Shown here: positions 1 through 50,171 of the stretch, piece after piece
Numbering within the stretch: the first letter of the stretch is position 1
How the letters are laid out: every line of letters starts with the position of its first letter
Origin: Candidatus Omnitrophota bacterium
GTDB taxonomy: Bacteria; Omnitrophota; Omnitrophia; Omnitrophales; JAQTRP01
Assembly (NCBI GenBank): GCA_028711765.1
Contig: JAQTRP010000001.1
Location: 1 to 50,171, forward strand
Length of the DNA: 50,171 nt
Reading direction: 5' to 3'
The notes under the pieces: model-generated
Database searches by the model: none
Seen by the model: only the letters and a program-made list of their open reading frames with translations
Told to the model about the DNA's origin: nothing
Program-made: the position numbers and the translations under genes

Positions 1-3000
1 ACTGAAAATTCAAAAAAAGGCACTAAGTCTTCTCCTTTGCTCTTTTTATCGAGAAAATCGCCACGCTTAAGAAGACTCAAAATCGGCAGCGATACTCCTT
101 TGCTGTCGCAAGCTTTGACAAGATTATCTATAAATTGTCGCGACGCGAATTTTTTATAAATATTTTCATAATCTGTAAAAAGAGAACCGAGCCTGTCGAG
201 GTCCTCTTTCAAACCGGCAGCGTAACCTTTGCTCTTTTTAATAGCGTCTTCAAGTACATCCTCGATACCCGGAAGGTGTAAGCGCGCGGCTTCAACCATT
301 TCCTGTACTTCCCGCCCAAGTTTAAGTATCGGATAAATCTGGCTATTAACTCCATCCGGTTGGCTCTCCATTGACTTCATCCACTCTTCTGTGTTCTCGC
401 GGTAGCCGGGCCTCAAAAAACCTACGGTTAAATGTTGCGCCGCATCTGCTATCGCAAATGTTTTGTAAGTTAGGTTCTCCGGGGCATAAGAATCAAAAAA
501 AACCGGCTGGGCAGAGGCAGAAGAAACTTCAAGGCTCTGTTTGAGGGCATTAAAACGCTTCTTTAGAGTACTTAAGCTGTTCTTTCCCTCCCTGTCTCTG
601 ATCGTTGAGCTCATTTGGTCGACTACCTTTTCAATTTCCAGCACCTTACTACAAAGTTCTCCCATAATCGAATTTGAGGTGCCAATGCAAGCTGCATTGC
701 CCCAACCTCCCAGGGTCTTGAAATAATTCGCAAAGCTATGGGTAACGTAAACAAGCCAGTTGTTAAGCTCCGACATATCTTTTACGCTTTCTTCAATCCT
801 CCTGACCTGCCTCACGCGCTCCATCCAATGTATACATTCGAGTATAAACCCGGCCTGCACGGCGAAAGAGCCGAGATCCTTAAAAAGTTCGGCGTGACTT
901 CTCTCGTTAAAACTATCGTGGTCCGGAAAGAAAAAGTTCTTGCCCGCACTGCCCCAGTTGTTCATCATAATAACGCCTATAACCTCACCTGAATGGCTTC
1001 TTAGGGGCAGATAAATAATCTCATTCGCCGGTTCGTCATATGCCGCGAAATCCTTATCAAGCTGATTGTAATCAAGTATTCCGTCAAAAAAATCGTTTTT
1101 CTCTTCTTTGACGAGCCGCTTGATCTCTCCTCTTTTCAGTATAACGAGAACACCGTCGCGAAAAACGACAATGCCGCGTTTTCTTAATTCCTCAAGCTGC
1201 CTCAAGGCTTTCTCGTCCCCCTTGAGGATCCTTAGAAACCAAGCCTTTTCATCCGTCAGGACACGCCCTTCCTTCCCGTGGCGACTCGGAAACTTATTCT
1301 GCTTCTCGCGCACAAATTCTCTGAATTTCAGAGCGCCGGCCTTTTTATCAACAACGTATTTACCGTCATCCTTATCAAGCACTACCGTATAAAAACTGAC
1401 CCCCGATATGCCTATAACCTTAATAAGATCACTCGTTACGGCCCCGACTTTCGTGGTCGCCATTTCCCAGTCAACGCTCTCCTCCTTCATAGAGACTGCG
1501 GCCTCGCAAAGCTTCCTGATAAGTTCACGTTCGGCCACGGCATTAACGGGATAGCTGGCGACTTTACCCGTAAATTTAGGGCCGAGGGCGTAATATGCGG
1601 CCGTCGGGTCAAGACGGAATTCCCACGCAACGCGGGGATGTTCTATGTGCCCCCCGGCTATAAGTCCATTGATGCTCTCCCGCGCCGCAATGGCAGAATA
1701 TCCGAAGCGGATTAAAATTTCGCTGCCCTTAGGCTTTTTCGCGATGATATTCCCGGCATTGGGGGTGAGGGTGCGCCTATCTGAGCTCTCCTCATTCCTT
1801 ACCGCCCTTACGACATTCTCAAATAAAGTAGTAAAGACAAGCGTATTGCGGTAAAACGGCTCTACCGTAAACTCATCAAATTCAAGGAATTCATTCTCAA
1901 TGCGGTAGCTGCAGGTAGCGACATTACCGTGGTCAAAAACCCGTCCGATCGCATCTCCCGGCCTGATAACTTCCGCTTTTATTTCAAACTCGCCCATTCC
2001 TTTAGGCCACCATCTAATGAGCTTGCGGTTCTCCCATGCCTTTTCATTCTTTTGACTGAGTTCCGCGGATGAAAGAACCGCCCTCCGCTTTGCCGCAAAT
2101 TCAGGGTCGTCAACGTTTACAAATTTGTTATTATTTATAAAAACTGTTAAAGGCTTGCTGTTTTTGCCTACCCAAACATTCAGTAACGGTTTCTCTTTTC
2201 CTTCCCCCGTTACATTGTCTTCCTCTATCCGGACTTGATAGATAACGCCGGCGGGCGGATCGTCTTTCATGGACGCCTTGAGACGGTGTATGGCGAGGTC
2301 TTCCCTCGGATTCCCGCCGCGGCGCCTGAAATCGCCTATAAAGAAAGCTCTAAGCTTTAAACGCTTCTCTGTTTCCGGATTAGCGGTGTTAAGCTTGGTT
2401 TCAAATTCGGCCATGACTTCATCGGGACTGAACGTCGATCTCTGTTCGATATAGCGGTATATCTTCCAAAGCTCCTCCCATTCGGCGATAAGATAGTTTT
2501 CAAGATCACTCGCGGGATTTCCACAGAAGGCATCGTAATTTCGTCTAGCCCTGTCTTTGAATTTAACGCAAAATTCCTTCCACTTCCTCAGCCATTCATC
2601 CGCCGAGGCAATAGATTTTTCTTTGGACGCGTCCTCTTTCTCGAAGCGATACCGAAGAAGAGAAATGAGGCTTTCTTCAAAAGTGGTTCTTAGGCCTTCG
2701 TCTTTGCCGTTAAGCTCATTGCGGAAGAAAACCCTCATAATATCACAGGCGGCGTCGACGGCTTTATGGCGGCTAAGCGCCCGGGCGGCTTCGCCACGCT
2801 CACCGGCATCTTTTGAATAAAGAAGGGTGCGCACAAGATCGGAGGTTTGTCTACTGTCTTCAGTGCCGAGACTATGCCCTGAGCCGGTTGAGGGATCTAT
2901 ATCTTTAAGGTCGCGGCCGAGATAAATAAGGCTCAAGAGCTTCTTCTCGTCCGGCCGGAGCTTGTTAGCCTCAATGTAACGACGGAAAGCCCTCTCCATC

Positions 3001-6000
3001 CCTTCTTGTGATGAATTGCATTCGGAGTAAAGGTGGTCAATGGCATCCACAACCCACTTTCTTTCTTGTCTATGCCAAACGTACCGAAAGGCCTCGCGGA
3101 CTTTGTTTACACGCTCAAGCACGTTTTCTTTCTCGCTATCCTTTCGGATGATAATATGCGCCACGGCATCGGCGAGAATTTGATTCTTTTCGGTTTCGGA
3201 AATTTCCTCTGAAAAGTCCGCGATTGTAACCAGCCTGCGGAGGGAAAAAAGATTCGTGGTATGAAACATTAAATGGCGAATAAGGAAAAGTATTTTACCC
3301 TTCGTGGTTTCATATTTCTGCATACTAAAATCAGAGAGAATCTCGCTTTTCTTATCGGCAATTAATCTGTCTTCCAGGGCAAGCAGGGAGAAGAAACCGA
3401 CACGTTTGTTTATTTTTTCAGAAGCATCTTCAAACAGTTCTTCGACGGAAAGACTTTGCGGTTGCAATATCCCCCTTTTCTTAAGAAGGTCGAAATATGC
3501 GCCCAGAACACTCGCGCCAAATCTGCTGCAGCCGATCTCCGGAATACCACCGAAATAAAAAACCGTTTTTGCGACTCCCTTAAGCAGATTGGCGTCGGAC
3601 AAAATCAGGTCAAACAATTCATAGGCGGCTCTGCTTCGCATGCCGGTGGCGCTCTCCGACATACCAACGAGCACCGGCAGCGTTGTTCTAGCAAGATTAG
3701 CATCATGAAACTTAACGAGCTCTTTAATTCCCGCTTCCCCTAAATCAAGAAGTAGCCCTATAAGACGTTTTTGCCTCTTGCGGATTTCCTTAATACGGTC
3801 TTCGGCAAGGCGTTCTTCAAAGGGGGAATCCGCATATTCGGCTTCATCCGTGCCGACCCTGTTATACCAAGCATTATCTCTTACCCTGCCGGCATCATTT
3901 TGGGCTGCTTCGCCCTTCCACTTCTCTACAAGGACAAAATATTCGATAATCTGAAGCGCAACCATAGAGGGCGGGAACAAGCGTAATTCTTCCCGTGCGG
4001 CTTCAAGCTTTAACGGCGGCGGCGTACCCGAAAGAATCACTATTAATTCGCTCGCCCTCTCCGTTTGAAACTGAGCAATGACATCCTTAAAAACACCGAT
4101 AATAATGTCCCTGTTGGTTTTAACAACCGGAGCCAAGCGGTAGAGGTGATGAATAAATTTATCATCGAAAAGACCGAGGTCTTTGCGTAATTTCCCGTAC
4201 TTACCGGCAAGTTTATAGATTACCTTGTTAATTACCTCGTCCGTGAGTAAACCTATTTCTCTGAGCAACTGATGAGCGCTTTCGATAATACGCTTCCTGT
4301 TAGCTTCAAGCCATGCCTTAAGCCTTTCGGGCGACATCCCGTTTTCTGCGAGAGCGCTCCACCCCCAGAAACGCAGGATGTACTTACCTGTACCGGGCTC
4401 TTCCTGAACGAAGATATCGTCCGTACCGTTAATAAGATGGTTACCGAGAAGAAGCCGAAAGAGATCGCTTTCAATAAATTGGGGACGGTCAACAAGATAT
4501 GGATTCCACTCGTCGTAGTTCATCCAGACAATCGGCGGTGAGGCAATACTGCCTCCCGGACACTCAACTGAAATCAACCTGTCTTTACAATCAACAAGTG
4601 GCTTTGTTTCTTCAAAACGCTTCCCACCCTGAAAAACGTAAGTCGTCGCATAAAGTGTCCCGGTCGTCTTGTTAAGCCATAACCTTATCGGACTGATATT
4701 GTTAAAACCCACCGCCTGAGCAATTTCATATATCGCCCTTTCTTTAAACACTCCAACTGCATCCGCCGGATTTAATACTTGTCTTAATTCGACAAGTTGA
4801 TTTCCTTTTTCAAAACACACTGTTTTATCGCCGTTTGTGGGCTCGCCTACAATTTGCCAGCCTTCCCCTATCAAATCCAACTCAAGCGGCAGCCCAACAG
4901 CTTCATCCGTCCTGCCCAGACTTCGCCCTCCATAAAAAACGGCGGATTGATAAATTGTTTCAAGCTCGGCAAACCGCGAAGGATTAAACTGTACCGGAAT
5001 CCCTTTTTCGCGCGCCAGTTCGGCTAAATTAATCGGCCCCAAATACTTCTCGGTCAGGAGAAGCTGCGGGTCGGCAACAGTCTCGGCCTCAAGCGGCGAA
5101 TCGTCGCCTCCTATGCGCTTCCGGTACAAAACTTCTTCCGCGAAATCGGGCTCGATTCGCGGCACTATAACAACGTATGATATTCCCCTTTCGCGAAGCC
5201 GCTTTTTTATGCCGTCCGCGTGGAAACCTCCGGTAACAAGGAAAGCGCGCTTATCCCTATCAAGCACCTTGCTGAAATTCCTTGCAAGCGTGCCGTCACG
5301 TTTCTTGGCAAATTTGTAGAAACGGAGCGCTTTTTGGAATAAAGTATTTGGCAATGTACCTGGTACCGGTCTCGCGGGTCCGGTACCAGGTACATTGCCA
5401 GATGTGCCAAGTACGCGGTCCAGAACATCAAGATCGGCGGGCGTGGCCTTAAGCTCGCAAATCCTCTTTACAGCCTGAAAAACCTCAAGTTCCTTAAGTA
5501 AAACCCTATCCTCATCGTTCCGGATAAGCTTTTCCGTGCAACGGTTTTTTACCTCGCTTATTTCACGGAAAAGCCGCGCCGCGTTAAGGCTGTTTTTGAG
5601 AGTAAGATACTCGATATAGCGGCTCAGGTTGGGGTAATTGAACAATTTAAGGGCGGAAACCTTAGGAATGGATTGCGGCTCTTCTCCTTTTTCTTTTAAG
5701 GAAAGAAGCCCGTCTTCGTGCTCCGGATATTTCCTAATAAAATTATCGATCTCTTGGTTAAGCTTCGTTTTGTTAATCCGCCCGTTGGCATAAATAAGAG
5801 TATAAAATGCGCGTAGCTCGTGAAAAGAACCTGTATCGATCTCGAGCTCCTCGGATATTTTTAAGAATTCGCCGAGGGGCTTTAGAAAATCTTTCGATGT
5901 TACGATAGTATCCTTTAATTTAAGCATCTCCCAAAGCTTCCCCGGCAGAATCTTCTTCGCCCGCTCGTTAAGACCGGCTTCTCTCTCGTTAAGTAGAGGC

Positions 6001-6554
6001 AACCATTTCTCCTGAAGCCCAAGGGCCTCGAGATATTGCCTGCGGTTTGATTCATAGAGCCTTTTATCCTCGATACCGCAGAAACGCAGATTTTTATCGG
6101 ATAAAACCGTAAAATATTCGGAGCCGCTTAAGAGCGCCTCATGGAGAAGAAAGTCGCTCGCGAGCCTAAGGTAATCCTTATGCCTGTAATTTCGGAAGGG
6201 CTTAAGGTCGGCCTCACCGCTGCCACCCTCGACCGCGATGGTGCTTAGGAAATAACGTTTCGAAAGATATTCTATAATTTCCGATATTTTCTTCTGCGCC
6301 GGGCGATTACAGTGGGCATCCTGAATATAAACGGCAAGCCCGCCTCTTGGACCGCTGAAGACTTCATCCACAAAACCAAAGTCTTTCGGAATCGATATCG
6401 TGCGAGGATCGTAAAACGCGGAAGGCGTTAAATTGCCGGACGGAGCGTAGCCCGGTATGGCACCGGGCATAAGGGGCGCCGACCATGAAATGGTAGTCGC
6501 GCTGAAACACACAACTATTACGGCTGCGATTATCTTAATCAGTCTTGAATTCAT
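1..6554 (-). CDS. Giant multidomain membrane-anchored protein, N-terminal 2184 codons only (continues past the left edge); paralog of the ORF at 27134..36766
   Basis: Not in the ORF track because no stop lies in the window. ATG at 6554..6552 (in-frame TAA at 6582..6584 upstream). I translated the frame (codon low coordinate = 0 mod 3) by hand to nt 3 and met no stop. The N-terminus MNSRLIKIIAAVIVVCFSATTISWSAP is a hydrophobic anchor. ...LAVYIQDAHCNRPAQKKISEII..TIAVEGGSGE.. and ..AFLVTGGFHADGI.. are collinear with IVIYIQDAHCLYEAQKSIVSII..LIATEGGSGK.. and ..AILVTGGFHKQGI.. of the 3210-aa ORF. The + strand ORFs listed in 541..5319 are short antisense shadows. Confidence 0.85.
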   Translation of the reverse strand, partial: MNSRLIKIIAAVIVVCFSATTISWSAPLMPGAIPGYAPSGNLTPSAFYDPRTISIPKDFGFVDEVFSGPRGGLAVYIQDAHCNRPAQKKISEIIEYLSKRYFLSTIAVEGGSGEADLKPFRNYRHKDYLRLASDFLLHEALLSGSEYFTVLSDKNLRFCGIEDKRLYESNRRQYLEALGLQEKWLPLLNEREAGLNERAKKILPGKLWEMLKLKDTIVTSKDFLKPLGEFLKISEELEIDTGSFHELRAFYTLIYANGRINKTKLNQEIDNFIRKYPEHEDGLLSLKEKGEEPQSIPKVSALKLFNYPNLSRYIEYLTLKNSLNAARLFREISEVKNRCTEKLIRNDEDRVLLKELEVFQAVKRICELKATPADLDVLDRVLGTSGNVPGTGPARPVPGTLPNTLFQKALRFYKFAKKRDGTLARNFSKVLDRDKRAFLVTGGFHADGIKKRLRERGISYVVIVPRIEPDFAEEVLYRKRIGGDDSPLEAETVADPQLLLTEKYLGPINLAELAREKGIPVQFNPSRFAELETIYQSAVFYGGRSLGRTDEAVGLPLELDLIGEGWQIVGEPTNGDKTVCFEKGNQLVELRQVLNPADAVGVFKERAIYEIAQAVGFNNISPIRLWLNKTTGTLYATTYVFQGGKRFEETKPLVDCKDRLISVECPGGSIASPPIVWMNYDEWNPYLVDRPQFIESDLFRLLLGNHLINGTDDIFVQEEPGTGKYILRFWGWSALAENGMSPERLKAWLEANRKRIIESAHQLLREIGLLTDEVINKVIYKLAGKYGKLRKDLGLFDDKFIHHLYRLAPVVKTNRDIIIGVFKDVIAQFQTERASELIVILSGTPPPLKLEAAREELRLFPPSMVALQIIEYFVLVEKWKGEAAQNDAGRVRDNAWYNRVGTDEAEYADSPFEERLAEDRIKEIRKRQKRLIGLLLDLGEAGIKELVKFHDANLARTTLPVLVGMSESATGMRSRAAYELFDLILSDANLLKGVAKTVFYFGGIPEIGCSRFGASVLGAYFDLLKKRGILQPQSLSVEELFEDASEKINKRVGFFSLLALEDRLIADKKSEILSDFSMQKYETTKGKILFLIRHLMFHTTNLFSLRRLVTIADFSEEISETEKNQILADAVAHIIIRKDSEKENVLERVNKVREAFRYVWHRQERKWVVDAIDHLYSECNSSQEGMERAFRRYIEANKLRPDEKKLLSLIYLGRDLKDIDPSTGSGHSLGTEDSRQTSDLVRTLLYSKDAGERGEAARALSRHKAVDAACDIMRVFFRNELNGKDEGLRTTFEESLISLLRYRFEKEDASKEKSIASADEWLRKWKEFCVKFKDRARRNYDAFCGNPASDLENYLIAEWEELWKIYRYIEQRSTFSPDEVMAEFETKLNTANPETEKRLKLRAFFIGDFRRRGGNPREDLAIHRLKASMKDDPPAGVIYQVRIEEDNVTGEGKEKPLLNVWVGKNSKPLTVFINNNKFVNVDDPEFAAKRRAVLSSAELSQKNEKAWENRKLIRWWPKGMGEFEIKAEVIRPGDAIGRVFDHGNVATCSYRIENEFLEFDEFTVEPFYRNTLVFTTLFENVVRAVRNEESSDRRTLTPNAGNIIAKKPKGSEILIRFGYSAIAARESINGLIAGGHIEHPRVAWEFRLDPTAAYYALGPKFTGKVASYPVNAVAERELIRKLCEAAVSMKEESVDWEMATTKVGAVTSDLIKVIGISGVSFYTVVLDKDDGKYVVDKKAGALKFREFVREKQNKFPSRHGKEGRVLTDEKAWFLRILKGDEKALRQLEELRKRGIVVFRDGVLVILKRGEIKRLVKEEKNDFFDGILDYNQLDKDFAAYDEPANEIIYLPLRSHSGEVIGVIMMNNWGSAGKNFFFPDHDSFNERSHAELFKDLGSFAVQAGFILECIHWMERVRQVRRIEESVKDMSELNNWLVYVTHSFANYFKTLGGWGNAACIGTSNSIMGELCSKVLEIEKVVDQMSSTIRDREGKNSLSTLKKRFNALKQSLEVSSASAQPVFFDSYAPENLTYKTFAIADAAQHLTVGFLRPGYRENTEEWMKSMESQPDGVNSQIYPILKLGREVQEMVEAARLHLPGIEDVLEDAIKKSKGYAAGLKEDLDRLGSLFTDYENIYKKFASRQFIDNLVKACDSKGVSLPILSLLKRGDFLDKKSKGEDLVPFFEFS
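5350..5399. repeat. GTACCTGGTACC-core palindromic element, copy 1 (loop subtype A), located inside a coding region
   Basis: GGCAATGTACCTGGTACCGG-(TCTCGCGGGT)-CCGGTACCAGGTACATTGCC, with perfect 20-bp arms. It is read in frame by the giant ORF as GNVPGTGPARPVPGTLP. Confidence 0.9.
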
Positions 6555-6769
6555 TGGGATGTAACGACTTTCCGTCAAACTTTATTTAAGTCTAATATTA
6601 AGAGAGACAAAAAAATAGTTATCCCCTGTAAATAGAAGGGTTTAACTATTGTATCGAATATGCATAAATTATACTATATAAAGGGATAAATTACAAATGG
6701 AAAATCGACTAGGAAATATAGACCTGGGAAGTGTAACTCGTTATGATTGAATGAGTTGTAAGGAAGGCA

Positions 6770-7120
6770 CTACTTCTCGTAAAAAGTGAACGTTTTGAGG
6801 ATCTTCTTTTTGACTACCCACTGCGCTTTGAGACCCCTGGGAAAATGGATGATATCGCCTGCCAGGAAACGTTTTATTCTGCCATTCTTAAGTTTAACCT
6901 CGGCCTCGCCATAAAGTATGGTGCAGGTCTCGTCACCGGTATATTCCCACTTAAAGGCCCCGGGGGTGCAAGACCAAATGCCTGCCGAACAACAACCGTC
7001 TTTCGATTCAAATAAGACGACGCCCTTGGCCACCGGATTCCCCGAAACAATGTCCTCCCGCGGGATAGGCATGGCCTTCAGCGCGGTTTTCTTAACGCGG
7101 CGAATAAATGCGTCTCCCAT
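6770..7120 (-). CDS. Small single-domain cupin protein (DUF861/EutQ-like)
   Basis: 116 aa, ATG start. A beta-rich core (GIWSCTPGAFKWEYTGDETCTILYGEAEV...GDIIHFPRG) resembles small cupins. Family assigned by eye. Confidence 0.55.
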   Translation of the reverse strand: MGDAFIRRVKKTALKAMPIPREDIVSGNPVAKGVVLFESKDGCCSAGIWSCTPGAFKWEYTGDETCTILYGEAEVKLKNGRIKRFLAGDIIHFPRGLKAQWVVKKKILKTFTFYEK

Positions 7121-7144
7121 ACATTGTGCTCAATACAGTCTGGA

Positions 7145-7348
7145 TTAAAACTTTTCCGTTTCGCGCCGCTGATCCCGGCGGGCTTTCCGCTTGCCCTCTT
7201 CGCGTTCACGCCTGCGCTTGTCGGATCGCTTTTCAAACCGGAGCGACTTCTTATAATCCTGAATGATCCGGTGCTTCTGGCATTTTTTCTTAAAAAGACG
7301 TAGGGCGTCTTCTATTCTCTGTCCCTCTCGCACAACAACTTTTACCAC
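7145..7348 (-). CDS. rpsU: 30S ribosomal protein bS21
   Basis: 67 aa and very basic. VKVVVREGQRIEDALRLFKKKCQK...LRFEKRSDKRRRE matches the bS21 pattern. GTG start with AGGTGA 7 nt upstream. Confidence 0.85.
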   Translation of the reverse strand: MVKVVVREGQRIEDALRLFKKKCQKHRIIQDYKKSLRFEKRSDKRRREREEGKRKARRDQRRETEKF

Positions 7349-7455
7349 GCCTAATTCACCTCTCTTCTCTTTACTGGCGTTATTTCGTCGAGTTTTTACT
7401 GAGCCCCTCGACAGAGTTTACCCTGAACAAAACCGAAGGGCTTGGGGTAAAAGGA

Positions 7456-7902
7456 TTATTTATTCGCCGCCGGGGCTTTTTCCTTCGATTCGGTTCCCTT
7501 TGCCGGTGCCGGCGCTTCTGCTGTCTGTGACATTGCAGCCGCGCGTTGCTTTACTCTCTCTAAAAATTGCGGTTCCTGGGTGAGTTTCTTAACAATCGCG
7601 TTATAATCTTCGACGGTAATACCGGCGGTCTCAAGCGCCGCTCTGATCTGGCGGTTGGCCTCGATATTTATCCTTTGCGCCGCGGCGTCAACTTGAAGAA
7701 ACGCGTCTATTTTGGCATCGCTAAAATCCTGCGTAACCGGGGCGGCTTCCGGCGCAGCAGCCTCTGCCGGAGCTGCTTTTTCGGCAGTTTTCCCCTTGGC
7801 TTCCGCCTTTGCAGCATATAGCGAACCCGCGAAAATCAACGCGGACACTAAGCATACGGCGAGAAGTACCGCAAAACCGTTCCTCCTCACAAAATTAAAC
7901 AT
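7456..7902 (-). CDS. Secreted Ala/Pro/Lys-rich protein (possibly DUF4168-like)
   Basis: Signal-peptide-like N-terminus (FAVLLAVCLVSALIFAGSLYA). The track start 7905 is a TTG. The ATG at 7902 has GGAGG 6 nt upstream. Confidence 0.6.
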   Translation of the reverse strand: MFNFVRRNGFAVLLAVCLVSALIFAGSLYAAKAEAKGKTAEKAAPAEAAAPEAAPVTQDFSDAKIDAFLQVDAAAQRINIEANRQIRAALETAGITVEDYNAIVKKLTQEPQFLERVKQRAAAMSQTAEAPAPAKGTESKEKAPAANK

Positions 7903-8065
7903 CAAACTCCTCCTCTTTTTAGAAATGGTTTAAAACGATTAAACAGCCCAAATAAACGCGAATAATCTAACAACTAACTCATTAAAAAGCAAGTTCTTTT
8001 GGAATCACAGATTATCACAAACAGAACTACACAGATGGCCACAGATGAAAATCGACTAGCAAATA

Positions 8066-9637
8066 TTATGCCTGTGTATTCTCGAGTTCTTTTCTTATTT
8101 CCGGAAGCTTCGCAAGAACGGCCTTTGTTTCAGCTGGAAACTCGCGTAACAACTTGCGGTAAATAGACAAAGACTCTTTTTTCTTCCCCATAATCCAGTA
8201 CCGCCAGGCAAGATAACGCCGGGCAGAAAAAGAGTCGGGATGAATCTGGAGGGCGCGGCTGATGTGTTTAAGCGCCTCCTCATGTAGACTGCCGAAGTAA
8301 CCGGCCAGCCTGAGATGGGCCTCGAAAAAAGTTTCATCGTTGATTCCGAGCTGTTCTGAATAGTAATCGAACGGCTTTTCATTCCTCCACTGCCATTCCG
8401 AAAAAGGGGCGATCCACCCTTTTTCGGCAACGGTGCTCGCGAGCTTCCGCGCCATCATCGCCTGGCCGCGGATATTGGGACGGCAATTATCGTCGATGAG
8501 ATTAAAACCGACTAAACTGTTAGGCGAAGCTGATTCAAAAAGTCCGACGGTATCGATTAAGGGAACGCTATACTTCGTGCACAACTCTTCCAAAATATGA
8601 TTAATCGGGCGCGGCGCCCTGTTGTGAACTCCGTCATAGTCGACCGCCTCAAGGTAAAAAAGTCTCGCCTCGCCGTAGGAACCTAATGCCTCCGCCGCTT
8701 GTCCTTTCAGATACAAAGTATCGGCATAGCGCGGATCCACGCGCAACGGCCCTTCCAAAATCTCGATCGCCTCCGCAGGATTTCCCGTCTCAAGAAGGTT
8801 TCTCGCTTTATCAAGTTTTGACTTATAAGCTTCTTTTAGCTCATCAGCCAGATCGCGCGAGAAACAAGAATAACCGGGAGAAAAATCTCTGAAGTTCGAG
8901 ACGGGCTCAAAAAAAACAATCGAAATGCCGTTATCCTTTGCGAGGCGGATTATGGCGTCGATATTCTCGCGATAATAAGCAAGGCAATCTTTATATTCCG
9001 GACTCCCCACGGGCGAAAGCTCGTCCGGGCAATACCCGCGCGGCGTTATCTCGACCGTATCCTCTTGGGGGGCCCTTCCGCTCTCTTCCTTAATCCCGCG
9101 CCTAAGCCTATAGGCGAAGCCTTCGACAGACGATAGAAAATAACTCTTTCTAATAAGGTTTTTAAGGAGCGCTTTGATACTATGCCAATCTTTTTCTGCC
9201 TGAACGCGCCTATTGCCGGGAAAGAAATCATTGTGCCCGATATAAACCACGACAAGGTCGGGATGATAAGGAATAAGCTGCTTCAGAAGGCTCAAGCAAA
9301 AGGTACTTCCTTCGCCGGGCTGTCCGAAATTGACAATCTCGACTTTTTTACCGGGGAGAAAACTCTTCAAGTATTGATTGAGCCAAGTGCCGATTGTGGA
9401 CTGAGGGGCGTATTGCCAGCCGTGCATGGTGGATTCCCCGAGAAGGAAGATGCGATAATCGACGCCTTCTTTCGAAAGATTGATGCGGTTTTCGTCCACC
9501 GCTTGAGCGACGAATTTGCTTGTCCCCGGCTTCCTGACGATACGAAAAATGTATTCCAGCAAAGCGAACAAAAGGACGGTGCTTAATAAAATAATAAAAA
9601 ATGTCCGCAATAAGCTCTTGATCTGTGGAGTTGTCAT
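8066..9637 (-). CDS. SGNH/GDSL-type hydrolase fold protein with TPR-like helical repeats
   Basis: N-terminal TM helix. Block I-like FLLGESTMHG, block III-like VVVYIGHNDF, and TPR-like helical repeats (RYADTLYLKGQAAEALGSYGEARLFYLEAV; ALKHISRALQIHPDS...). Confidence 0.6.
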   Translation of the reverse strand: MTTPQIKSLLRTFFIILLSTVLLFALLEYIFRIVRKPGTSKFVAQAVDENRINLSKEGVDYRIFLLGESTMHGWQYAPQSTIGTWLNQYLKSFLPGKKVEIVNFGQPGEGSTFCLSLLKQLIPYHPDLVVVYIGHNDFFPGNRRVQAEKDWHSIKALLKNLIRKSYFLSSVEGFAYRLRRGIKEESGRAPQEDTVEITPRGYCPDELSPVGSPEYKDCLAYYRENIDAIIRLAKDNGISIVFFEPVSNFRDFSPGYSCFSRDLADELKEAYKSKLDKARNLLETGNPAEAIEILEGPLRVDPRYADTLYLKGQAAEALGSYGEARLFYLEAVDYDGVHNRAPRPINHILEELCTKYSVPLIDTVGLFESASPNSLVGFNLIDDNCRPNIRGQAMMARKLASTVAEKGWIAPFSEWQWRNEKPFDYYSEQLGINDETFFEAHLRLAGYFGSLHEEALKHISRALQIHPDSFSARRYLAWRYWIMGKKKESLSIYRKLLREFPAETKAVLAKLPEIRKELENTQA

Positions 9638-9658
9638 GACAATCTCTTAAAGCGCCGG

Positions 9659-11200
9659 TTAAGATTGGGGAATTGGAATGATAAAATCCGTGTTGGGAAT
9701 AACCGTGGCGGGCGAGTAACGACCTAATTTTTTCCACGCCGCGGAAAGGGCATTGTCTATAGATTCGAATGGGTGGTAAAAAGTGCCCTGCGTCGCCCGC
9801 TTGGCATTGGGCGATACGCAAAAAAAATCAACGCCTTTCGGCATCTTTCTTTTTAATCCAAACTGATATTCGACTTCTTTTATGGCGAAGGAGCTGTTCA
9901 CAGCCATATTCTCGCCCGTGCCGCCGGGGAGTTCCCCGCAAAGTATAACAACCCCGCCCGCAGAAACCGCGCAAGTTGCGGGGGCCGTGGACTTGGAAAA
10001 CTGGTAAAGATCGAGTTTGCCCTGTGTGTCGTTTGCGACAATAACGAGAGGAGTCCTCTTCGCTGCTACCTCGCAAACCTTGCGGGCTGTCTTGACGCCC
10101 TCCCGGTGGGCTTTAACAATATCGCCGGCAACAAACCTAGCCGGCTTTCCTTCGCCGTTAAGCACAACATTAAACATCACTATCTTCTTGAGCATCCGAG
10201 CCGCCTCTTCTATGTTCAGCCTCAGGATATTGTCATCCACTTTGCCGATATCGGCGCTCGGATGGGCCTGTAAAAGATGGTTCTGGACAGTAGTCAACCT
10301 CGATGTCGCGCCCGGCAGCACGGCCTTGGCGCCGCCTGAATAGCCGGCAAGAGGATGGGGTTTGATCTGCCCTAGCGCCACAACCCAATCGGCCTCGGCG
10401 ACGCGCCGGTCCATCCAAATCTCCGTTCCGCCGTTCGAGATAGAGGACATCAAAACTCTGAGGAGCGGGCCCCCGCTTGAGTTACGGGAAAGGTGATCAA
10501 AATCCAGAAATGCCACGTCACGCAGCGCCGAGAGAATAGAGCGCGGCGCGTCAAGCAAAGCGGAAGAAGTCTCCCAGCCCATGACCTTCGCAAAATATTT
10601 ATCCGGAGGGCGGGTCCGGCCCATTTTTATAAAAGAATTTTTATCCGCACCATTCACATTAACGAACTGGCAGGTCCTCTCGATCTCGGGCCCCAATCCC
10701 AATTTCTCAACCGGCAGCACCGCGTGATTCCCGTTGCCGATGATGAACGTAATGTTCTTCGCGGAATGCTTTTTCTGATCGGCGAGGAAACGAAGCAGGG
10801 CCTTGACCATGGAAGGCTGATCGAACGACCGCGTGGAATCGCTTATGCAAACTGCGATCTTATCTTCCGGCTTAATATCTTTAAACAACTCATCCATCCC
10901 TATCGGTTCGTTCAATGCCTCGTCCATGGCGCGATTCACATCCGGCAAGGCGTCATAGGAATTGGGCTTGAGCACCTGAACGCTGTCACCAAGATAGGGA
11001 AGAACGAGGGGACGGTTTCCGAAGGCAATCTCTATGCCGGAAGACGCGCTCGGGGCGGGAGAGGCAACGGCTATACCAAGCGGGGCGAAACCCTTTCTCC
11101 CGAATAATTTAAAAAATGAATCCGCAAGGAAAGAACCGGCAAAAACAACGCCAATCGCCCCAAAAAACTTTTTTAAGAAATCCCGCCGGTTAATCTTCAT
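9659..11200 (-). CDS. LarA-like (lactate racemase N-terminal domain, DUF2088) protein with a twin-arginine signal
   Basis: MKINRRDFLKKFFGAIGVVFAGSF is a Tat-type signal (RRDFLK). LGQIKPHPLAGYSGGAKAVLPG resembles the LarA-family H..aGfSGG.K..PG motif. ATG start. Confidence 0.6.
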   Translation of the reverse strand: MKINRRDFLKKFFGAIGVVFAGSFLADSFFKLFGRKGFAPLGIAVASPAPSASSGIEIAFGNRPLVLPYLGDSVQVLKPNSYDALPDVNRAMDEALNEPIGMDELFKDIKPEDKIAVCISDSTRSFDQPSMVKALLRFLADQKKHSAKNITFIIGNGNHAVLPVEKLGLGPEIERTCQFVNVNGADKNSFIKMGRTRPPDKYFAKVMGWETSSALLDAPRSILSALRDVAFLDFDHLSRNSSGGPLLRVLMSSISNGGTEIWMDRRVAEADWVVALGQIKPHPLAGYSGGAKAVLPGATSRLTTVQNHLLQAHPSADIGKVDDNILRLNIEEAARMLKKIVMFNVVLNGEGKPARFVAGDIVKAHREGVKTARKVCEVAAKRTPLVIVANDTQGKLDLYQFSKSTAPATCAVSAGGVVILCGELPGGTGENMAVNSSFAIKEVEYQFGLKRKMPKGVDFFCVSPNAKRATQGTFYHPFESIDNALSAAWKKLGRYSPATVIPNTDFIIPIPQS

Positions 11201-11218
11201 ATCTTCTTCCTTTGTTTA

Positions 11219-11247
11219 GTAGGGACAGAACATTGTTCTGTCCCTAC
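11219..11247. repeat. Perfect 13-bp-stem hairpin just upstream of the LarA-like gene
   Basis: GTAGGGACAGAAC-ATT-GTTCTGTCCCTAC, ending 19 nt from the ATG at 11200. Function unknown. Confidence 0.6.
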
Positions 11248-11297
11248 AGCCGTATTTATAATCCGGCACCAGGAGCCGGTTCCATAAGTCAAGGTTG

Positions 11298-11349
11298 CCT
11301 TTACGTACCTGGTACCGATCCCATTAATCCGGTACCAGGTACGTAAAGG
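11298..11349. repeat. GTACCTGGTACC-core palindromic element, copy 2 (loop subtype B, inverted)
   Basis: CCTTTACGTACCTGGTACCG-ATCCCATTAATC-CGGTACCAGGTACGTAAAGG. It is flanked by degenerate half-sites at 11263..11276 and 11373..11388. Confidence 0.9.
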
Positions 11350-11445
11350 TGCGCTCACAGATACTTATGAAACCGGTTTCAGGTACACGGTCGATTTTTG
11401 CTATTATAAACTCACAAAAGCGGCAATTCAACCATAACAAGGCAT

Positions 11446-11485
11446 AAAAAAACATCACCCCGCCGTAATACATGGCGGGGTGATG
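11446..11485 (-). terminator. Rho-independent terminator of cspA
   Basis: Minus strand: CATCACCCCGCC-ATGTATTAC-GGCGGGGTGATG (12-bp GC-rich stem) followed by TTTTTTT, about 30 nt after the cspA stop. Confidence 0.75.
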
Positions 11486-11515
11486 TCTATAGAAGAGAAA
11501 ACGCGAAGAAGAGAA

Positions 11516-11716
11516 CTACGGTCTTCTTACGTTTGTGGCTTGCTCGCCTTTCGGTCCTTGCGTAATTTCAAACTCGACCTCATCACCCTCTTTGAGAGTC
11601 TTGAAGCCGTCTCCCTGAATAGCGGAGAAATGAACGAATACGTCATTACCGCTCTCAGGAGTGATGAAACCGTAACCCTTCTGATTGCTGAACCACTTTA
11701 CTTTGCCTCTTGCCAT
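11516..11716 (-). CDS. cspA: Cold-shock protein (CspA family)
   Basis: 66 aa. [15 protein letters not shown] (RNP1) and DVFVHFS (RNP2) are canonical. Confidence 0.95.
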
Positions 11717-11884
11717 GCTGCTACTTTCCTTTCATTGCTTTAACTAAACCTTGTTTTTTATCTATGTTAAACACAGATAACCGCAGATACGCACTACGCA
11801 GATAGGCGCAGATTTAAATACAAAATCAAACGCCTTCGCGTGTCATCTGTGATCATCCGTGTGGTCCACATCTGTGACTATCTG

Positions 11885-11923
11885 AAAATAAAAAACCGCG
11901 AGATTAAGTTAAACGCTCGCGGT
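11885..11923 (-). terminator. Rho-independent terminator downstream of the 336-aa repeat protein gene
   Basis: Minus strand: ACCGCGAG-CGTTTAACTTAAT-CTCGCGGT followed by TTTTTTATTTTC. Confidence 0.6.
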
Positions 11924-12042
11924 ATAGCCCTAAAACTAGTTTTATTGAATATGCGACGCTTAAACCTAATACAAACTCAAACTGCATAACGGCGACAATG
12001 ATAACATAACTTCTTAGACAGTCAACTAAAATTTCAAGCCCG

Positions 12043-13053
12043 TCACCACGGTATTGTGACACCGGTGAGCAAAGACCATTTTTTCGACGTGTCTAAGTCA
12101 CCTTGTAGAAACAACTTAGCATTATTGCCGAGAAAGCGGTATCGAAAGCATACGGCAGTGGTCGAGAGGCCCGGAATGTCCTTCCTTAGGGAGAAAATGA
12201 GGTCGCCGTCCCTCGCAAAGTGATAGGTACCGCGAAATGTAACTTTGTCGCACCCACCGGAATGCCACTCATACTCAAAGGTAAGTTCGTATTTGCCATT
12301 TATAACCCAACGACCGTAAATAGCGACATTCCTTACTATATCGGAAGTGCTGCCCGCAACACGAATACCGATGGAGTACTTTATTACGCCTTTATCGGCT
12401 AGAATAACGTGGCCTGCGAGCTTTGCCTCAAAATTCAGGGAGGTATCGCTATCGGCGCCTAAAAGGTAACTGAGCCTGAGACCTTCCGAGATCGCCCACC
12501 TTCCGTCAAAAACTATTTCGTGGCTCGATAAGGCCTTTGCACCGTAAAGGCGCTTTTTGTACCGGTAGACAATCCGGTTGTCTTTGCCTAATTTCCACGC
12601 CGCTTCAAGGCTGAGTGTGCCCGAACTTAGGCCGTAGTGTGTCTTTATCTTGAATAAAAGCCTGTTTGCGCGATCGACATCCCAGGCCCCTTTAAAACTG
12701 AGCGTCCTGACGATAAATCCGCCGTCCGTGCGGACTAAGTTATACGAAAAGACGAACTCATTCGGCGACGACACTATCCATTCGCCGCTGATTTTAATTT
12801 CATCGCCCGCTGCCCCGTCTGAACGGCCGTCAAGCGTGAGAACGAGGTCGTGATTTGTATCCAGCCTGAAAGCACCGGATAAGTTAATAATATCTTTCTT
12901 CTTGTCGCGAAGCCGATAGCAAAGCTCGCCGGAACGGTTAAATTCGTATTCTCCTTCAAGCGCGAAATAAGCGGCTTGCGAACCGTGCGGCCTCACAAGG
13001 AGGGTATTATCCCCCGCTGTCTTAAAAGACCGACTTACTTTTGATTTGACCAT
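12043..13053 (-). CDS. Hypothetical beta-rich protein with seven internal repeats
   Basis: 336 aa, ATG start, no obvious SD or signal peptide. Seven repeats of about 40-45 aa follow the pattern (F/L)xGxW....N.L.F.Y (details in findings). Confidence 0.6.
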   Translation of the reverse strand: MVKSKVSRSFKTAGDNTLLVRPHGSQAAYFALEGEYEFNRSGELCYRLRDKKKDIINLSGAFRLDTNHDLVLTLDGRSDGAAGDEIKISGEWIVSSPNEFVFSYNLVRTDGGFIVRTLSFKGAWDVDRANRLLFKIKTHYGLSSGTLSLEAAWKLGKDNRIVYRYKKRLYGAKALSSHEIVFDGRWAISEGLRLSYLLGADSDTSLNFEAKLAGHVILADKGVIKYSIGIRVAGSTSDIVRNVAIYGRWVINGKYELTFEYEWHSGGCDKVTFRGTYHFARDGDLIFSLRKDIPGLSTTAVCFRYRFLGNNAKLFLQGDLDTSKKWSLLTGVTIPW

Positions 13054-13077
13054 GAGGAGATTGGGGATTTAGCGGTG

Positions 13078-13120
13078 ACAAAAAAGAGGCAAAGAAACAA
13101 TCCTTCGTTTCTTTGCCTCT
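13078..13120 (-). terminator. Rho-independent terminator of the small Cys-rich protein gene
   Basis: Minus strand: AAGAGGCAAAGAAAC-GAAGGATT-GTTTCTTTGCCTCTT (perfect 15-bp stem) followed by TTTTGT. Confidence 0.7.
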
Positions 13121-13166
13121 TATCAATTATTCTTCGCTAAAAATTAACGCGGAATATTTTAAGTAA

Positions 13167-13412
13167 TTATGCCTTTTTCCCTGCAGCCGGAGCGCACGCT
13201 GATTTCGGGCCGTTCAGTTTTCTTGTCTCAAGTGTGTTTTCAAGTGCCCCCGCACCCCAGCAGAAAACTTCGCAGGTTCCCTTGCAAATAGCGTCAATAC
13301 CTTTTCCGACTTTCTCCATACACCCACCCTCTGCCCGGCACACAGTTGCGAAGGAGGTAAACAAGCAAGCGACAAACACCAGACAAACGACAAATACAAT
13401 ACCTTTCCTCAT
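13167..13412 (-). CDS. Small secreted cysteine-rich protein (hypothetical)
   Basis: 81 aa. Signal peptide (IVFVVCLVFVACLFTSFATVCRA), then several Cys in about 55 residues. ATG with GGAGG 7 nt upstream and its own terminator. Confidence 0.6.
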   Translation of the reverse strand: MRKGIVFVVCLVFVACLFTSFATVCRAEGGCMEKVGKGIDAICKGTCEVFCWGAGALENTLETRKLNGPKSACAPAAGKKA

Positions 13413-13506
13413 ATGCAGCCTCCGTTTTAAAGGTTTTATCTATTTTATACTAAAGGGCTTTTATACCCTATTATCGGTTATTTTATACCGTTTCTTTACC
13501 CGAAAA

Positions 13507-14157
13507 TCAACCCCTAAATTTTTCGATGTTCTTGTTTTCACCGATCAGCACAAGGCAGTCATCGGGCTGAATCTTATAATCCGGCGAAGGGATAATGTTC
13601 AAAGTCCCTTCTAGGGGGCGGCGGATGGCCAAAACCTCTATGCCGTATTTTGTCCTAAATTGCAGCTCTTTAAGGGATTTTGAGTAAAACTTCTCCGGCG
13701 CGGCAATTTCCACCACGCTATAATCCTCTGAAAGCCTGATATATTCTAAAATATCGGGAACGATGAGCGAGGCGGCAAGCTTCACGGCTTCGTCCTTTTC
13801 GGGGAATATTATCTCATTGGCACCCACAAGCCTTAAAACCTTGCCGTGGTCATCGCTTACCGCTTTGGCGAGGATCCGTTTCACCCCTAACTCCTTCAAG
13901 AATAAGGTAACGAGAATGCTGACATCGATACGGTCTCCCAAGCTGACTATGGCTACATCGGCATCGTTTATGCCGAGTTCCGCCAGTGCGTCCTTATCGG
14001 CGGCATCCGCGACCACAGCACGGGTAACGAAATCTTTGATTTGCTGAATCCTCTCGCGGTCGCGGTCGAGGGCAAGCACCTCACACTTTCCTTCCGCAAG
14101 ACTCGTAGCCAGTGTATAACCAAAATTTCCAAGACCAATTACGACTATTTGTTTCAT
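13507..14157 (-). CDS. trkA: K+ uptake regulatory subunit TrkA/KtrA (RCK domains)
   Basis: MKQIVVIGLGNFG is a Rossmann GxGxxG in RCK_N, and an RCK_C-like C-terminus follows. I prefer the ATG at 14157 (GGAG 8 nt upstream). The track start 14193 is a TTG inside an inverted-repeat arm. Confidence 0.85.
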   Translation of the reverse strand: MKQIVVIGLGNFGYTLATSLAEGKCEVLALDRDRERIQQIKDFVTRAVVADAADKDALAELGINDADVAIVSLGDRIDVSILVTLFLKELGVKRILAKAVSDDHGKVLRLVGANEIIFPEKDEAVKLAASLIVPDILEYIRLSEDYSVVEIAAPEKFYSKSLKELQFRTKYGIEVLAIRRPLEGTLNIIPSPDYKIQPDDCLVLIGENKNIEKFRG

Positions 14158-14332
14158 GACAGTGTCTCCGTATTTATCCCGCCCTTTTGGCAAATCTGTA
14201 TACTGCGTACATACTACAAAAATATTTGGCTAATTACATTCGCTAACGACCCGCGCAACAATTTACCAAAAGGGCGGGATTAATTCAGCCGTGCAACTTA
14301 TGTTCGCTTACGCTCCATAAGTTGCGGCTTCA

Positions 14333-15688
14333 TTAACCAATCATAACACTTTCTTCCGCCAATTCAAACTTTTCTTCTTGACGCCTGCCGCCCGTAATAA
14401 CCATGGCCAAGGTTAGGGGACCGAGACGGCCGCAGAACATGGTGAGGACAATAAGCAGTTTGCCTAATTTCGTCAGATTCGGCGTAATACCCGTCGAAAG
14501 TCCGACGGTTCCAAAAGCGGAAACTGTTTCAAAGAGTAGCTCAATGAAATCACCGCGTCCGATGTCGTAGGGTAAGCCCCAATGCTCGGTCAACTGAAGC
14601 AGCATCGTCACCCCGATTATAAGTATGAAAGAAGCGAAGAAGATCGAGATTGCCTTGGCTAAAACATCCAACGGTAGCTGACGCCTAAAAATGGAAACCC
14701 TTTCTTTCCCCCTCATACGGGATACAAAAAGAGAAATAAGAACGGCAAAAGTCGTCGTCTTGATCCCACCGCCCGTAGAAGCCGGCGAAGCACCTATAAA
14801 CATAAGTATCACAAGAAGAAACAAAGTGGCATTGGAGAACATCGATACATCCACCGTGTTAAAACCGGCTGTCCTCGCCGTTATGGACTGGAAAAAGGAC
14901 GCTATAACACTATCCTCAACAGGCAATCCTACAAGCACATTCTTCGCCTCAAAAAGGTAGAAAAACAGCGCCCCGCCGATAACTAAAAACACCGTAGTGC
15001 TCATAACAATCTTTGTGTGCAGTTGAAAAGGCAATTTTTTCCTGTTTCTAAAACGCCGCGCATGCTGATAAAGATCTTCAAGGGCAAGAAAACCCAGACC
15101 GCCGATAACAATAAGCGACATCATCGTATAATTAACTAAAACATCACCGCGAAAACGTACCAAATTGTCGGGATAAAGGGTGAAACCCGCGTTGCAGAAT
15201 GCCGTGACGCTGTGAAAAACGGAGTAGTAGGCGGCCTTAAACGGGGGGTAAAAGTCATTCATGCGCGTATAAAGAACTACGGCACCGATAGCCTCAATCG
15301 CAATCGTAAAAATAAATATATGTTTCAATACCCGAAAGATATTGAGGAAACCGTATTCCCCCATCGTTTCTTTAAAAATAAACCGGCTGCCGAAAGAAAG
15401 TTTTCTGCCCAAGGCAACGACAAAGAAGGTCGAAAAGGTCATAATACCCAGTCCGCCGAGCTGAATCATAAGGAGAATGACCCATTGCCCGAAAGCCGTA
15501 AAATAAGTCCCCGTATCGACCACAATCAGGCCTGTAACACAAGTGGCGGAAGTCGCCGTAAAAAAGGCGTCGACAAATGAGAGGTGACGTGAATGGGTCG
15601 CCCCGGGCAGACAGAGCAGGAACGTTCCCAGGATTATAATGAACGCGAAACTTAAAATTAACAACCTTGCCGAACGATACTCGATCAT
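14333..15688 (-). CDS. trkH: K+ transporter membrane subunit TrkH/KtrB
   Basis: 451 aa and polytopic. It has repeated selectivity-filter-like segments (CVTGL, NAGF, RTAGFNT, STGGGIKTTT, TVGLSTG) typical of the TrkH/KtrB family. Confidence 0.9.
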   Translation of the reverse strand: MIEYRSARLLILSFAFIIILGTFLLCLPGATHSRHLSFVDAFFTATSATCVTGLIVVDTGTYFTAFGQWVILLMIQLGGLGIMTFSTFFVVALGRKLSFGSRFIFKETMGEYGFLNIFRVLKHIFIFTIAIEAIGAVVLYTRMNDFYPPFKAAYYSVFHSVTAFCNAGFTLYPDNLVRFRGDVLVNYTMMSLIVIGGLGFLALEDLYQHARRFRNRKKLPFQLHTKIVMSTTVFLVIGGALFFYLFEAKNVLVGLPVEDSVIASFFQSITARTAGFNTVDVSMFSNATLFLLVILMFIGASPASTGGGIKTTTFAVLISLFVSRMRGKERVSIFRRQLPLDVLAKAISIFFASFILIIGVTMLLQLTEHWGLPYDIGRGDFIELLFETVSAFGTVGLSTGITPNLTKLGKLLIVLTMFCGRLGPLTLAMVITGGRRQEEKFELAEESVMIG

Positions 15689-15768
15689 GTTTTGTTTTTA
15701 CGCTCCTGCTAAATTGTATACCAGAATAACATTTGCGCAAGTCTAATCTTAGCTAGAGTTTGCATATC

Positions 15769-15822
15769 GCGATCGTGTACCTGGTGCCGGATTAATTAAC
15801 TCGGTACCAGGTACACGATCGC
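15769..15822. repeat. GTACCTGGTACC-core palindromic element, copy 3 (loop subtype B)
   Basis: GCGATCGTGTACCTGGTGCCGG-ATTAATTAAC-TCGGTACCAGGTACACGATCGC (a few mismatches near the loop end of the stem), in the spacer between the ABC-2 permease gene and trkH. Confidence 0.9.
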
Positions 15823-15849
15823 AGAGTGAGAAAATTGCGGGTTTTAAAA

Positions 15850-16980
15850 CTACCCGATCCTTTTTTGAAATCTTAAAGAGCTGAACCCGATAATACTAAG
15901 CCCTATCACAAGCAGGGCGAGCATCTCCGGCCAAAGAATCCTAATGCCAACTCCTTTCAAAAAGAGCGCCCTCATGATTATAAGGTAATATCTTAAGGGG
16001 TTAAGGTAGGTTATATACTGTATAACTCGCGGCATATTGGCTATCGGATACGCGAATCCTGAAAGCAGCGTGGCGGGAAAATTAAACAAAAATACGGACA
16101 TCATCGCTTCCTGCTGTGTTGACGATAATGTCGAAATGAACAACCCCACTCCCAAAGTCGTCAGCATATAAAGAACGGTCGATCCAAAAAGCAGAAGTAT
16201 GCTCCCTCTTATAGGCACCTTGAACCAAAAGACTCCTATCATGGTTATAAGAAAGACCTGCGTTATGGCTATTATTCCAAAGGGTATGATCTTTCCTAAA
16301 ATAAGCTCGACCGACTTTATAGGACTCACGATCAATTGCTCAATCGTGCCAATCTCTTTTTCCCTTACTATCGCCATGGAAGTAAGGAGGAGCGACATGA
16401 TTGTAACAATCAAGGCGATGACTCCCGGAAGATAATAATTCTTCGATTCAAGGTTCGCGTTAAACCAGTGCCGGTCTCTCAACTCCACATTCGGAACAAC
16501 ATCGGACCGTTTTAGAAAAATCGTCGCTCTCTCCTCCAGCAACTTATAGTTATATTCCGAAATAATCTGATTGGCGTAACCCAGGATGATAGACGCGCTG
16601 TTCGAATCCGTACCGTCAAGAATAATCTGGAGCTCCCCGCCCTTGTTGTCTTTGAGGTTCCGGGCAAAGCCGCGATTAAACCTTATCACCGCGCTGACTA
16701 ACGATTTATCAATTACCTTTCTTTGCTCTTTGTCGTTATATACGTACCGCTTCACGGTAAAATATTTTGAATAAGTAAAAGCCCTTATCACGTCACGGCT
16801 TTCCTTCGTATTGTCAAGATCGTAAATAGCGGTAGGTATGTTGGTTATGTCCATTGTGGCGGCATAGCCAAAAACAAGGATCTGGACGAGCGGAGACACA
16901 AAAATCGTGAATTTCATCCGCGGGTCACGAAATACCTGCAGAAATTCCTTAACTATGATGGCCCATATTCTTTCAAACAT
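15850..16980 (-). CDS. ABC-2 type transporter permease (YbhR/YhhJ-like)
   Basis: 376 aa. One N-terminal TM helix, a large extracytoplasmic loop and five C-terminal TM helices. It is adjacent to a paralog and to ABC ATPases. Confidence 0.85.
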   Translation of the reverse strand: MFERIWAIIVKEFLQVFRDPRMKFTIFVSPLVQILVFGYAATMDITNIPTAIYDLDNTKESRDVIRAFTYSKYFTVKRYVYNDKEQRKVIDKSLVSAVIRFNRGFARNLKDNKGGELQIILDGTDSNSASIILGYANQIISEYNYKLLEERATIFLKRSDVVPNVELRDRHWFNANLESKNYYLPGVIALIVTIMSLLLTSMAIVREKEIGTIEQLIVSPIKSVELILGKIIPFGIIAITQVFLITMIGVFWFKVPIRGSILLLFGSTVLYMLTTLGVGLFISTLSSTQQEAMMSVFLFNFPATLLSGFAYPIANMPRVIQYITYLNPLRYYLIIMRALFLKGVGIRILWPEMLALLVIGLSIIGFSSLRFQKRIG

Positions 16981-16983
16981 AGC

Positions 16984-18114
16984 TCACAATATTTTCTTTT
17001 TAAATTTTCTCACCGCGAGCGATACCGCGATAAACGCGAACAAAATCAAAGGCACAGTCTCAACCCACAAAATATCCAGCCCGACAGCCTTAAGGTAAAT
17101 CCCCCTCAGGATAACAATGAAATATCTCGCCGGCACAAGGTAAGTAATCAATTGTATCGGCCTCGGCATATTAAAAATCTCGTAAGTAAAACCGGAAAGC
17201 AGAATGGTGGGCAAAAACGAGGTCAGCATGGCCATCTGGCTAGCGAGAAGCTGGTTTTTGGCGACAACCGAAACATAAATTCCCAGCGAAAGCGCTCCCG
17301 TAAGGAAAAAACTGCTTAACATAAAAAGCAGCAAAAGGTTTCCCCTCATCGGAACGCCAAACACGAATCTGCCCAACAAAATAGAAATCAGCAAATCGAT
17401 GAACCCGATAACAAAGTAAGGCGCGAACTTACCGAGGATAAGCTCCGCCGGCCTTACGGGAGTAGAAATCAACTGTTCCATCGTCCCCCTCTCCCACTCG
17501 CGCGCCACTGTCAGGGAGGTAAGAAGGGCCGCTATAATCATTATGATAACCGCGATGAGTCCCGGAACAATAAAAAGCTTGCTCTGGAAATCAGGATTAA
17601 ACCAGACCCGGGGCCTGAAATCGATAGGATTGGAGTTTGTTATGTTATATCTCTGGAGGAAGTTTTTGAGGAAATTCGCGTTATAAGTCGACACGACGCT
17701 GTTAACATACCCCAGAGCAATAGTCGCCGTATTGGAATCGCTCCCGTCAAGGATAAGCTGAACCTTGGCAGTCTTGTTCGAACGGATGTTTCTAGAGAAA
17801 TCCTTGTCTAAGATTAAGGCCATAAGGATTTTTCTTTTATCAATCATATCCTCCAAAACGCGATAGTTATCGTAACACCCTATAACCTTAAAATACTTTG
17901 AGTTCTTGAAATTTAATACAAAATCGAGCGATATCTGCGAATTGTCCTGATCCCACACAGCCATGGGAACGTTATCGATATCGAGACTGAGGGCATATCC
18001 GAATAGCACGACCAAAAGTATCGGCATGGCAATCGCGAGACCGAGGCTTCGCGGGTCACGGATTATCTGGATGAACTCTTTTCTTATTACAGCGCTAGTT
18101 CGACGTAGATTCAT
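16984..18114 (-). CDS. ABC-2 type transporter permease (YbhS-like)
   Basis: Paralog of the previous gene. I use the ATG at 18114 (MNLRRTSAVIRKEF...). The track start 18159 lies inside the intergenic repeat. Confidence 0.85.
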   Translation of the reverse strand: MNLRRTSAVIRKEFIQIIRDPRSLGLAIAMPILLVVLFGYALSLDIDNVPMAVWDQDNSQISLDFVLNFKNSKYFKVIGCYDNYRVLEDMIDKRKILMALILDKDFSRNIRSNKTAKVQLILDGSDSNTATIALGYVNSVVSTYNANFLKNFLQRYNITNSNPIDFRPRVWFNPDFQSKLFIVPGLIAVIIMIIAALLTSLTVAREWERGTMEQLISTPVRPAELILGKFAPYFVIGFIDLLISILLGRFVFGVPMRGNLLLLFMLSSFFLTGALSLGIYVSVVAKNQLLASQMAMLTSFLPTILLSGFTYEIFNMPRPIQLITYLVPARYFIVILRGIYLKAVGLDILWVETVPLILFAFIAVSLAVRKFKKKIL

Positions 18115-18118
18115 AGTT

Positions 18119-18253
18119 AAAATCCAAATGTCAAAATTCAAATGACAGATAAAACACAAAACTCAAATGACAAATTAACATTTTTGTCATTGGGATTTTG
18201 GATTTATTTTGCCTGCCTGCCGGCAAGGCAGGGATTTTGAGATTTGTCATTTG
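18119..18253. repeat. Operon-internal hairpin element, copy A (135 nt)
   Basis: It matches 19236..19338 almost base for base, apart from a 32-nt internal insertion. It contains nested inverted repeats (AAAATCCAAA/TTTGGATTT, AATGACAAA/TTTGTCATT) and a GC hairpin CCTGCCT-GCCGGCA-AGGCAGG. Confidence 0.9.
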
Positions 18254-18256
18254 CCA

Positions 18257-19210
18257 TTATTTCTTCTCTTCGTGTTCCTTATCGTAATTCTCGATCAGGG
18301 AAACAAAAACGTCTTCAAGGGACGGCATGATTTTATTTACCGTGAAATTTGTCACACCCTGCTTTTCAATAAAATCTTTTATCGCCGGGATAGCCGATGA
18401 GGCGTTCTCGACAACGGCGTGGATAGAGGCGCTAAAAAGTGCAGTCTCCTTGACAACACTTAAGGCCGCGAGCTTATCTATCCAATCCTCGGCATTCGGA
18501 ACCAACAACTCAAGAACGTCATTCTTCATAAACTTCGTTTTCATTTCGGTAGGAGTGCCCATGGCGATCATGGTACCTTTGTAAATCAAAGCCATGCGGT
18601 CGCAGTTTTCAGCCTCATCCATATAATGCGTGGTGACAAATACGGTTATTCCCCTCGCTGCCATATCCTTTATTATGTCCCAGAAGTTACTCCTCGTTAT
18701 CGGATCGACTCCCGAAGTAGGTTCGTCCAAAAAAATTATCCCCGGCTCGTGGATTATGGCGCATCCTAAGGCGAGCCGTTGTTTCCATCCGCCGGAGAGG
18801 GTCCTGGTAAGGTTTGACCTGAAACTTTCGAGATTCGCCATTTTTACTATTTCTTCTTTACGCTTTTCCCTTTTCTCCTTGGGGATCTTATAGATGCCGC
18901 TATAGAAATTCACATTCTCCTCAACCGTGAGATCGTCGTATAGGGAAAACTTCTGGGACATGTAGCCGATATGCTGTTTTATCTCTTCCTGCTCGCGGTT
19001 GATGTCATAGCCGCCGACGTAACCGGTGCCGGATGTGGGAGATAAAATACCGCAGAGCATCCTTATGGTAGTAGACTTTCCGGCCCCGTTCGGTCCCAGA
19101 AAGCCGAATATTTCTCCTCTCTTAACGTCAAAATTGATATGATTTACCGCCGTGAAGGCGCCAAACTGTTTTACCAAGTCACGGACGCTGACCGCTATAT
19201 CTGTATCCAT
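18257..19210 (-). CDS. ABC transporter ATP-binding protein (second ATPase of the efflux operon)
   Basis: Walker A GPNGAGKST, signature LSGGWKQRL, Walker B IIFLDEPTSGVD. I use the ATG at 19210 (MDTDIAVSV...). The track start 19258 is inside the repeat. Confidence 0.9.
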   Translation of the reverse strand: MDTDIAVSVRDLVKQFGAFTAVNHINFDVKRGEIFGFLGPNGAGKSTTIRMLCGILSPTSGTGYVGGYDINREQEEIKQHIGYMSQKFSLYDDLTVEENVNFYSGIYKIPKEKREKRKEEIVKMANLESFRSNLTRTLSGGWKQRLALGCAIIHEPGIIFLDEPTSGVDPITRSNFWDIIKDMAARGITVFVTTHYMDEAENCDRMALIYKGTMIAMGTPTEMKTKFMKNDVLELLVPNAEDWIDKLAALSVVKETALFSASIHAVVENASSAIPAIKDFIEKQGVTNFTVNKIMPSLEDVFVSLIENYDKEHEEKK

Positions 19211-19235
19211 AATTACACCGAGAATGGCAAATGAC

Positions 19236-19338
19236 AAAATCCAAATGTCGAATGACAAATGAACATTTTTGTCATTGGGATTTTGGATTTATTTTGCCTG
19301 CCTGCCGGCGAGGCGGGGATTTTGAGATTTGTCATTTG
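19236..19338. repeat. Operon-internal hairpin element, copy B (103 nt)
   Basis: Same element as 18119..18253. Its last bases supply the TGA stop (19334..19332) of the upstream ATPase gene. Confidence 0.9.
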
Positions 19339-20081
19339 ACATTTGCTTTATGTTCGCTTTCATATTCTTTTATGATTGCGATAAAAGCTTCCTCGAGGGA
19401 TTTCGCGCCGCGCTCCTTCTTGATCGCGTCCGGAGTTTCACACCTGAGAAGGACGCCCTTGTGTATAAGCCCGACTCTTTTGCAGCGCTCCGCCTCGTCT
19501 AAATAGGAAGTGGAAAAAAGTATGGACACTTTCTCTTTCAGGAGCTGATAGAGTATCTGCCAGAAATCCCTTCTCGATACGGGATCTACGCCGTTGGTGG
19601 GTTCATCCAGAAAAAGAACCTTCGGGGTATGGATGAGGGCGCAGGCAAGCCCCAGTTTCTGCTTCATTCCGCCGGAGAGTTTTCCGGCAAAACGTTTCTT
19701 AAAAGGGGTGAGTCCGCTGAACCCGAGGAGTTTTTCTATGACGGCTTCCCTGTCGTTCTTAGAAACGCAGTAGATATCGGCATAGAAATTAATGTTCTCG
19801 ATAACCGTTAAATCCTCATAAAGCCCGAAGCGCTGGGACATATACGCGATGTTGTCCTTCAGCACCTCGGCCTCCTTCTGGACGTGCTTGCCGTAGACCC
19901 AGCCGTCCCCGGAGGTGGGGTCGAGTATACCCGTTAAGAGCCTCATCGTCGTGCTCTTGCCGGCGCCGTCCGGACCCACAAGCCCGAATATTTCTCCCTC
20001 CTCGATTTCAAGATTGAGATTATTTACGGCGGTGAGATCGCCGAATTTCCTCGTGAGGTTAACGGTTTTTATGGTAATCAT
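19332..20081 (-). CDS. ABC transporter ATP-binding protein (first ATPase of the efflux operon)
   Basis: Walker A GPDGAGKST, signature LSGGMKQKL, Walker B VLFLDEPTNGVD. ATG start. Confidence 0.9.
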   Translation of the reverse strand: MITIKTVNLTRKFGDLTAVNNLNLEIEEGEIFGLVGPDGAGKSTTMRLLTGILDPTSGDGWVYGKHVQKEAEVLKDNIAYMSQRFGLYEDLTVIENINFYADIYCVSKNDREAVIEKLLGFSGLTPFKKRFAGKLSGGMKQKLGLACALIHTPKVLFLDEPTNGVDPVSRRDFWQILYQLLKEKVSILFSTSYLDEAERCKRVGLIHKGVLLRCETPDAIKKERGAKSLEEAFIAIIKEYESEHKANVK

Positions 20082-20184
20082 AGAATGAAACTAATGGCAA
20101 AAATCATTATCGCGGGACGGCGCTCCGGAATGTACAGACGGGATATAAAGACCCCCGCCAATAAATGCGGACCGCTTCATAAGC

Positions 20185-21036
20185 CTATTCCGTCTTGTTG
20201 TCTATCGTTATGTACGCGTCGATGGGCATTCCGGGCTTAAGATCCAAACTAGTATTATCCATCCTGACCTTGACTCTATACACAAGCTTCACGCGCTCCG
20301 TGGTAGTCTGAATGTACTTTGGGGTAAATTCCGCCTGCTGGGATATAAAAGAAACCCAACCGTCGTATTTTTTACCGGGATAGGTGTCCGTTTTACCATA
20401 AGCCTTCTGGTTCAGCTTGACTTTGCCCAGCTCATTCTCGTTGATATAACCGGTAACCCAGATATTGTTGAGATCTACGGCGGTAAAAACCGGCGCCCCC
20501 GATTGCACAACCTCGCCCGCTAAGGCACTCTTTACAAGCACATAGCCGTTAAGCGGCGAGGCCAATTCGGCGAAACCGAGCTGCGTCTCGGTAAGTTCCA
20601 GCGTAGCTTTAAGTTCCTCTACTTTTGCCCGGCTCGCGTCGGCTTTGGTTTTAGCCGTGTCTCTCTGCTGGGCCGAGATCGCCCCCGCCCCAAACAGGTT
20701 TTCCGCGCGCACATAATTAACATCGTCAAGACTAAGCTGGTACTCAGCCGCCTTTAAAGAAGCTTGGGCCTCATTCTTTTTTCTCGAAAGTTCATCTGTG
20801 TTTAAACGCGCCACCAATTGGCCCCGCATGAGCACGTAGCCCTCGTCCACGAGAAGCTCCTCGATTTGCCCCCCTACCCGAAAGGATATGCGGACGTCAT
20901 CGCCTTCGATATTGCCGGAGACCTTGATTGTCTTGCCGTTGCCGCTAAATACGTTGTAAAAACGCGCGATCATTAAAGACAAAACCATCACGACAAAAAT
21001 AATTATCGCCATAATAACAATTTTTTTCTTTTTCAT
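20185..21036 (-). CDS. HlyD-family membrane fusion (periplasmic adaptor) protein, YbhG-like
   Basis: N-terminal TM helix, then barrel-sandwich, coiled-coil hairpin and barrel-sandwich in that order. It lies between a TolC-family gene and ABC genes. Confidence 0.85.
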   Translation of the reverse strand: MKKKKIVIMAIIIFVVMVLSLMIARFYNVFSGNGKTIKVSGNIEGDDVRISFRVGGQIEELLVDEGYVLMRGQLVARLNTDELSRKKNEAQASLKAAEYQLSLDDVNYVRAENLFGAGAISAQQRDTAKTKADASRAKVEELKATLELTETQLGFAELASPLNGYVLVKSALAGEVVQSGAPVFTAVDLNNIWVTGYINENELGKVKLNQKAYGKTDTYPGKKYDGWVSFISQQAEFTPKYIQTTTERVKLVYRVKVRMDNTSLDLKPGMPIDAYITIDNKTE

Positions 21037-21040
21037 ATCG

Positions 21041-22411
21041 TCACCCCTTCAGATATTGTCTTCCCCTTGTCCTGTCCAAAGACGCGCGCGCCATAAGGTA
21101 ATCGTAAATTCCCTCGGCGAGATTTTGCTCCGTCTGGCTCAAGGCAACCTGCGCGTCCAAAACGTCCAAATTGGTCGTTACGCCGTTATCGTAACCCACT
21201 TCCGAAATCTTTAACGCCTCCCTTGCCTCCTTGATACTGTCCTTCTGGGAGTTGATAATAGCCGCCGACTGCTTCAAGTCGAGGCAGGCCTGCCTGATAT
21301 CAACGGCGATCTGGTCGACCACATTTACTTTCGAAAGATCGGCCTGCGCGTATTTCGCCTTGGCCTCGTCAACCTTTGCCTTCGTGTAAAAACCGTCGAA
21401 TACTGGAATCTTAAGAGTCGCTCCGGCATCCCAGATATTGTGCTTATAGTTAAACATGTTTCCGAGGTTTTGCGACCGGAAACCATAATTCATCCCCGCC
21501 TCAAGCGTTGGCAGAATGGTCGAGCGCGCCACCCAGATCGCCCACTTGGCCACGTCGATACCGAGCAGCTTTATGATCATCCAAGGATTCCGCGCGTACG
21601 CCTCTTTCAGGAATTTCTGCTCCTTTATCCTTATCAGCTTGCATCTCAGCCTCTCCGTCGGCCTTATGGGAGTATGCACGTTAAAACCTATAAGTTTGTT
21701 CAGCTCGGCGCTAATCAGGTCGACGTTATTCTCTGCCTTTATCAGGCCGGGAATATAGTTTGAAACCCTGACCTCCGACTGGAGAAGGTCGAACTTGGAA
21801 GACGTGCCATGATCGTATTTGCTCTTCACGTTCTCGTAATGGGCCTTGGCCAGTCCGACTAATTCAAGATTTATACGCTCTGTTTCAAAAGCAAACAGCA
21901 AACCGTAGTAAAGCCTCTTCGCCTCAAATTCAACGTCGAGCTTTTTGGCACGTAGCGTTTCTTCCTGAACCCTCAGGTTCAGTTTTGCTTCTTTCCAATT
22001 GGCAATATTAGCACCACCGTTAACGATGGACTGCTTGGCGGCAAGGCTGAATTGGAAATCGTTCCTGTACCCCGTAAAGATGCCCGGGTCTTTTTTCGGC
22101 TTTGTTGACGGACTAAAACGAATGATGGAATCATTATAAGAATATCCCGAATCAACGTCGATATGCGGCAAAAAGATACTCCTCGCCCCCACAATACCGG
22201 CCCTGGCGGCCTTTACTTCTTCTTCCTGAATCTGGATATCTTTGTTGTATTTAAAAGCGTACTTAATGGTACCCTCGAGAGATAAATCGATAACCTCCTC
22301 GGACTGCGGAATTTCTTCGGAAAAAAGAGGCGCGGCGAGAAAGGAAAATCCCGAGACTAACGGCAGTAATATTAGGATTTTAGTAATATGACTTTTAAAT
22401 AGATATGGCAT
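21041..22411 (-). CDS. tolC: TolC-family outer membrane efflux protein
   Basis: 456 aa, signal peptide, two internally repeated halves with the usual TolC helical/beta pattern. It is the first gene of the efflux operon. Confidence 0.85.
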   Translation of the reverse strand: MPYLFKSHITKILILLPLVSGFSFLAAPLFSEEIPQSEEVIDLSLEGTIKYAFKYNKDIQIQEEEVKAARAGIVGARSIFLPHIDVDSGYSYNDSIIRFSPSTKPKKDPGIFTGYRNDFQFSLAAKQSIVNGGANIANWKEAKLNLRVQEETLRAKKLDVEFEAKRLYYGLLFAFETERINLELVGLAKAHYENVKSKYDHGTSSKFDLLQSEVRVSNYIPGLIKAENNVDLISAELNKLIGFNVHTPIRPTERLRCKLIRIKEQKFLKEAYARNPWMIIKLLGIDVAKWAIWVARSTILPTLEAGMNYGFRSQNLGNMFNYKHNIWDAGATLKIPVFDGFYTKAKVDEAKAKYAQADLSKVNVVDQIAVDIRQACLDLKQSAAIINSQKDSIKEAREALKISEVGYDNGVTTNLDVLDAQVALSQTEQNLAEGIYDYLMARASLDRTRGRQYLKG

Positions 22412-22485
22412 GTCTTTATCCCTATCTATTTAAATTATTATGGCTTAGTTGTAAAGGACTTTTTGGGGTATGGGACAGGCGTAGC

Positions 22486-22875
22486 TTAACCCACGCGTTT
22501 CGCGATGCGGACGTAAATGTCCTGGGCGACTTTGACCTTGGGAAGGAGACTTTTGCGGGCGCTCACTTTAAGTTTGGTGGTTTTGGAGGTAAGCTCCTTT
22601 ATCTGAACTTTGACGGTAATCTCGTCAACGCTGGCTTCGATTTTGCCGTCCGCCCTGTTCTCGGAAACTATGGCGCCTTTGCTCTTTAGTATCTCGCGGC
22701 TCGCGTTCCAGACACGGTCCATCGGGTAATCAACGTAACCCTCCGCGCTGTCCTGGCTTAAAGCGTATCCGCCTATCGCGCCGCCGGTGCCGATCAAGAG
22801 GACCGCGCAGCCAGTCGTTACGAAACTTAAAAACAAAACTACCACAATAACAGGGACTAAATTTAATCTCGGCAT
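22486..22875 (-). CDS. Small lipoprotein (DUF3568-like)
   Basis: Lipobox ...FVTTGC after a hydrophobic signal. 129 aa. Family assignment by eye only. Confidence 0.55.
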   Translation of the reverse strand: MPRLNLVPVIVVVLFLSFVTTGCAVLLIGTGGAIGGYALSQDSAEGYVDYPMDRVWNASREILKSKGAIVSENRADGKIEASVDEITVKVQIKELTSKTTKLKVSARKSLLPKVKVAQDIYVRIAKRVG

Positions 22876-22899
22876 ATTAATCGTTTTCCAATTCTACTC

Positions 22900-23274
22900 T
22901 TAAGATTTATGCGGTTCTTTCTTCCTGAAATCGTCAAGGCGATCGATCAGGCGGCTGCAATAGAGCGTAAGGAAACGGCCTTCGTCGATCTTGTTTACAT
23001 CGAGGACCTTGACGCCGGTAGAATAAGAGTTCTCTCCCTTCACCTTCTCGCACCAGACGACCTTCGCGCGCACCCGTATCGGGCGTTCGCTGTGGCGGTT
23101 TTGAAGCTCGATCTCAAGCACCGTACCGTTAGCAAGCTTTTCGTCGGAAGAAAAACAAAAACCTTCGGCGCTGATATTCTGAGACACTGCCTTCTTGCCT
23201 TCGGGGCTGTCCGAAAGCCGGTAGGTAATCTTCGCGTCCAGATCCATTCTTGGATACCGCCGCCGCTCTTTCAT
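22900..23274 (-). CDS. Stand-alone PilZ domain protein (c-di-GMP receptor type)
   Basis: RRRYPR (RxxxR), then NISAEG ((D/N)xSxxG) 23 residues later. I start at the ATG 23274 (MKERRRYPR...). The longer track ORF (to 23358) reads through palindromic element copy 4. Confidence 0.8.
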   Translation of the reverse strand: MKERRRYPRMDLDAKITYRLSDSPEGKKAVSQNISAEGFCFSSDEKLANGTVLEIELQNRHSERPIRVRAKVVWCEKVKGENSYSTGVKVLDVNKIDEGRFLTLYCSRLIDRLDDFRKKEPHKS

Positions 23275-23299
23275 ACAGACCTCGCTTTGCTTTAAATTA

Positions 23300-23351
23300 C
23301 CTTTATGTACCTGGTACCGGATTAACGGTTCCGGTACCAGGTACATAAAGG
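23300..23351. repeat. GTACCTGGTACC-core palindromic element, copy 4 (loop subtype B)
   Basis: CCTTTATGTACCTGGTACCGG-ATTAACGGTT-CCGGTACCAGGTACATAAAGG, between the cdaA stop and the PilZ gene. Confidence 0.9.
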
Positions 23352-23354
23352 CCG

Positions 23355-24167
23355 TCACCTTGAAACTGTTTCCACAACAAGTGGACTTAAGCTTTCTGCC
23401 GATTCGCGGGCCTTGGTCTCGCGGGCTTTAGGCTCGCGCAAAACTACCCGCTTTCCCTGCGCCAATTTCGCCAGCGCTTCGGGAATCATCTCCAACGGCA
23501 GATTATAGTAAAGCTTGCCTTGATGCGCAAGCGAAACTGCGCCTGTCTCTTCCGAAACTACGATCGATACGGCATCGACCTGTTCCGACATACCGAGTGC
23601 CGCCCGGTGGCGCGTGCCGAACTCGTGAGGCACGGCCCGGCTTTGAGTCAAAGGAACGATCACCGAGCCGGCTACGACGCGGTCGCCGCGGATAACGAGT
23701 GCCCCGTCATGCAACGACGTCGGCGAAAGAAATACTGAGGCAACGAGCTGCGAATCTATAGCGGCATCAAGCTGAATTCCTTTTTGGACCCACTCCTCCA
23801 GCGAATCTTTGTTCTCAATCACAATCAGAGCGCCTTTTTTATACTGCGAAATAAGATCGCACGCCTTGAGCAATTCCGCGTAAGGGCCTTCGTGTTTGCG
23901 GATCTGCTTGAAAAAATCTTTATGATGCGCTCTCGACTTCAAATTATGAACGGCCTCCGAAACCTCCCAAACTAAGGCGCAAATCAAGAGTCCTGTGAGA
24001 AAAACCGTATACCACACCGGAAGCCCGGAGAGATGGAAATTTGCGACGAAAAGCGGGGTAATGGAGCCGAGTATGACAAGCTGGATTAAGCGGCCGCGGT
24101 GTGTGCCGAAAGCGCCGTTTAAAAGCCCTATCGCAAATGTAACCGAATATACCACAACAAGAAACAT
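23355..24167 (-). CDS. cdaA: Diadenylate cyclase CdaA (c-di-AMP synthase)
   Basis: Three N-terminal TM helices, then DAC-domain motifs: GALIVIE, HDGALVI, GTRHRAALG, SEETGAVS. ATG with GGAG 8 nt upstream. Confidence 0.9.
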   Translation of the reverse strand: MFLVVVYSVTFAIGLLNGAFGTHRGRLIQLVILGSITPLFVANFHLSGLPVWYTVFLTGLLICALVWEVSEAVHNLKSRAHHKDFFKQIRKHEGPYAELLKACDLISQYKKGALIVIENKDSLEEWVQKGIQLDAAIDSQLVASVFLSPTSLHDGALVIRGDRVVAGSVIVPLTQSRAVPHEFGTRHRAALGMSEQVDAVSIVVSEETGAVSLAHQGKLYYNLPLEMIPEALAKLAQGKRVVLREPKARETKARESAESLSPLVVETVSR

Positions 24168-24237
24168 TAAAGCTCTCCTTCATACCGTCATTGCGTGAAT
24201 TGTGTACCTGGTACCAAATTTATTATAGACGTAAAAG

Positions 24238-24525
24238 TAAAAGCGAAAAGCTCAAAACCACAGTTTAAAATTCAAAACTTACTAAAAGTAATTTTAAACT
24301 TTAAATTTCAGTTTTGCGCTTTGCACTTTAACTTTTGTACTTTTTTAAAGGCAAACACTACACTTAATTTATCGGCTGGAAAGCAGGTAGGCTTTATAGG
24401 TGCAAAATTAAAAGCGAAAAGCTTAAAACCACAGTTTAAAATTCAAAATTAACTGAAAAAACCAGGGTATAATTTTAAACTTTGAATTTTAGTTTTGCGC
24501 TTTACGCTTTAACCTTTGCGCTTTC
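24238..24525. repeat. Two tandem copies (171-nt register) of an AT-rich imperfect long hairpin element
   Basis: TAAAAGCGAAAAGCT(C/T)AAAACCACAGTTTAAAATTCAAAA...AATTTTAAACTTT(A/G)AATTT(C/T)AGTTTTGCGCTTT... occurs at 24238..24345 and 24409..24525. The A-rich 5' arm is partly complementary to the T-rich 3' arm. Confidence 0.85.
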
Positions 24526-25839
24526 CTACAAATTGCTCAGCTGTGTCCGGAAGGCCATATTGAGGAAGACCATTAGCTCCTCGACGCTGAAATTTACCGA
24601 AGTACGGCGCTCCACCTTCGCGGTGGCGTATCCGAGGTTATTTATGTAATGGCCGAGACGCTCCTTTATGCTACGTTTTGAGTAGAAGTTGTCCCAGATC
24701 CACGTGAGGCCTTTGTCCAATTCTTCGATAGTCATTCCCTTAGGTTTGAAAATTACGTTTTGGCCGTTTCTTAAAGATAGGTCCTCCGCGAAAATCCGTC
24801 CTTCCTTCTCGAGTATAGTATAGAGCTTTGACCCTTCGCGCGGGGTAAGGCAGGAAAAAAGCGCGAGGTCGACTTTGTTCTCCTCACAAAATTTAAGTGT
24901 CTTTTCAAAAATACCTGCGTCGTCGTGGTCAAACCCGAACATAAAAGAACCGTATATCGCGATGCCGGCGTCGTGCATGTTCTTTATCCAGCGGGAATAA
25001 TTCTCCGCTCGCGCCCATCCCTTGTTTACCTCCTCGAGGTTCTCCTGCTTAATCGATTCTATCCCGGCAAAAAGAAACATACAGCCGGATTCCTTCGCGA
25101 GCCTGAGGAGTTCAAGGTCGTCCGCAAAGTTAAGCGAAAATTGCCCGCCCCACGCGGCTTTTATGGGGGCAATTGCCTTAAACAATTCCTTCGCGTAACT
25201 TTTTTTCGCCGCGATATTGTCGTCCACGAAGAAAATTATCTTATCATGCAACTCTTCGACTTGCCGGACAACATCCTCTACCGGACGGGTGCGGTATTTG
25301 CTGCCGTAAAATTCCGTCACGGAGCAATAATCGCAGGCATAAGGGCAACCGCGCGTCGTCTCAATGTGATAACATTCCGGATCCTGAAACAGCTTTCTGG
25401 AAATAAACGGCACTTCCTTCATATCGATCAGGCGATCGGCTTTATAGCGCTTTTTAAGGGCGCCTTTTCTGAGGTCTTCGATGATAGAACCCCAAATAGC
25501 CTCACCTTCGCCTATACCGACGGAATCGACGTGGGCCTCGAATTTTTCGGGGTGGAGCGAAGGATAGATGCCGCCGATGATTACCTTTGTGCCGCGCCGC
25601 CGGAACTCGTCCGCGATTTCGATGGCGCGCGGAATAAGGTGCATCATCACCGTAATGGCAACGAGATCCACCTTCTCGTCGAAATTAATGGGGTTTATAT
25701 TCTCATCGATGATTTCGCGTTCGATATCGCCGGGCGTAAGCGCCGCCAAGAGCGGCAGCGCGAGCGGCGTCGCGACGAGATAACGGACAGAACCTTGCCC
25801 CCTGCCCAGCTTTTTAGGATTTACGAATAGGATTTTCAT
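24526..25839 (-). CDS. B12-binding-domain radical SAM enzyme
   Basis: N-terminal B12-binding-like domain (MKILFVNP...VDLVAITVMM), then ETTRGCPYACDYCSV (CxxxCxxC). Confidence 0.85.
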   Translation of the reverse strand: MKILFVNPKKLGRGQGSVRYLVATPLALPLLAALTPGDIEREIIDENINPINFDEKVDLVAITVMMHLIPRAIEIADEFRRRGTKVIIGGIYPSLHPEKFEAHVDSVGIGEGEAIWGSIIEDLRKGALKKRYKADRLIDMKEVPFISRKLFQDPECYHIETTRGCPYACDYCSVTEFYGSKYRTRPVEDVVRQVEELHDKIIFFVDDNIAAKKSYAKELFKAIAPIKAAWGGQFSLNFADDLELLRLAKESGCMFLFAGIESIKQENLEEVNKGWARAENYSRWIKNMHDAGIAIYGSFMFGFDHDDAGIFEKTLKFCEENKVDLALFSCLTPREGSKLYTILEKEGRIFAEDLSLRNGQNVIFKPKGMTIEELDKGLTWIWDNFYSKRSIKERLGHYINNLGYATAKVERRTSVNFSVEELMVFLNMAFRTQLSNL

Positions 25840-25851
25840 AAAGGTGCCCTA

Positions 25852-25901
25852 AATTATGTACCTGGTACCGGTTTCGCGGGTTCGGTACCAGGTACACAAT
25901 T
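25852..25901. repeat. GTACCTGGTACC-core palindromic element, copy 5 (loop subtype A)
   Basis: AATTATGTACCTGGTACCGG-TTTCGCGGGT-TCGGTACCAGGTACACAATT. The loop is nearly identical to that of copy 1. Confidence 0.9.
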
Positions 25902-25927
25902 TCACACGCGGGATTTCGCAATGACGG

Positions 25928-26836
25928 TTATTCTATCGGGAGAAGAATCTTTGTGCCCGGCTTAAGCTTGTCGGGATTATTGATTTTGTTCTTATTAAAC
26001 TCGTAGAGGTATTTCCAGCGGTAACCGCGGCCTTTGCCGTAATGCGCCTCGGCAATTTTCCAGAGGGTGTCTCCCTGTTTGACGACGTATTCCTCGGTCT
26101 TGACCTGAAGGGCGGATTCCACCTGCTGGGTTTCCTCGATTACTTCCTGGTCTTCGGGAGGCTTGAAATCGGGCGGCACCTGAATTTCAACTACCTCCGC
26201 TATCATAAACTGTGCATTACGGTCTTTCTGCATCCCAACAAGGTCGGTAATCGGCGCTACGGCGTCAAGCTTACCGCGGCTTAATATACGGATGCGGTTT
26301 TCGGGTATTCCGTTCGAAAGCATAAAATCTTTTACAGCCTCCCCGCGCCGCTCACCTAGTCTTTCGTTATACGCCTCATCACCGCGCCTGTCACAATTGC
26401 CCGTAATCAGAATTTCTGCCTCGGGCTCTCTTCCCAGCGTCTGCACGGCTTTATTTAGTACCATATTTGCGTCTTCGCGGAGACCAGCCTTGTCATAATC
26501 GAAATATATTTTAACATTGCTGATTATGCGCTTCAAAAGAAGGGCGGGCTTTCCTTCTTCCTGAAAGATAATCTTCCTCACATAGATATAGCCTTGATTG
26601 CCCCACGGGGTAGCCTTGCCCGGCTCGACCGGCCACCACCAGTAACCGCCACGGTCTTTATCCTCAACAGGCCCCGGCATCGCGTCGGTCGGCCACCACT
26701 TGAAACGCGCCGAATTAGACTTATCTTCAAGCTCACGCCTCTCTTCACGGGTAAGCGCGAAGGCGTTCGCTCCGCACCAAAGAACAAAAGTAAGCGCCAA
26801 ACAGCAAGCGAAAAATTTTTTACCTGATAACTTCAT
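25928..26836 (-). CDS. OmpA-family peptidoglycan-binding protein with C-terminal LysM domain
   Basis: Signal peptide. OmpA_C-like block IYFDYDKAGL...ITGNCDRRGDEAYNERLGERRGEAVKDFM...NRI. LysM-like block YVVKQGDTLWKIAEAHYG...KPGTKILLP. GGGAGG SD. Confidence 0.85.
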   Translation of the reverse strand: MKLSGKKFFACCLALTFVLWCGANAFALTREERRELEDKSNSARFKWWPTDAMPGPVEDKDRGGYWWWPVEPGKATPWGNQGYIYVRKIIFQEEGKPALLLKRIISNVKIYFDYDKAGLREDANMVLNKAVQTLGREPEAEILITGNCDRRGDEAYNERLGERRGEAVKDFMLSNGIPENRIRILSRGKLDAVAPITDLVGMQKDRNAQFMIAEVVEIQVPPDFKPPEDQEVIEETQQVESALQVKTEEYVVKQGDTLWKIAEAHYGKGRGYRWKYLYEFNKNKINNPDKLKPGTKILLPIE

Positions 26837-27029
26837 TTCGGTCCTCCCTTAATTCCAGAGCCGCGTCATCGCGAGCGAAGCAATCCAAAATGGATAGGCG
26901 GGACATTTCCTGCCTCACCGGCAGGCAGGTTGTCCCGCGACTCTGCGGAGTCAGGAGACTCCGCCTATTCACGCGGACGGTGAAATAGTATAGCAGGAAA
27001 GTAGTGGAATGAGAAGAGGATTTGAAAAG

Positions 27030-27137
27030 CAGTGGTCAATCGCCAGTTGTCAGTCATCAGTAAAAGATTAAGCGGTAAGAAGTAAGGAAAAGCGCAACCG
27101 GCTAACCGGCTCACTGGCTTACCGGCTAACCAATTAA
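27030..27137. repeat. Degenerate heptamer array followed by an octamer array at the 3' end of the giant ORF
   Basis: Plus strand 27030..27085: CAGTGGT CAATCGC CAGTTGT CAGTCAT CAGTAAA AGATTAA GCGGTAA GAAGTAA. Plus strand 27098..27137: CCGGCTAA CCGGCTCA CTGGCTTA CCGGCTAA CCAATTAA. The last unit contains the TAA stop (27136..27134). Confidence 0.85.
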
Positions 27138-30100
27138 GCCGCGCGCGCTATGGCCGCCGCGCTGTCGCGTATGGCCTCGAGGCGGTCAAGATCTACTTCT
27201 ACGATGTAACAATTATTCTCAACTCGTATCGACTTTACAATATCGGGAAACTTGCCGAGAACGGCCTCGGCATCAAAAGCGACTCTAAGCAAAAGCGCAA
27301 AGAAAGGATTCACGGAAGCCCTTGTTTGCTTTGCCATATCAAAACTGAAAAACAAGGTAAGTTTGTCTTTGGCCCTTCGAGCCACGATCTCGGTCAATTT
27401 TTTGGCATCCTCAGTTTCAAGTGACTTCATAACAAAGACCGCGTTATTTATACCTTTGGCTTCCTCGAGCCATTTCGCGATGTCCCTCTTGGTTGCAACG
27501 TCAACTCTCCTAATTATGCGCAAGTTCTTCCCCAGAACAAACCCGGATTTAACTTCTCTCAGCCACACCGGAATATTGCTTACATCGTCGCTATCGCCGG
27601 AAATCACAAGCCTGCTGTCCTGGCCTAGCTTCAAGGCCAAGGCCTGTATCAACTGCTTCTGCGCAACCTTATCAAGACCTGTCGTAATAGAATTGAAATC
27701 AATAAAGAAAAATGCCGGCGTGCCGGATGGTTTTAATTGATCAAGCGGTACATCAAGAAGGTTGACCGACAGACCCAACGCCTCAGATAGATCGCCGGGC
27801 TCCATGCCGTACGCTTCCATCCACGCGGCGGGCCTTACCATCTTTTCCGGCGTGCCGCTCGCGTAAATAAGCGAGGCGTCGGTGAGTATTTTAGCGGCAG
27901 ATTGTATAAACGCACCCGTTTTGTCGGGTACTATTTTCTGCCCCTCCGGCGCTATCGCATTGTAATCCGCGACCAACCCTTCAATTTCTCTTACCGTTTC
28001 CTCATTAATGCCTGCTTCTAATATGCGGCATAGTAAAGCGCGGCTGTCACTATATTCCAAAGTTTTCTTTCTAATCCATCCCCGGACAAGGCTCTCAACT
28101 CTATCGTGTTTGAGACTTTCCCAATTTGCCAAAACGCTAACGACATCAGCCGCCGCCGGCTCTTTGATTCCTATATCAGCTCCCGGCAAAACTTCTTTTA
28201 GCATGTAATAAGCGATAACATCCGCCGCCGTCTTTTCCATCCCGAGCGACCGCCCCGCTGGGCTAAGGATTCCGGGCTTCGACGAACTAGTCAGTTTCGT
28301 CAAGTCAATAGTGATTGTAATATTTCCGTCAGGACCTTCACCAGCTCCCAGCATATAATCCACGTTGGGTCTTGCGCCATAAATTTGTCCGAGGTATTTT
28401 TGATAAAAGCCAAAGGCGTCCTGATAGGCGGAAATCGTGGCCTTCGTCATTCCGTATTCCTTTAATTCCCCGAAAAACACACCCATAAGGAATGAACCCA
28501 ACCCTCCGTCTCTTGCATCTTTCTTTACAAAAAGCCATTTAAGGTTACCTGTATTGTTCCTGCGGTCGATTTCGATCAAACAGCAGCCCTGTGTTTCTCC
28601 TTGAGAATCAACATATACGAAGAGTTCGTCAAAAAATTTAAGCTCAGGATTACTTGGGTCCTCGCGGCTAAACGAATTCACCGATTCAAGAGCAGAATCT
28701 TCGATGGCAAGGCCTTGAAGAAGCTTTTTGGCCTCGGCATATCCTACGCCTGCTTTTTCCGCGGCATCCAAAAACTGCCGGAAATTTAATGCCGCACCTT
28801 TATCCTCGTGAGCATATTTTGTCCCTTGACGCACTGCCTCTTGCAGCTCGGTTTTAAACCCCAGCGAGGCGCCGGGCGTGATTTGCGCAGCGTTTCTTTC
28901 ATCGATAAAAGCTTTATACGTTTTCAGCTTGGCAAGTAACTCTTTTTCTTTCGAATCTGTGATTAATCCCTGAACGCCGGCCTGCTTGATCGCAGCCTCA
29001 TAGAAGCTTCTTGTTGCTTCGTTCGGAACTAAGTACGCTTCATGAAAAGATGCGGGTATGTCTTTCCCAAAGAAGTCCTCAAGTTTACCATCTTCGCTGT
29101 TACGCCTTAAAACAACATATAGCGGCCCAAATGGCCCTGCTGAGGTAGGCGTTTGTGTTGTTCCCTTATTTAAAGTACTGTAATCTACCACACCGCTCTT
29201 GCCCGTTTTTATACGGCCGTCAAGCATTATAGACAATAAATTAACAACGCCGCCTTTCTCAAGGCTTACACCATGCGCCAAAATACCCTCCCTGTCTCCC
29301 AGCCTAAGCAGATTTTCTTCTGGGCCACCCTCGCGTAAGTCGGGCAACAACTCAACTTTGCTAAAATCCACCTTGTAAACTGTTCCGTCAATCACTTGAA
29401 GAACATTACCAACCATACCTGCCCTCGAAGGTTCATGTTCTTTAAACCATTCAAAAAGATCGCTTTTTTGCTCCGGGCTAAGCGTTGCTATCTGTGAGAC
29501 AAATTCACCATTTCTCCTAAGCGCGCCTAAATTACGCGCAAACAATTCGGCAAGATCAAAGTCGAGCTTTTCCATAAACCCATCTTTTACAAATTTCTCC
29601 CCCAGAGCGCGGCCTTCCAACACAGCCTTGGCTTGAAGTTCTTTTGCGGCGCGCTCTTCGGTTTCCCTAAGCCTTCTAACGGCTTCACTATAGGCCGCCT
29701 CGTCAAACCTAAGCGGTTTCTGTACCGCATTTAATAAATCGGCAAGGTCTTCTCCTGATGGTTCATCGGCTACCGTCAAGTAAGCGCCATTTTCGGTCAA
29801 TTCGGCTTTTGCGTCATCCGCCAGATCCTCCAGGCGCAACAATCTTTCCACTAAAACATCCCTTTGCAAAACTAAATTCCGGCCCATATTACCTGCCGCG
29901 GGTTTTTCGCCTTGCAAATATTCTATTTGGTCATTAAGACCGCTGAGTTGGTTTTTGATTTTCTGCGTCTCTATTTCAGCGGTATCGAGTAAAGCTTCCA
30001 GGTGGATTTCGGCAGCCTCTTCCGTTTTCAGCGAAGGAACCTCTTGCACGCTATATCTCACAGCCTCGCCGGGCTTTGGTTCTATTCCTTCCGCAAATCT

Positions 30101-33100
30101 TTTTTGATTAGCAACAATTTCTTCTTGCTCCTTCACCTCTTTTCTAATATTAATCAATTCCGAAAGCTGGCGAGATATGTCATTCTTAAGACTGCCCGTA
30201 AGAACTATAGCGCGCGCCATCATTCTGGAGTAAGGATCCGACACCTTCGCGTCGTAACTCAACATCGGAACCTCGCCAATCAAGGCATTCGCCAAAACAA
30301 TGTGTTCAGCAACCCTGCCGAGCAATCGGGCCTCTCTCTTATTTATAAGATTATCTCCCGATGCAGCATTGTAAGACGCGACCCATGACTGCATAAACAT
30401 ATAAGCAAGCCTCGCGCAAGCTTCAACGTCGCCGCTATTTATAAGATTCCACTCGCTCTCGCTTACAACAATAGTTTCATAACCTTTCGCCGGATCTATA
30501 AATCTGACCGGCCCCTTAATGCCGGGTGTGGTTTTATCCGGGACAGTAAATAATTCCGGATACCGATAGCGCCTGACGGCGTCTTTCCCGAGTCTCGGCC
30601 CTACTGCTTCTTCCGCCGCATTTTTCACGACTGGCGGCGGCCCTTCAATCCAACGGCCTCCAAGTTTCGCGAGGGCGATTATTCCCTGCGCTAAATCTCT
30701 ATCAACGTCTCCCTCCCAGCTATAATTGCCCTCGAACTCCTCCCCCAGCGAGGCGCCGGCAGGAGCAGCAGGTATACCAGCCGCTTCCGCGGCTTTGGCC
30801 AATATACTGTCGGGCATAATAATATTGGGCAAAGGTGTAGCAGCAATTGTTATCGGCTCACCAACGGAAGCTTTCTTAATAAGTTCCTTGTGCATCTTGC
30901 CGGCCGGCCCAACCCATATCCACTTTGACCAAGTCCCGTCTTTCAAATTGATAAGCTCTATGCCAATAAATTCCCCTAATACTTGCACGTTTTTGTAATA
31001 GATATCCTTAAAATCATCGGTTCCTATATTAATAAGCCCGCAAAACTCGCCCCGATTTCTATCAGAGCTTATGATTTCGAAGGCCTTCTCGACAAGTTTC
31101 TGACCGTCAACGTTCGCCTTAAGGTTCCCAAGAACGTCCGGCCCGGCCTTTCCTGTTCTTGCGAGATAATTGCGGTATTCCTCAAGAATCTGACGCGTGG
31201 CCCTAAAAGCAAGAGATTCATCCAAAAGCGGCGGCATACCAGGGCTTTTGATGTTGTTTACAACATGAACCAACTCGTGATAGATCTTTTGCGCTATCCA
31301 ATAAACCTTATCCGCTCTTGAACCTTCTTCTTTCTCAAAAGCGTCTAATCCTACAACAACAAGTTTGACACCCCGGGGCACCATGGCAAAACTGTTGTCG
31401 TCTAACCCCCTCACGAAAAGTACGCTTGCGCCGTCCGCCTCATCTCCAAGATTGAATTTCTTCTTTAGTAAGTTGTGAGCGTCCCGGACCATTCCTCTGA
31501 ATTCAGGGTTATTTGAAACTCCTACTGACCTTTCCACCATCTCCCTTGTGATATTCGGCACTTTGTATCCGGTAATATTCATCAGGAAATCAATCGGATA
31601 TATACGTGTATCTATGGAAGGAGGTAACCTTTCACTAGAAAATGCGCTGCCATTTTCTAACCGCTCATCCATAATCCTGTCCTCGAGCAGCTTTTTAAGA
31701 TCAGGGTCTTTCACTTTTCTGCGGGCGCCTTCGAGAGCGGCTATTATTTGCCGGCTGGTTCCTTTGGGAACGAGAACTGAATATTCTCCGGTTGGGCCTC
31801 TTATAATTCTAATAGACCCGGTTTGTTCTTGAGCAACGCTCTGCCCCCCAACGCCCAAGACGAAAGCCGTTCCTAATGCACCTAAGCTAACAAAAAATTG
31901 CCTCCTGTTAAAACCTTTACCAGCCTCAGCCTGTGCGGTCCCCAGCGAGGCGCCCTCCCCGCCAATGGGCACGGTTTTCTGCAGCCAGCCCCGTACAAGA
32001 TTTATCTGATCTTGTTTAAGGTTCGTATTCTCATTTTCAAGAGCATCATTTAAAAATTCCGATAGTTTGCTATCATCAGGAAAGGCCGAACGAAAAGCCT
32101 TACCGATACCATCCAGAATTTGCCTTCTGCTTCTCTTAAGGTCATTCCTGTCTTCATAGTAAAGAAACAGCCTGGACAACAAGAAGTCTTTGCTTCTCTG
32201 ACGCGATCCTCTAAGTAATCCCAAATCGACAACAACAAGATCGGGATTTTCGGGGTCTCTCTGTTTTCCACGAAACATAATGTTGTTAGGATGAACATCG
32301 TTAAAGTATTCTTCCCTCCCCTTGGCTTTACTGTTCTGTATTCCGAGTTGAATGTAGGTTGAAACTACCGTTTCTCTTTCTTTGGGACTTAACGGTTGAA
32401 TTTTAACGGCATCTTTTACCGTTAACCCGTCAATCCACTCTTCTACATAGCTGTTCCTGTAAGGCGAACCGAATCGTGGTATAAATTTAGTCCACTGTAA
32501 AACTTGCAGTGATGCTATTTCATTATCTTCAATCGCGCCTTCCTTGAAAGCGAACAAAAGCTTAAGCTCTCCATCCGGACTTAACGCTTTCTCATAGATC
32601 TTCCTGTATTGATCTTTTATCCTTAGCCGAATTTTAAATACGTGTTTCTCGGTTGACGAAATAAAATACTTCATCTCAACTTTCTCAAGGTGCTCAGGTA
32701 AGGCGCCCGAAATGCCGTACACATTCTCTAAATTTCTGCTAAACTTAAATGCGTCCCCAAATAAATCTTGCACTTTATCAATAATTTCTTCCTTACGGCC
32801 TCCAACGTAACTATCCCCTGCCTCATTAACCCACGCGTCTTCTTCCAAACTCAAAGGTAACTCAACCGCCCCCAGCGAGCGGCCGGAGAGAGCAGTGGTG
32901 ATTCTAATCAAATCTTCTCGTGTTGCGCCTATGTTGCTACTCTGTAACTGACTGAGCAGTTCTTTTTTAACGGCCCCTGCTAATGCCGGAGAATATTCCA
33001 TGCCTTTTGCTTCTGCCTCTCTCATAACGTAATTTTCCACAACGTCCGGCTGCTCAAATATATAAACCATAACCTGAGCAGTTGACATACCTTGTATCCC

Positions 33101-36100
33101 GATAAAGTTCCCCATAGGCAAAAGCTGGGGCGTATTTTCCTTGCTGCCGAAAACCTTTGCCGCAGCCTCCTCAATTGCCCCCGAATCCTGGGGCACTATC
33201 TTCATCGCCTTTATCGACCCAAACATTGCCACCGCTGTTTCGGTCGCAAAAGGCTTTTTATCCACTGCTATTTTTACTGCAGTCGTTTCGGACGGGATAA
33301 TGGTAACTTTAGTGGGTAATTCAGGGCTGGTGGGCGTAGCGGTAACCCCAGCCCCTTTCGGCTCAACGCCGATCTCTATCCATCGAAAACCCGCTTTGAA
33401 CCGATCAAAAACAAACGTGCTAATAACGGTAGCGACGGTATCTTTTTCGCGGGAGGATCTCTCAATCTTAAAGCGCGGCCTGCCTTCTTCATCGGAATCG
33501 TAATATAAAAGTACCGAATACGCGGTGCTTGCCTCAAAATCCGCTTTTGTCTTTCCCACGGCTCCCAAAATACATTCCTCGATAAAATCGCTAAAACCTT
33601 CCGCGCCGACATAGCTCTTATACTTTTGATTAACGAGCCGTTCAACCTCTTGCCGAATTCCTTCATCTGAATCTATCGCGTAAAAAATAATCGGATTTTC
33701 CTCCAGCGGCACTTTCATAAAATCTTCCTCGCCTTTCTCCTTATCTCTAAGTATACTTTTCAGTGCCGAGACCTTTGCTTTGAGTTCTTTTATCTTGTCT
33801 TCATATTCCTTTTCTTTTCCTGAAATATCTCCGACGTTATTATCCAGAATAAATTGAAGTGTATCTATTTCCCTTTCGCTTCCGGTTATCAGATTCATCA
33901 GAACTTCATCCGGCTCATGCGTAAGCGTGGCGGGAGCAGATGCCGGAGACGTAACACCGGAAGGCGCTAACGACACATCCGTCTCAGCGGTTAGCTTTTT
34001 TCCAGTCGCTGAAGGAAGCGGCAAACCGCGAAGGCCTTCCATATCCAAATGCCCTTCCAAATCTTCTTTGGAAATGCCATGTCTCCGGGCTGCTTTACTA
34101 ATAGCCTCCTCTAAATAATTTTTTGATACGGGACCGCCGGTCCTGGTTTTCTCGGCTATCGCATCTTTAAGGGCTTCCGCGGCTTTCTCCACTTTCGCCC
34201 CCAGTGAAGCACCCTTGATCGCTTCCATATCCTTATTCGTCATAGCCCGGCGGGTCCTTGCTTTTTTCGCTTCCAATTCCTTTATAACCGCCTCGGCAGC
34301 TTCTTTCATTCCCAGCGACCGGCCTGCCGGTGCAGCCGAGGCGAGGTTTGCAACAAGTGCGGTAAGGAGCGGCAGGTCTTCATCGCGAAGCCCCCTATCT
34401 TTCAGGGTTTCCCTTATGACTTTCTCAACGTTGCTGTACATCTCTTGGTCTGCCGGGCTCATCTTGTCGTACGCCACTTTAGATACAGCGCTTAAATTGA
34501 CTCCCTTCATTTGGCCTACCTTGTCGACAAGCCCTTTTATATCTTCTTCCCCAAGACCCAACTGGCCCAATCGCTCCCTCGCGACAACTGTTGTGCCTTC
34601 GAGAAGCGCTGTTCTTCCCGCCGGAGCTTGGGCAATTGCCGCTTTGACTAAATTCCTGAAACCATCTTCCGTAATTCCCTTCTCTGAAAGCGCCCCCGAG
34701 AGATAACCCCACACCTCGGGCCACGTTCTAATCAATTCTTCCAAAGCCTTGCGGAATTTTTCATCTTCTCCGGCCCGCTTATTTAAAAATTCAATTATGC
34801 CCATCCCTAAGTTCTGCTTAGCGGCGTCATTTAACTGGCCCAAAATGTATTCGGCCGGATCACCGCTCGTAAGCAAGGCATCGTCGGCGAAGAGAATCAT
34901 CATAGCCTTTATAAATTCCTCGTGTCCTTTCTCGCCGACTGCCGCAAGCACGGGAACGGCTATCGTGTAACGCGAAAGTTCGCGGTCGATAATGTCGAAA
35001 AGGTCGTCCACGTAACGGGTGTAGCGGCCCGCCTCGGCAATCTTGCCCTGCTTCATAGCCTCATCGATAATGCGGACCCGCCATGTAACGAGGCTGTTGT
35101 GGAGATGGGCGTAGTCGGAGCGCGGCGCGCGCCGTGCGAACTCGGCTTCGAGTTTGTCGGCGTTCAGTGTATATTCCCCGCGCATAACGCGGAGATAGCT
35201 TGAGTCGTCAAAGTTCGAGAAAGAGGGAGAGACGATGATGTATGAGATATTGTTCTCTCTGAAATGGCGGGTTATGCCCTGCTTGTGGAATCCTCCCGTT
35301 ACCAGAATGGCGGCCTTGGCCTTTTCGGAGCTTACTAAGTCCTCGAAATTATTATAAATTACTTCTTCGCGCTTGATTGCCAACTCATAGAAACGCTCCG
35401 CCCACTTGAGGTCGAGTTTAAATTGTGTCTTCTCGCCGAACTTCGAGAGGAAATCATTGAAAACTTTGATATCGTAAAGGCCGCGGGACTTTTCGTATTC
35501 CGCGAAATCATCCCTTGCAAGCTCAAGCTTGGCGATATTCTCAAGAACTGAGAGCCTCTCGTATAAAGAATCGAGGGTTTTATCGTCTTCGCCCTTAAAC
35601 ATAGAGGACTTGATTTCTTTGGAGACGGACTTTATCTCGCTAAAAAGCTCGGTGCCTTGCATTTCGCGGATATCGAGCGGAAAGTCGAAGACGTCTTTCA
35701 TTTCGCTCTGGGGGCCTTCTTCAAGACCGAGCTTTCTGAGAACCTCAAAAAGCTCTCTCGCATAGGAAAACCTTGAGGCGCGGCCGATTTGGTAGGACTG
35801 TTTTATCCTTGCAAGCTCGCGCTGTTTTTCCTTGTGGGTCCTGTCCTTAGCGAAAAATTGCGAGAGGGCCGCCTCGGCTTTATCGATAAACTGTCTGAAG
35901 CGCTTAGAATCGCTCCCATCGGCCTTTTCTTCGGCGTTCACATTCTGGATAAGAGAAGCAAGCTTGGGATACCTAGCAAGGAAGAGTTTTTTCTCAACCG
36001 ACTTATCTCTTATGACGCAGATCAGATCTATAAGCGAAATTTTGCCTTCCTTATAGTTACTAAGAGCGGCGTCGAATTGTTTCAACTCTCCGGAGTAAAT

Positions 36101-50171: not shown

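Follow-up and report, generated by a model that had tools for sequence, protein, structure and literature searches.

Giant modular proteins with a conserved N-terminal head in Candidatus Omnitrophota, and a private G-x-S-L-G motif that may mark polyprotein processing

Two giant paralogous genes on one contig

The window, that is the whole stretch of DNA analysed, is a complete 50,171-bp NCBI contig of a Candidatus Omnitrophota MAG, and two giant ORFs lie on its minus strand (Table 1). ORF A opens with an ATG at 6554 and continues for 2184 codons without a stop; an in-frame stop lies nine codons 5' of the ATG. By chance, a stop-free run of this length has a probability of (61/64)^2184, or about e^-105. 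Window positions 3139-11248 recur without a difference in L001, an independent Logan assembly. ORF A is a real gene of a Candidatus Omnitrophota bacterium, cut off at its 3' end where the contig stops, since the window spans the full NCBI contig; it was missing from the ORF track solely because its frame exits the window at the left. Minus-strand translation of positions 1-6554 agrees with the first-pass annotation, which had described a stop-free ORF running off the window.

ORF A is a true paralogue of ORF B, and the two have only their N-terminal module in common. BLASTP aligned aa 6-465 of ORF A with aa 30-514 of ORF B (27% identity, E=5e-37), and the alignment takes in YIQDAHC, EGGSG, LVTGGFH, and ISY..V.P. 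Outside the heads, neither BLASTP nor module-versus-module phmmer gave a significant alignment. The earlier proposal of about 470 collinear N-terminal residues carrying these motifs, followed by an unrelated remainder, therefore stands on a computed pairwise comparison.

Table 1. Features of the two giant ORFs, with positions in the window.
Feature	Position	Strand	Basis
ORF A, 5'-complete and 3'-truncated CDS, at least 2184 aa, head and two cargo modules	1..6554	-	Stop-free translation; identity in L001; contig ends at base 1
Sigma-70-like promoter match, TTGTAA-17-TATAAT, ~110 nt 5' of ORF A ATG	6668..6696	-	Consensus match only; count of such matches at or below shuffle expectation
N-terminal hydrophobic segment, aa 5-23, signal peptide or membrane anchor	6486..6542	-	Sole strongly hydrophobic segment in ORF A
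Head domain, aa 50-482, alpha/beta core interrupted by helical insert aa 164-434 (nt 5253-6065, ~270 aa)	5109..6407	-	Alignments, profile search, AlphaFold
His81, IQDAH motif, candidate catalytic residue	6312..6314	-	Invariant in 160/160 heads
Glu109, VEG motif, candidate catalytic residue, 28 residues past His81	6228..6230	-	Invariant in 160/160 heads
Glu162, GIED motif, candidate second glutamate	6069..6071	-	159/160 heads
His445, TGGFH motif, candidate second histidine	5220..5222	-	Invariant in 160/160 heads
GRSLG, motif 1 of ORF A, aa 543-547, head/cargo junction	4914..4928	-	Motif scan; stand-alone heads end at 490-560 aa
Module A2, aa 548-1225, 678 aa, no recognisable domain	2880..4913	-	Pfam search at E<=10
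GHSLG, motif 2 of ORF A, aa 1226-1230	2865..2879	-	Motif scan
Module A3, aa 1231-2184 and beyond (truncated)	3..2864	-	Holds 'GAF-like' stretch (nt ~790-1150) and His helix (nt 711-746)
ORF B, 3210-aa paralogue, NCBI MDD5084432.1 (hypothetical protein); head aa 30-514 (nt 35225-36679)	27134..36766	-	BLASTP against ORF A
ORF B, span of seven G-x-S-L-G	28241..34324	-	34310-34324, 34199-34213, 32870-32884, 31940-31954, 30743-30757, 28859-28873, 28241-28255
ABC1 atypical-kinase-like region, ORF B aa 1441-1536, within 305-aa module aa 1300-1604	32159..32446	-	PF03109, E=1e-4, 22.0 bits against cut-off of 22.9
Twin-arginine-signal-like segment, ORF B aa 1618-1650, GFNRRQFFVSLGALGTAFVLGVGGQSVAQE	31817..31915	-	RRQFF 11 residues past GASLG (aa 1605-1609)
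GNAT acetyltransferase domain, ORF B aa 2710-2793, within 201-aa module aa 2637-2837	28388..28639	-	PF00583, E=9e-5, above cut-off; PHROG acetyltransferase

The head domain and its family

The AlphaFold model of the ORF A head has a core with pLDDT of 80-92, and every aligned head homologue has a hydrophobic N-terminal stretch. Heads of the family are marked by the motifs IQDxH, VEG, GIED, and TGGFH. The spacing between His81 and Glu109 is the same as that between His85 and Glu113, the catalytic pair of Bcr135 (3B55; PMC6254334). The TIKI superfamily had been set as the hypothesis for the head before the comparisons were made. PF04187 (ChaN, Tiki superfamily) touches the TGGFH region at sub-significant level in two of 36 heads, and Foldseek placed 3b55 at rank 4 (E=1.2) and, against BFVD, a TraB family protein at rank 17 (E=0.73), both sub-significant. 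An hhalign comparison with the TraB/YbaP profile aligned GxxH, again below significance (E=0.015, probability 3%), and a core-only head HMM found no TIKI-superfamily member in the PDB. Four independent pointers thus lead weakly from the head to members of this superfamily; the 2His/2Glu set and other features resemble TIKI/TraB/erythromycin-esterase hydrolases, with every similarity test below significance.

The head belongs to a large family of modular giant proteins, far beyond what the first-pass annotation had guessed when it suggested that further members might exist. A profile search returned 9,985 cluster representatives, almost all from Omnitrophota, and GTDB species genomes gave more than 560 matches, nearly all in Candidatus Omnitrophota and with several paralogues per genome. 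No Pfam or NCBIfam model recognises the family. In all members the head stands at the N-terminus; it may be joined to 0.5-5 kaa of cargo in one protein or have its own gene immediately 5' of a giant gene. The cargo is entirely different from member to member. Stand-alone heads end at 490-560 aa. Genes for the head alone, about 490-510 aa long, are followed on the same strand by ORFs of 1,000-2,500 aa, which overlap them or lie 5-60 nt away and carry signal-like N-termini of their own. In one case (L066), the separate gene downstream encodes a product 39-66% identical to cargo that P0056, P0072, and P0096 carry fused to their heads. Head and cargo are separable units, because head-only genes adjoin giant ORFs and this gene matches head-fused cargo. 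Cytoplasmic-type cargo (CsrA, glycogen synthase, transaldolase, phosphoglucomutase, GNAT) is common, which is in conflict with the topology implied by an export-like N-terminus.

The G-x-S-L-G motif and the cargo modules

G-x-S-L-G occurs nine times in ORFs A and B against 0.16 expected: twice in A (0.05 expected) and seven times in B (0.11 expected; shuffles of B never had more than two). The remaining ~30 genes on the contig have zero copies. The consensus is G-[R/A/H]-S-L-G at the end of linkers rich in Pro, Gly, Ala, Ser, and Thr, and in the four residues before each motif 24 of 36 positions are PGAST (30% background, p=6e-6). Three copies in ORF B share one identical 15-mer, GGCGCCTCGCTGGGG. 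The motif serine is encoded by AGT in ORF A and by TCG/TCA in ORF B, and this difference therefore indicates selection at the protein level. The first GRSLG of ORF A (aa 543) coincides with the point at which stand-alone heads end. Modules delimited by the motif range from 32 to 954 aa with irregular spacing, and two copies are 37 residues apart. The linker motif noticed earlier is thus real and highly non-random, and both copies reported in ORF A were found exactly where they had been placed. GASVLG (3501-3518), which had been listed as a variant, is probably not an instance, because its hydrophobic surroundings (GCSRFGASVLGAYFDLL) have no small-residue linker like those of the other copies. 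G-x-S-L-G is private to the A/B pair of this genome and is not a feature of the head family.

The modules look like whole proteins, judging from the fit of a GNAT domain in 201 aa and an ABC1-like region in 305 aa of ORF B. ORF B also has an HExxH-protein module, with a signal-like segment ahead of the HExxH protein. The segment GFNRRQFFVSLGALGTAFVLGVGGQSVAQE holds the only RR.[FL][FLIV] in either ORF and the most hydrophobic uncharged 15-mer of ORF B; no Pfam or NCBIfam model confirms it as a Tat signal. An internal signal of this type is sensible only for a cytoplasmic precursor. Module A2 gave zero Pfam matches at E<=10 and has no relatives among 148 family members or 80 loci, and module A3 gave one weak tblastn match (L069, E=7e-5). 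No cargo orthologues of ORF A or B were found.

Some other family members have private motifs of their own. An unrelated member (P0127) carries RTSP nine times against 0.03 expected. Profile position 2 of its tandem CsrA pair falls at the residue after one RTSP and the pair ends seven residues before the next, and glycogen synthase and transaldolase each lie within a single RTSP-bounded module. In P0139, Metallophos begins 15 residues past DLGM. Private motifs are enriched in members with orphan cargo (5/12 versus 3/90, p=4e-4).

Polyprotein processing and competing readings

The best reading, which we hold at about even confidence from the sequence patterns, is that ORFs A and B are polyproteins processed at the G-x-S-L-G motifs, with the head as the candidate protease. 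The motifs would be sites of site-specific proteolysis, possibly at the Leu|Gly bond, that free the modules as separate proteins: the GNAT, the ABC1-like kinase, the HExxH protein behind its signal-like segment, and the uncharacterised modules of ORF A. The simplest candidate for this protease would be the head itself, because it is the sole universally conserved part and has an invariant 2His/2Glu set as in TIKI/TraB/erythromycin-esterase hydrolases. It would work in cis on cargo in the same chain and in trans on cargo from a separate, adjacent gene. Counting against this reading are the pairing of an export-like N-terminus with cytoplasmic-type cargo and the sub-significant similarity of the head to TIKI-superfamily members.

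A possible but clearly less probable reading is an uncleaved, membrane-tethered multi-enzyme scaffold, in which the head would be an anchor or assembly domain and G-x-S-L-G a flexible-linker signature or a docking or modification site (e.g., Ser phosphorylation, glycosylation). A class of long proteins with signal-peptide or TM-helix anchors, termed 'multi-enzyme metabolic cluster' proteins, has been described in Omnitrophota, with no evidence of processing (bioRxiv 10.64898/2026.06.07.730766). Such a scaffold is also consistent with the absence of a recognised protease domain from ORFs A and B in domain model searches, of a private motif from most family members, and of a significant hydrolase assignment for the head (Foldseek, hhalign, core-only HMM against PDB). 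However, a plain linker needs no exact five-residue motif, and this motif is kept across different Ser codon families, yet has zero copies in the other genes of the contig. CsrA is a small dimeric RNA-binding protein that is hard to picture working within a chain of 3,969 aa, and the CsrA domain starts right after RTSP. The signal-like segment right behind a motif suggests a free N-terminus, and the occurrence of separate head and cargo genes also argues against a scaffold.

Export of a multi-effector protein into a host or prey, by analogy with MARTX toxins, is unlikely. The head would then serve export or attachment, and a different protease (trans-acting or target-activated) would free the modules in the target, where the cytoplasmic-type cargo would act. 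MARTX toxins have interchangeable effectors freed by autoprocessing, and one of these, RRSP, is a TIKI-fold endopeptidase (PMC6254334). The N-termini are Sec-signal-like, the cargo consists of cytoplasmic-type enzymes and regulators, and Omnitrophota are described as nanobacteria with host-dependent traits (PMC10066038); giant genes have been tied to predatory bacteria and degradation of the prey cell wall (10.1101/2023.11.21.568195). Against this reading, ORFs A and B have no RTX-like repeats, C80 cysteine protease domain, or translocation region. There is no conserved secretion-system neighbourhood, and an internal Tat-like signal would serve no purpose anywhere but in the cytoplasm of the producer.

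It is very improbable that the C-terminal part of ORF A, where the first-pass annotation noted a GAF-like segment and a HisKA_2-like helix, is a GAF-type sensor followed by a phosphoacceptor helix, as in a signalling kinase. By eye, IIYLPLRSHSGEVIGVIMMNN...LFKDLGSFAVQAGFILE resembles the closing helix and last strands of GAF domains, and the residues quoted for both features are present, yet GAF, GAF_2, GAF_3, HisKA, HisKA_2, HWE_HK, and HATPase_c gave no match to ORF A, whole or per module, at E<=10. The 245 residues after the A3 histidine have no HATPase_c match and no N-box or G-box visible by eye, and a single-sequence AlphaFold model of the region was too poor to use (pLDDT 36). Hardly credible at all is that the motifs are serine-hydrolase nucleophile elbows or GG-x-S-L phosphopantetheine sites in repeated catalytic or carrier domains: G-H-S-L-G and G-A-S-L-G fit G-x-S-x-G, the classical lipase/esterase pattern, and GGHSL resembles the textbook thiolation-domain core, but models for alpha/beta-hydrolase, patatin, and PP-binding domains match neither ORF A nor ORF B, the preceding residues are those of a Pro/Gly/Ala/Ser/Thr-rich linker and not a hydrophobic beta-strand, and the spacing is irregular.

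If polyprotein processing at G-x-S-L-G occurs in ORFs A and B, processing at a short motif is not the general rule of the family, because most members have no detectable private motif and paralogues in other genomes have none in common. The family is one without prior name or annotation, and the head of about 500 aa is its defining unit.

ORF A, ORF B and their common head

The first-pass annotation had described a giant open reading frame at the left edge of the contig, and translation bears this out. ORF A begins at an ATG at window position 6554 and runs for 2184 codons without a stop to position 1, and an in-frame stop lies nine codons upstream of the ATG. It is missing from the ORF list because the left end of the window passes through it, and it is cut by the contig end because the window is the complete 50,171-bp NCBI contig of a Candidatus Omnitrophota metagenome-assembled genome. 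Over window 3139-11248, a stretch that takes in the first 1,138 codons, with the head (the conserved N-terminal module) and the first motif, the sequence is the same in an independent Logan assembly. For leftward extension, the gene next door has one other contig only (8.1 kb), and the ORF A cargo (everything C-terminal of the head) had no match in the GTDB and metagenome scans, so no extension was obtained; the ORF B cargo likewise had no match.

ORF B, a paralogue of 3210 aa, is deposited in NCBI as MDD5084432.1, "hypothetical protein PHE61_00115". The shared head proposed by the first-pass annotation was recovered by pairwise alignment: residues 6-465 of ORF A align with residues 30-514 of ORF B at 27% identity (BLASTP, E = 5e-37), all of the strings that had been quoted are present within this alignment, and elsewhere the two proteins do not align. 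Pfam and NCBIfam searches returned nothing for ORF A and only GNAT for ORF B.

Two domain readings of the ORF A cargo, a GAF-like segment and a HisKA_2-type phosphoacceptor helix, were not supported. No GAF, GAF_2, or GAF_3 match was found at E ≤ 10 in the whole of ORF A or in aa 1701-1990 alone; a single-sequence AlphaFold model reached a pLDDT of 36 only, and a very divergent GAF domain is possible. Profile searches of ORF A at E ≤ 10 gave no HisKA-type or HATPase_c match, and the 245 residues following His1939, all of them inside the window, gave no ATPase-domain match. A sensor-kinase role for ORF A is unlikely.

ORF A comes after genes for a cupin, ribosomal protein S21, a DUF4168 protein, a GDSL/TPR protein, and a LarA-like protein, and a promoter-like site lies about 110 nt upstream of it. 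The overlap between the HTH_17 and PilZ gene and ORF B suggests translational coupling. An OEP gene is located about 4.7 kb downstream of ORF B. ORF B and the HTH_17/PilZ, FtsX/ABC, and OmpA-LysM genes could belong to one operon, in which a c-di-GMP-binding regulator would be combined with a MacB-like exporter. None of these neighbours of ORF B is conserved near head genes at other loci, and no conserved gene neighbourhood was found. Searches for a link to defence systems or phages gave no PADLOC match, and the PHROGs match was to the GNAT of ORF B only.

Positions of features in the window (nt) and in the encoded proteins (aa), with the private motifs of other family members
Feature	Location	Strand	Description
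ORF A	1-6554	minus	at least 2184 aa
ORF A, GRSLG	4914-4928 (aa 543-547)	minus	first motif copy
ORF A, GHSLG	2865-2879 (aa 1226-1230)	minus	second motif copy
ORF A head, strands	aa 60-66, 73-79		second runs into IQDAH (AlphaFold)
ORF A head, helix then strand	strand aa 105-108		runs into VEG (AlphaFold)
ORF A head, strand	aa 157-161		GIED (AlphaFold)
ORF A head, insert	5253-6065 (aa 164-434)	minus	all-helical (AlphaFold)
ORF A head, strand	aa 436-442		leads to TGGFH, then helix and strand 459-465 (AlphaFold)
ORF 12043-13053	12043-13053	minus	336 aa, no Pfam match at E ≤ 0.001
OmpA-LysM gene	25928-26836		downstream of ORF B
ORF B	27134-36766	minus	3210 aa
Identical 15-mer GGCGCCTCGCTGGGG	28859-28873, 30743-30757, 31940-31954	minus	at three of the seven motifs of ORF B
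ORF B module with HELVH	30758-31939 (aa 1610-2003)	minus	follows the Tat-signal-like segment; no Pfam match
Tat-signal-like segment NRRQFFVSLGALGTAFVLGVGGQSVAQE	11 residues after GASLG-1605		ORF B; only RR-x-F-F string in ORF A or ORF B
HTH_17 and PilZ gene	36763-37380	minus	205 aa; stop overlaps ORF B ATG (36764-36766) by 4 nt (ATGA)
FtsX-type permease	37613-39973	minus	just upstream of HTH_17 and PilZ gene
ABC ATPase	40002-40718	minus	upstream of ORF B
ORF 41022-42869	41022-42869	plus	615 aa, no Pfam match at E ≤ 0.001
P0127, RTSP			9 copies (0.03 expected)
P0052, RRSP[AS]G			4 copies
P0051, ARFG			4 copies
P0090, xRFA[DE]			5 copies (RFAE x4, RFAD x1)
P0139, DLGM-x-x-GGE			4 copies

The head family and the TIKI/TraB superfamily

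Profile and GTDB searches for further members, as the first-pass annotation had advised, uncovered a head-bearing family of thousands of proteins. With an alignment of eight head sequences as query, an exhaustive profile search returned 9,985 cluster representatives at E ≤ 0.001 and 6,999 at E ≤ 1e-30. In this search the head is N-terminal without exception (residues ~1-530), and total protein length ranges from about 500 to 5,568 aa. GTDB species genomes contain at least 560 confirmed head matches; among the GTDB matches listed, source titles name Candidatus Omnitrophota for nearly all, some genomes have several head copies, and some loci have tandem copies. Three family genes stand in tandem at one locus (L034; 2306, 2449, and 1106 aa) and two at each of two others (L020, L063). 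Tandem arrangement suggests local duplication followed by cargo replacement.

The head, a module of about 500 aa, carries in ORF A the family motifs IQDxH, VEG, GIED, F-Y-x5-R, TGGFH, P, and Y, with their order conserved. In ORF A numbering, H81, E109, Y167, Y413, R419, G442, G443, H445, P465, and Y477 are invariant in all 160 heads compared, and Q78, D79, G110, G160, and E162 are kept in at least 157. A signal-peptide-like hydrophobic N-terminal segment is present in all aligned members. The AlphaFold model of the head has a pLDDT of 73 overall and 80-92 in the core. Its helical insert has weak matches to PF23202 (ZNF598 PAH domain) in 20 of 36 heads (one above the gathering score) and to DUF1722 in seven of 36, and the head profile matches centrin EF-hand pairs weakly in the same insert. 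These matches (PAH_ZNF598, DUF1722, centrin) probably reflect generic helical-bundle similarity; it is possible that the insert is a binding domain in its own right. At seven loci (L021, L031, L036, L040, L046, L050, and L065), the protein is about 670-745 aa long (head plus about 200 aa), and the next gene is about 250 aa long and on the opposite strand, not a giant cargo. This subgroup may be a different functional subfamily.

A relationship to the TIKI/TraB/PrgY/ChaN/erythromycin-esterase superfamily was hypothesized before testing, from the pattern xxxH...E...GxxH. Members of the superfamily, among them Bcr135 (PDB 3B55), with the catalytic pair His85-Glu113 at a spacing of 28, and RRSP, an endopeptidase of MARTX toxins, have in common a core built on a parallel sheet and an active site of the 2His/2Glu type (PMC6254334). 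The head resembles these proteins in several ways. H81 and E109 have the same spacing of 28 as the Bcr135 pair, and the invariant 2His/2Glu set (H81, E109, E162, and H445) is putatively equivalent in position to the active site. The motifs have the shape GxxH...E...GxxH, followed by G-[IL]-x-x-x-L. The predicted core is alpha/beta with helices, and strand, motif, and helix follow each other in the model in the order expected for the superfamily. TIKI-superfamily members are often extracytoplasmic and signal-anchored. Unlike known members, the head has a core split by a helical insert of about 270 aa, and its first motif is Q-D-x-H rather than G-x-x-H. To our knowledge, no TIKI-superfamily member heads a polyprotein.

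Similarity searches gave four independent pointers to the superfamily, each of them non-significant. PF04187 (ChaN, "Tiki superfamily") matched the TGGFH region in two of 36 heads, with a sub-significant best E-value of 0.09 (Pfam). Foldseek with the whole head model, a query dominated by the helical insert, ranked 3b55 fourth in the PDB (E = 1.2, TM 0.17-0.22) and a Marseillevirus "TraB family protein" 17th among BFVD viral models (E = 0.73). In hhalign, the insert-free head profile aligned with the E. coli YbaP (PF01963) profile at E = 0.015 and 3% probability, pairing VEGxG with LEGA and GGFH with GALH; the YbaP/TraB profile was shallow and enterobacterial only, and the power of this test is therefore low. 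The same comparison with the single E. coli YbaP sequence gave a probability below 1%, searches of PDB sequences with the head HMM, with or without the insert, returned no superfamily member, and NCBIfam had no match for the 36 heads. The head was not filed as a superfamily member because all of the similarity tests were sub-significant. A TIKI-like hydrolase is the leading hypothesis for the head, and we consider that it probably has this fold. Should processing not be confirmed, the head would still represent a very large family in need of characterisation and of a name.

Short motifs, modules and separable cargo

G-x-S-L-G occurs nine times in the 5,394 residues of ORF A and ORF B, against 0.16 copies expected. 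Both ORF A copies are exactly where the first-pass annotation had placed them. The other genes of the contig contain none, and the six-frame translation has two matches elsewhere, no more than chance would give. Among the four residues before each motif, 24 of 36 are Pro, Gly, Ala, Ser, or Thr, compared to a background of 30% (p = 6e-6). The motifs delimit modules of 542, 678, and at least 954 aa in ORF A and of 814, 32, 438, 305, 394, 623, 201, and 368 aa in ORF B, and each recognizable domain is contained in one module. ORF B modules include an ABC1-like kinase region and GNAT; the ORF A modules at aa 548-1225 and 1231-2184+ have no domain detectable with Pfam.

The motif serine is encoded by AGT in ORF A and by TCG or TCA in ORF B, and selection therefore acts at the protein level. 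In ORF B, six of the seven motifs use CTG, a minor leucine codon in this ORF. This bias and the identical 15-mer go beyond the DNA identity that selection on the protein would by itself call for, and they may reflect recent linker copying or a constraint at the nucleic-acid level. A DNA repeat or recombination site was rejected: no repeat extends beyond the motif, GGCGCCTCGCTGGGG is found only at ORF B motif sites, and the ORF A serine codons differ. 2A-like ribosome skipping was also rejected, given the shortness of the motif and the lack of conservation upstream of it. A serine-hydrolase or carrier-domain G-x-S-x-G is unlikely, and both readings were rejected; for a nucleophile elbow of the alpha/beta-hydrolase or patatin type, there is no family match in Pfam, the residues upstream are PGAST-rich linkers, and the spacing is irregular.

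The twin-arginine (Tat) signal-like pattern of ORF B (NRRQFF, then SLGALGTAFVLGVGG, then SVA/Q) is unique in the two proteins, and the segment holds the most hydrophobic uncharged 15-mer of ORF B. The Tat models PF10518 and TIGR01409 did not match it. The segment is internal to ORF B unless cleavage takes place at GASLG. The module that follows it contains HELVH, a zinc-metalloprotease-type HExxH, and might be an exported protease.

Some other family members have motifs of their own. G.SLG was rejected as a family-wide motif (23 copies in 160 proteins, nine of them in ORF A and ORF B), and a genome-specific motif common to paralogues was rejected as a general rule, as none was found in ten other genomes or loci. 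Enriched "motifs" in two cluster representatives (P0133, P0154) and at two loci (L026, L063) proved to be longer domain repeats. Five representatives have private motifs (see table), and two of these show how motifs and domains are arranged. In P0127, a tandem CsrA unit starts one residue after RTSP-1654, at profile position 2, and stops seven residues before RTSP-1783; a glycogen-synthase pair (GT5 and GT1, aa 2006-2528) lies inside module 1987-2606, and a transaldolase (aa 3150-3494) lies inside module 3056-3650. The metallophosphatase of P0139 starts 15 residues after DLGM. Private motifs occur in five of 12 members with orphan cargo versus three of 90 others (Fisher p = 4e-4). The two CsrA domains of P0127 (aa 1654-1786), with RTSP on both sides, belong to a 3,969-aa protein that bears a signal peptide, and they are potentially a covalent pseudo-dimer of this global RNA-binding regulator.

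Head and cargo also occur as separate genes. Downstream of head-only genes of about 490-510 aa, GTDB loci carry same-strand ORFs of 1,000-2,500 aa, at a gap of 5-60 nt or with an overlap (L008, L024, L069, L078, L080, and L081); each of these giant ORFs begins with a signal-like N-terminus of its own and lacks a head. At another locus (L066), the separate gene after the head is 39-66% identical to the head-fused cargo of three representatives (P0056, P0072, and P0096). The first GRSLG of ORF A (aa 543) coincides with the end of stand-alone heads. By eye, the separate cargo at the six loci has in common a short motif after the signal-like N-terminus, approximately D-x-L-[RK]-x-x-[SA]-[AT] (e.g., DHLRGRSA, DKLRTKAA, DNLRPKSA, SNLRAVST), which might serve in recognition or maturation.

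Most of the top 150 representatives have cargo that can be aligned with that of another member (median 94% covered), and family cargo includes phosphoglucomutase, transaldolase, and other ordinary enzymes of metabolism. ORF A and ORF B are outliers in this respect: 0% of their cargo matches any of the 148 other representatives, and only two weak matches were found in 1.1 Mb of Omnitrophota loci. No relatives were found for the P0127 cargo either.

Proposed polyprotein processing and known systems

A polyprotein is the best-supported mechanism for the observed anatomy, motif statistics, and fused/split relation. Complete, unrelated proteins would be strung behind a conserved head and released at a short recognition code, and the head would act as a protease, in cis on its own cargo when fused and in trans on a neighbouring cargo gene. 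Cleavage, protease, and scissile bond are all inferred from sequence; the head is the simplest candidate protease because of its invariant His/Glu set. Released products would be ordinary proteins (CsrA, glycogen synthase, transaldolase, GNAT, and kinases). The complete proposal, that Omnitrophota express polyproteins in which a TIKI-like head cuts its own cargo and adjacent giant genes at lineage-specific codes (G-x-S-L-G; RTSP or RRSP, xRF[AG][DE], DLGM), is tentative, and we rate it as possible but less likely than not.

An uncleaved, membrane-tethered enzyme scaffold is a rival to processing, and several difficulties for the processing model have to be weighed along with it. Most family members lack any code, no orthologues of the ORF A and ORF B cargo were found among the representatives or in the GTDB and metagenome scans, and the fold evidence for the head is sub-significant. 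There is also a topology paradox, since an export-signal-like N-terminus stands against cytoplasmic-type cargo in much of the family. The Tat-like signal inside ORF B would require a cytoplasmic precursor.

MARTX toxins carry their own protease domain, which cuts the short linkers between modules (PMC6254334). The constant framework and interchangeable modules of these toxins are similar to the arrangement described here. MARTX cleavage occurs after Leu with a small P1' residue, a preference that by analogy would fit S-L/G in ORF A and ORF B. A MARTX-like exported multi-effector cut by another protease is a rival to self-processing by the head. MARTX toxins differ in their C80 cysteine protease, their RTX-like (glycine-rich) repeats, and their type I secretion; Pfam, NCBIfam, and a search for a conserved neighbourhood showed none of these for ORF A and ORF B. 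Their cargo also differs: in MARTX it consists of toxins, whereas the cargo here includes housekeeping-type enzymes.

The gingipains RgpA and Kgp of Porphyromonas gingivalis are proteinase-adhesin polyproteins, each encoded by a single ORF that joins a signal peptide and a protease at the N-terminus to several C-terminal modules; the modules are separated by the protein's own protease at a simple residue code. Gingipains differ in their cysteine-protease fold, type IX secretion with a C-terminal sorting domain, and related adhesin modules. Viral polyproteins (e.g., picornavirus 3C or flavivirus NS3 sites) are alike in having one long ORF, unrelated proteins, and a short lineage-specific linker motif; unlike them, the head family belongs to cellular genomes, with many paralogues per genome, a putative protease, and most members without an obvious code. 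Polymorphic toxins (CdiA, Rhs, LXG) have a constant N-terminal part, a variable C-terminal part, and a short motif between them (e.g., VENN). Paralogues with the same head and different tails in one genome, demarcated by a short motif, are a common feature, but the proteins here have several modules instead of one toxin tip, and no immunity gene, toxin domain, or secretion-system genes were found at ORF A and ORF B.

Long, modular Omnitrophota proteins and the idea of their cleavage are already in the literature. Giant multi-domain proteins were described in this phylum (West-Roberts et al., 2023; bioRxiv 10.1101/2023.11.21.568195), and "multi-enzyme metabolic clusters" are one class of them (bioRxiv 10.64898/2026.06.07.730766). 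Cleavage after translation was proposed for these proteins, with C39 and S8 domains as candidate proteases, and according to the 2023 study, analysis was blocked by the lack of known cleavage points. The family of ORF A and ORF B is similar to these proteins in phylum, in bearing a signal or anchor, and in its series of unrelated enzyme domains (GNAT, kinases, phosphoglucomutase, starch synthase, and transaldolase in common), and its cargo matches the multi-enzyme metabolic cluster class. ORF A and ORF B differ in having no C39 or S8 domain (Pfam) and, at 2-3 kaa, are well below the 10-kaa proteins that account for a large part of the 2026 analysis. No passage on a conserved head, its TIKI-like nature, the fused/split relation, or cleavage codes was found in term searches of the two papers, and a full-text literature search on Omnitrophota polyproteins returned nothing on point, judged by title and abstract.

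Long or giant proteins are characteristic of Omnitrophota, and whether they work as single chains or as cut pieces is an open question that is now testable. The locus supplies a conserved module, absent from Pfam and NCBIfam, that heads thousands of giant proteins, and statistically solid candidate cleavage codes that coincide with complete-domain borders. If the model is true, a cellular organism would use a virus-like strategy, and it would be settled whether giant proteins of Omnitrophota are cut and at which sites. Confirmation would show that bacteria process polyproteins at lineage-specific codes, extend the TIKI/TraB hydrolase superfamily by a new branch and a new role, and allow giant ORFs to be divided by rule into functional units when they are annotated or their structures predicted.

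What the first reader, a model, noticed from the sequence alone, without database searches (positions are those of the whole stretch)
5350..5399. Intergenic-type palindromic repeat inserted in frame inside the giant paralog
The other six full copies of the GTACCTGGTACC palindrome are all intergenic. This copy, with perfect 20-bp arms, lies within the coding sequence and is translated as GNVPGTGPARPVPGTLP (aa 386-402) with no stop or frameshift. It falls in a stretch where the two paralogs do not obviously align, shortly upstream of the conserved RFY..A.KR block (ALRFYKFAKKRD here, AERFYELAIKRE in the 3210-aa ORF). So it looks like a tolerated insertion into a loop of the head domain. A 20-bp perfect hairpin inside an mRNA could also stall ribosomes or be an RNase site.
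Basis: seen in the sequence. Interest (0 to 1): 0.65.

Follow-up and report, generated by a model that had tools for sequence, protein, structure and literature searches.

The report
Mobile hairpin repeat inside giant gene
A 52-base perfect DNA hairpin that normally sits between genes has landed in frame inside a giant gene, where it encodes a floppy loop; it belongs to a family of hairpin repeats linked to a dedicated transposase (REP/RAYT) and sharing a 13-base core across many bacterial phyla.

Summary
Window 5349-5400 is a perfect palindrome (21-bp arms, 10-nt loop). It lies in frame in a minus-strand ORF of more than 2184 aa and encodes GNVPGTGPARPVPGTLP. Six other full copies and one half copy are intergenic, five of them 1-27 nt after a stop codon.

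The coding copy matches the intergenic copy at 25858 in 36 of 38 bases, loop included. None of about 30 distant homologs has the peptide. AlphaFold puts it in a disordered loop.

What it is: a compact REPIN, two inverted REP units. The core GGTACC-W-GGTACC recurs in at least 61 loci from more than 10 phyla. In five genomes it sits next to a RAYT-type Y1 (IS200-like) transposase gene, on both sides in four of them. Two near-identical Verrucomicrobial loci differ by a 58-nt indel containing the hairpin.

A second in-frame case exists in Bdellovibrionota DusC. There the arms are conserved at the nucleotide level and show one compensatory synonymous pair.

Intragenic REPs are already known. New here are the GTAC-type core shared across phyla and its conservation inside a coding sequence.

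Not shown: an empty-site ortholog, a RAYT gene in this genome, or any effect on the mRNA.

The parts
5349..5400 (-). Intragenic REPIN: 52-nt perfect palindrome (21-bp arms 5349-5369 and 5380-5400, loop 5370-5379), read in frame as GNVPGTGPARPVPGTLP (aa 386-402)
   Evidence: RNA fold -41.5 kcal/mol, z = -10.4; model R1, 74 bits; stop-free in all six frames
5354..5395 (.). 42-nt block (AT + 38-nt core + AT), 14 codons, shared with intergenic copy 25858 (3 mismatches in all); the likely inserted unit
   Evidence: inference from direct comparison of the two copies
5404..5414 (.). REP-like half-site GTGCCAAGTAC (2 mismatches to GTACCAGGTAC) 4 nt beyond the stem; encodes VLGT, giving VLGT..VPGT..VPGT. 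Either a decayed third REP unit or a target-like site
   Evidence: about 0.12 such matches expected per copy's flanks
1..6554 (-). Host gene: giant ORF (more than 2184 aa, runs off the window) with a signal/TM N-terminus and a ~470-aa head domain (IQDAHC...EGG...TGGFH) that has no Pfam match
27134..36766 (-). 3210-aa paralog (27% identity over the head domain) without the palindrome
11298..11349 (.). Intergenic REPIN copy (loop subfamily B)
15769..15822 (.). Intergenic REPIN copy (subfamily B), 27 nt after the stop codon at 15850
23300..23351 (.). Intergenic REPIN copy (subfamily B), 3 nt after the stop codon at 23355
24204..24215 (.). Solo REP half-copy (GTACCTGGTACC without a partner arm)
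25851..25902 (.). Intergenic REPIN copy (subfamily A), closest relative of the coding copy, 25 nt after the stop codon at 25928
44131..44182 (.). Intergenic REPIN copy (subfamily C, arms start 23 nt apart rather than 27), 7 nt after the stop codon at 44190
48405..48460 (.). Intergenic REPIN copy (subfamily C), 1 nt after the stop codon at 48462

Best explanation
The palindrome is a compact REPIN: two inverted REP units of core GTACC-W-GGTAC separated by a 10-nt spacer. It belongs to a multi-copy repeat family that normally sits just downstream of stop codons.

Inferred: such elements are mobilised in trans by a single-copy RAYT (a Y1 HUH tyrosine transposase of the IS200 type) acting on hairpins in single-stranded DNA, without target-site duplication. 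One copy entered the coding sequence of the giant gene.

Inferred: it survived there for three reasons. The shared block is 42 nt, which is 14 codons. This loop subfamily has no stop codon in any frame. In the frame used, each arm reads Val-Pro-Gly-Thr, a flexible peptide, and it falls in a disordered linker between two helices of the head domain.

Shown: family membership, the reading frame, the loop location, and the RAYT association and indel polymorphism in other genomes.

Not shown: the insertion event itself, a RAYT gene in this genome, and any consequence of the -41 kcal/mol hairpin for the mRNA.
For: (1) Family. There are 7 full copies and 1 half copy in 50 kb against 0.08 expected motif matches. 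All fold at -25 to -43 kcal/mol. The outer stems differ between copies but stay complementary: 93% of cells paired, 9 pairs changed on both sides, 0 of 500 shuffles as high.

(2) The coding copy matches copy 25858 in 36 of 38 bases, including the loop.

(3) The peptide is absent from the paralog and about 30 homologs.

(4) AlphaFold2 gives residues 384-402 pLDDT below 50, as coil between two helices.

(5) The coding copy is stop-free in all six frames. The usual outer stem (...GGTACATAAAGG) would give VPGT-stop in this frame; the coding copy has ATTGCC there instead.

(6) Placement is strongly biased to extragenic sites just 3' of genes: P = 1.5e-5, with 5 of 6 copies 1-27 nt after a stop codon.

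(7) RAYT link. Y1_Tnp ORFs are flanked on both sides by hairpins with the same core in L002, L015, L095 and L096, and on one side in L050. Their best NCBIfam hit is NF047646, REP-associated tyrosine transposase, at E = 1e-14 to 1e-20. JGI names homologs 'REP element-mobilizing transposase RayT'.

(8) L050 and L099 are orthologous loci about 95% identical that differ by a 58-nt indel containing the REPIN.

(9) A second in-frame case exists in Bdellovibrionota DusC, in the same VPGT...VPGT frame.

(10) Intragenic REPs in flexible linkers are documented (PMC3733652, PMC6006769).
Against: No empty-site ortholog or strain variant was found. All relatives of the giant protein are at most 28% identical.

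The linker is shorter (63 aa) than the family norm (75 aa), so a simple insertion is not enough to explain it.

The canonical 5' GT[AG]G guide tetranucleotide of REPs is absent. The foot is GTAC.

The RAYT-like proteins score below NCBIfam's equivalog cut-off (52-73 bits against 80).

The extra 5-7 bp of perfect outer complementarity (TGGCA/TGCCA), specific to this copy, is not explained by plain transposition.
Confidence: 0.75

Rival explanations
1. The hairpin is functional where it sits, not merely tolerated. It could be an RNA or DNA element inside the coding sequence, such as an RNase III-type cleavage site, a translation pause, or a RAYT or other protein-binding site that tunes expression of the giant gene, and it is kept by selection. 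This overlaps with the best explanation as to origin and differs on why the copy persists.
For: In five DusC orthologs of 65-81% amino-acid identity, 8 of 10 amino-acid-invariant arm codons are also nucleotide-invariant. Elsewhere in the gene the figure is 20 of 166 (Fisher P = 6e-6). The two codons that vary form a compensatory synonymous pair, GGT to GGC and GTA to GTG. The window's coding copy is as intact as any intergenic copy, with 21 of 21 pairs. Stems of 20-23 bp are about two turns of double-stranded RNA, roughly the length RNase III acts on (my own knowledge). Hairpins are conserved at syntenic sites in Thermoleophilia and Gaiellaceae-type loci.
Against: The DusC hairpin has decayed in other lineages (L093, L094), so it is dispensable there. 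Nucleotide identity could equally come from repeated conversion or re-insertion by the RAYT. No expression or cleavage data exist. There is no U-tract and no terminator call at the site.
Confidence: 0.2
2. The family is not mobile DNA. It is a set of regulatory hairpins (3'-end or terminator-like structures, or paired operators for a dimeric DNA-binding protein recognising GGTACC-W-GGTACC) that arose locally. On this view the coding copy formed in place by template switching or conversion.
For: Copies sit 1-27 nt after stop codons. In Bdellovibrionota the stems are flanked by A and T tracts, like bidirectional terminators. Each arm is itself a near-palindrome suited to a dimeric protein. Halobacillus has promoter-proximal arrays with a 28-nt period. 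Outer stems are perfectly symmetric but differ between copies, which suggests that one arm is corrected or copied from the other. The coding segment is not a net length gain.
Against: Loop-sharing subfamilies within the window indicate that whole units were copied. Window copies lack U-tracts (direct reading). RAYT genes are flanked by the same hairpins in several phyla. There is a clean 58-nt presence/absence polymorphism between L050 and L099. No candidate binding protein was identified. The FapR-box lead did not hold: fapO is TTAGTACCTAGTCTTAA.
Confidence: 0.1
3. This is ancestral coding sequence that happens to be palindromic, or a repeat-induced assembly artefact that joins two unrelated ORFs at a REP.
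For: Repeats do break assemblies: the Logan contig ends 50 nt before copy 11305. No read-level data were available.
Against: The 36 of 38 identity, loop included, to an intergenic copy rules out coincidence. A second assembler gives the identical sequence. Both flanks belong to one conserved domain that is contiguous in about 30 homologs, and the frame is kept. None of the homologs carries the peptide.
Confidence: 0.03

Closest known systems
REP / REPIN elements with RAYT (TnpA-REP) transposases (E. coli, Pseudomonas; PMC2817692, PMC3116915, PMC6006769)
   Same: Short hairpin-forming extragenic palindromes in many copies, mostly downstream of ORFs. The inverted doublet plus spacer forms a long hairpin with compensatory changes. 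A Y1 HUH transposase gene is flanked by the same repeats. BIME-like arrays occur (Halobacillus).
   Different: The hairpin foot is GTAC rather than the GT[AG]G guide tetranucleotide. The arms are perfect and each is itself a near-palindrome, (GGTACCW) repeated twice. At about 38-52 nt the unit is shorter than the REPINs described in Pseudomonas (about 71 bp between the two 16-mers). The 13-nt core is the same in more than 10 phyla, whereas REPs are described as species-specific (PMC6006769), and this holds although the flanking RAYTs are only 27-28% identical. The RAYT-like proteins fall below NCBIfam's equivalog cut-off.
Intragenic REPs (Di Nocera et al. 2013, PMC3733652)
   Same: REPs lying entirely inside ORFs of known proteins, thought to be neutral when in flexible linkers. 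They occur as singles, dimers and clusters.
   Different: Those are GTAG- or CGTC-tagged families. Here the family is GTAC-type, the host is a giant protein of unknown function, and comparative data (the DusC case) show nucleotide-level conservation with a compensatory change.
Rickettsia palindromic elements (RPE; reviewed in PMC10969869)
   Same: Palindromic repeats inserted in frame into unrelated protein-coding genes, encoding a peptide compatible with the host fold.
   Different: RPEs are about 100-150 bp, specific to Rickettsia, and frequently intragenic. Here the element is about 42-52 nt, only 1 of 7 copies is intragenic, and it is linked to a RAYT.
Uptake signal sequences (USS/DUS) and cyanobacterial HIP1 (from my own knowledge; no paper was consulted for these)
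   Same: Short over-represented motifs found as inverted pairs after genes and, in preferred reading frames, inside coding sequences.
   Different: There is no evidence of a role in DNA uptake. The motif occurs across phyla and is coupled to a transposase gene.

Membership tests
REP/REPIN-RAYT system | Short (about 20-65 nt) repeated palindrome able to form a stable hairpin | tested here: met
   Seven copies with stems of 20-23 bp, -25 to -43 kcal/mol, z = -6 to -10
REP/REPIN-RAYT system | Multi-copy and predominantly extragenic, typically downstream of ORFs between genes transcribed in the same or converging directions | tested here: met
   6 of 7 full copies are extragenic in a window that is 88.5% coding (P = 1.5e-5). 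Five lie 1-27 nt after a stop codon. The genome-wide copy number is unknown.
REP/REPIN-RAYT system | Doublet of inverted REPs plus spacer; spacer and stem vary with compensatory changes | tested here: met
   The core is invariant. The outer stem covaries: 9 pairs changed on both sides, 0 of 500 shuffles as high. There are three loop subfamilies.
REP/REPIN-RAYT system | Cognate RAYT (Y1 HUH transposase) gene flanked by the same REPs | tested here: inconclusive
   Met in other genomes: L002, L015, L095 and L096 on both sides, L050 on one side.
REP/REPIN-RAYT system | Conserved 5' GT[AG]G guide tetranucleotide at the hairpin foot | tested here: not met
   The foot is (T/G)GTAC in all window copies and in the 61 loci.
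REP/REPIN-RAYT system | Evidence of mobility (presence/absence polymorphism or excision intermediates) | tested here: inconclusive
   A 58-nt indel containing the REPIN separates the about 95% identical loci L050 and L099. Nothing comparable is available for the window's own organism.
Rickettsia palindromic elements (RPE) | 100-150-bp element families of Rickettsia encoding a conserved peptide, frequently intragenic | tested here: not met
   The element is 42-52 nt, the host is not Rickettsia, and 1 of 7 copies is intragenic. It is an analogue, not a member.
Intrinsic (Rho-independent) terminator | GC-rich stem with a short loop, followed directly by a U-tract | tested here: not met
   There is no T-run after the window copies, and the scan does not call the site (and direct reading). 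Bdellovibrionota versions do carry A and T tracts.
Rfam RNA families | Match to a curated covariance model | tested here: not met
   No matches at gathering threshold in the whole window.

The most novel reading that the evidence does not exclude
GGTACC-W-GGTACC hairpins would be an ancient partnership between a REPIN family and a RAYT clade, spread across phyla. Its DNA core has stayed fixed while the transposase diverged to about 27% identity. Its copies, including those inside coding sequences such as DusC and this giant gene, would be kept by selection or by RAYT-driven conversion because they do something for the host or for the element. That could be setting mRNA 3' ends or processing sites, or marking single-stranded DNA. 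In this reading the copy in the giant gene is a built-in control point for a very long mRNA and not a neutral scar.
Probability: 0.2. Interest if true: 0.7.

Novelty: new variant of a known kind. Interest (0 to 1): 0.5.

Why it matters
In-frame REP insertions are a known route by which selfish hairpins add loops to proteins, so this case alone is modest. Three things make it more useful.

First, the same 13-nt core is found from Firmicutes to Actinomycetota, Bdellovibrionota, Verrucomicrobiota and Planctomycetota. It flanks RAYT genes that are only 27-28% identical. This contradicts the usual picture of REPs as species-specific and GT[AG]G-tagged, and it offers a simple substrate for studying how RAYTs recognise DNA.

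Second, the DusC comparison gives a clean test case: a hairpin is preserved at synonymous sites inside a gene and carries a compensatory change.

Third, for annotation, VPGT...VPGT peptides and perfect hairpins inside ORFs of uncultured lineages can be recognised as REPIN footprints and not mistaken for assembly errors or novel motifs.

Tried and rejected
1. Close orthologs or strain variants, to look for an empty site. The protein search gave only 5 hits at 25-28% identity. The metagenome scan gave 27 loci at 22-28%. The exact-protein contig look-up returned one Logan contig identical to the window. The empty-site test was therefore not possible.

2. Rfam: nothing in the window.

3. A viral-contig scan for the hairpin: 0 hits.

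4. A literature search for the motif string found only unrelated primer sequences.

5. The FapR operator, recalled from memory as similar. The published fapO is TTAGTACCTAGTCTTAA and shares only GTACC, and the genomic contexts do not fit. Rejected.

6. Intrinsic terminator. There is no U-tract in the window copies and the scan does not call the site.

7. Integron attC sites, CRISPR repeats, MITE inverted terminal repeats with target-site duplications, and DNA uptake sequences were considered from anatomy. No target-site duplication, no array and no cassette structure is present. Rejected.

8. Fold of the head domain. Foldseek against the PDB gave nothing significant (best E about 1). Weak hits to EreA/ChaN-like folds (3b55, 5t09) are not evidence.

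9. A common neighbouring gene across the 61 loci, sought by all-against-all BLAST. No universal neighbour emerged, only syntenic groups and, decisively, the small Y1_Tnp cluster.

10. RAYT on plasmids: only distant hits below 40% identity, which were uninformative.

11. More distant RAYTs (L097 Desulfuromonas, L098 Acidobacteria) lack the core. L098 is instead flanked by inverted repeats beginning GGTGTCAGGT.
Full report
**1. The observation**

Window 5349-5400 reads TGGCAATGTACCTGGTACCGG / tctcgcgggt / CCGGTACCAGGTACATTGCCA. This is a perfect palindrome with 21-bp arms and a 10-nt loop.

It sits in a minus-strand ORF that starts at ATG 6554, behind a signal/TM-like N-terminus, and is still open at base 1 (more than 2184 aa). 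The hairpin is read in frame as G386-NVPGTGPARPVPGTL-P402.

The 12-mer GTACCTGGTACC, allowing 1 mismatch, occurs 14 times against 0.08 expected. These make 7 full hairpins (5356, 11305, 15777, 23307, 25858, 44140, 48416) and a solo half at 24204. A covariance model built from the seven copies, run with filters off, finds nothing else in the window.

The six other full copies are intergenic. Copy 23307 overlaps only a GTG-start extension of a PilZ ORF whose domain starts after a later Met. With 88.5% of the window coding, 1 or fewer of 7 copies in coding sequence has P = 1.5e-5 under random placement. Five of the six intergenic copies lie 1-27 nt downstream of a stop codon.

A Logan assembly of run SRR22315508 is 100% identical over window 3139-11248, hairpin included.

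**2. Anatomy of the family**

All copies share T/G-GTACC-T-GGTACC ... GGTACC-A-GGTAC. The 5' arm always has T at its centre and the 3' arm always has A. Each arm is itself a near-palindrome, (GGTACCW) repeated twice.

As RNA the copies fold at -25 to -43 kcal/mol (z = -6 to -10). The coding copy folds at -41.5.

Loops define three subfamilies. Subfamily A is 5356 and 25858 (TYTCGCGGGT). Subfamily B is 11305 (reverse complement), 15777 and 23307 (ATTAA...). Subfamily C is 44140 and 48416 (GTATCCAAGCA). Whole units have therefore been copied.

Outside the invariant core, 6-10 further base pairs differ between copies but remain complementary. Of all cells, 93% are paired, 9 pairs change on both sides, and 0 of 500 shuffles reach these values. 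Sliding the 3' partners by 1-3 columns drops pairing to about 30%.

I saw no target-site duplication in the flanks shown.

**3. Is the coding copy secondary?**

Its 38-nt core matches intergenic copy 25858 in 36 of 38 bases, loop included. With the flanking AT on each side, the shared block is 42 nt, or 14 codons.

The giant protein's head domain is conserved on both sides of the hairpin (IQDAHC...EGG before it, RFY..A.KR...TGGFH after it). This holds in the 3210-aa paralog (27% identity) and in about 30 distant homologs. None of these has the VPGT...VPGT peptide.

AlphaFold2, run on a 7-sequence alignment (mean pLDDT 69.8), gives pLDDT below 50 and coil for residues 384-402. These lie between helices 372-382 and 403-434.

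The coding copy is stop-free in all six frames. The family's usual outer stem (...GGTACATAAAGG) would read VPGT-stop in this frame, but the coding copy has ATTGCC there.

Four nucleotides beyond the stem lies a degenerate REP-like half-site, GTGCCAAGTAC, with 2 mismatches. The protein therefore reads VLGT..VPGT..VPGT.

Two caveats apply. All available relatives are at most 28% identical, so no empty site could be examined. The distance between conserved anchors is 63 aa here, 64 aa in the paralog and 75 aa in most homologs. The event therefore replaced or was accompanied by loss of ancestral residues, and was not a pure gain.

**4. What the repeat is**

For a random 24-base pattern, well under one match is expected. 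The loci come from Halobacillus, Herbinix and other Clostridia, Atopobiaceae, Thermoleophilia/Gaiellaceae, Bdellovibrionota, Planctomycetota, Verrucomicrobiota, Acidobacteriota, Gemmatimonadota and others. Many genomes have several copies.

Only the 12-13-nt core is shared between lineages. Inner and outer stems are lineage-specific but complementary. A few hits are tandem heptamers, and Halobacillus has arrays with a 28-nt period.

Most low-GC copies lie a few nucleotides after stop codons. Several are conserved at syntenic sites across species.

The key result came from Pfam. ORFs next to hairpins in L002 (Pseudobdellovibrio) and L050 (Verrucomicrobiia) are Y1_Tnp, IS200-like transposases.

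- The L002 gene is flanked by a hairpin on each side.
- Its homolog in L015 is flanked on both sides too.
- Two further homologs fetched by protein identity, L095 and L096, are also flanked on both sides.

These proteins carry the HUH (NHYHL, THYHL, NHFHL) and Y...NPV motifs. Their best NCBIfam hit is NF047646, 'REP-associated tyrosine transposase', over the full profile length for the L002 and L015 proteins and its C-terminal half for L050 (E = 1e-14 to 1e-20). They score below the 80-bit equivalog cut-off. Their homologs are named 'REP element-mobilizing transposase RayT' by JGI.

More distant RAYTs (L097, L098) lack the core.

L050 and its about 95% identical relative L099 differ by a 58-nt indel that contains the hairpin. 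The indel lies beside a CCAGGTAA site resembling a REP half.

The repeat therefore behaves like a REPIN family served by a RAYT clade. This matches published descriptions of doublets forming hairpins with compensatory changes (PMC3116915) and of RAYT genes flanked by their REPs (PMC2817692, PMC6006769).

The window itself contains no RAYT. The 27 loci encoding relatives of the head domain contain no copy of the core.

**5. A second in-frame case with comparative depth**

In Pseudobdellovibrio (L019) and Bdellovibrio (L026) the hairpin lies inside the DusC gene, in the linker after GRGAxRNPxxF. It reads KVPGTFxxxKVPGT, the same frame as in the window.

Among 120 orthologs, about a dozen have this peptide. 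Some close relatives show same-length decayed versions, and distant ones show no trace.

In five orthologs of 65-81% identity, 8 of 10 amino-acid-invariant arm codons are also codon-invariant, against 20 of 166 elsewhere in the gene (Fisher P = 6e-6). The two variable codons are GGT to GGC in one arm and GTA to GTG in the other, and they pair with each other.

So in that gene the hairpin is kept at the nucleotide level. The cause could be selection, or repeated conversion or re-insertion. Two of the five sequences were found by exact pattern match, but the other three were chosen only by peptide.

**6. Mechanism, and what is inferred**

Shown:
- family membership
- the reading frame
- the location in a disordered loop
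- the extragenic bias
- the RAYT association and an indel polymorphism in other genomes

Inferred:
- A RAYT encoded elsewhere in this genome moved a subfamily-A unit, as single-stranded DNA, into the giant gene.
- The copy persisted because it is 14 codons long, has no stop codon, and encodes a Pro/Gly/Thr-rich peptide in a linker.

Unknown: whether the -41 kcal/mol, 21-bp stem affects the mRNA. It has no U-tract and is not called as a terminator. Its length would suit RNase III (my own knowledge).

Unexplained: the extra TGGCA/TGCCA complementarity specific to this copy, and more generally the perfect but copy-specific outer stems. Possible causes are insertion into pre-existing palindromes, correction of one arm against the other by template switching, or selection for pairing.

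**7. Comparison and novelty**

Intragenic REPs and RPEs are documented, as is the argument that they are harmless in flexible linkers (PMC3733652, PMC6006769, PMC10969869). The finding as stated is therefore a new member of a known phenomenon.

Four points depart from the literature I could search:
- a GTAC foot in place of GT[AG]G
- a very compact, perfect REPIN whose arms are themselves palindromic
- a core identical across more than 10 phyla, although REPs are described as species-specific and the flanking RAYTs are only 27-28% identical
- nucleotide-level conservation with covariation inside a coding sequence

A text search for the motif found no prior description. That library is incomplete, and figures are not searchable.

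**8. Verdict**

The element is best described as an intragenic REPIN of a GTAC-type, RAYT-associated family. Interest is moderate (0.5). The specific case is ordinary for its kind. The family it reveals is the more interesting result.

Noticed in passing
window 18152-18205 and 19237-19290: A second, unrelated hairpin repeat with a shared arm (TTTGTCATTGGGATTTTGGATTT) sits at two gene junctions of the ABC-2 / ABC_tran transporter operon.
   Followed up: no
window 24204-24215 and 24240-24322: A solo REP half-copy with no partner arm, followed by a 33-nt imperfect AT-rich inverted repeat. It may be a disrupted REPIN.
   Followed up: no
window 1-6554 (-) and 27134-36766 (-): Two giant paralogs (more than 2184 aa and 3210 aa) share a ~470-aa N-terminal domain with invariant IQDAH, EG and TGGFH motifs. 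The domain has no Pfam match and no significant PDB fold match. At least 27 metagenomic loci encode relatives, usually as 540-900-aa proteins. The 3210-aa protein has a GNAT acetyltransferase domain at aa 2710-2793.
   Followed up: partly
window 11248 / L062 end: The independent Logan contig ends 50 nt before REPIN copy 11305, but reads through the coding copy at 5349-5400.
   Followed up: no
L012:1050-1240, L017:5390-5520, L004:145-374: Halobacillus carries arrays of 4-7 REP-like sites with a strict 28-nt period and mixed orientation in promoter-proximal intergenic regions. They include the variant GGTGTCAGGTACC and resemble BIME clusters. The same GGTGTCAGGT motif begins the inverted repeats flanking an Acidobacterial RAYT (L098).
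   Followed up: partly
L019:5630-5689, L026:5814-5851, L090-L094: A REPIN lies inside the DusC gene of Bdellovibrionota. Its arms are identical at synonymous sites across species, there is one compensatory synonymous pair (L092), and decayed versions occur in L093 and L094.
   Followed up: yes
L050:1150-1210 vs L099:1950-1965: A 58-nt presence/absence polymorphism of a REPIN lies upstream of a RAYT gene in two about 95% identical Verrucomicrobial loci. It sits next to a CCAGGTAA site that resembles a REP half.
   Followed up: yes
L021:2-45, L048:2651-2690: Tandem heptamer tracts (GTACCTG)n switch to (GTACCAG)n in Acidobacteriota and Gemmatimonadaceae contigs. This suggests the REP arm can expand by slippage.
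   Followed up: no
L015:7009-7030, L095:2041-2075: RAYT ORFs run into their own 3' REP, so the protein ends in ...SVPGT. This is the same peptide that the repeat contributes to host genes.
   Followed up: no
window ~11500-11720 (-) and 11452-11486: A small cold-shock (CspA-like) gene, missed by the 150-aa ORF list, is followed by a GC-rich perfect 13-bp hairpin that may be its own terminator. REPIN 11305 lies about 165 nt further downstream.
   Followed up: no

Follow-up and report, generated by a model that had tools for sequence, protein, structure and literature searches.

A reiterated G-(A/R)-S-L-G motif between unrelated modules of a giant Omnitrophota protein: a candidate processing site and recombination junction

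[quoted passage not shown] In CdiA, cleavage falls exactly at the short peptide VENN, whose conserved coding sequence has also been proposed as the junction for recombination (PMC9424206; PMC3150448). Here, we describe a giant ORF of an Omnitrophota bacterium in which a five-residue motif recurs eight times, and weigh whether this motif is a processing site between cargo modules and at the same time an in-frame recombination junction, a proposal for which we consider the chances to be even. The question bears on whether giant Omnitrophota proteins function uncut, each as one chain, or are processed into numerous products.

The junction motif and its nucleotide identity

In the window, i.e. the whole stretch of 50,171 nucleotides that was analysed, the giant ORF is a gene of a cellular chromosome and lies among bacterial genes, with an OmpA-LysM protein encoded downstream and an HTH-PilZ protein upstream; the window also contains a second, paralogous giant ORF (Table 1). 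All eight G-(A/R)-S-L-G-type sites named in a preliminary description were recovered with their coordinates and peptides. The amino-acid composition of the protein predicts 0.045 matches to G[AR][SA]LG, against the eight observed, and 0.018 to the stricter G[AR]SLG. A six-frame search of the rest of the 50 kb window returned a single match, the GRSLG of the paralogous giant, and a repeat search independently recovered the same junction repeat family, apart from which it found no tandem or internal repeats in the giant ORF. Chance or the composition of a Gly/Ala/Leu-rich protein, for which nothing speaks beyond G, A, S and L being moderately abundant, was ruled out for practical purposes by this excess, by the recurrence of the motif in relatives and by window shuffles, which never reach the observed number of near-matches to the 15-nucleotide string discussed below.

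Table 1 Features of the two giant ORFs within the window
Feature	Position (nt)	Strand	Remark
Giant ORF, 3210 aa	27134..36766	(-)	unrelated cargo modules and eight junction motifs behind a signal peptide and a conserved N-terminal domain
N-terminal basic/hydrophobic segment ending WSAP	36617..36766	(-)	putative Sec-type signal peptide or anchor, by eye from sequence
Family-defining N-terminal domain, ~aa 75-530	35177..36544	(-)	putative TIKI-superfamily hydrolase
Site 1, GRSLG, aa 815-819	34310..34324	(-)	GGCCGGTCGCTGGGA
Site 2, GASLG, aa 852-856	34199..34213	(-)	GGTGCTTCACTGGGG
Site 3, GRSLG, aa 1295-1299	32870..32884	(-)	GGCCGCTCGCTGGGG
ABC1 atypical-kinase-like match, weak, module 4	32159..32446	(-)	22.0 bits, just below the 22.9-bit cut-off
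Site 4, GASLG, aa 1605-1609	31940..31954	(-)	GGCGCCTCGCTGGGG
Twin-arginine-type signal peptide	31829..31939	(-)	FNRRQFFVSLGALGTAFVLGVGGQSVAQ, directly after site 4
HELVH (HExxH) in module 5	31265..31279	(-)	possible zinc-peptidase cargo module
Site 5, GASLG, aa 2004-2008	30743..30757	(-)	GGCGCCTCGCTGGGG
Site 6, GRALG, aa 2385-2389	29600..29614	(-)	GGCCGCGCTCTGGGG; Ala in place of Ser
Site 7, GASLG, aa 2632-2636	28859..28873	(-)	GGCGCCTCGCTGGGG
GNAT acetyltransferase domain, module 8	28388..28645	(-)	Pfam
Site 8, GRSLG, aa 2838-2842	28241..28255	(-)	GGGCGGTCGCTCGGG
C-terminal tail of giant ORF	27137..27196	(-)	ends ...VDLDRLEAIRDSAAAIARAA; fits family-wide C-terminus ending [SA]-[LVA]
Second, paralogous giant ORF	3..6554	(-)	2185 aa in database copy P0003; last codon outside window
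GRSLG of second giant, aa 543-547	4914..4928	(-)	directly after second giant's N-terminal domain
GHSLG of second giant, aa 1226-1230	2865..2879	(-)	

The claim that sites 4, 5 and 7 share one 15-mer held exactly, with GGCGCCTCGCTGGGG occurring three times (at 28859, 30743 and 31940); no copy was found in the window outside the giant ORF, and the window likewise holds no further copies of TCGCTGGGG. Under the codon usage of the giant ORF, the probability of any one 15-mer recurring at three or more of the four GASLG sites is ~3e-6. CTG accounts for 13% of the Leu codons of this ORF, yet it is used at seven of the eight sites, and TCG, 21% of the Ser codons, at six of seven. The flanks of the sites are unrelated at both the protein and the DNA level, module 5 is bordered on both sides by the identical 15-mer, and five of the eight sites depart from the 15-mer while keeping the peptide. 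The strings around sites 1 and 8, on the other hand, had been called near-identical, which overstates an identity of 11 out of 17.

Comparison with relatives revealed a second case of this kind in L084, in which all five GASLG sites are encoded by the identical GGCGCGTCGCTGGGG (P ~3e-12), again between unrelated flanks. P0116, from a locus of 37% GC, carries seven [GA][AS]SLG sites with varied codons, AGY serines included, and the same was observed for L082, while the junction codons of the second giant of the window differ from those of the first. Conservation of the motif DNA beyond what the peptide needs is found in the giant ORF (three of four GASLG sites) and L084 (five of five), but P0116, L082 and the paralogous giant lack it.

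Relatives, module borders and cargo

The giant ORF belongs to a family of 9271 clusters at 50% identity that is defined by its N-terminal domain and is almost exclusively found in Omnitrophota; most members have this domain without the internal motif. Counting the motif in homologs, a check proposed in the preliminary description, showed that the giant ORF is not its sole carrier: nine subfamily giants together carry 39 sites of the [GA]-x-S-L-G type (~2.5 expected), whereas 229 other family giants are near background (63 sites vs 48 expected). Leu and Gly are present at all 39 sites and Ser at 37, the two exceptions being Ala in the GRALG of the giant ORF and in the ANALG of P0096, which aligns with AASLG of P0116.

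Alignment of homologs, the second check, revealed that module borders coincide with the motif. In an alignment of six proteins, and also pairwise, the N-terminal region closes with the first site, whose S-L-G does not vary, and the alignment of P0116 (3421-3803) with P0096 (2156-2538) begins at the motif in either partner and reaches both C-termini. Furthermore, one module is common to L084 (760-1420), P0116 (2039-2682) and L004 (736-1397), where it stands at different ranks. The modules of the giant ORF itself are unrelated to one another and to 308 family proteins, and the description of the sites as lying between recognisable modules went too far, as only two modules gave a Pfam match (the weak ABC1 kinase-like and the GNAT match). 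The cargo modules have a GC3 of 0.43-0.49, less than any of the window's other 22 genes (0.489-0.665), and the N-terminal domain has a GC3 of 0.576. The internal Tat-type signal is unique among 230 family proteins; it would have no obvious use if the whole protein were exported by Sec and may be the relic of a captured gene. Relatives have clear A-x-A-type signal peptides, as read from sequence.

Of the 125 family giants compared, 102 end in [SA]-[LVAMI]-COOH, with RSL occurring 13 times and RAL 5 times, so that a cut after Leu would give every module the same kind of C-terminus as the family giants possess. This argument is weakened because AA, not SL, closes the C-termini of the motif subfamily itself, whose members also lack the C-terminal domain of the main family.

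The N-terminal domain as a candidate hydrolase

The N-terminal domain consists of an alpha/beta core that is split by a helical insertion of ~290 aa, a feature that sets it apart from the TIKI / TraB / PrgY / ChaN / erythromycin-esterase superfamily. Its invariant residues are Q100, D101, H103, E130, R466, G491, G492 and H494 (Q-D-x-H, E, R and G-G-F-H), with a conservation among 149 sequences of 0.99 for D101 and 1.00 each for H103, E130 and H494. The resulting pattern of [D/E]-x-H, a Glu ~27 residues on and G-x-x-H matches the catalytic His/Glu set of the TIKI superfamily ([E/D]-x-H, Glu, second His) and the 2His/2Glu set of RRSP, the spacing between H103 and E130 being 27 residues vs 28 in RRSP. 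Splicing out the insertion brought sub-threshold matches to the ChaN family of the Tiki superfamily (Pfam PF04187) in seven of 16 cores, with a best E of 9.4e-5, and matches to any further family came up once at most; the one tabulated core scored 11.7 bits, under the 27.7-bit cut-off. Among native N-terminal sequences, one of 15 matched PF04187 (E = 0.12), and the native domain sequence matched no Pfam or NCBIfam model above threshold, which leaves the defining domain of >9,000 clusters at 50% identity outside the models of both collections.

In a structural model (pLDDT 80.5), the expected strands adjoin the conserved residues. Two Foldseek searches with the domain gave nothing significant, the TIKI-fold protein HopBA1 (5t09) alone recurring with a probability of 0.25-0.28, and no match came from a profile search of the PDB. 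Judged from its sequence, we regard the domain as a putative TIKI-superfamily-like hydrolase. As most family members provide no internal motif as a partner, however, the general role of this domain cannot be the cutting of this motif.

Proposed explanation and comparison with known systems

We propose that a modular giant protein would be exported by Sec, with the motif reiterated between its modules and selected at the protein level as a small-Leu-small recognition site. A proteolytic cut, which we infer to fall most likely between Leu and Gly, would release unrelated cargo, including modules with a kinase-like match, with Tat signal and HExxH, and with a GNAT domain, besides several orphans. 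Our first choice for the protease would be the N-terminal TIKI-superfamily-like domain, the sole domain common to all these proteins, and the identical 15 nucleotides with unrelated flanks in at least two genomes could be the trace of in-frame gain, loss or exchange of modules. Against the recombination part, fifteen nucleotides are short for homologous recombination, and the window shows neither silent cassettes nor extra 15-mer copies. The preliminary description had offered three readings, of which the protease site is the best supported, if indirectly: the peptide is conserved through synonymous codons, stands at module borders and has a small-Leu-small form, and the Tat-type signal after site 4 and the candidate hydrolase at the N-terminus are consistent with it, although the cleavage as such is deduced. 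The proposal supplies a specific and conserved motif as candidate cleavage site, predicted products, and a candidate protease whose putative catalytic residues are named, and the codon-identical junctions provide a tractable case for in-frame module gain and loss in modular giant genes.

A protein that remains a single working chain, with the motif as an uncleaved linker, hinge or docking peptide to which, for instance, an export factor, a chaperone or the N-terminal domain would bind, appears rather unlikely to us. Strong conservation of the peptide at borders would suit such a role, as would the many family members whose N-terminal domain occurs without internal motifs, and the conserved C-terminus of the family implies that ends of the -S-L type could be binding elements instead of products. 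However, a motif of five residues in which Leu-Gly never varies and small residues are preferred is what one would sooner expect of a protease site than of a hinge, the close formal match with the small-Leu-small sites of MARTX points to cleavage, and a Tat-type signal right after site 4 would need a free N-terminus to function. The possibility that the junction is mainly a matter of DNA, i.e. a recombination or insertion site (cassette adaptor or target-site duplication) of which the peptide is the mere translation, was raised earlier as module shuffling and survives in part. Identical 15-mers with sharply unrelated flanks in two genomes, the same 15-mer on either side of module 5, homologous modules at different ranks and a cargo GC3 that is atypical for the genome all favor a contribution of this kind. 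A DNA junction cannot explain everything, though, because P0116 and L082 keep the peptide through many codons, AGY serines included; most sites of the giant ORF and the second giant also use other codons, and the window has no 15-mer copies beyond the ORF. As the main explanation, we therefore hold it to be unlikely.

The remaining reading, in which an N-O acyl shift drives cis-autoproteolysis at x|Ser in the manner of SEA, GPS and Nup98 domains or Ntn hydrolases, is very improbable. While Ser is present at nearly all sites and preceded by small residues, this chemistry makes a Ser, Thr or Cys nucleophile obligatory at P1', where GRALG and the P0096 ANALG have Ala; it also requires a conserved fold around the bond, whereas the flanks share none, and the invariant residues are Leu and Gly rather than Ser.

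Among known systems, MARTX toxins differ in having glycine-rich RTX-type repeats at both termini and an internal, InsP6-activated Peptidase_C80 cysteine protease domain; Pfam and NCBIfam scans detected no RTX or other repeat families in any segment of the giant ORF, and Pfam gave no match to the Peptidase_C80 CPD in any segment. MARTX proteins also bear a C-terminal type I signal instead of an N-terminal Sec-type signal, and their multi-site autoprocessing has been demonstrated, while cleavage here is predicted from sequence, by a candidate protease that is TIKI-like and N-terminal, at a fixed five-residue motif and in the phylum Omnitrophota. CdiA VENN and the Rhs motif PxxxxDPxGL form one junction per protein; their toxin is C-terminal, has its immunity gene next to it and is delivered through two-partner or type VI secretion. 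Here, one ORF has up to eight junctions, and neither an immunity-like gene nor silent or orphan cassettes were seen in the window. CdiA VENN and the Rhs motif share with the present one that a short conserved peptide borders a variable module and that homology starts or stops at it, as in the alignment of P0116 and P0096, which starts at the motif in both. Viral polyproteins with a cis-encoded protease resemble the giant ORF as single ORFs of unrelated functional units with a reiterated short recognition motif, although the gene described here is cellular and chromosomal and is free of replication or capsid modules. A true bacterial polyprotein, in which an N-terminal TIKI-like protease cuts the reiterated [GA]-x-S-L|G, fast-evolving cargo enzymes are freed outside the cytoplasm and the 15-nucleotide junction is the substrate of in-frame cassette exchange, is a tentative and, taken as a whole, doubtful extension of our proposal. 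If it held true, a single motif would control how the protein matures as well as how its set of modules evolves. MARTX toxins are alike in form: a giant secreted chain, several unrelated modules, module content that varies between relatives, and small-Leu-small sites in the linkers, here seen at the sequence level as an S-L-G that is (near-)invariant across 39 sites at module borders.

A reiterated junction motif in the window giant

A regular-expression scan of the 3210-residue window giant returned exactly the eight G[AR][SA]LG sites placed by the preliminary description, where 0.045 matches are predicted from the protein's own composition, and a six-frame search of the window added a single GRSLG, which lies inside the second giant ORF on the same strand. 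The 15-nt string reported as identical at three sites, GGCGCCTCGCTGGGG, is present three times in the window and nowhere else there, and comparison at the DNA level confirmed that the flanks of its copies are unrelated. Under the codon usage of the ORF, one 15-mer would be common to three or more of the four GASLG sites with a probability of ~3e-6, and CTG, a rare Leu codon (13% of Leu codons in the ORF), is nevertheless used at seven of the eight sites. Both halves of the observation, the peptide sites and the shared 15-mer, are real and far above chance.

The cargo between these sites offered few recognizable domains. In the window giant, Pfam matched just two modules, module 4 through a weak ABC1 kinase-like stretch and module 8 through a GNAT domain, and an NCBIfam scan added nothing to them. 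Even iterated profile searches detected no kinship of the modules among themselves or to 308 relatives, and a word-index homolog search with modules 4–6 gave no match. The N-terminal domain has a GC3 of 0.576 and the last module one of 0.531, while cargo modules 3–8 (0.43–0.49) lie lower than each of the 22 other window genes (0.489–0.665). As the cargo thus differs from both the N-terminal domain and the other genes, the window giant gene is a compositional mosaic.

Directly after site 4, the first element of module 5 is a signal peptide of the twin-arginine type (FNRRQFF, then hydrophobic residues and SVAQ), followed by HELVH and a downstream Glu, and the module is bounded on both sides by identical 15-mers; judged from its sequence, it looks like a captured gene for an exported zinc peptidase. 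Internal signal peptides were also sought as markers of module starts, and no other ORF with an internal Tat-like signal and a signal-peptide-like tail was found.

The surrounding genes are those of an ordinary bacterial chromosome, encoding ABC transporters, PEPCK, a DAC-domain (diadenylate cyclase-type) protein and radical SAM enzymes. The start codon of the giant ORF lies in a 4-nt overlap with an HTH_17-PilZ gene; pilZ genes adjoining Omnitrophota giant genes, on their downstream side, were described by West-Roberts et al. A B12-binding radical SAM gene occurs near a giant-gene locus twice, in the window and at the locus of the related protein P0001. The second giant ORF, 2185 aa long in its database copy P0003, has an N-terminal domain paralogous to that of the window giant (32% identity). 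Its junction motifs are limited to GRSLG and GHSLG, with codons differing from those of the window giant, and neither of its two cargo modules matched Pfam.

Coordinates of features and junction sites in the window and in related database proteins (P) and loci (L); the sequences of L084, L004, L005 and L082 end at a locus or contig end
Sequence	Feature	Position (strand)	Junction sites or remarks
Window	Giant ORF	27134..36766 (-)	
Window	N-terminal domain	35177..36544 (-)	
Window	Site 4	31940..31954	GASLG
Window	Module 5, Tat-type signal peptide to HELVH	31265..31939 (-)	
Window	Site 6	29600..29614	GRALG
Window	Family C-terminal consensus	27137..27196 (-)	
Window	Second giant ORF	3..6554 (-)	starts at 6554, runs past window edge
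Window	Site in second giant ORF	4914..4928	GRSLG
Window	HTH_17-PilZ gene	36763..37380 (-)	
Window	B12-binding radical SAM gene	24526..25839 (-)	
L001	B12-binding radical SAM gene, P0001 locus	8337..9854 (-)	
L094	Main-family giant	7110..17537 (+)	
L084	Giant ORF		ARSLG, GQSLG and five GASLG; contig Ga0187892_10000019
L084	Close motif pair	residues 649-671	ARSLG...GQSLG
P0116	Giant protein		seven [GA][AS]SLG
P0116	Segment aligned with P0096	residues 3421-3803	
P0096	Giant protein		three sites
P0096	Segment aligned with P0116	residues 2156-2538	
P0109	Giant protein		five sites
L004	Giant ORF		one site (same as P0099)
L005	Giant ORF		two sites (same as P0124)
L082	Giant ORF, Candidatus Omnitrophus fodinae		four sites

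Conservation of the motif among related giants

Relatives were collected from an exhaustive profile search with the N-terminal domain and two contig scans; other searches retrieved one protein (N-terminal 814 aa as query) and two proteins (subfamily profile). The motif is missing from most family members and is carried by the subfamily nearest to the window giant in the N-terminal domain, which, both window proteins included, has 39 sites in nine proteins against ~2.5 expected, compared with 63 against 48 expected in 229 other giants. Across the 39 sites, Leu and Gly are invariant, Ser is found in 37, every site opens with G or A, and 34 have A, R, Q or S at the second position.

Where the conserved N-terminal region ends, an alignment of six proteins shows the first site as an invariant S-L-G. 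The aligned segments of P0116 and P0096 each begin at the motif and extend to the respective C-terminus, and a module of ~650 residues ranks first among the cargo in L084 and L004 and third in P0116. The preliminary description would have been contradicted by homologs lacking the motif at module borders; homologous modules instead respect it. Homologs keep the motif at these borders, so that in this subfamily of secreted Omnitrophota giants it forms a conserved junction reiterated between modules, and the original observation is both confirmed and extended to relatives.

The two close motifs of L084 lie just 13 residues apart, an arrangement that parallels the window giant, where a mini-module of 37 residues separates sites 1 and 2. 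A search for private recurring k-mers in each of ~100 other giants revealed no general linker motif. The family member P0111 (3081 aa) contains another reiterated peptide, RDTAMQMP, in five to six copies, which may be a second punctuation motif specific to its lineage or just a repeat of the ordinary kind. A GASLG in the giant adjoining P0001 was set aside as irrelevant, being part of GGKGA[NS]LGE, the ordinary consensus motif of PPDK_N.

The N-terminal domain and its family

The first ~530 residues of the window giant are common to the second giant ORF and P0001, and the exhaustive profile search with this domain yielded 9271 cluster representatives, with most of the 150 best-scoring ones being 1000–7700 residues long and carrying the domain at the N-terminus. 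Species-representative genomes contributed 453 matching loci; among the 80 listed, nearly every one carried an Omnitrophota label, which makes an origin of the window in this phylum probable. The domain defines a very large family that is nearly confined to Omnitrophota. Judged by their sequences, all these family proteins have a Sec-type signal peptide at the N-terminus, and Q-D-x-H, E-G, R and G-G-F-H are invariant in the domain.

No Pfam or NCBIfam model matched the native domain, apparently because a helical insertion of ~290 residues, seen mid-domain in AlphaFold models, splits a TIKI/ChaN-like core. With the insertion removed, 7 of 16 cores matched PF04187 (ChaN, Tiki superfamily; best E 9.4e-5), and no other family was matched more than once. 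Fold searches with two models of the domain gave nothing significant, being dominated by coiled-coil matches to the helical insert; amid this noise the TIKI-fold protein HopBA1 recurred at a probability of 0.25–0.28. The TIKI-family endopeptidase RRSP uses a 2His/2Glu catalytic set (E3900-x-H3902, E3930, H4030; PMC6254334), and D101-x-H103, E130 and H494 of the window domain fit this pattern. These sequence features suggest that the domain likely belongs to the TIKI superfamily.

The main-family giant at L094 carries phosphoglucomutase/phosphomannomutase domains and, near its C-terminus, a cupin (weak matches to Cupin_2 and the mannose-6-phosphate isomerase cupin domain, both under Pfam cut-offs); these are cytoplasm-type sugar enzymes, yet the protein has a signal peptide.

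Proposed processing and recombination at the junctions

According to published work on Omnitrophota giant proteins, their further analysis is hindered because cleavage points are missing, which is why a conserved junction motif matters. A cut at the Leu-Gly bond would leave every module ending in -[AR]-S-L or -R-A-L, similar to the C-termini of the family, which have [SA]-[LVAMI] as their last two residues in 102 of 125 giants (SL 44, RSL 13 and RAL 5 times; consensus ...P-I-D-x3-I-x-E-[AW]-x2-A-x2-A-[LV]-[RKQT]-S-L), and it is these family-wide termini that point to Leu-Gly as the putative scissile bond. In ~70% of the giants (123/174) the conserved C-terminus sits on a conserved C-terminal domain of ~260 aa. 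The argument is weakened by the subfamily itself, whose proteins end in AA and lack this domain; it is likewise absent from the window giant, and hhalign detected no homology between the C-terminal module of the latter and the conserved C-terminal module of the subfamily. Autoproteolysis with Ser as nucleophile, one of the originally proposed mechanisms, appears unlikely, as two sites have Ala instead of Ser and the surroundings of the bond share no fold. HExxH modules were considered as the processing protease, being present in the window ORF and L084, but were rejected as P0116, P0096 and P0109 are without them. The N-terminal TIKI-like domain is the sole domain common to all motif-bearing proteins and thus the prime candidate protease, although its general function must be broader than cutting at the motif, since the domain is mostly found in family members that lack internal sites.

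The peptide and DNA levels both carry signal. P0116, from a locus of 37% GC, and L082 retain the peptide with many different codons, so the peptide is under selection. L084 uses one string, GGCGCGTCGCTGGGG, for each of its five GASLG sites (P ~3e-12); the flanks of these sites are unrelated, and the string differs from the window 15-mer only at the Ala wobble position. Selection on codons or mRNA is a possible explanation for this nucleotide identity; scans for internal promoters and terminators at the sites remained at background without excess, and Rfam and tRNA searches for known RNA motifs there were empty. A Chi-like or genome-wide role of the 15-mer was rejected, as the 9-mer TCGCTGGGG is confined to the ORF within the window. 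Alternatively, in-frame swap or loss of modules between direct repeats of the 15-mer would keep the reading frame intact and homogenise the junctions. Taking the analyses together, we consider the motif most likely to be a putative processing site doubling as a putative recombination junction.

Both roles have precedents. The MARTX protease domain frees effectors at small-Leu-small sites in unstructured linkers (PMC2900308), and the motif of the window giant has the same small-Leu-small form. VENN of CdiA is a precise cleavage site and a proposed recombination junction, with module homology starting and stopping at the VENN-encoding sequence (PMC9424206; PMC3150448), and offers the best precedent for the nucleotide-identical junctions described here. 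The window giant is alike in logic to both systems while being a member of neither family.
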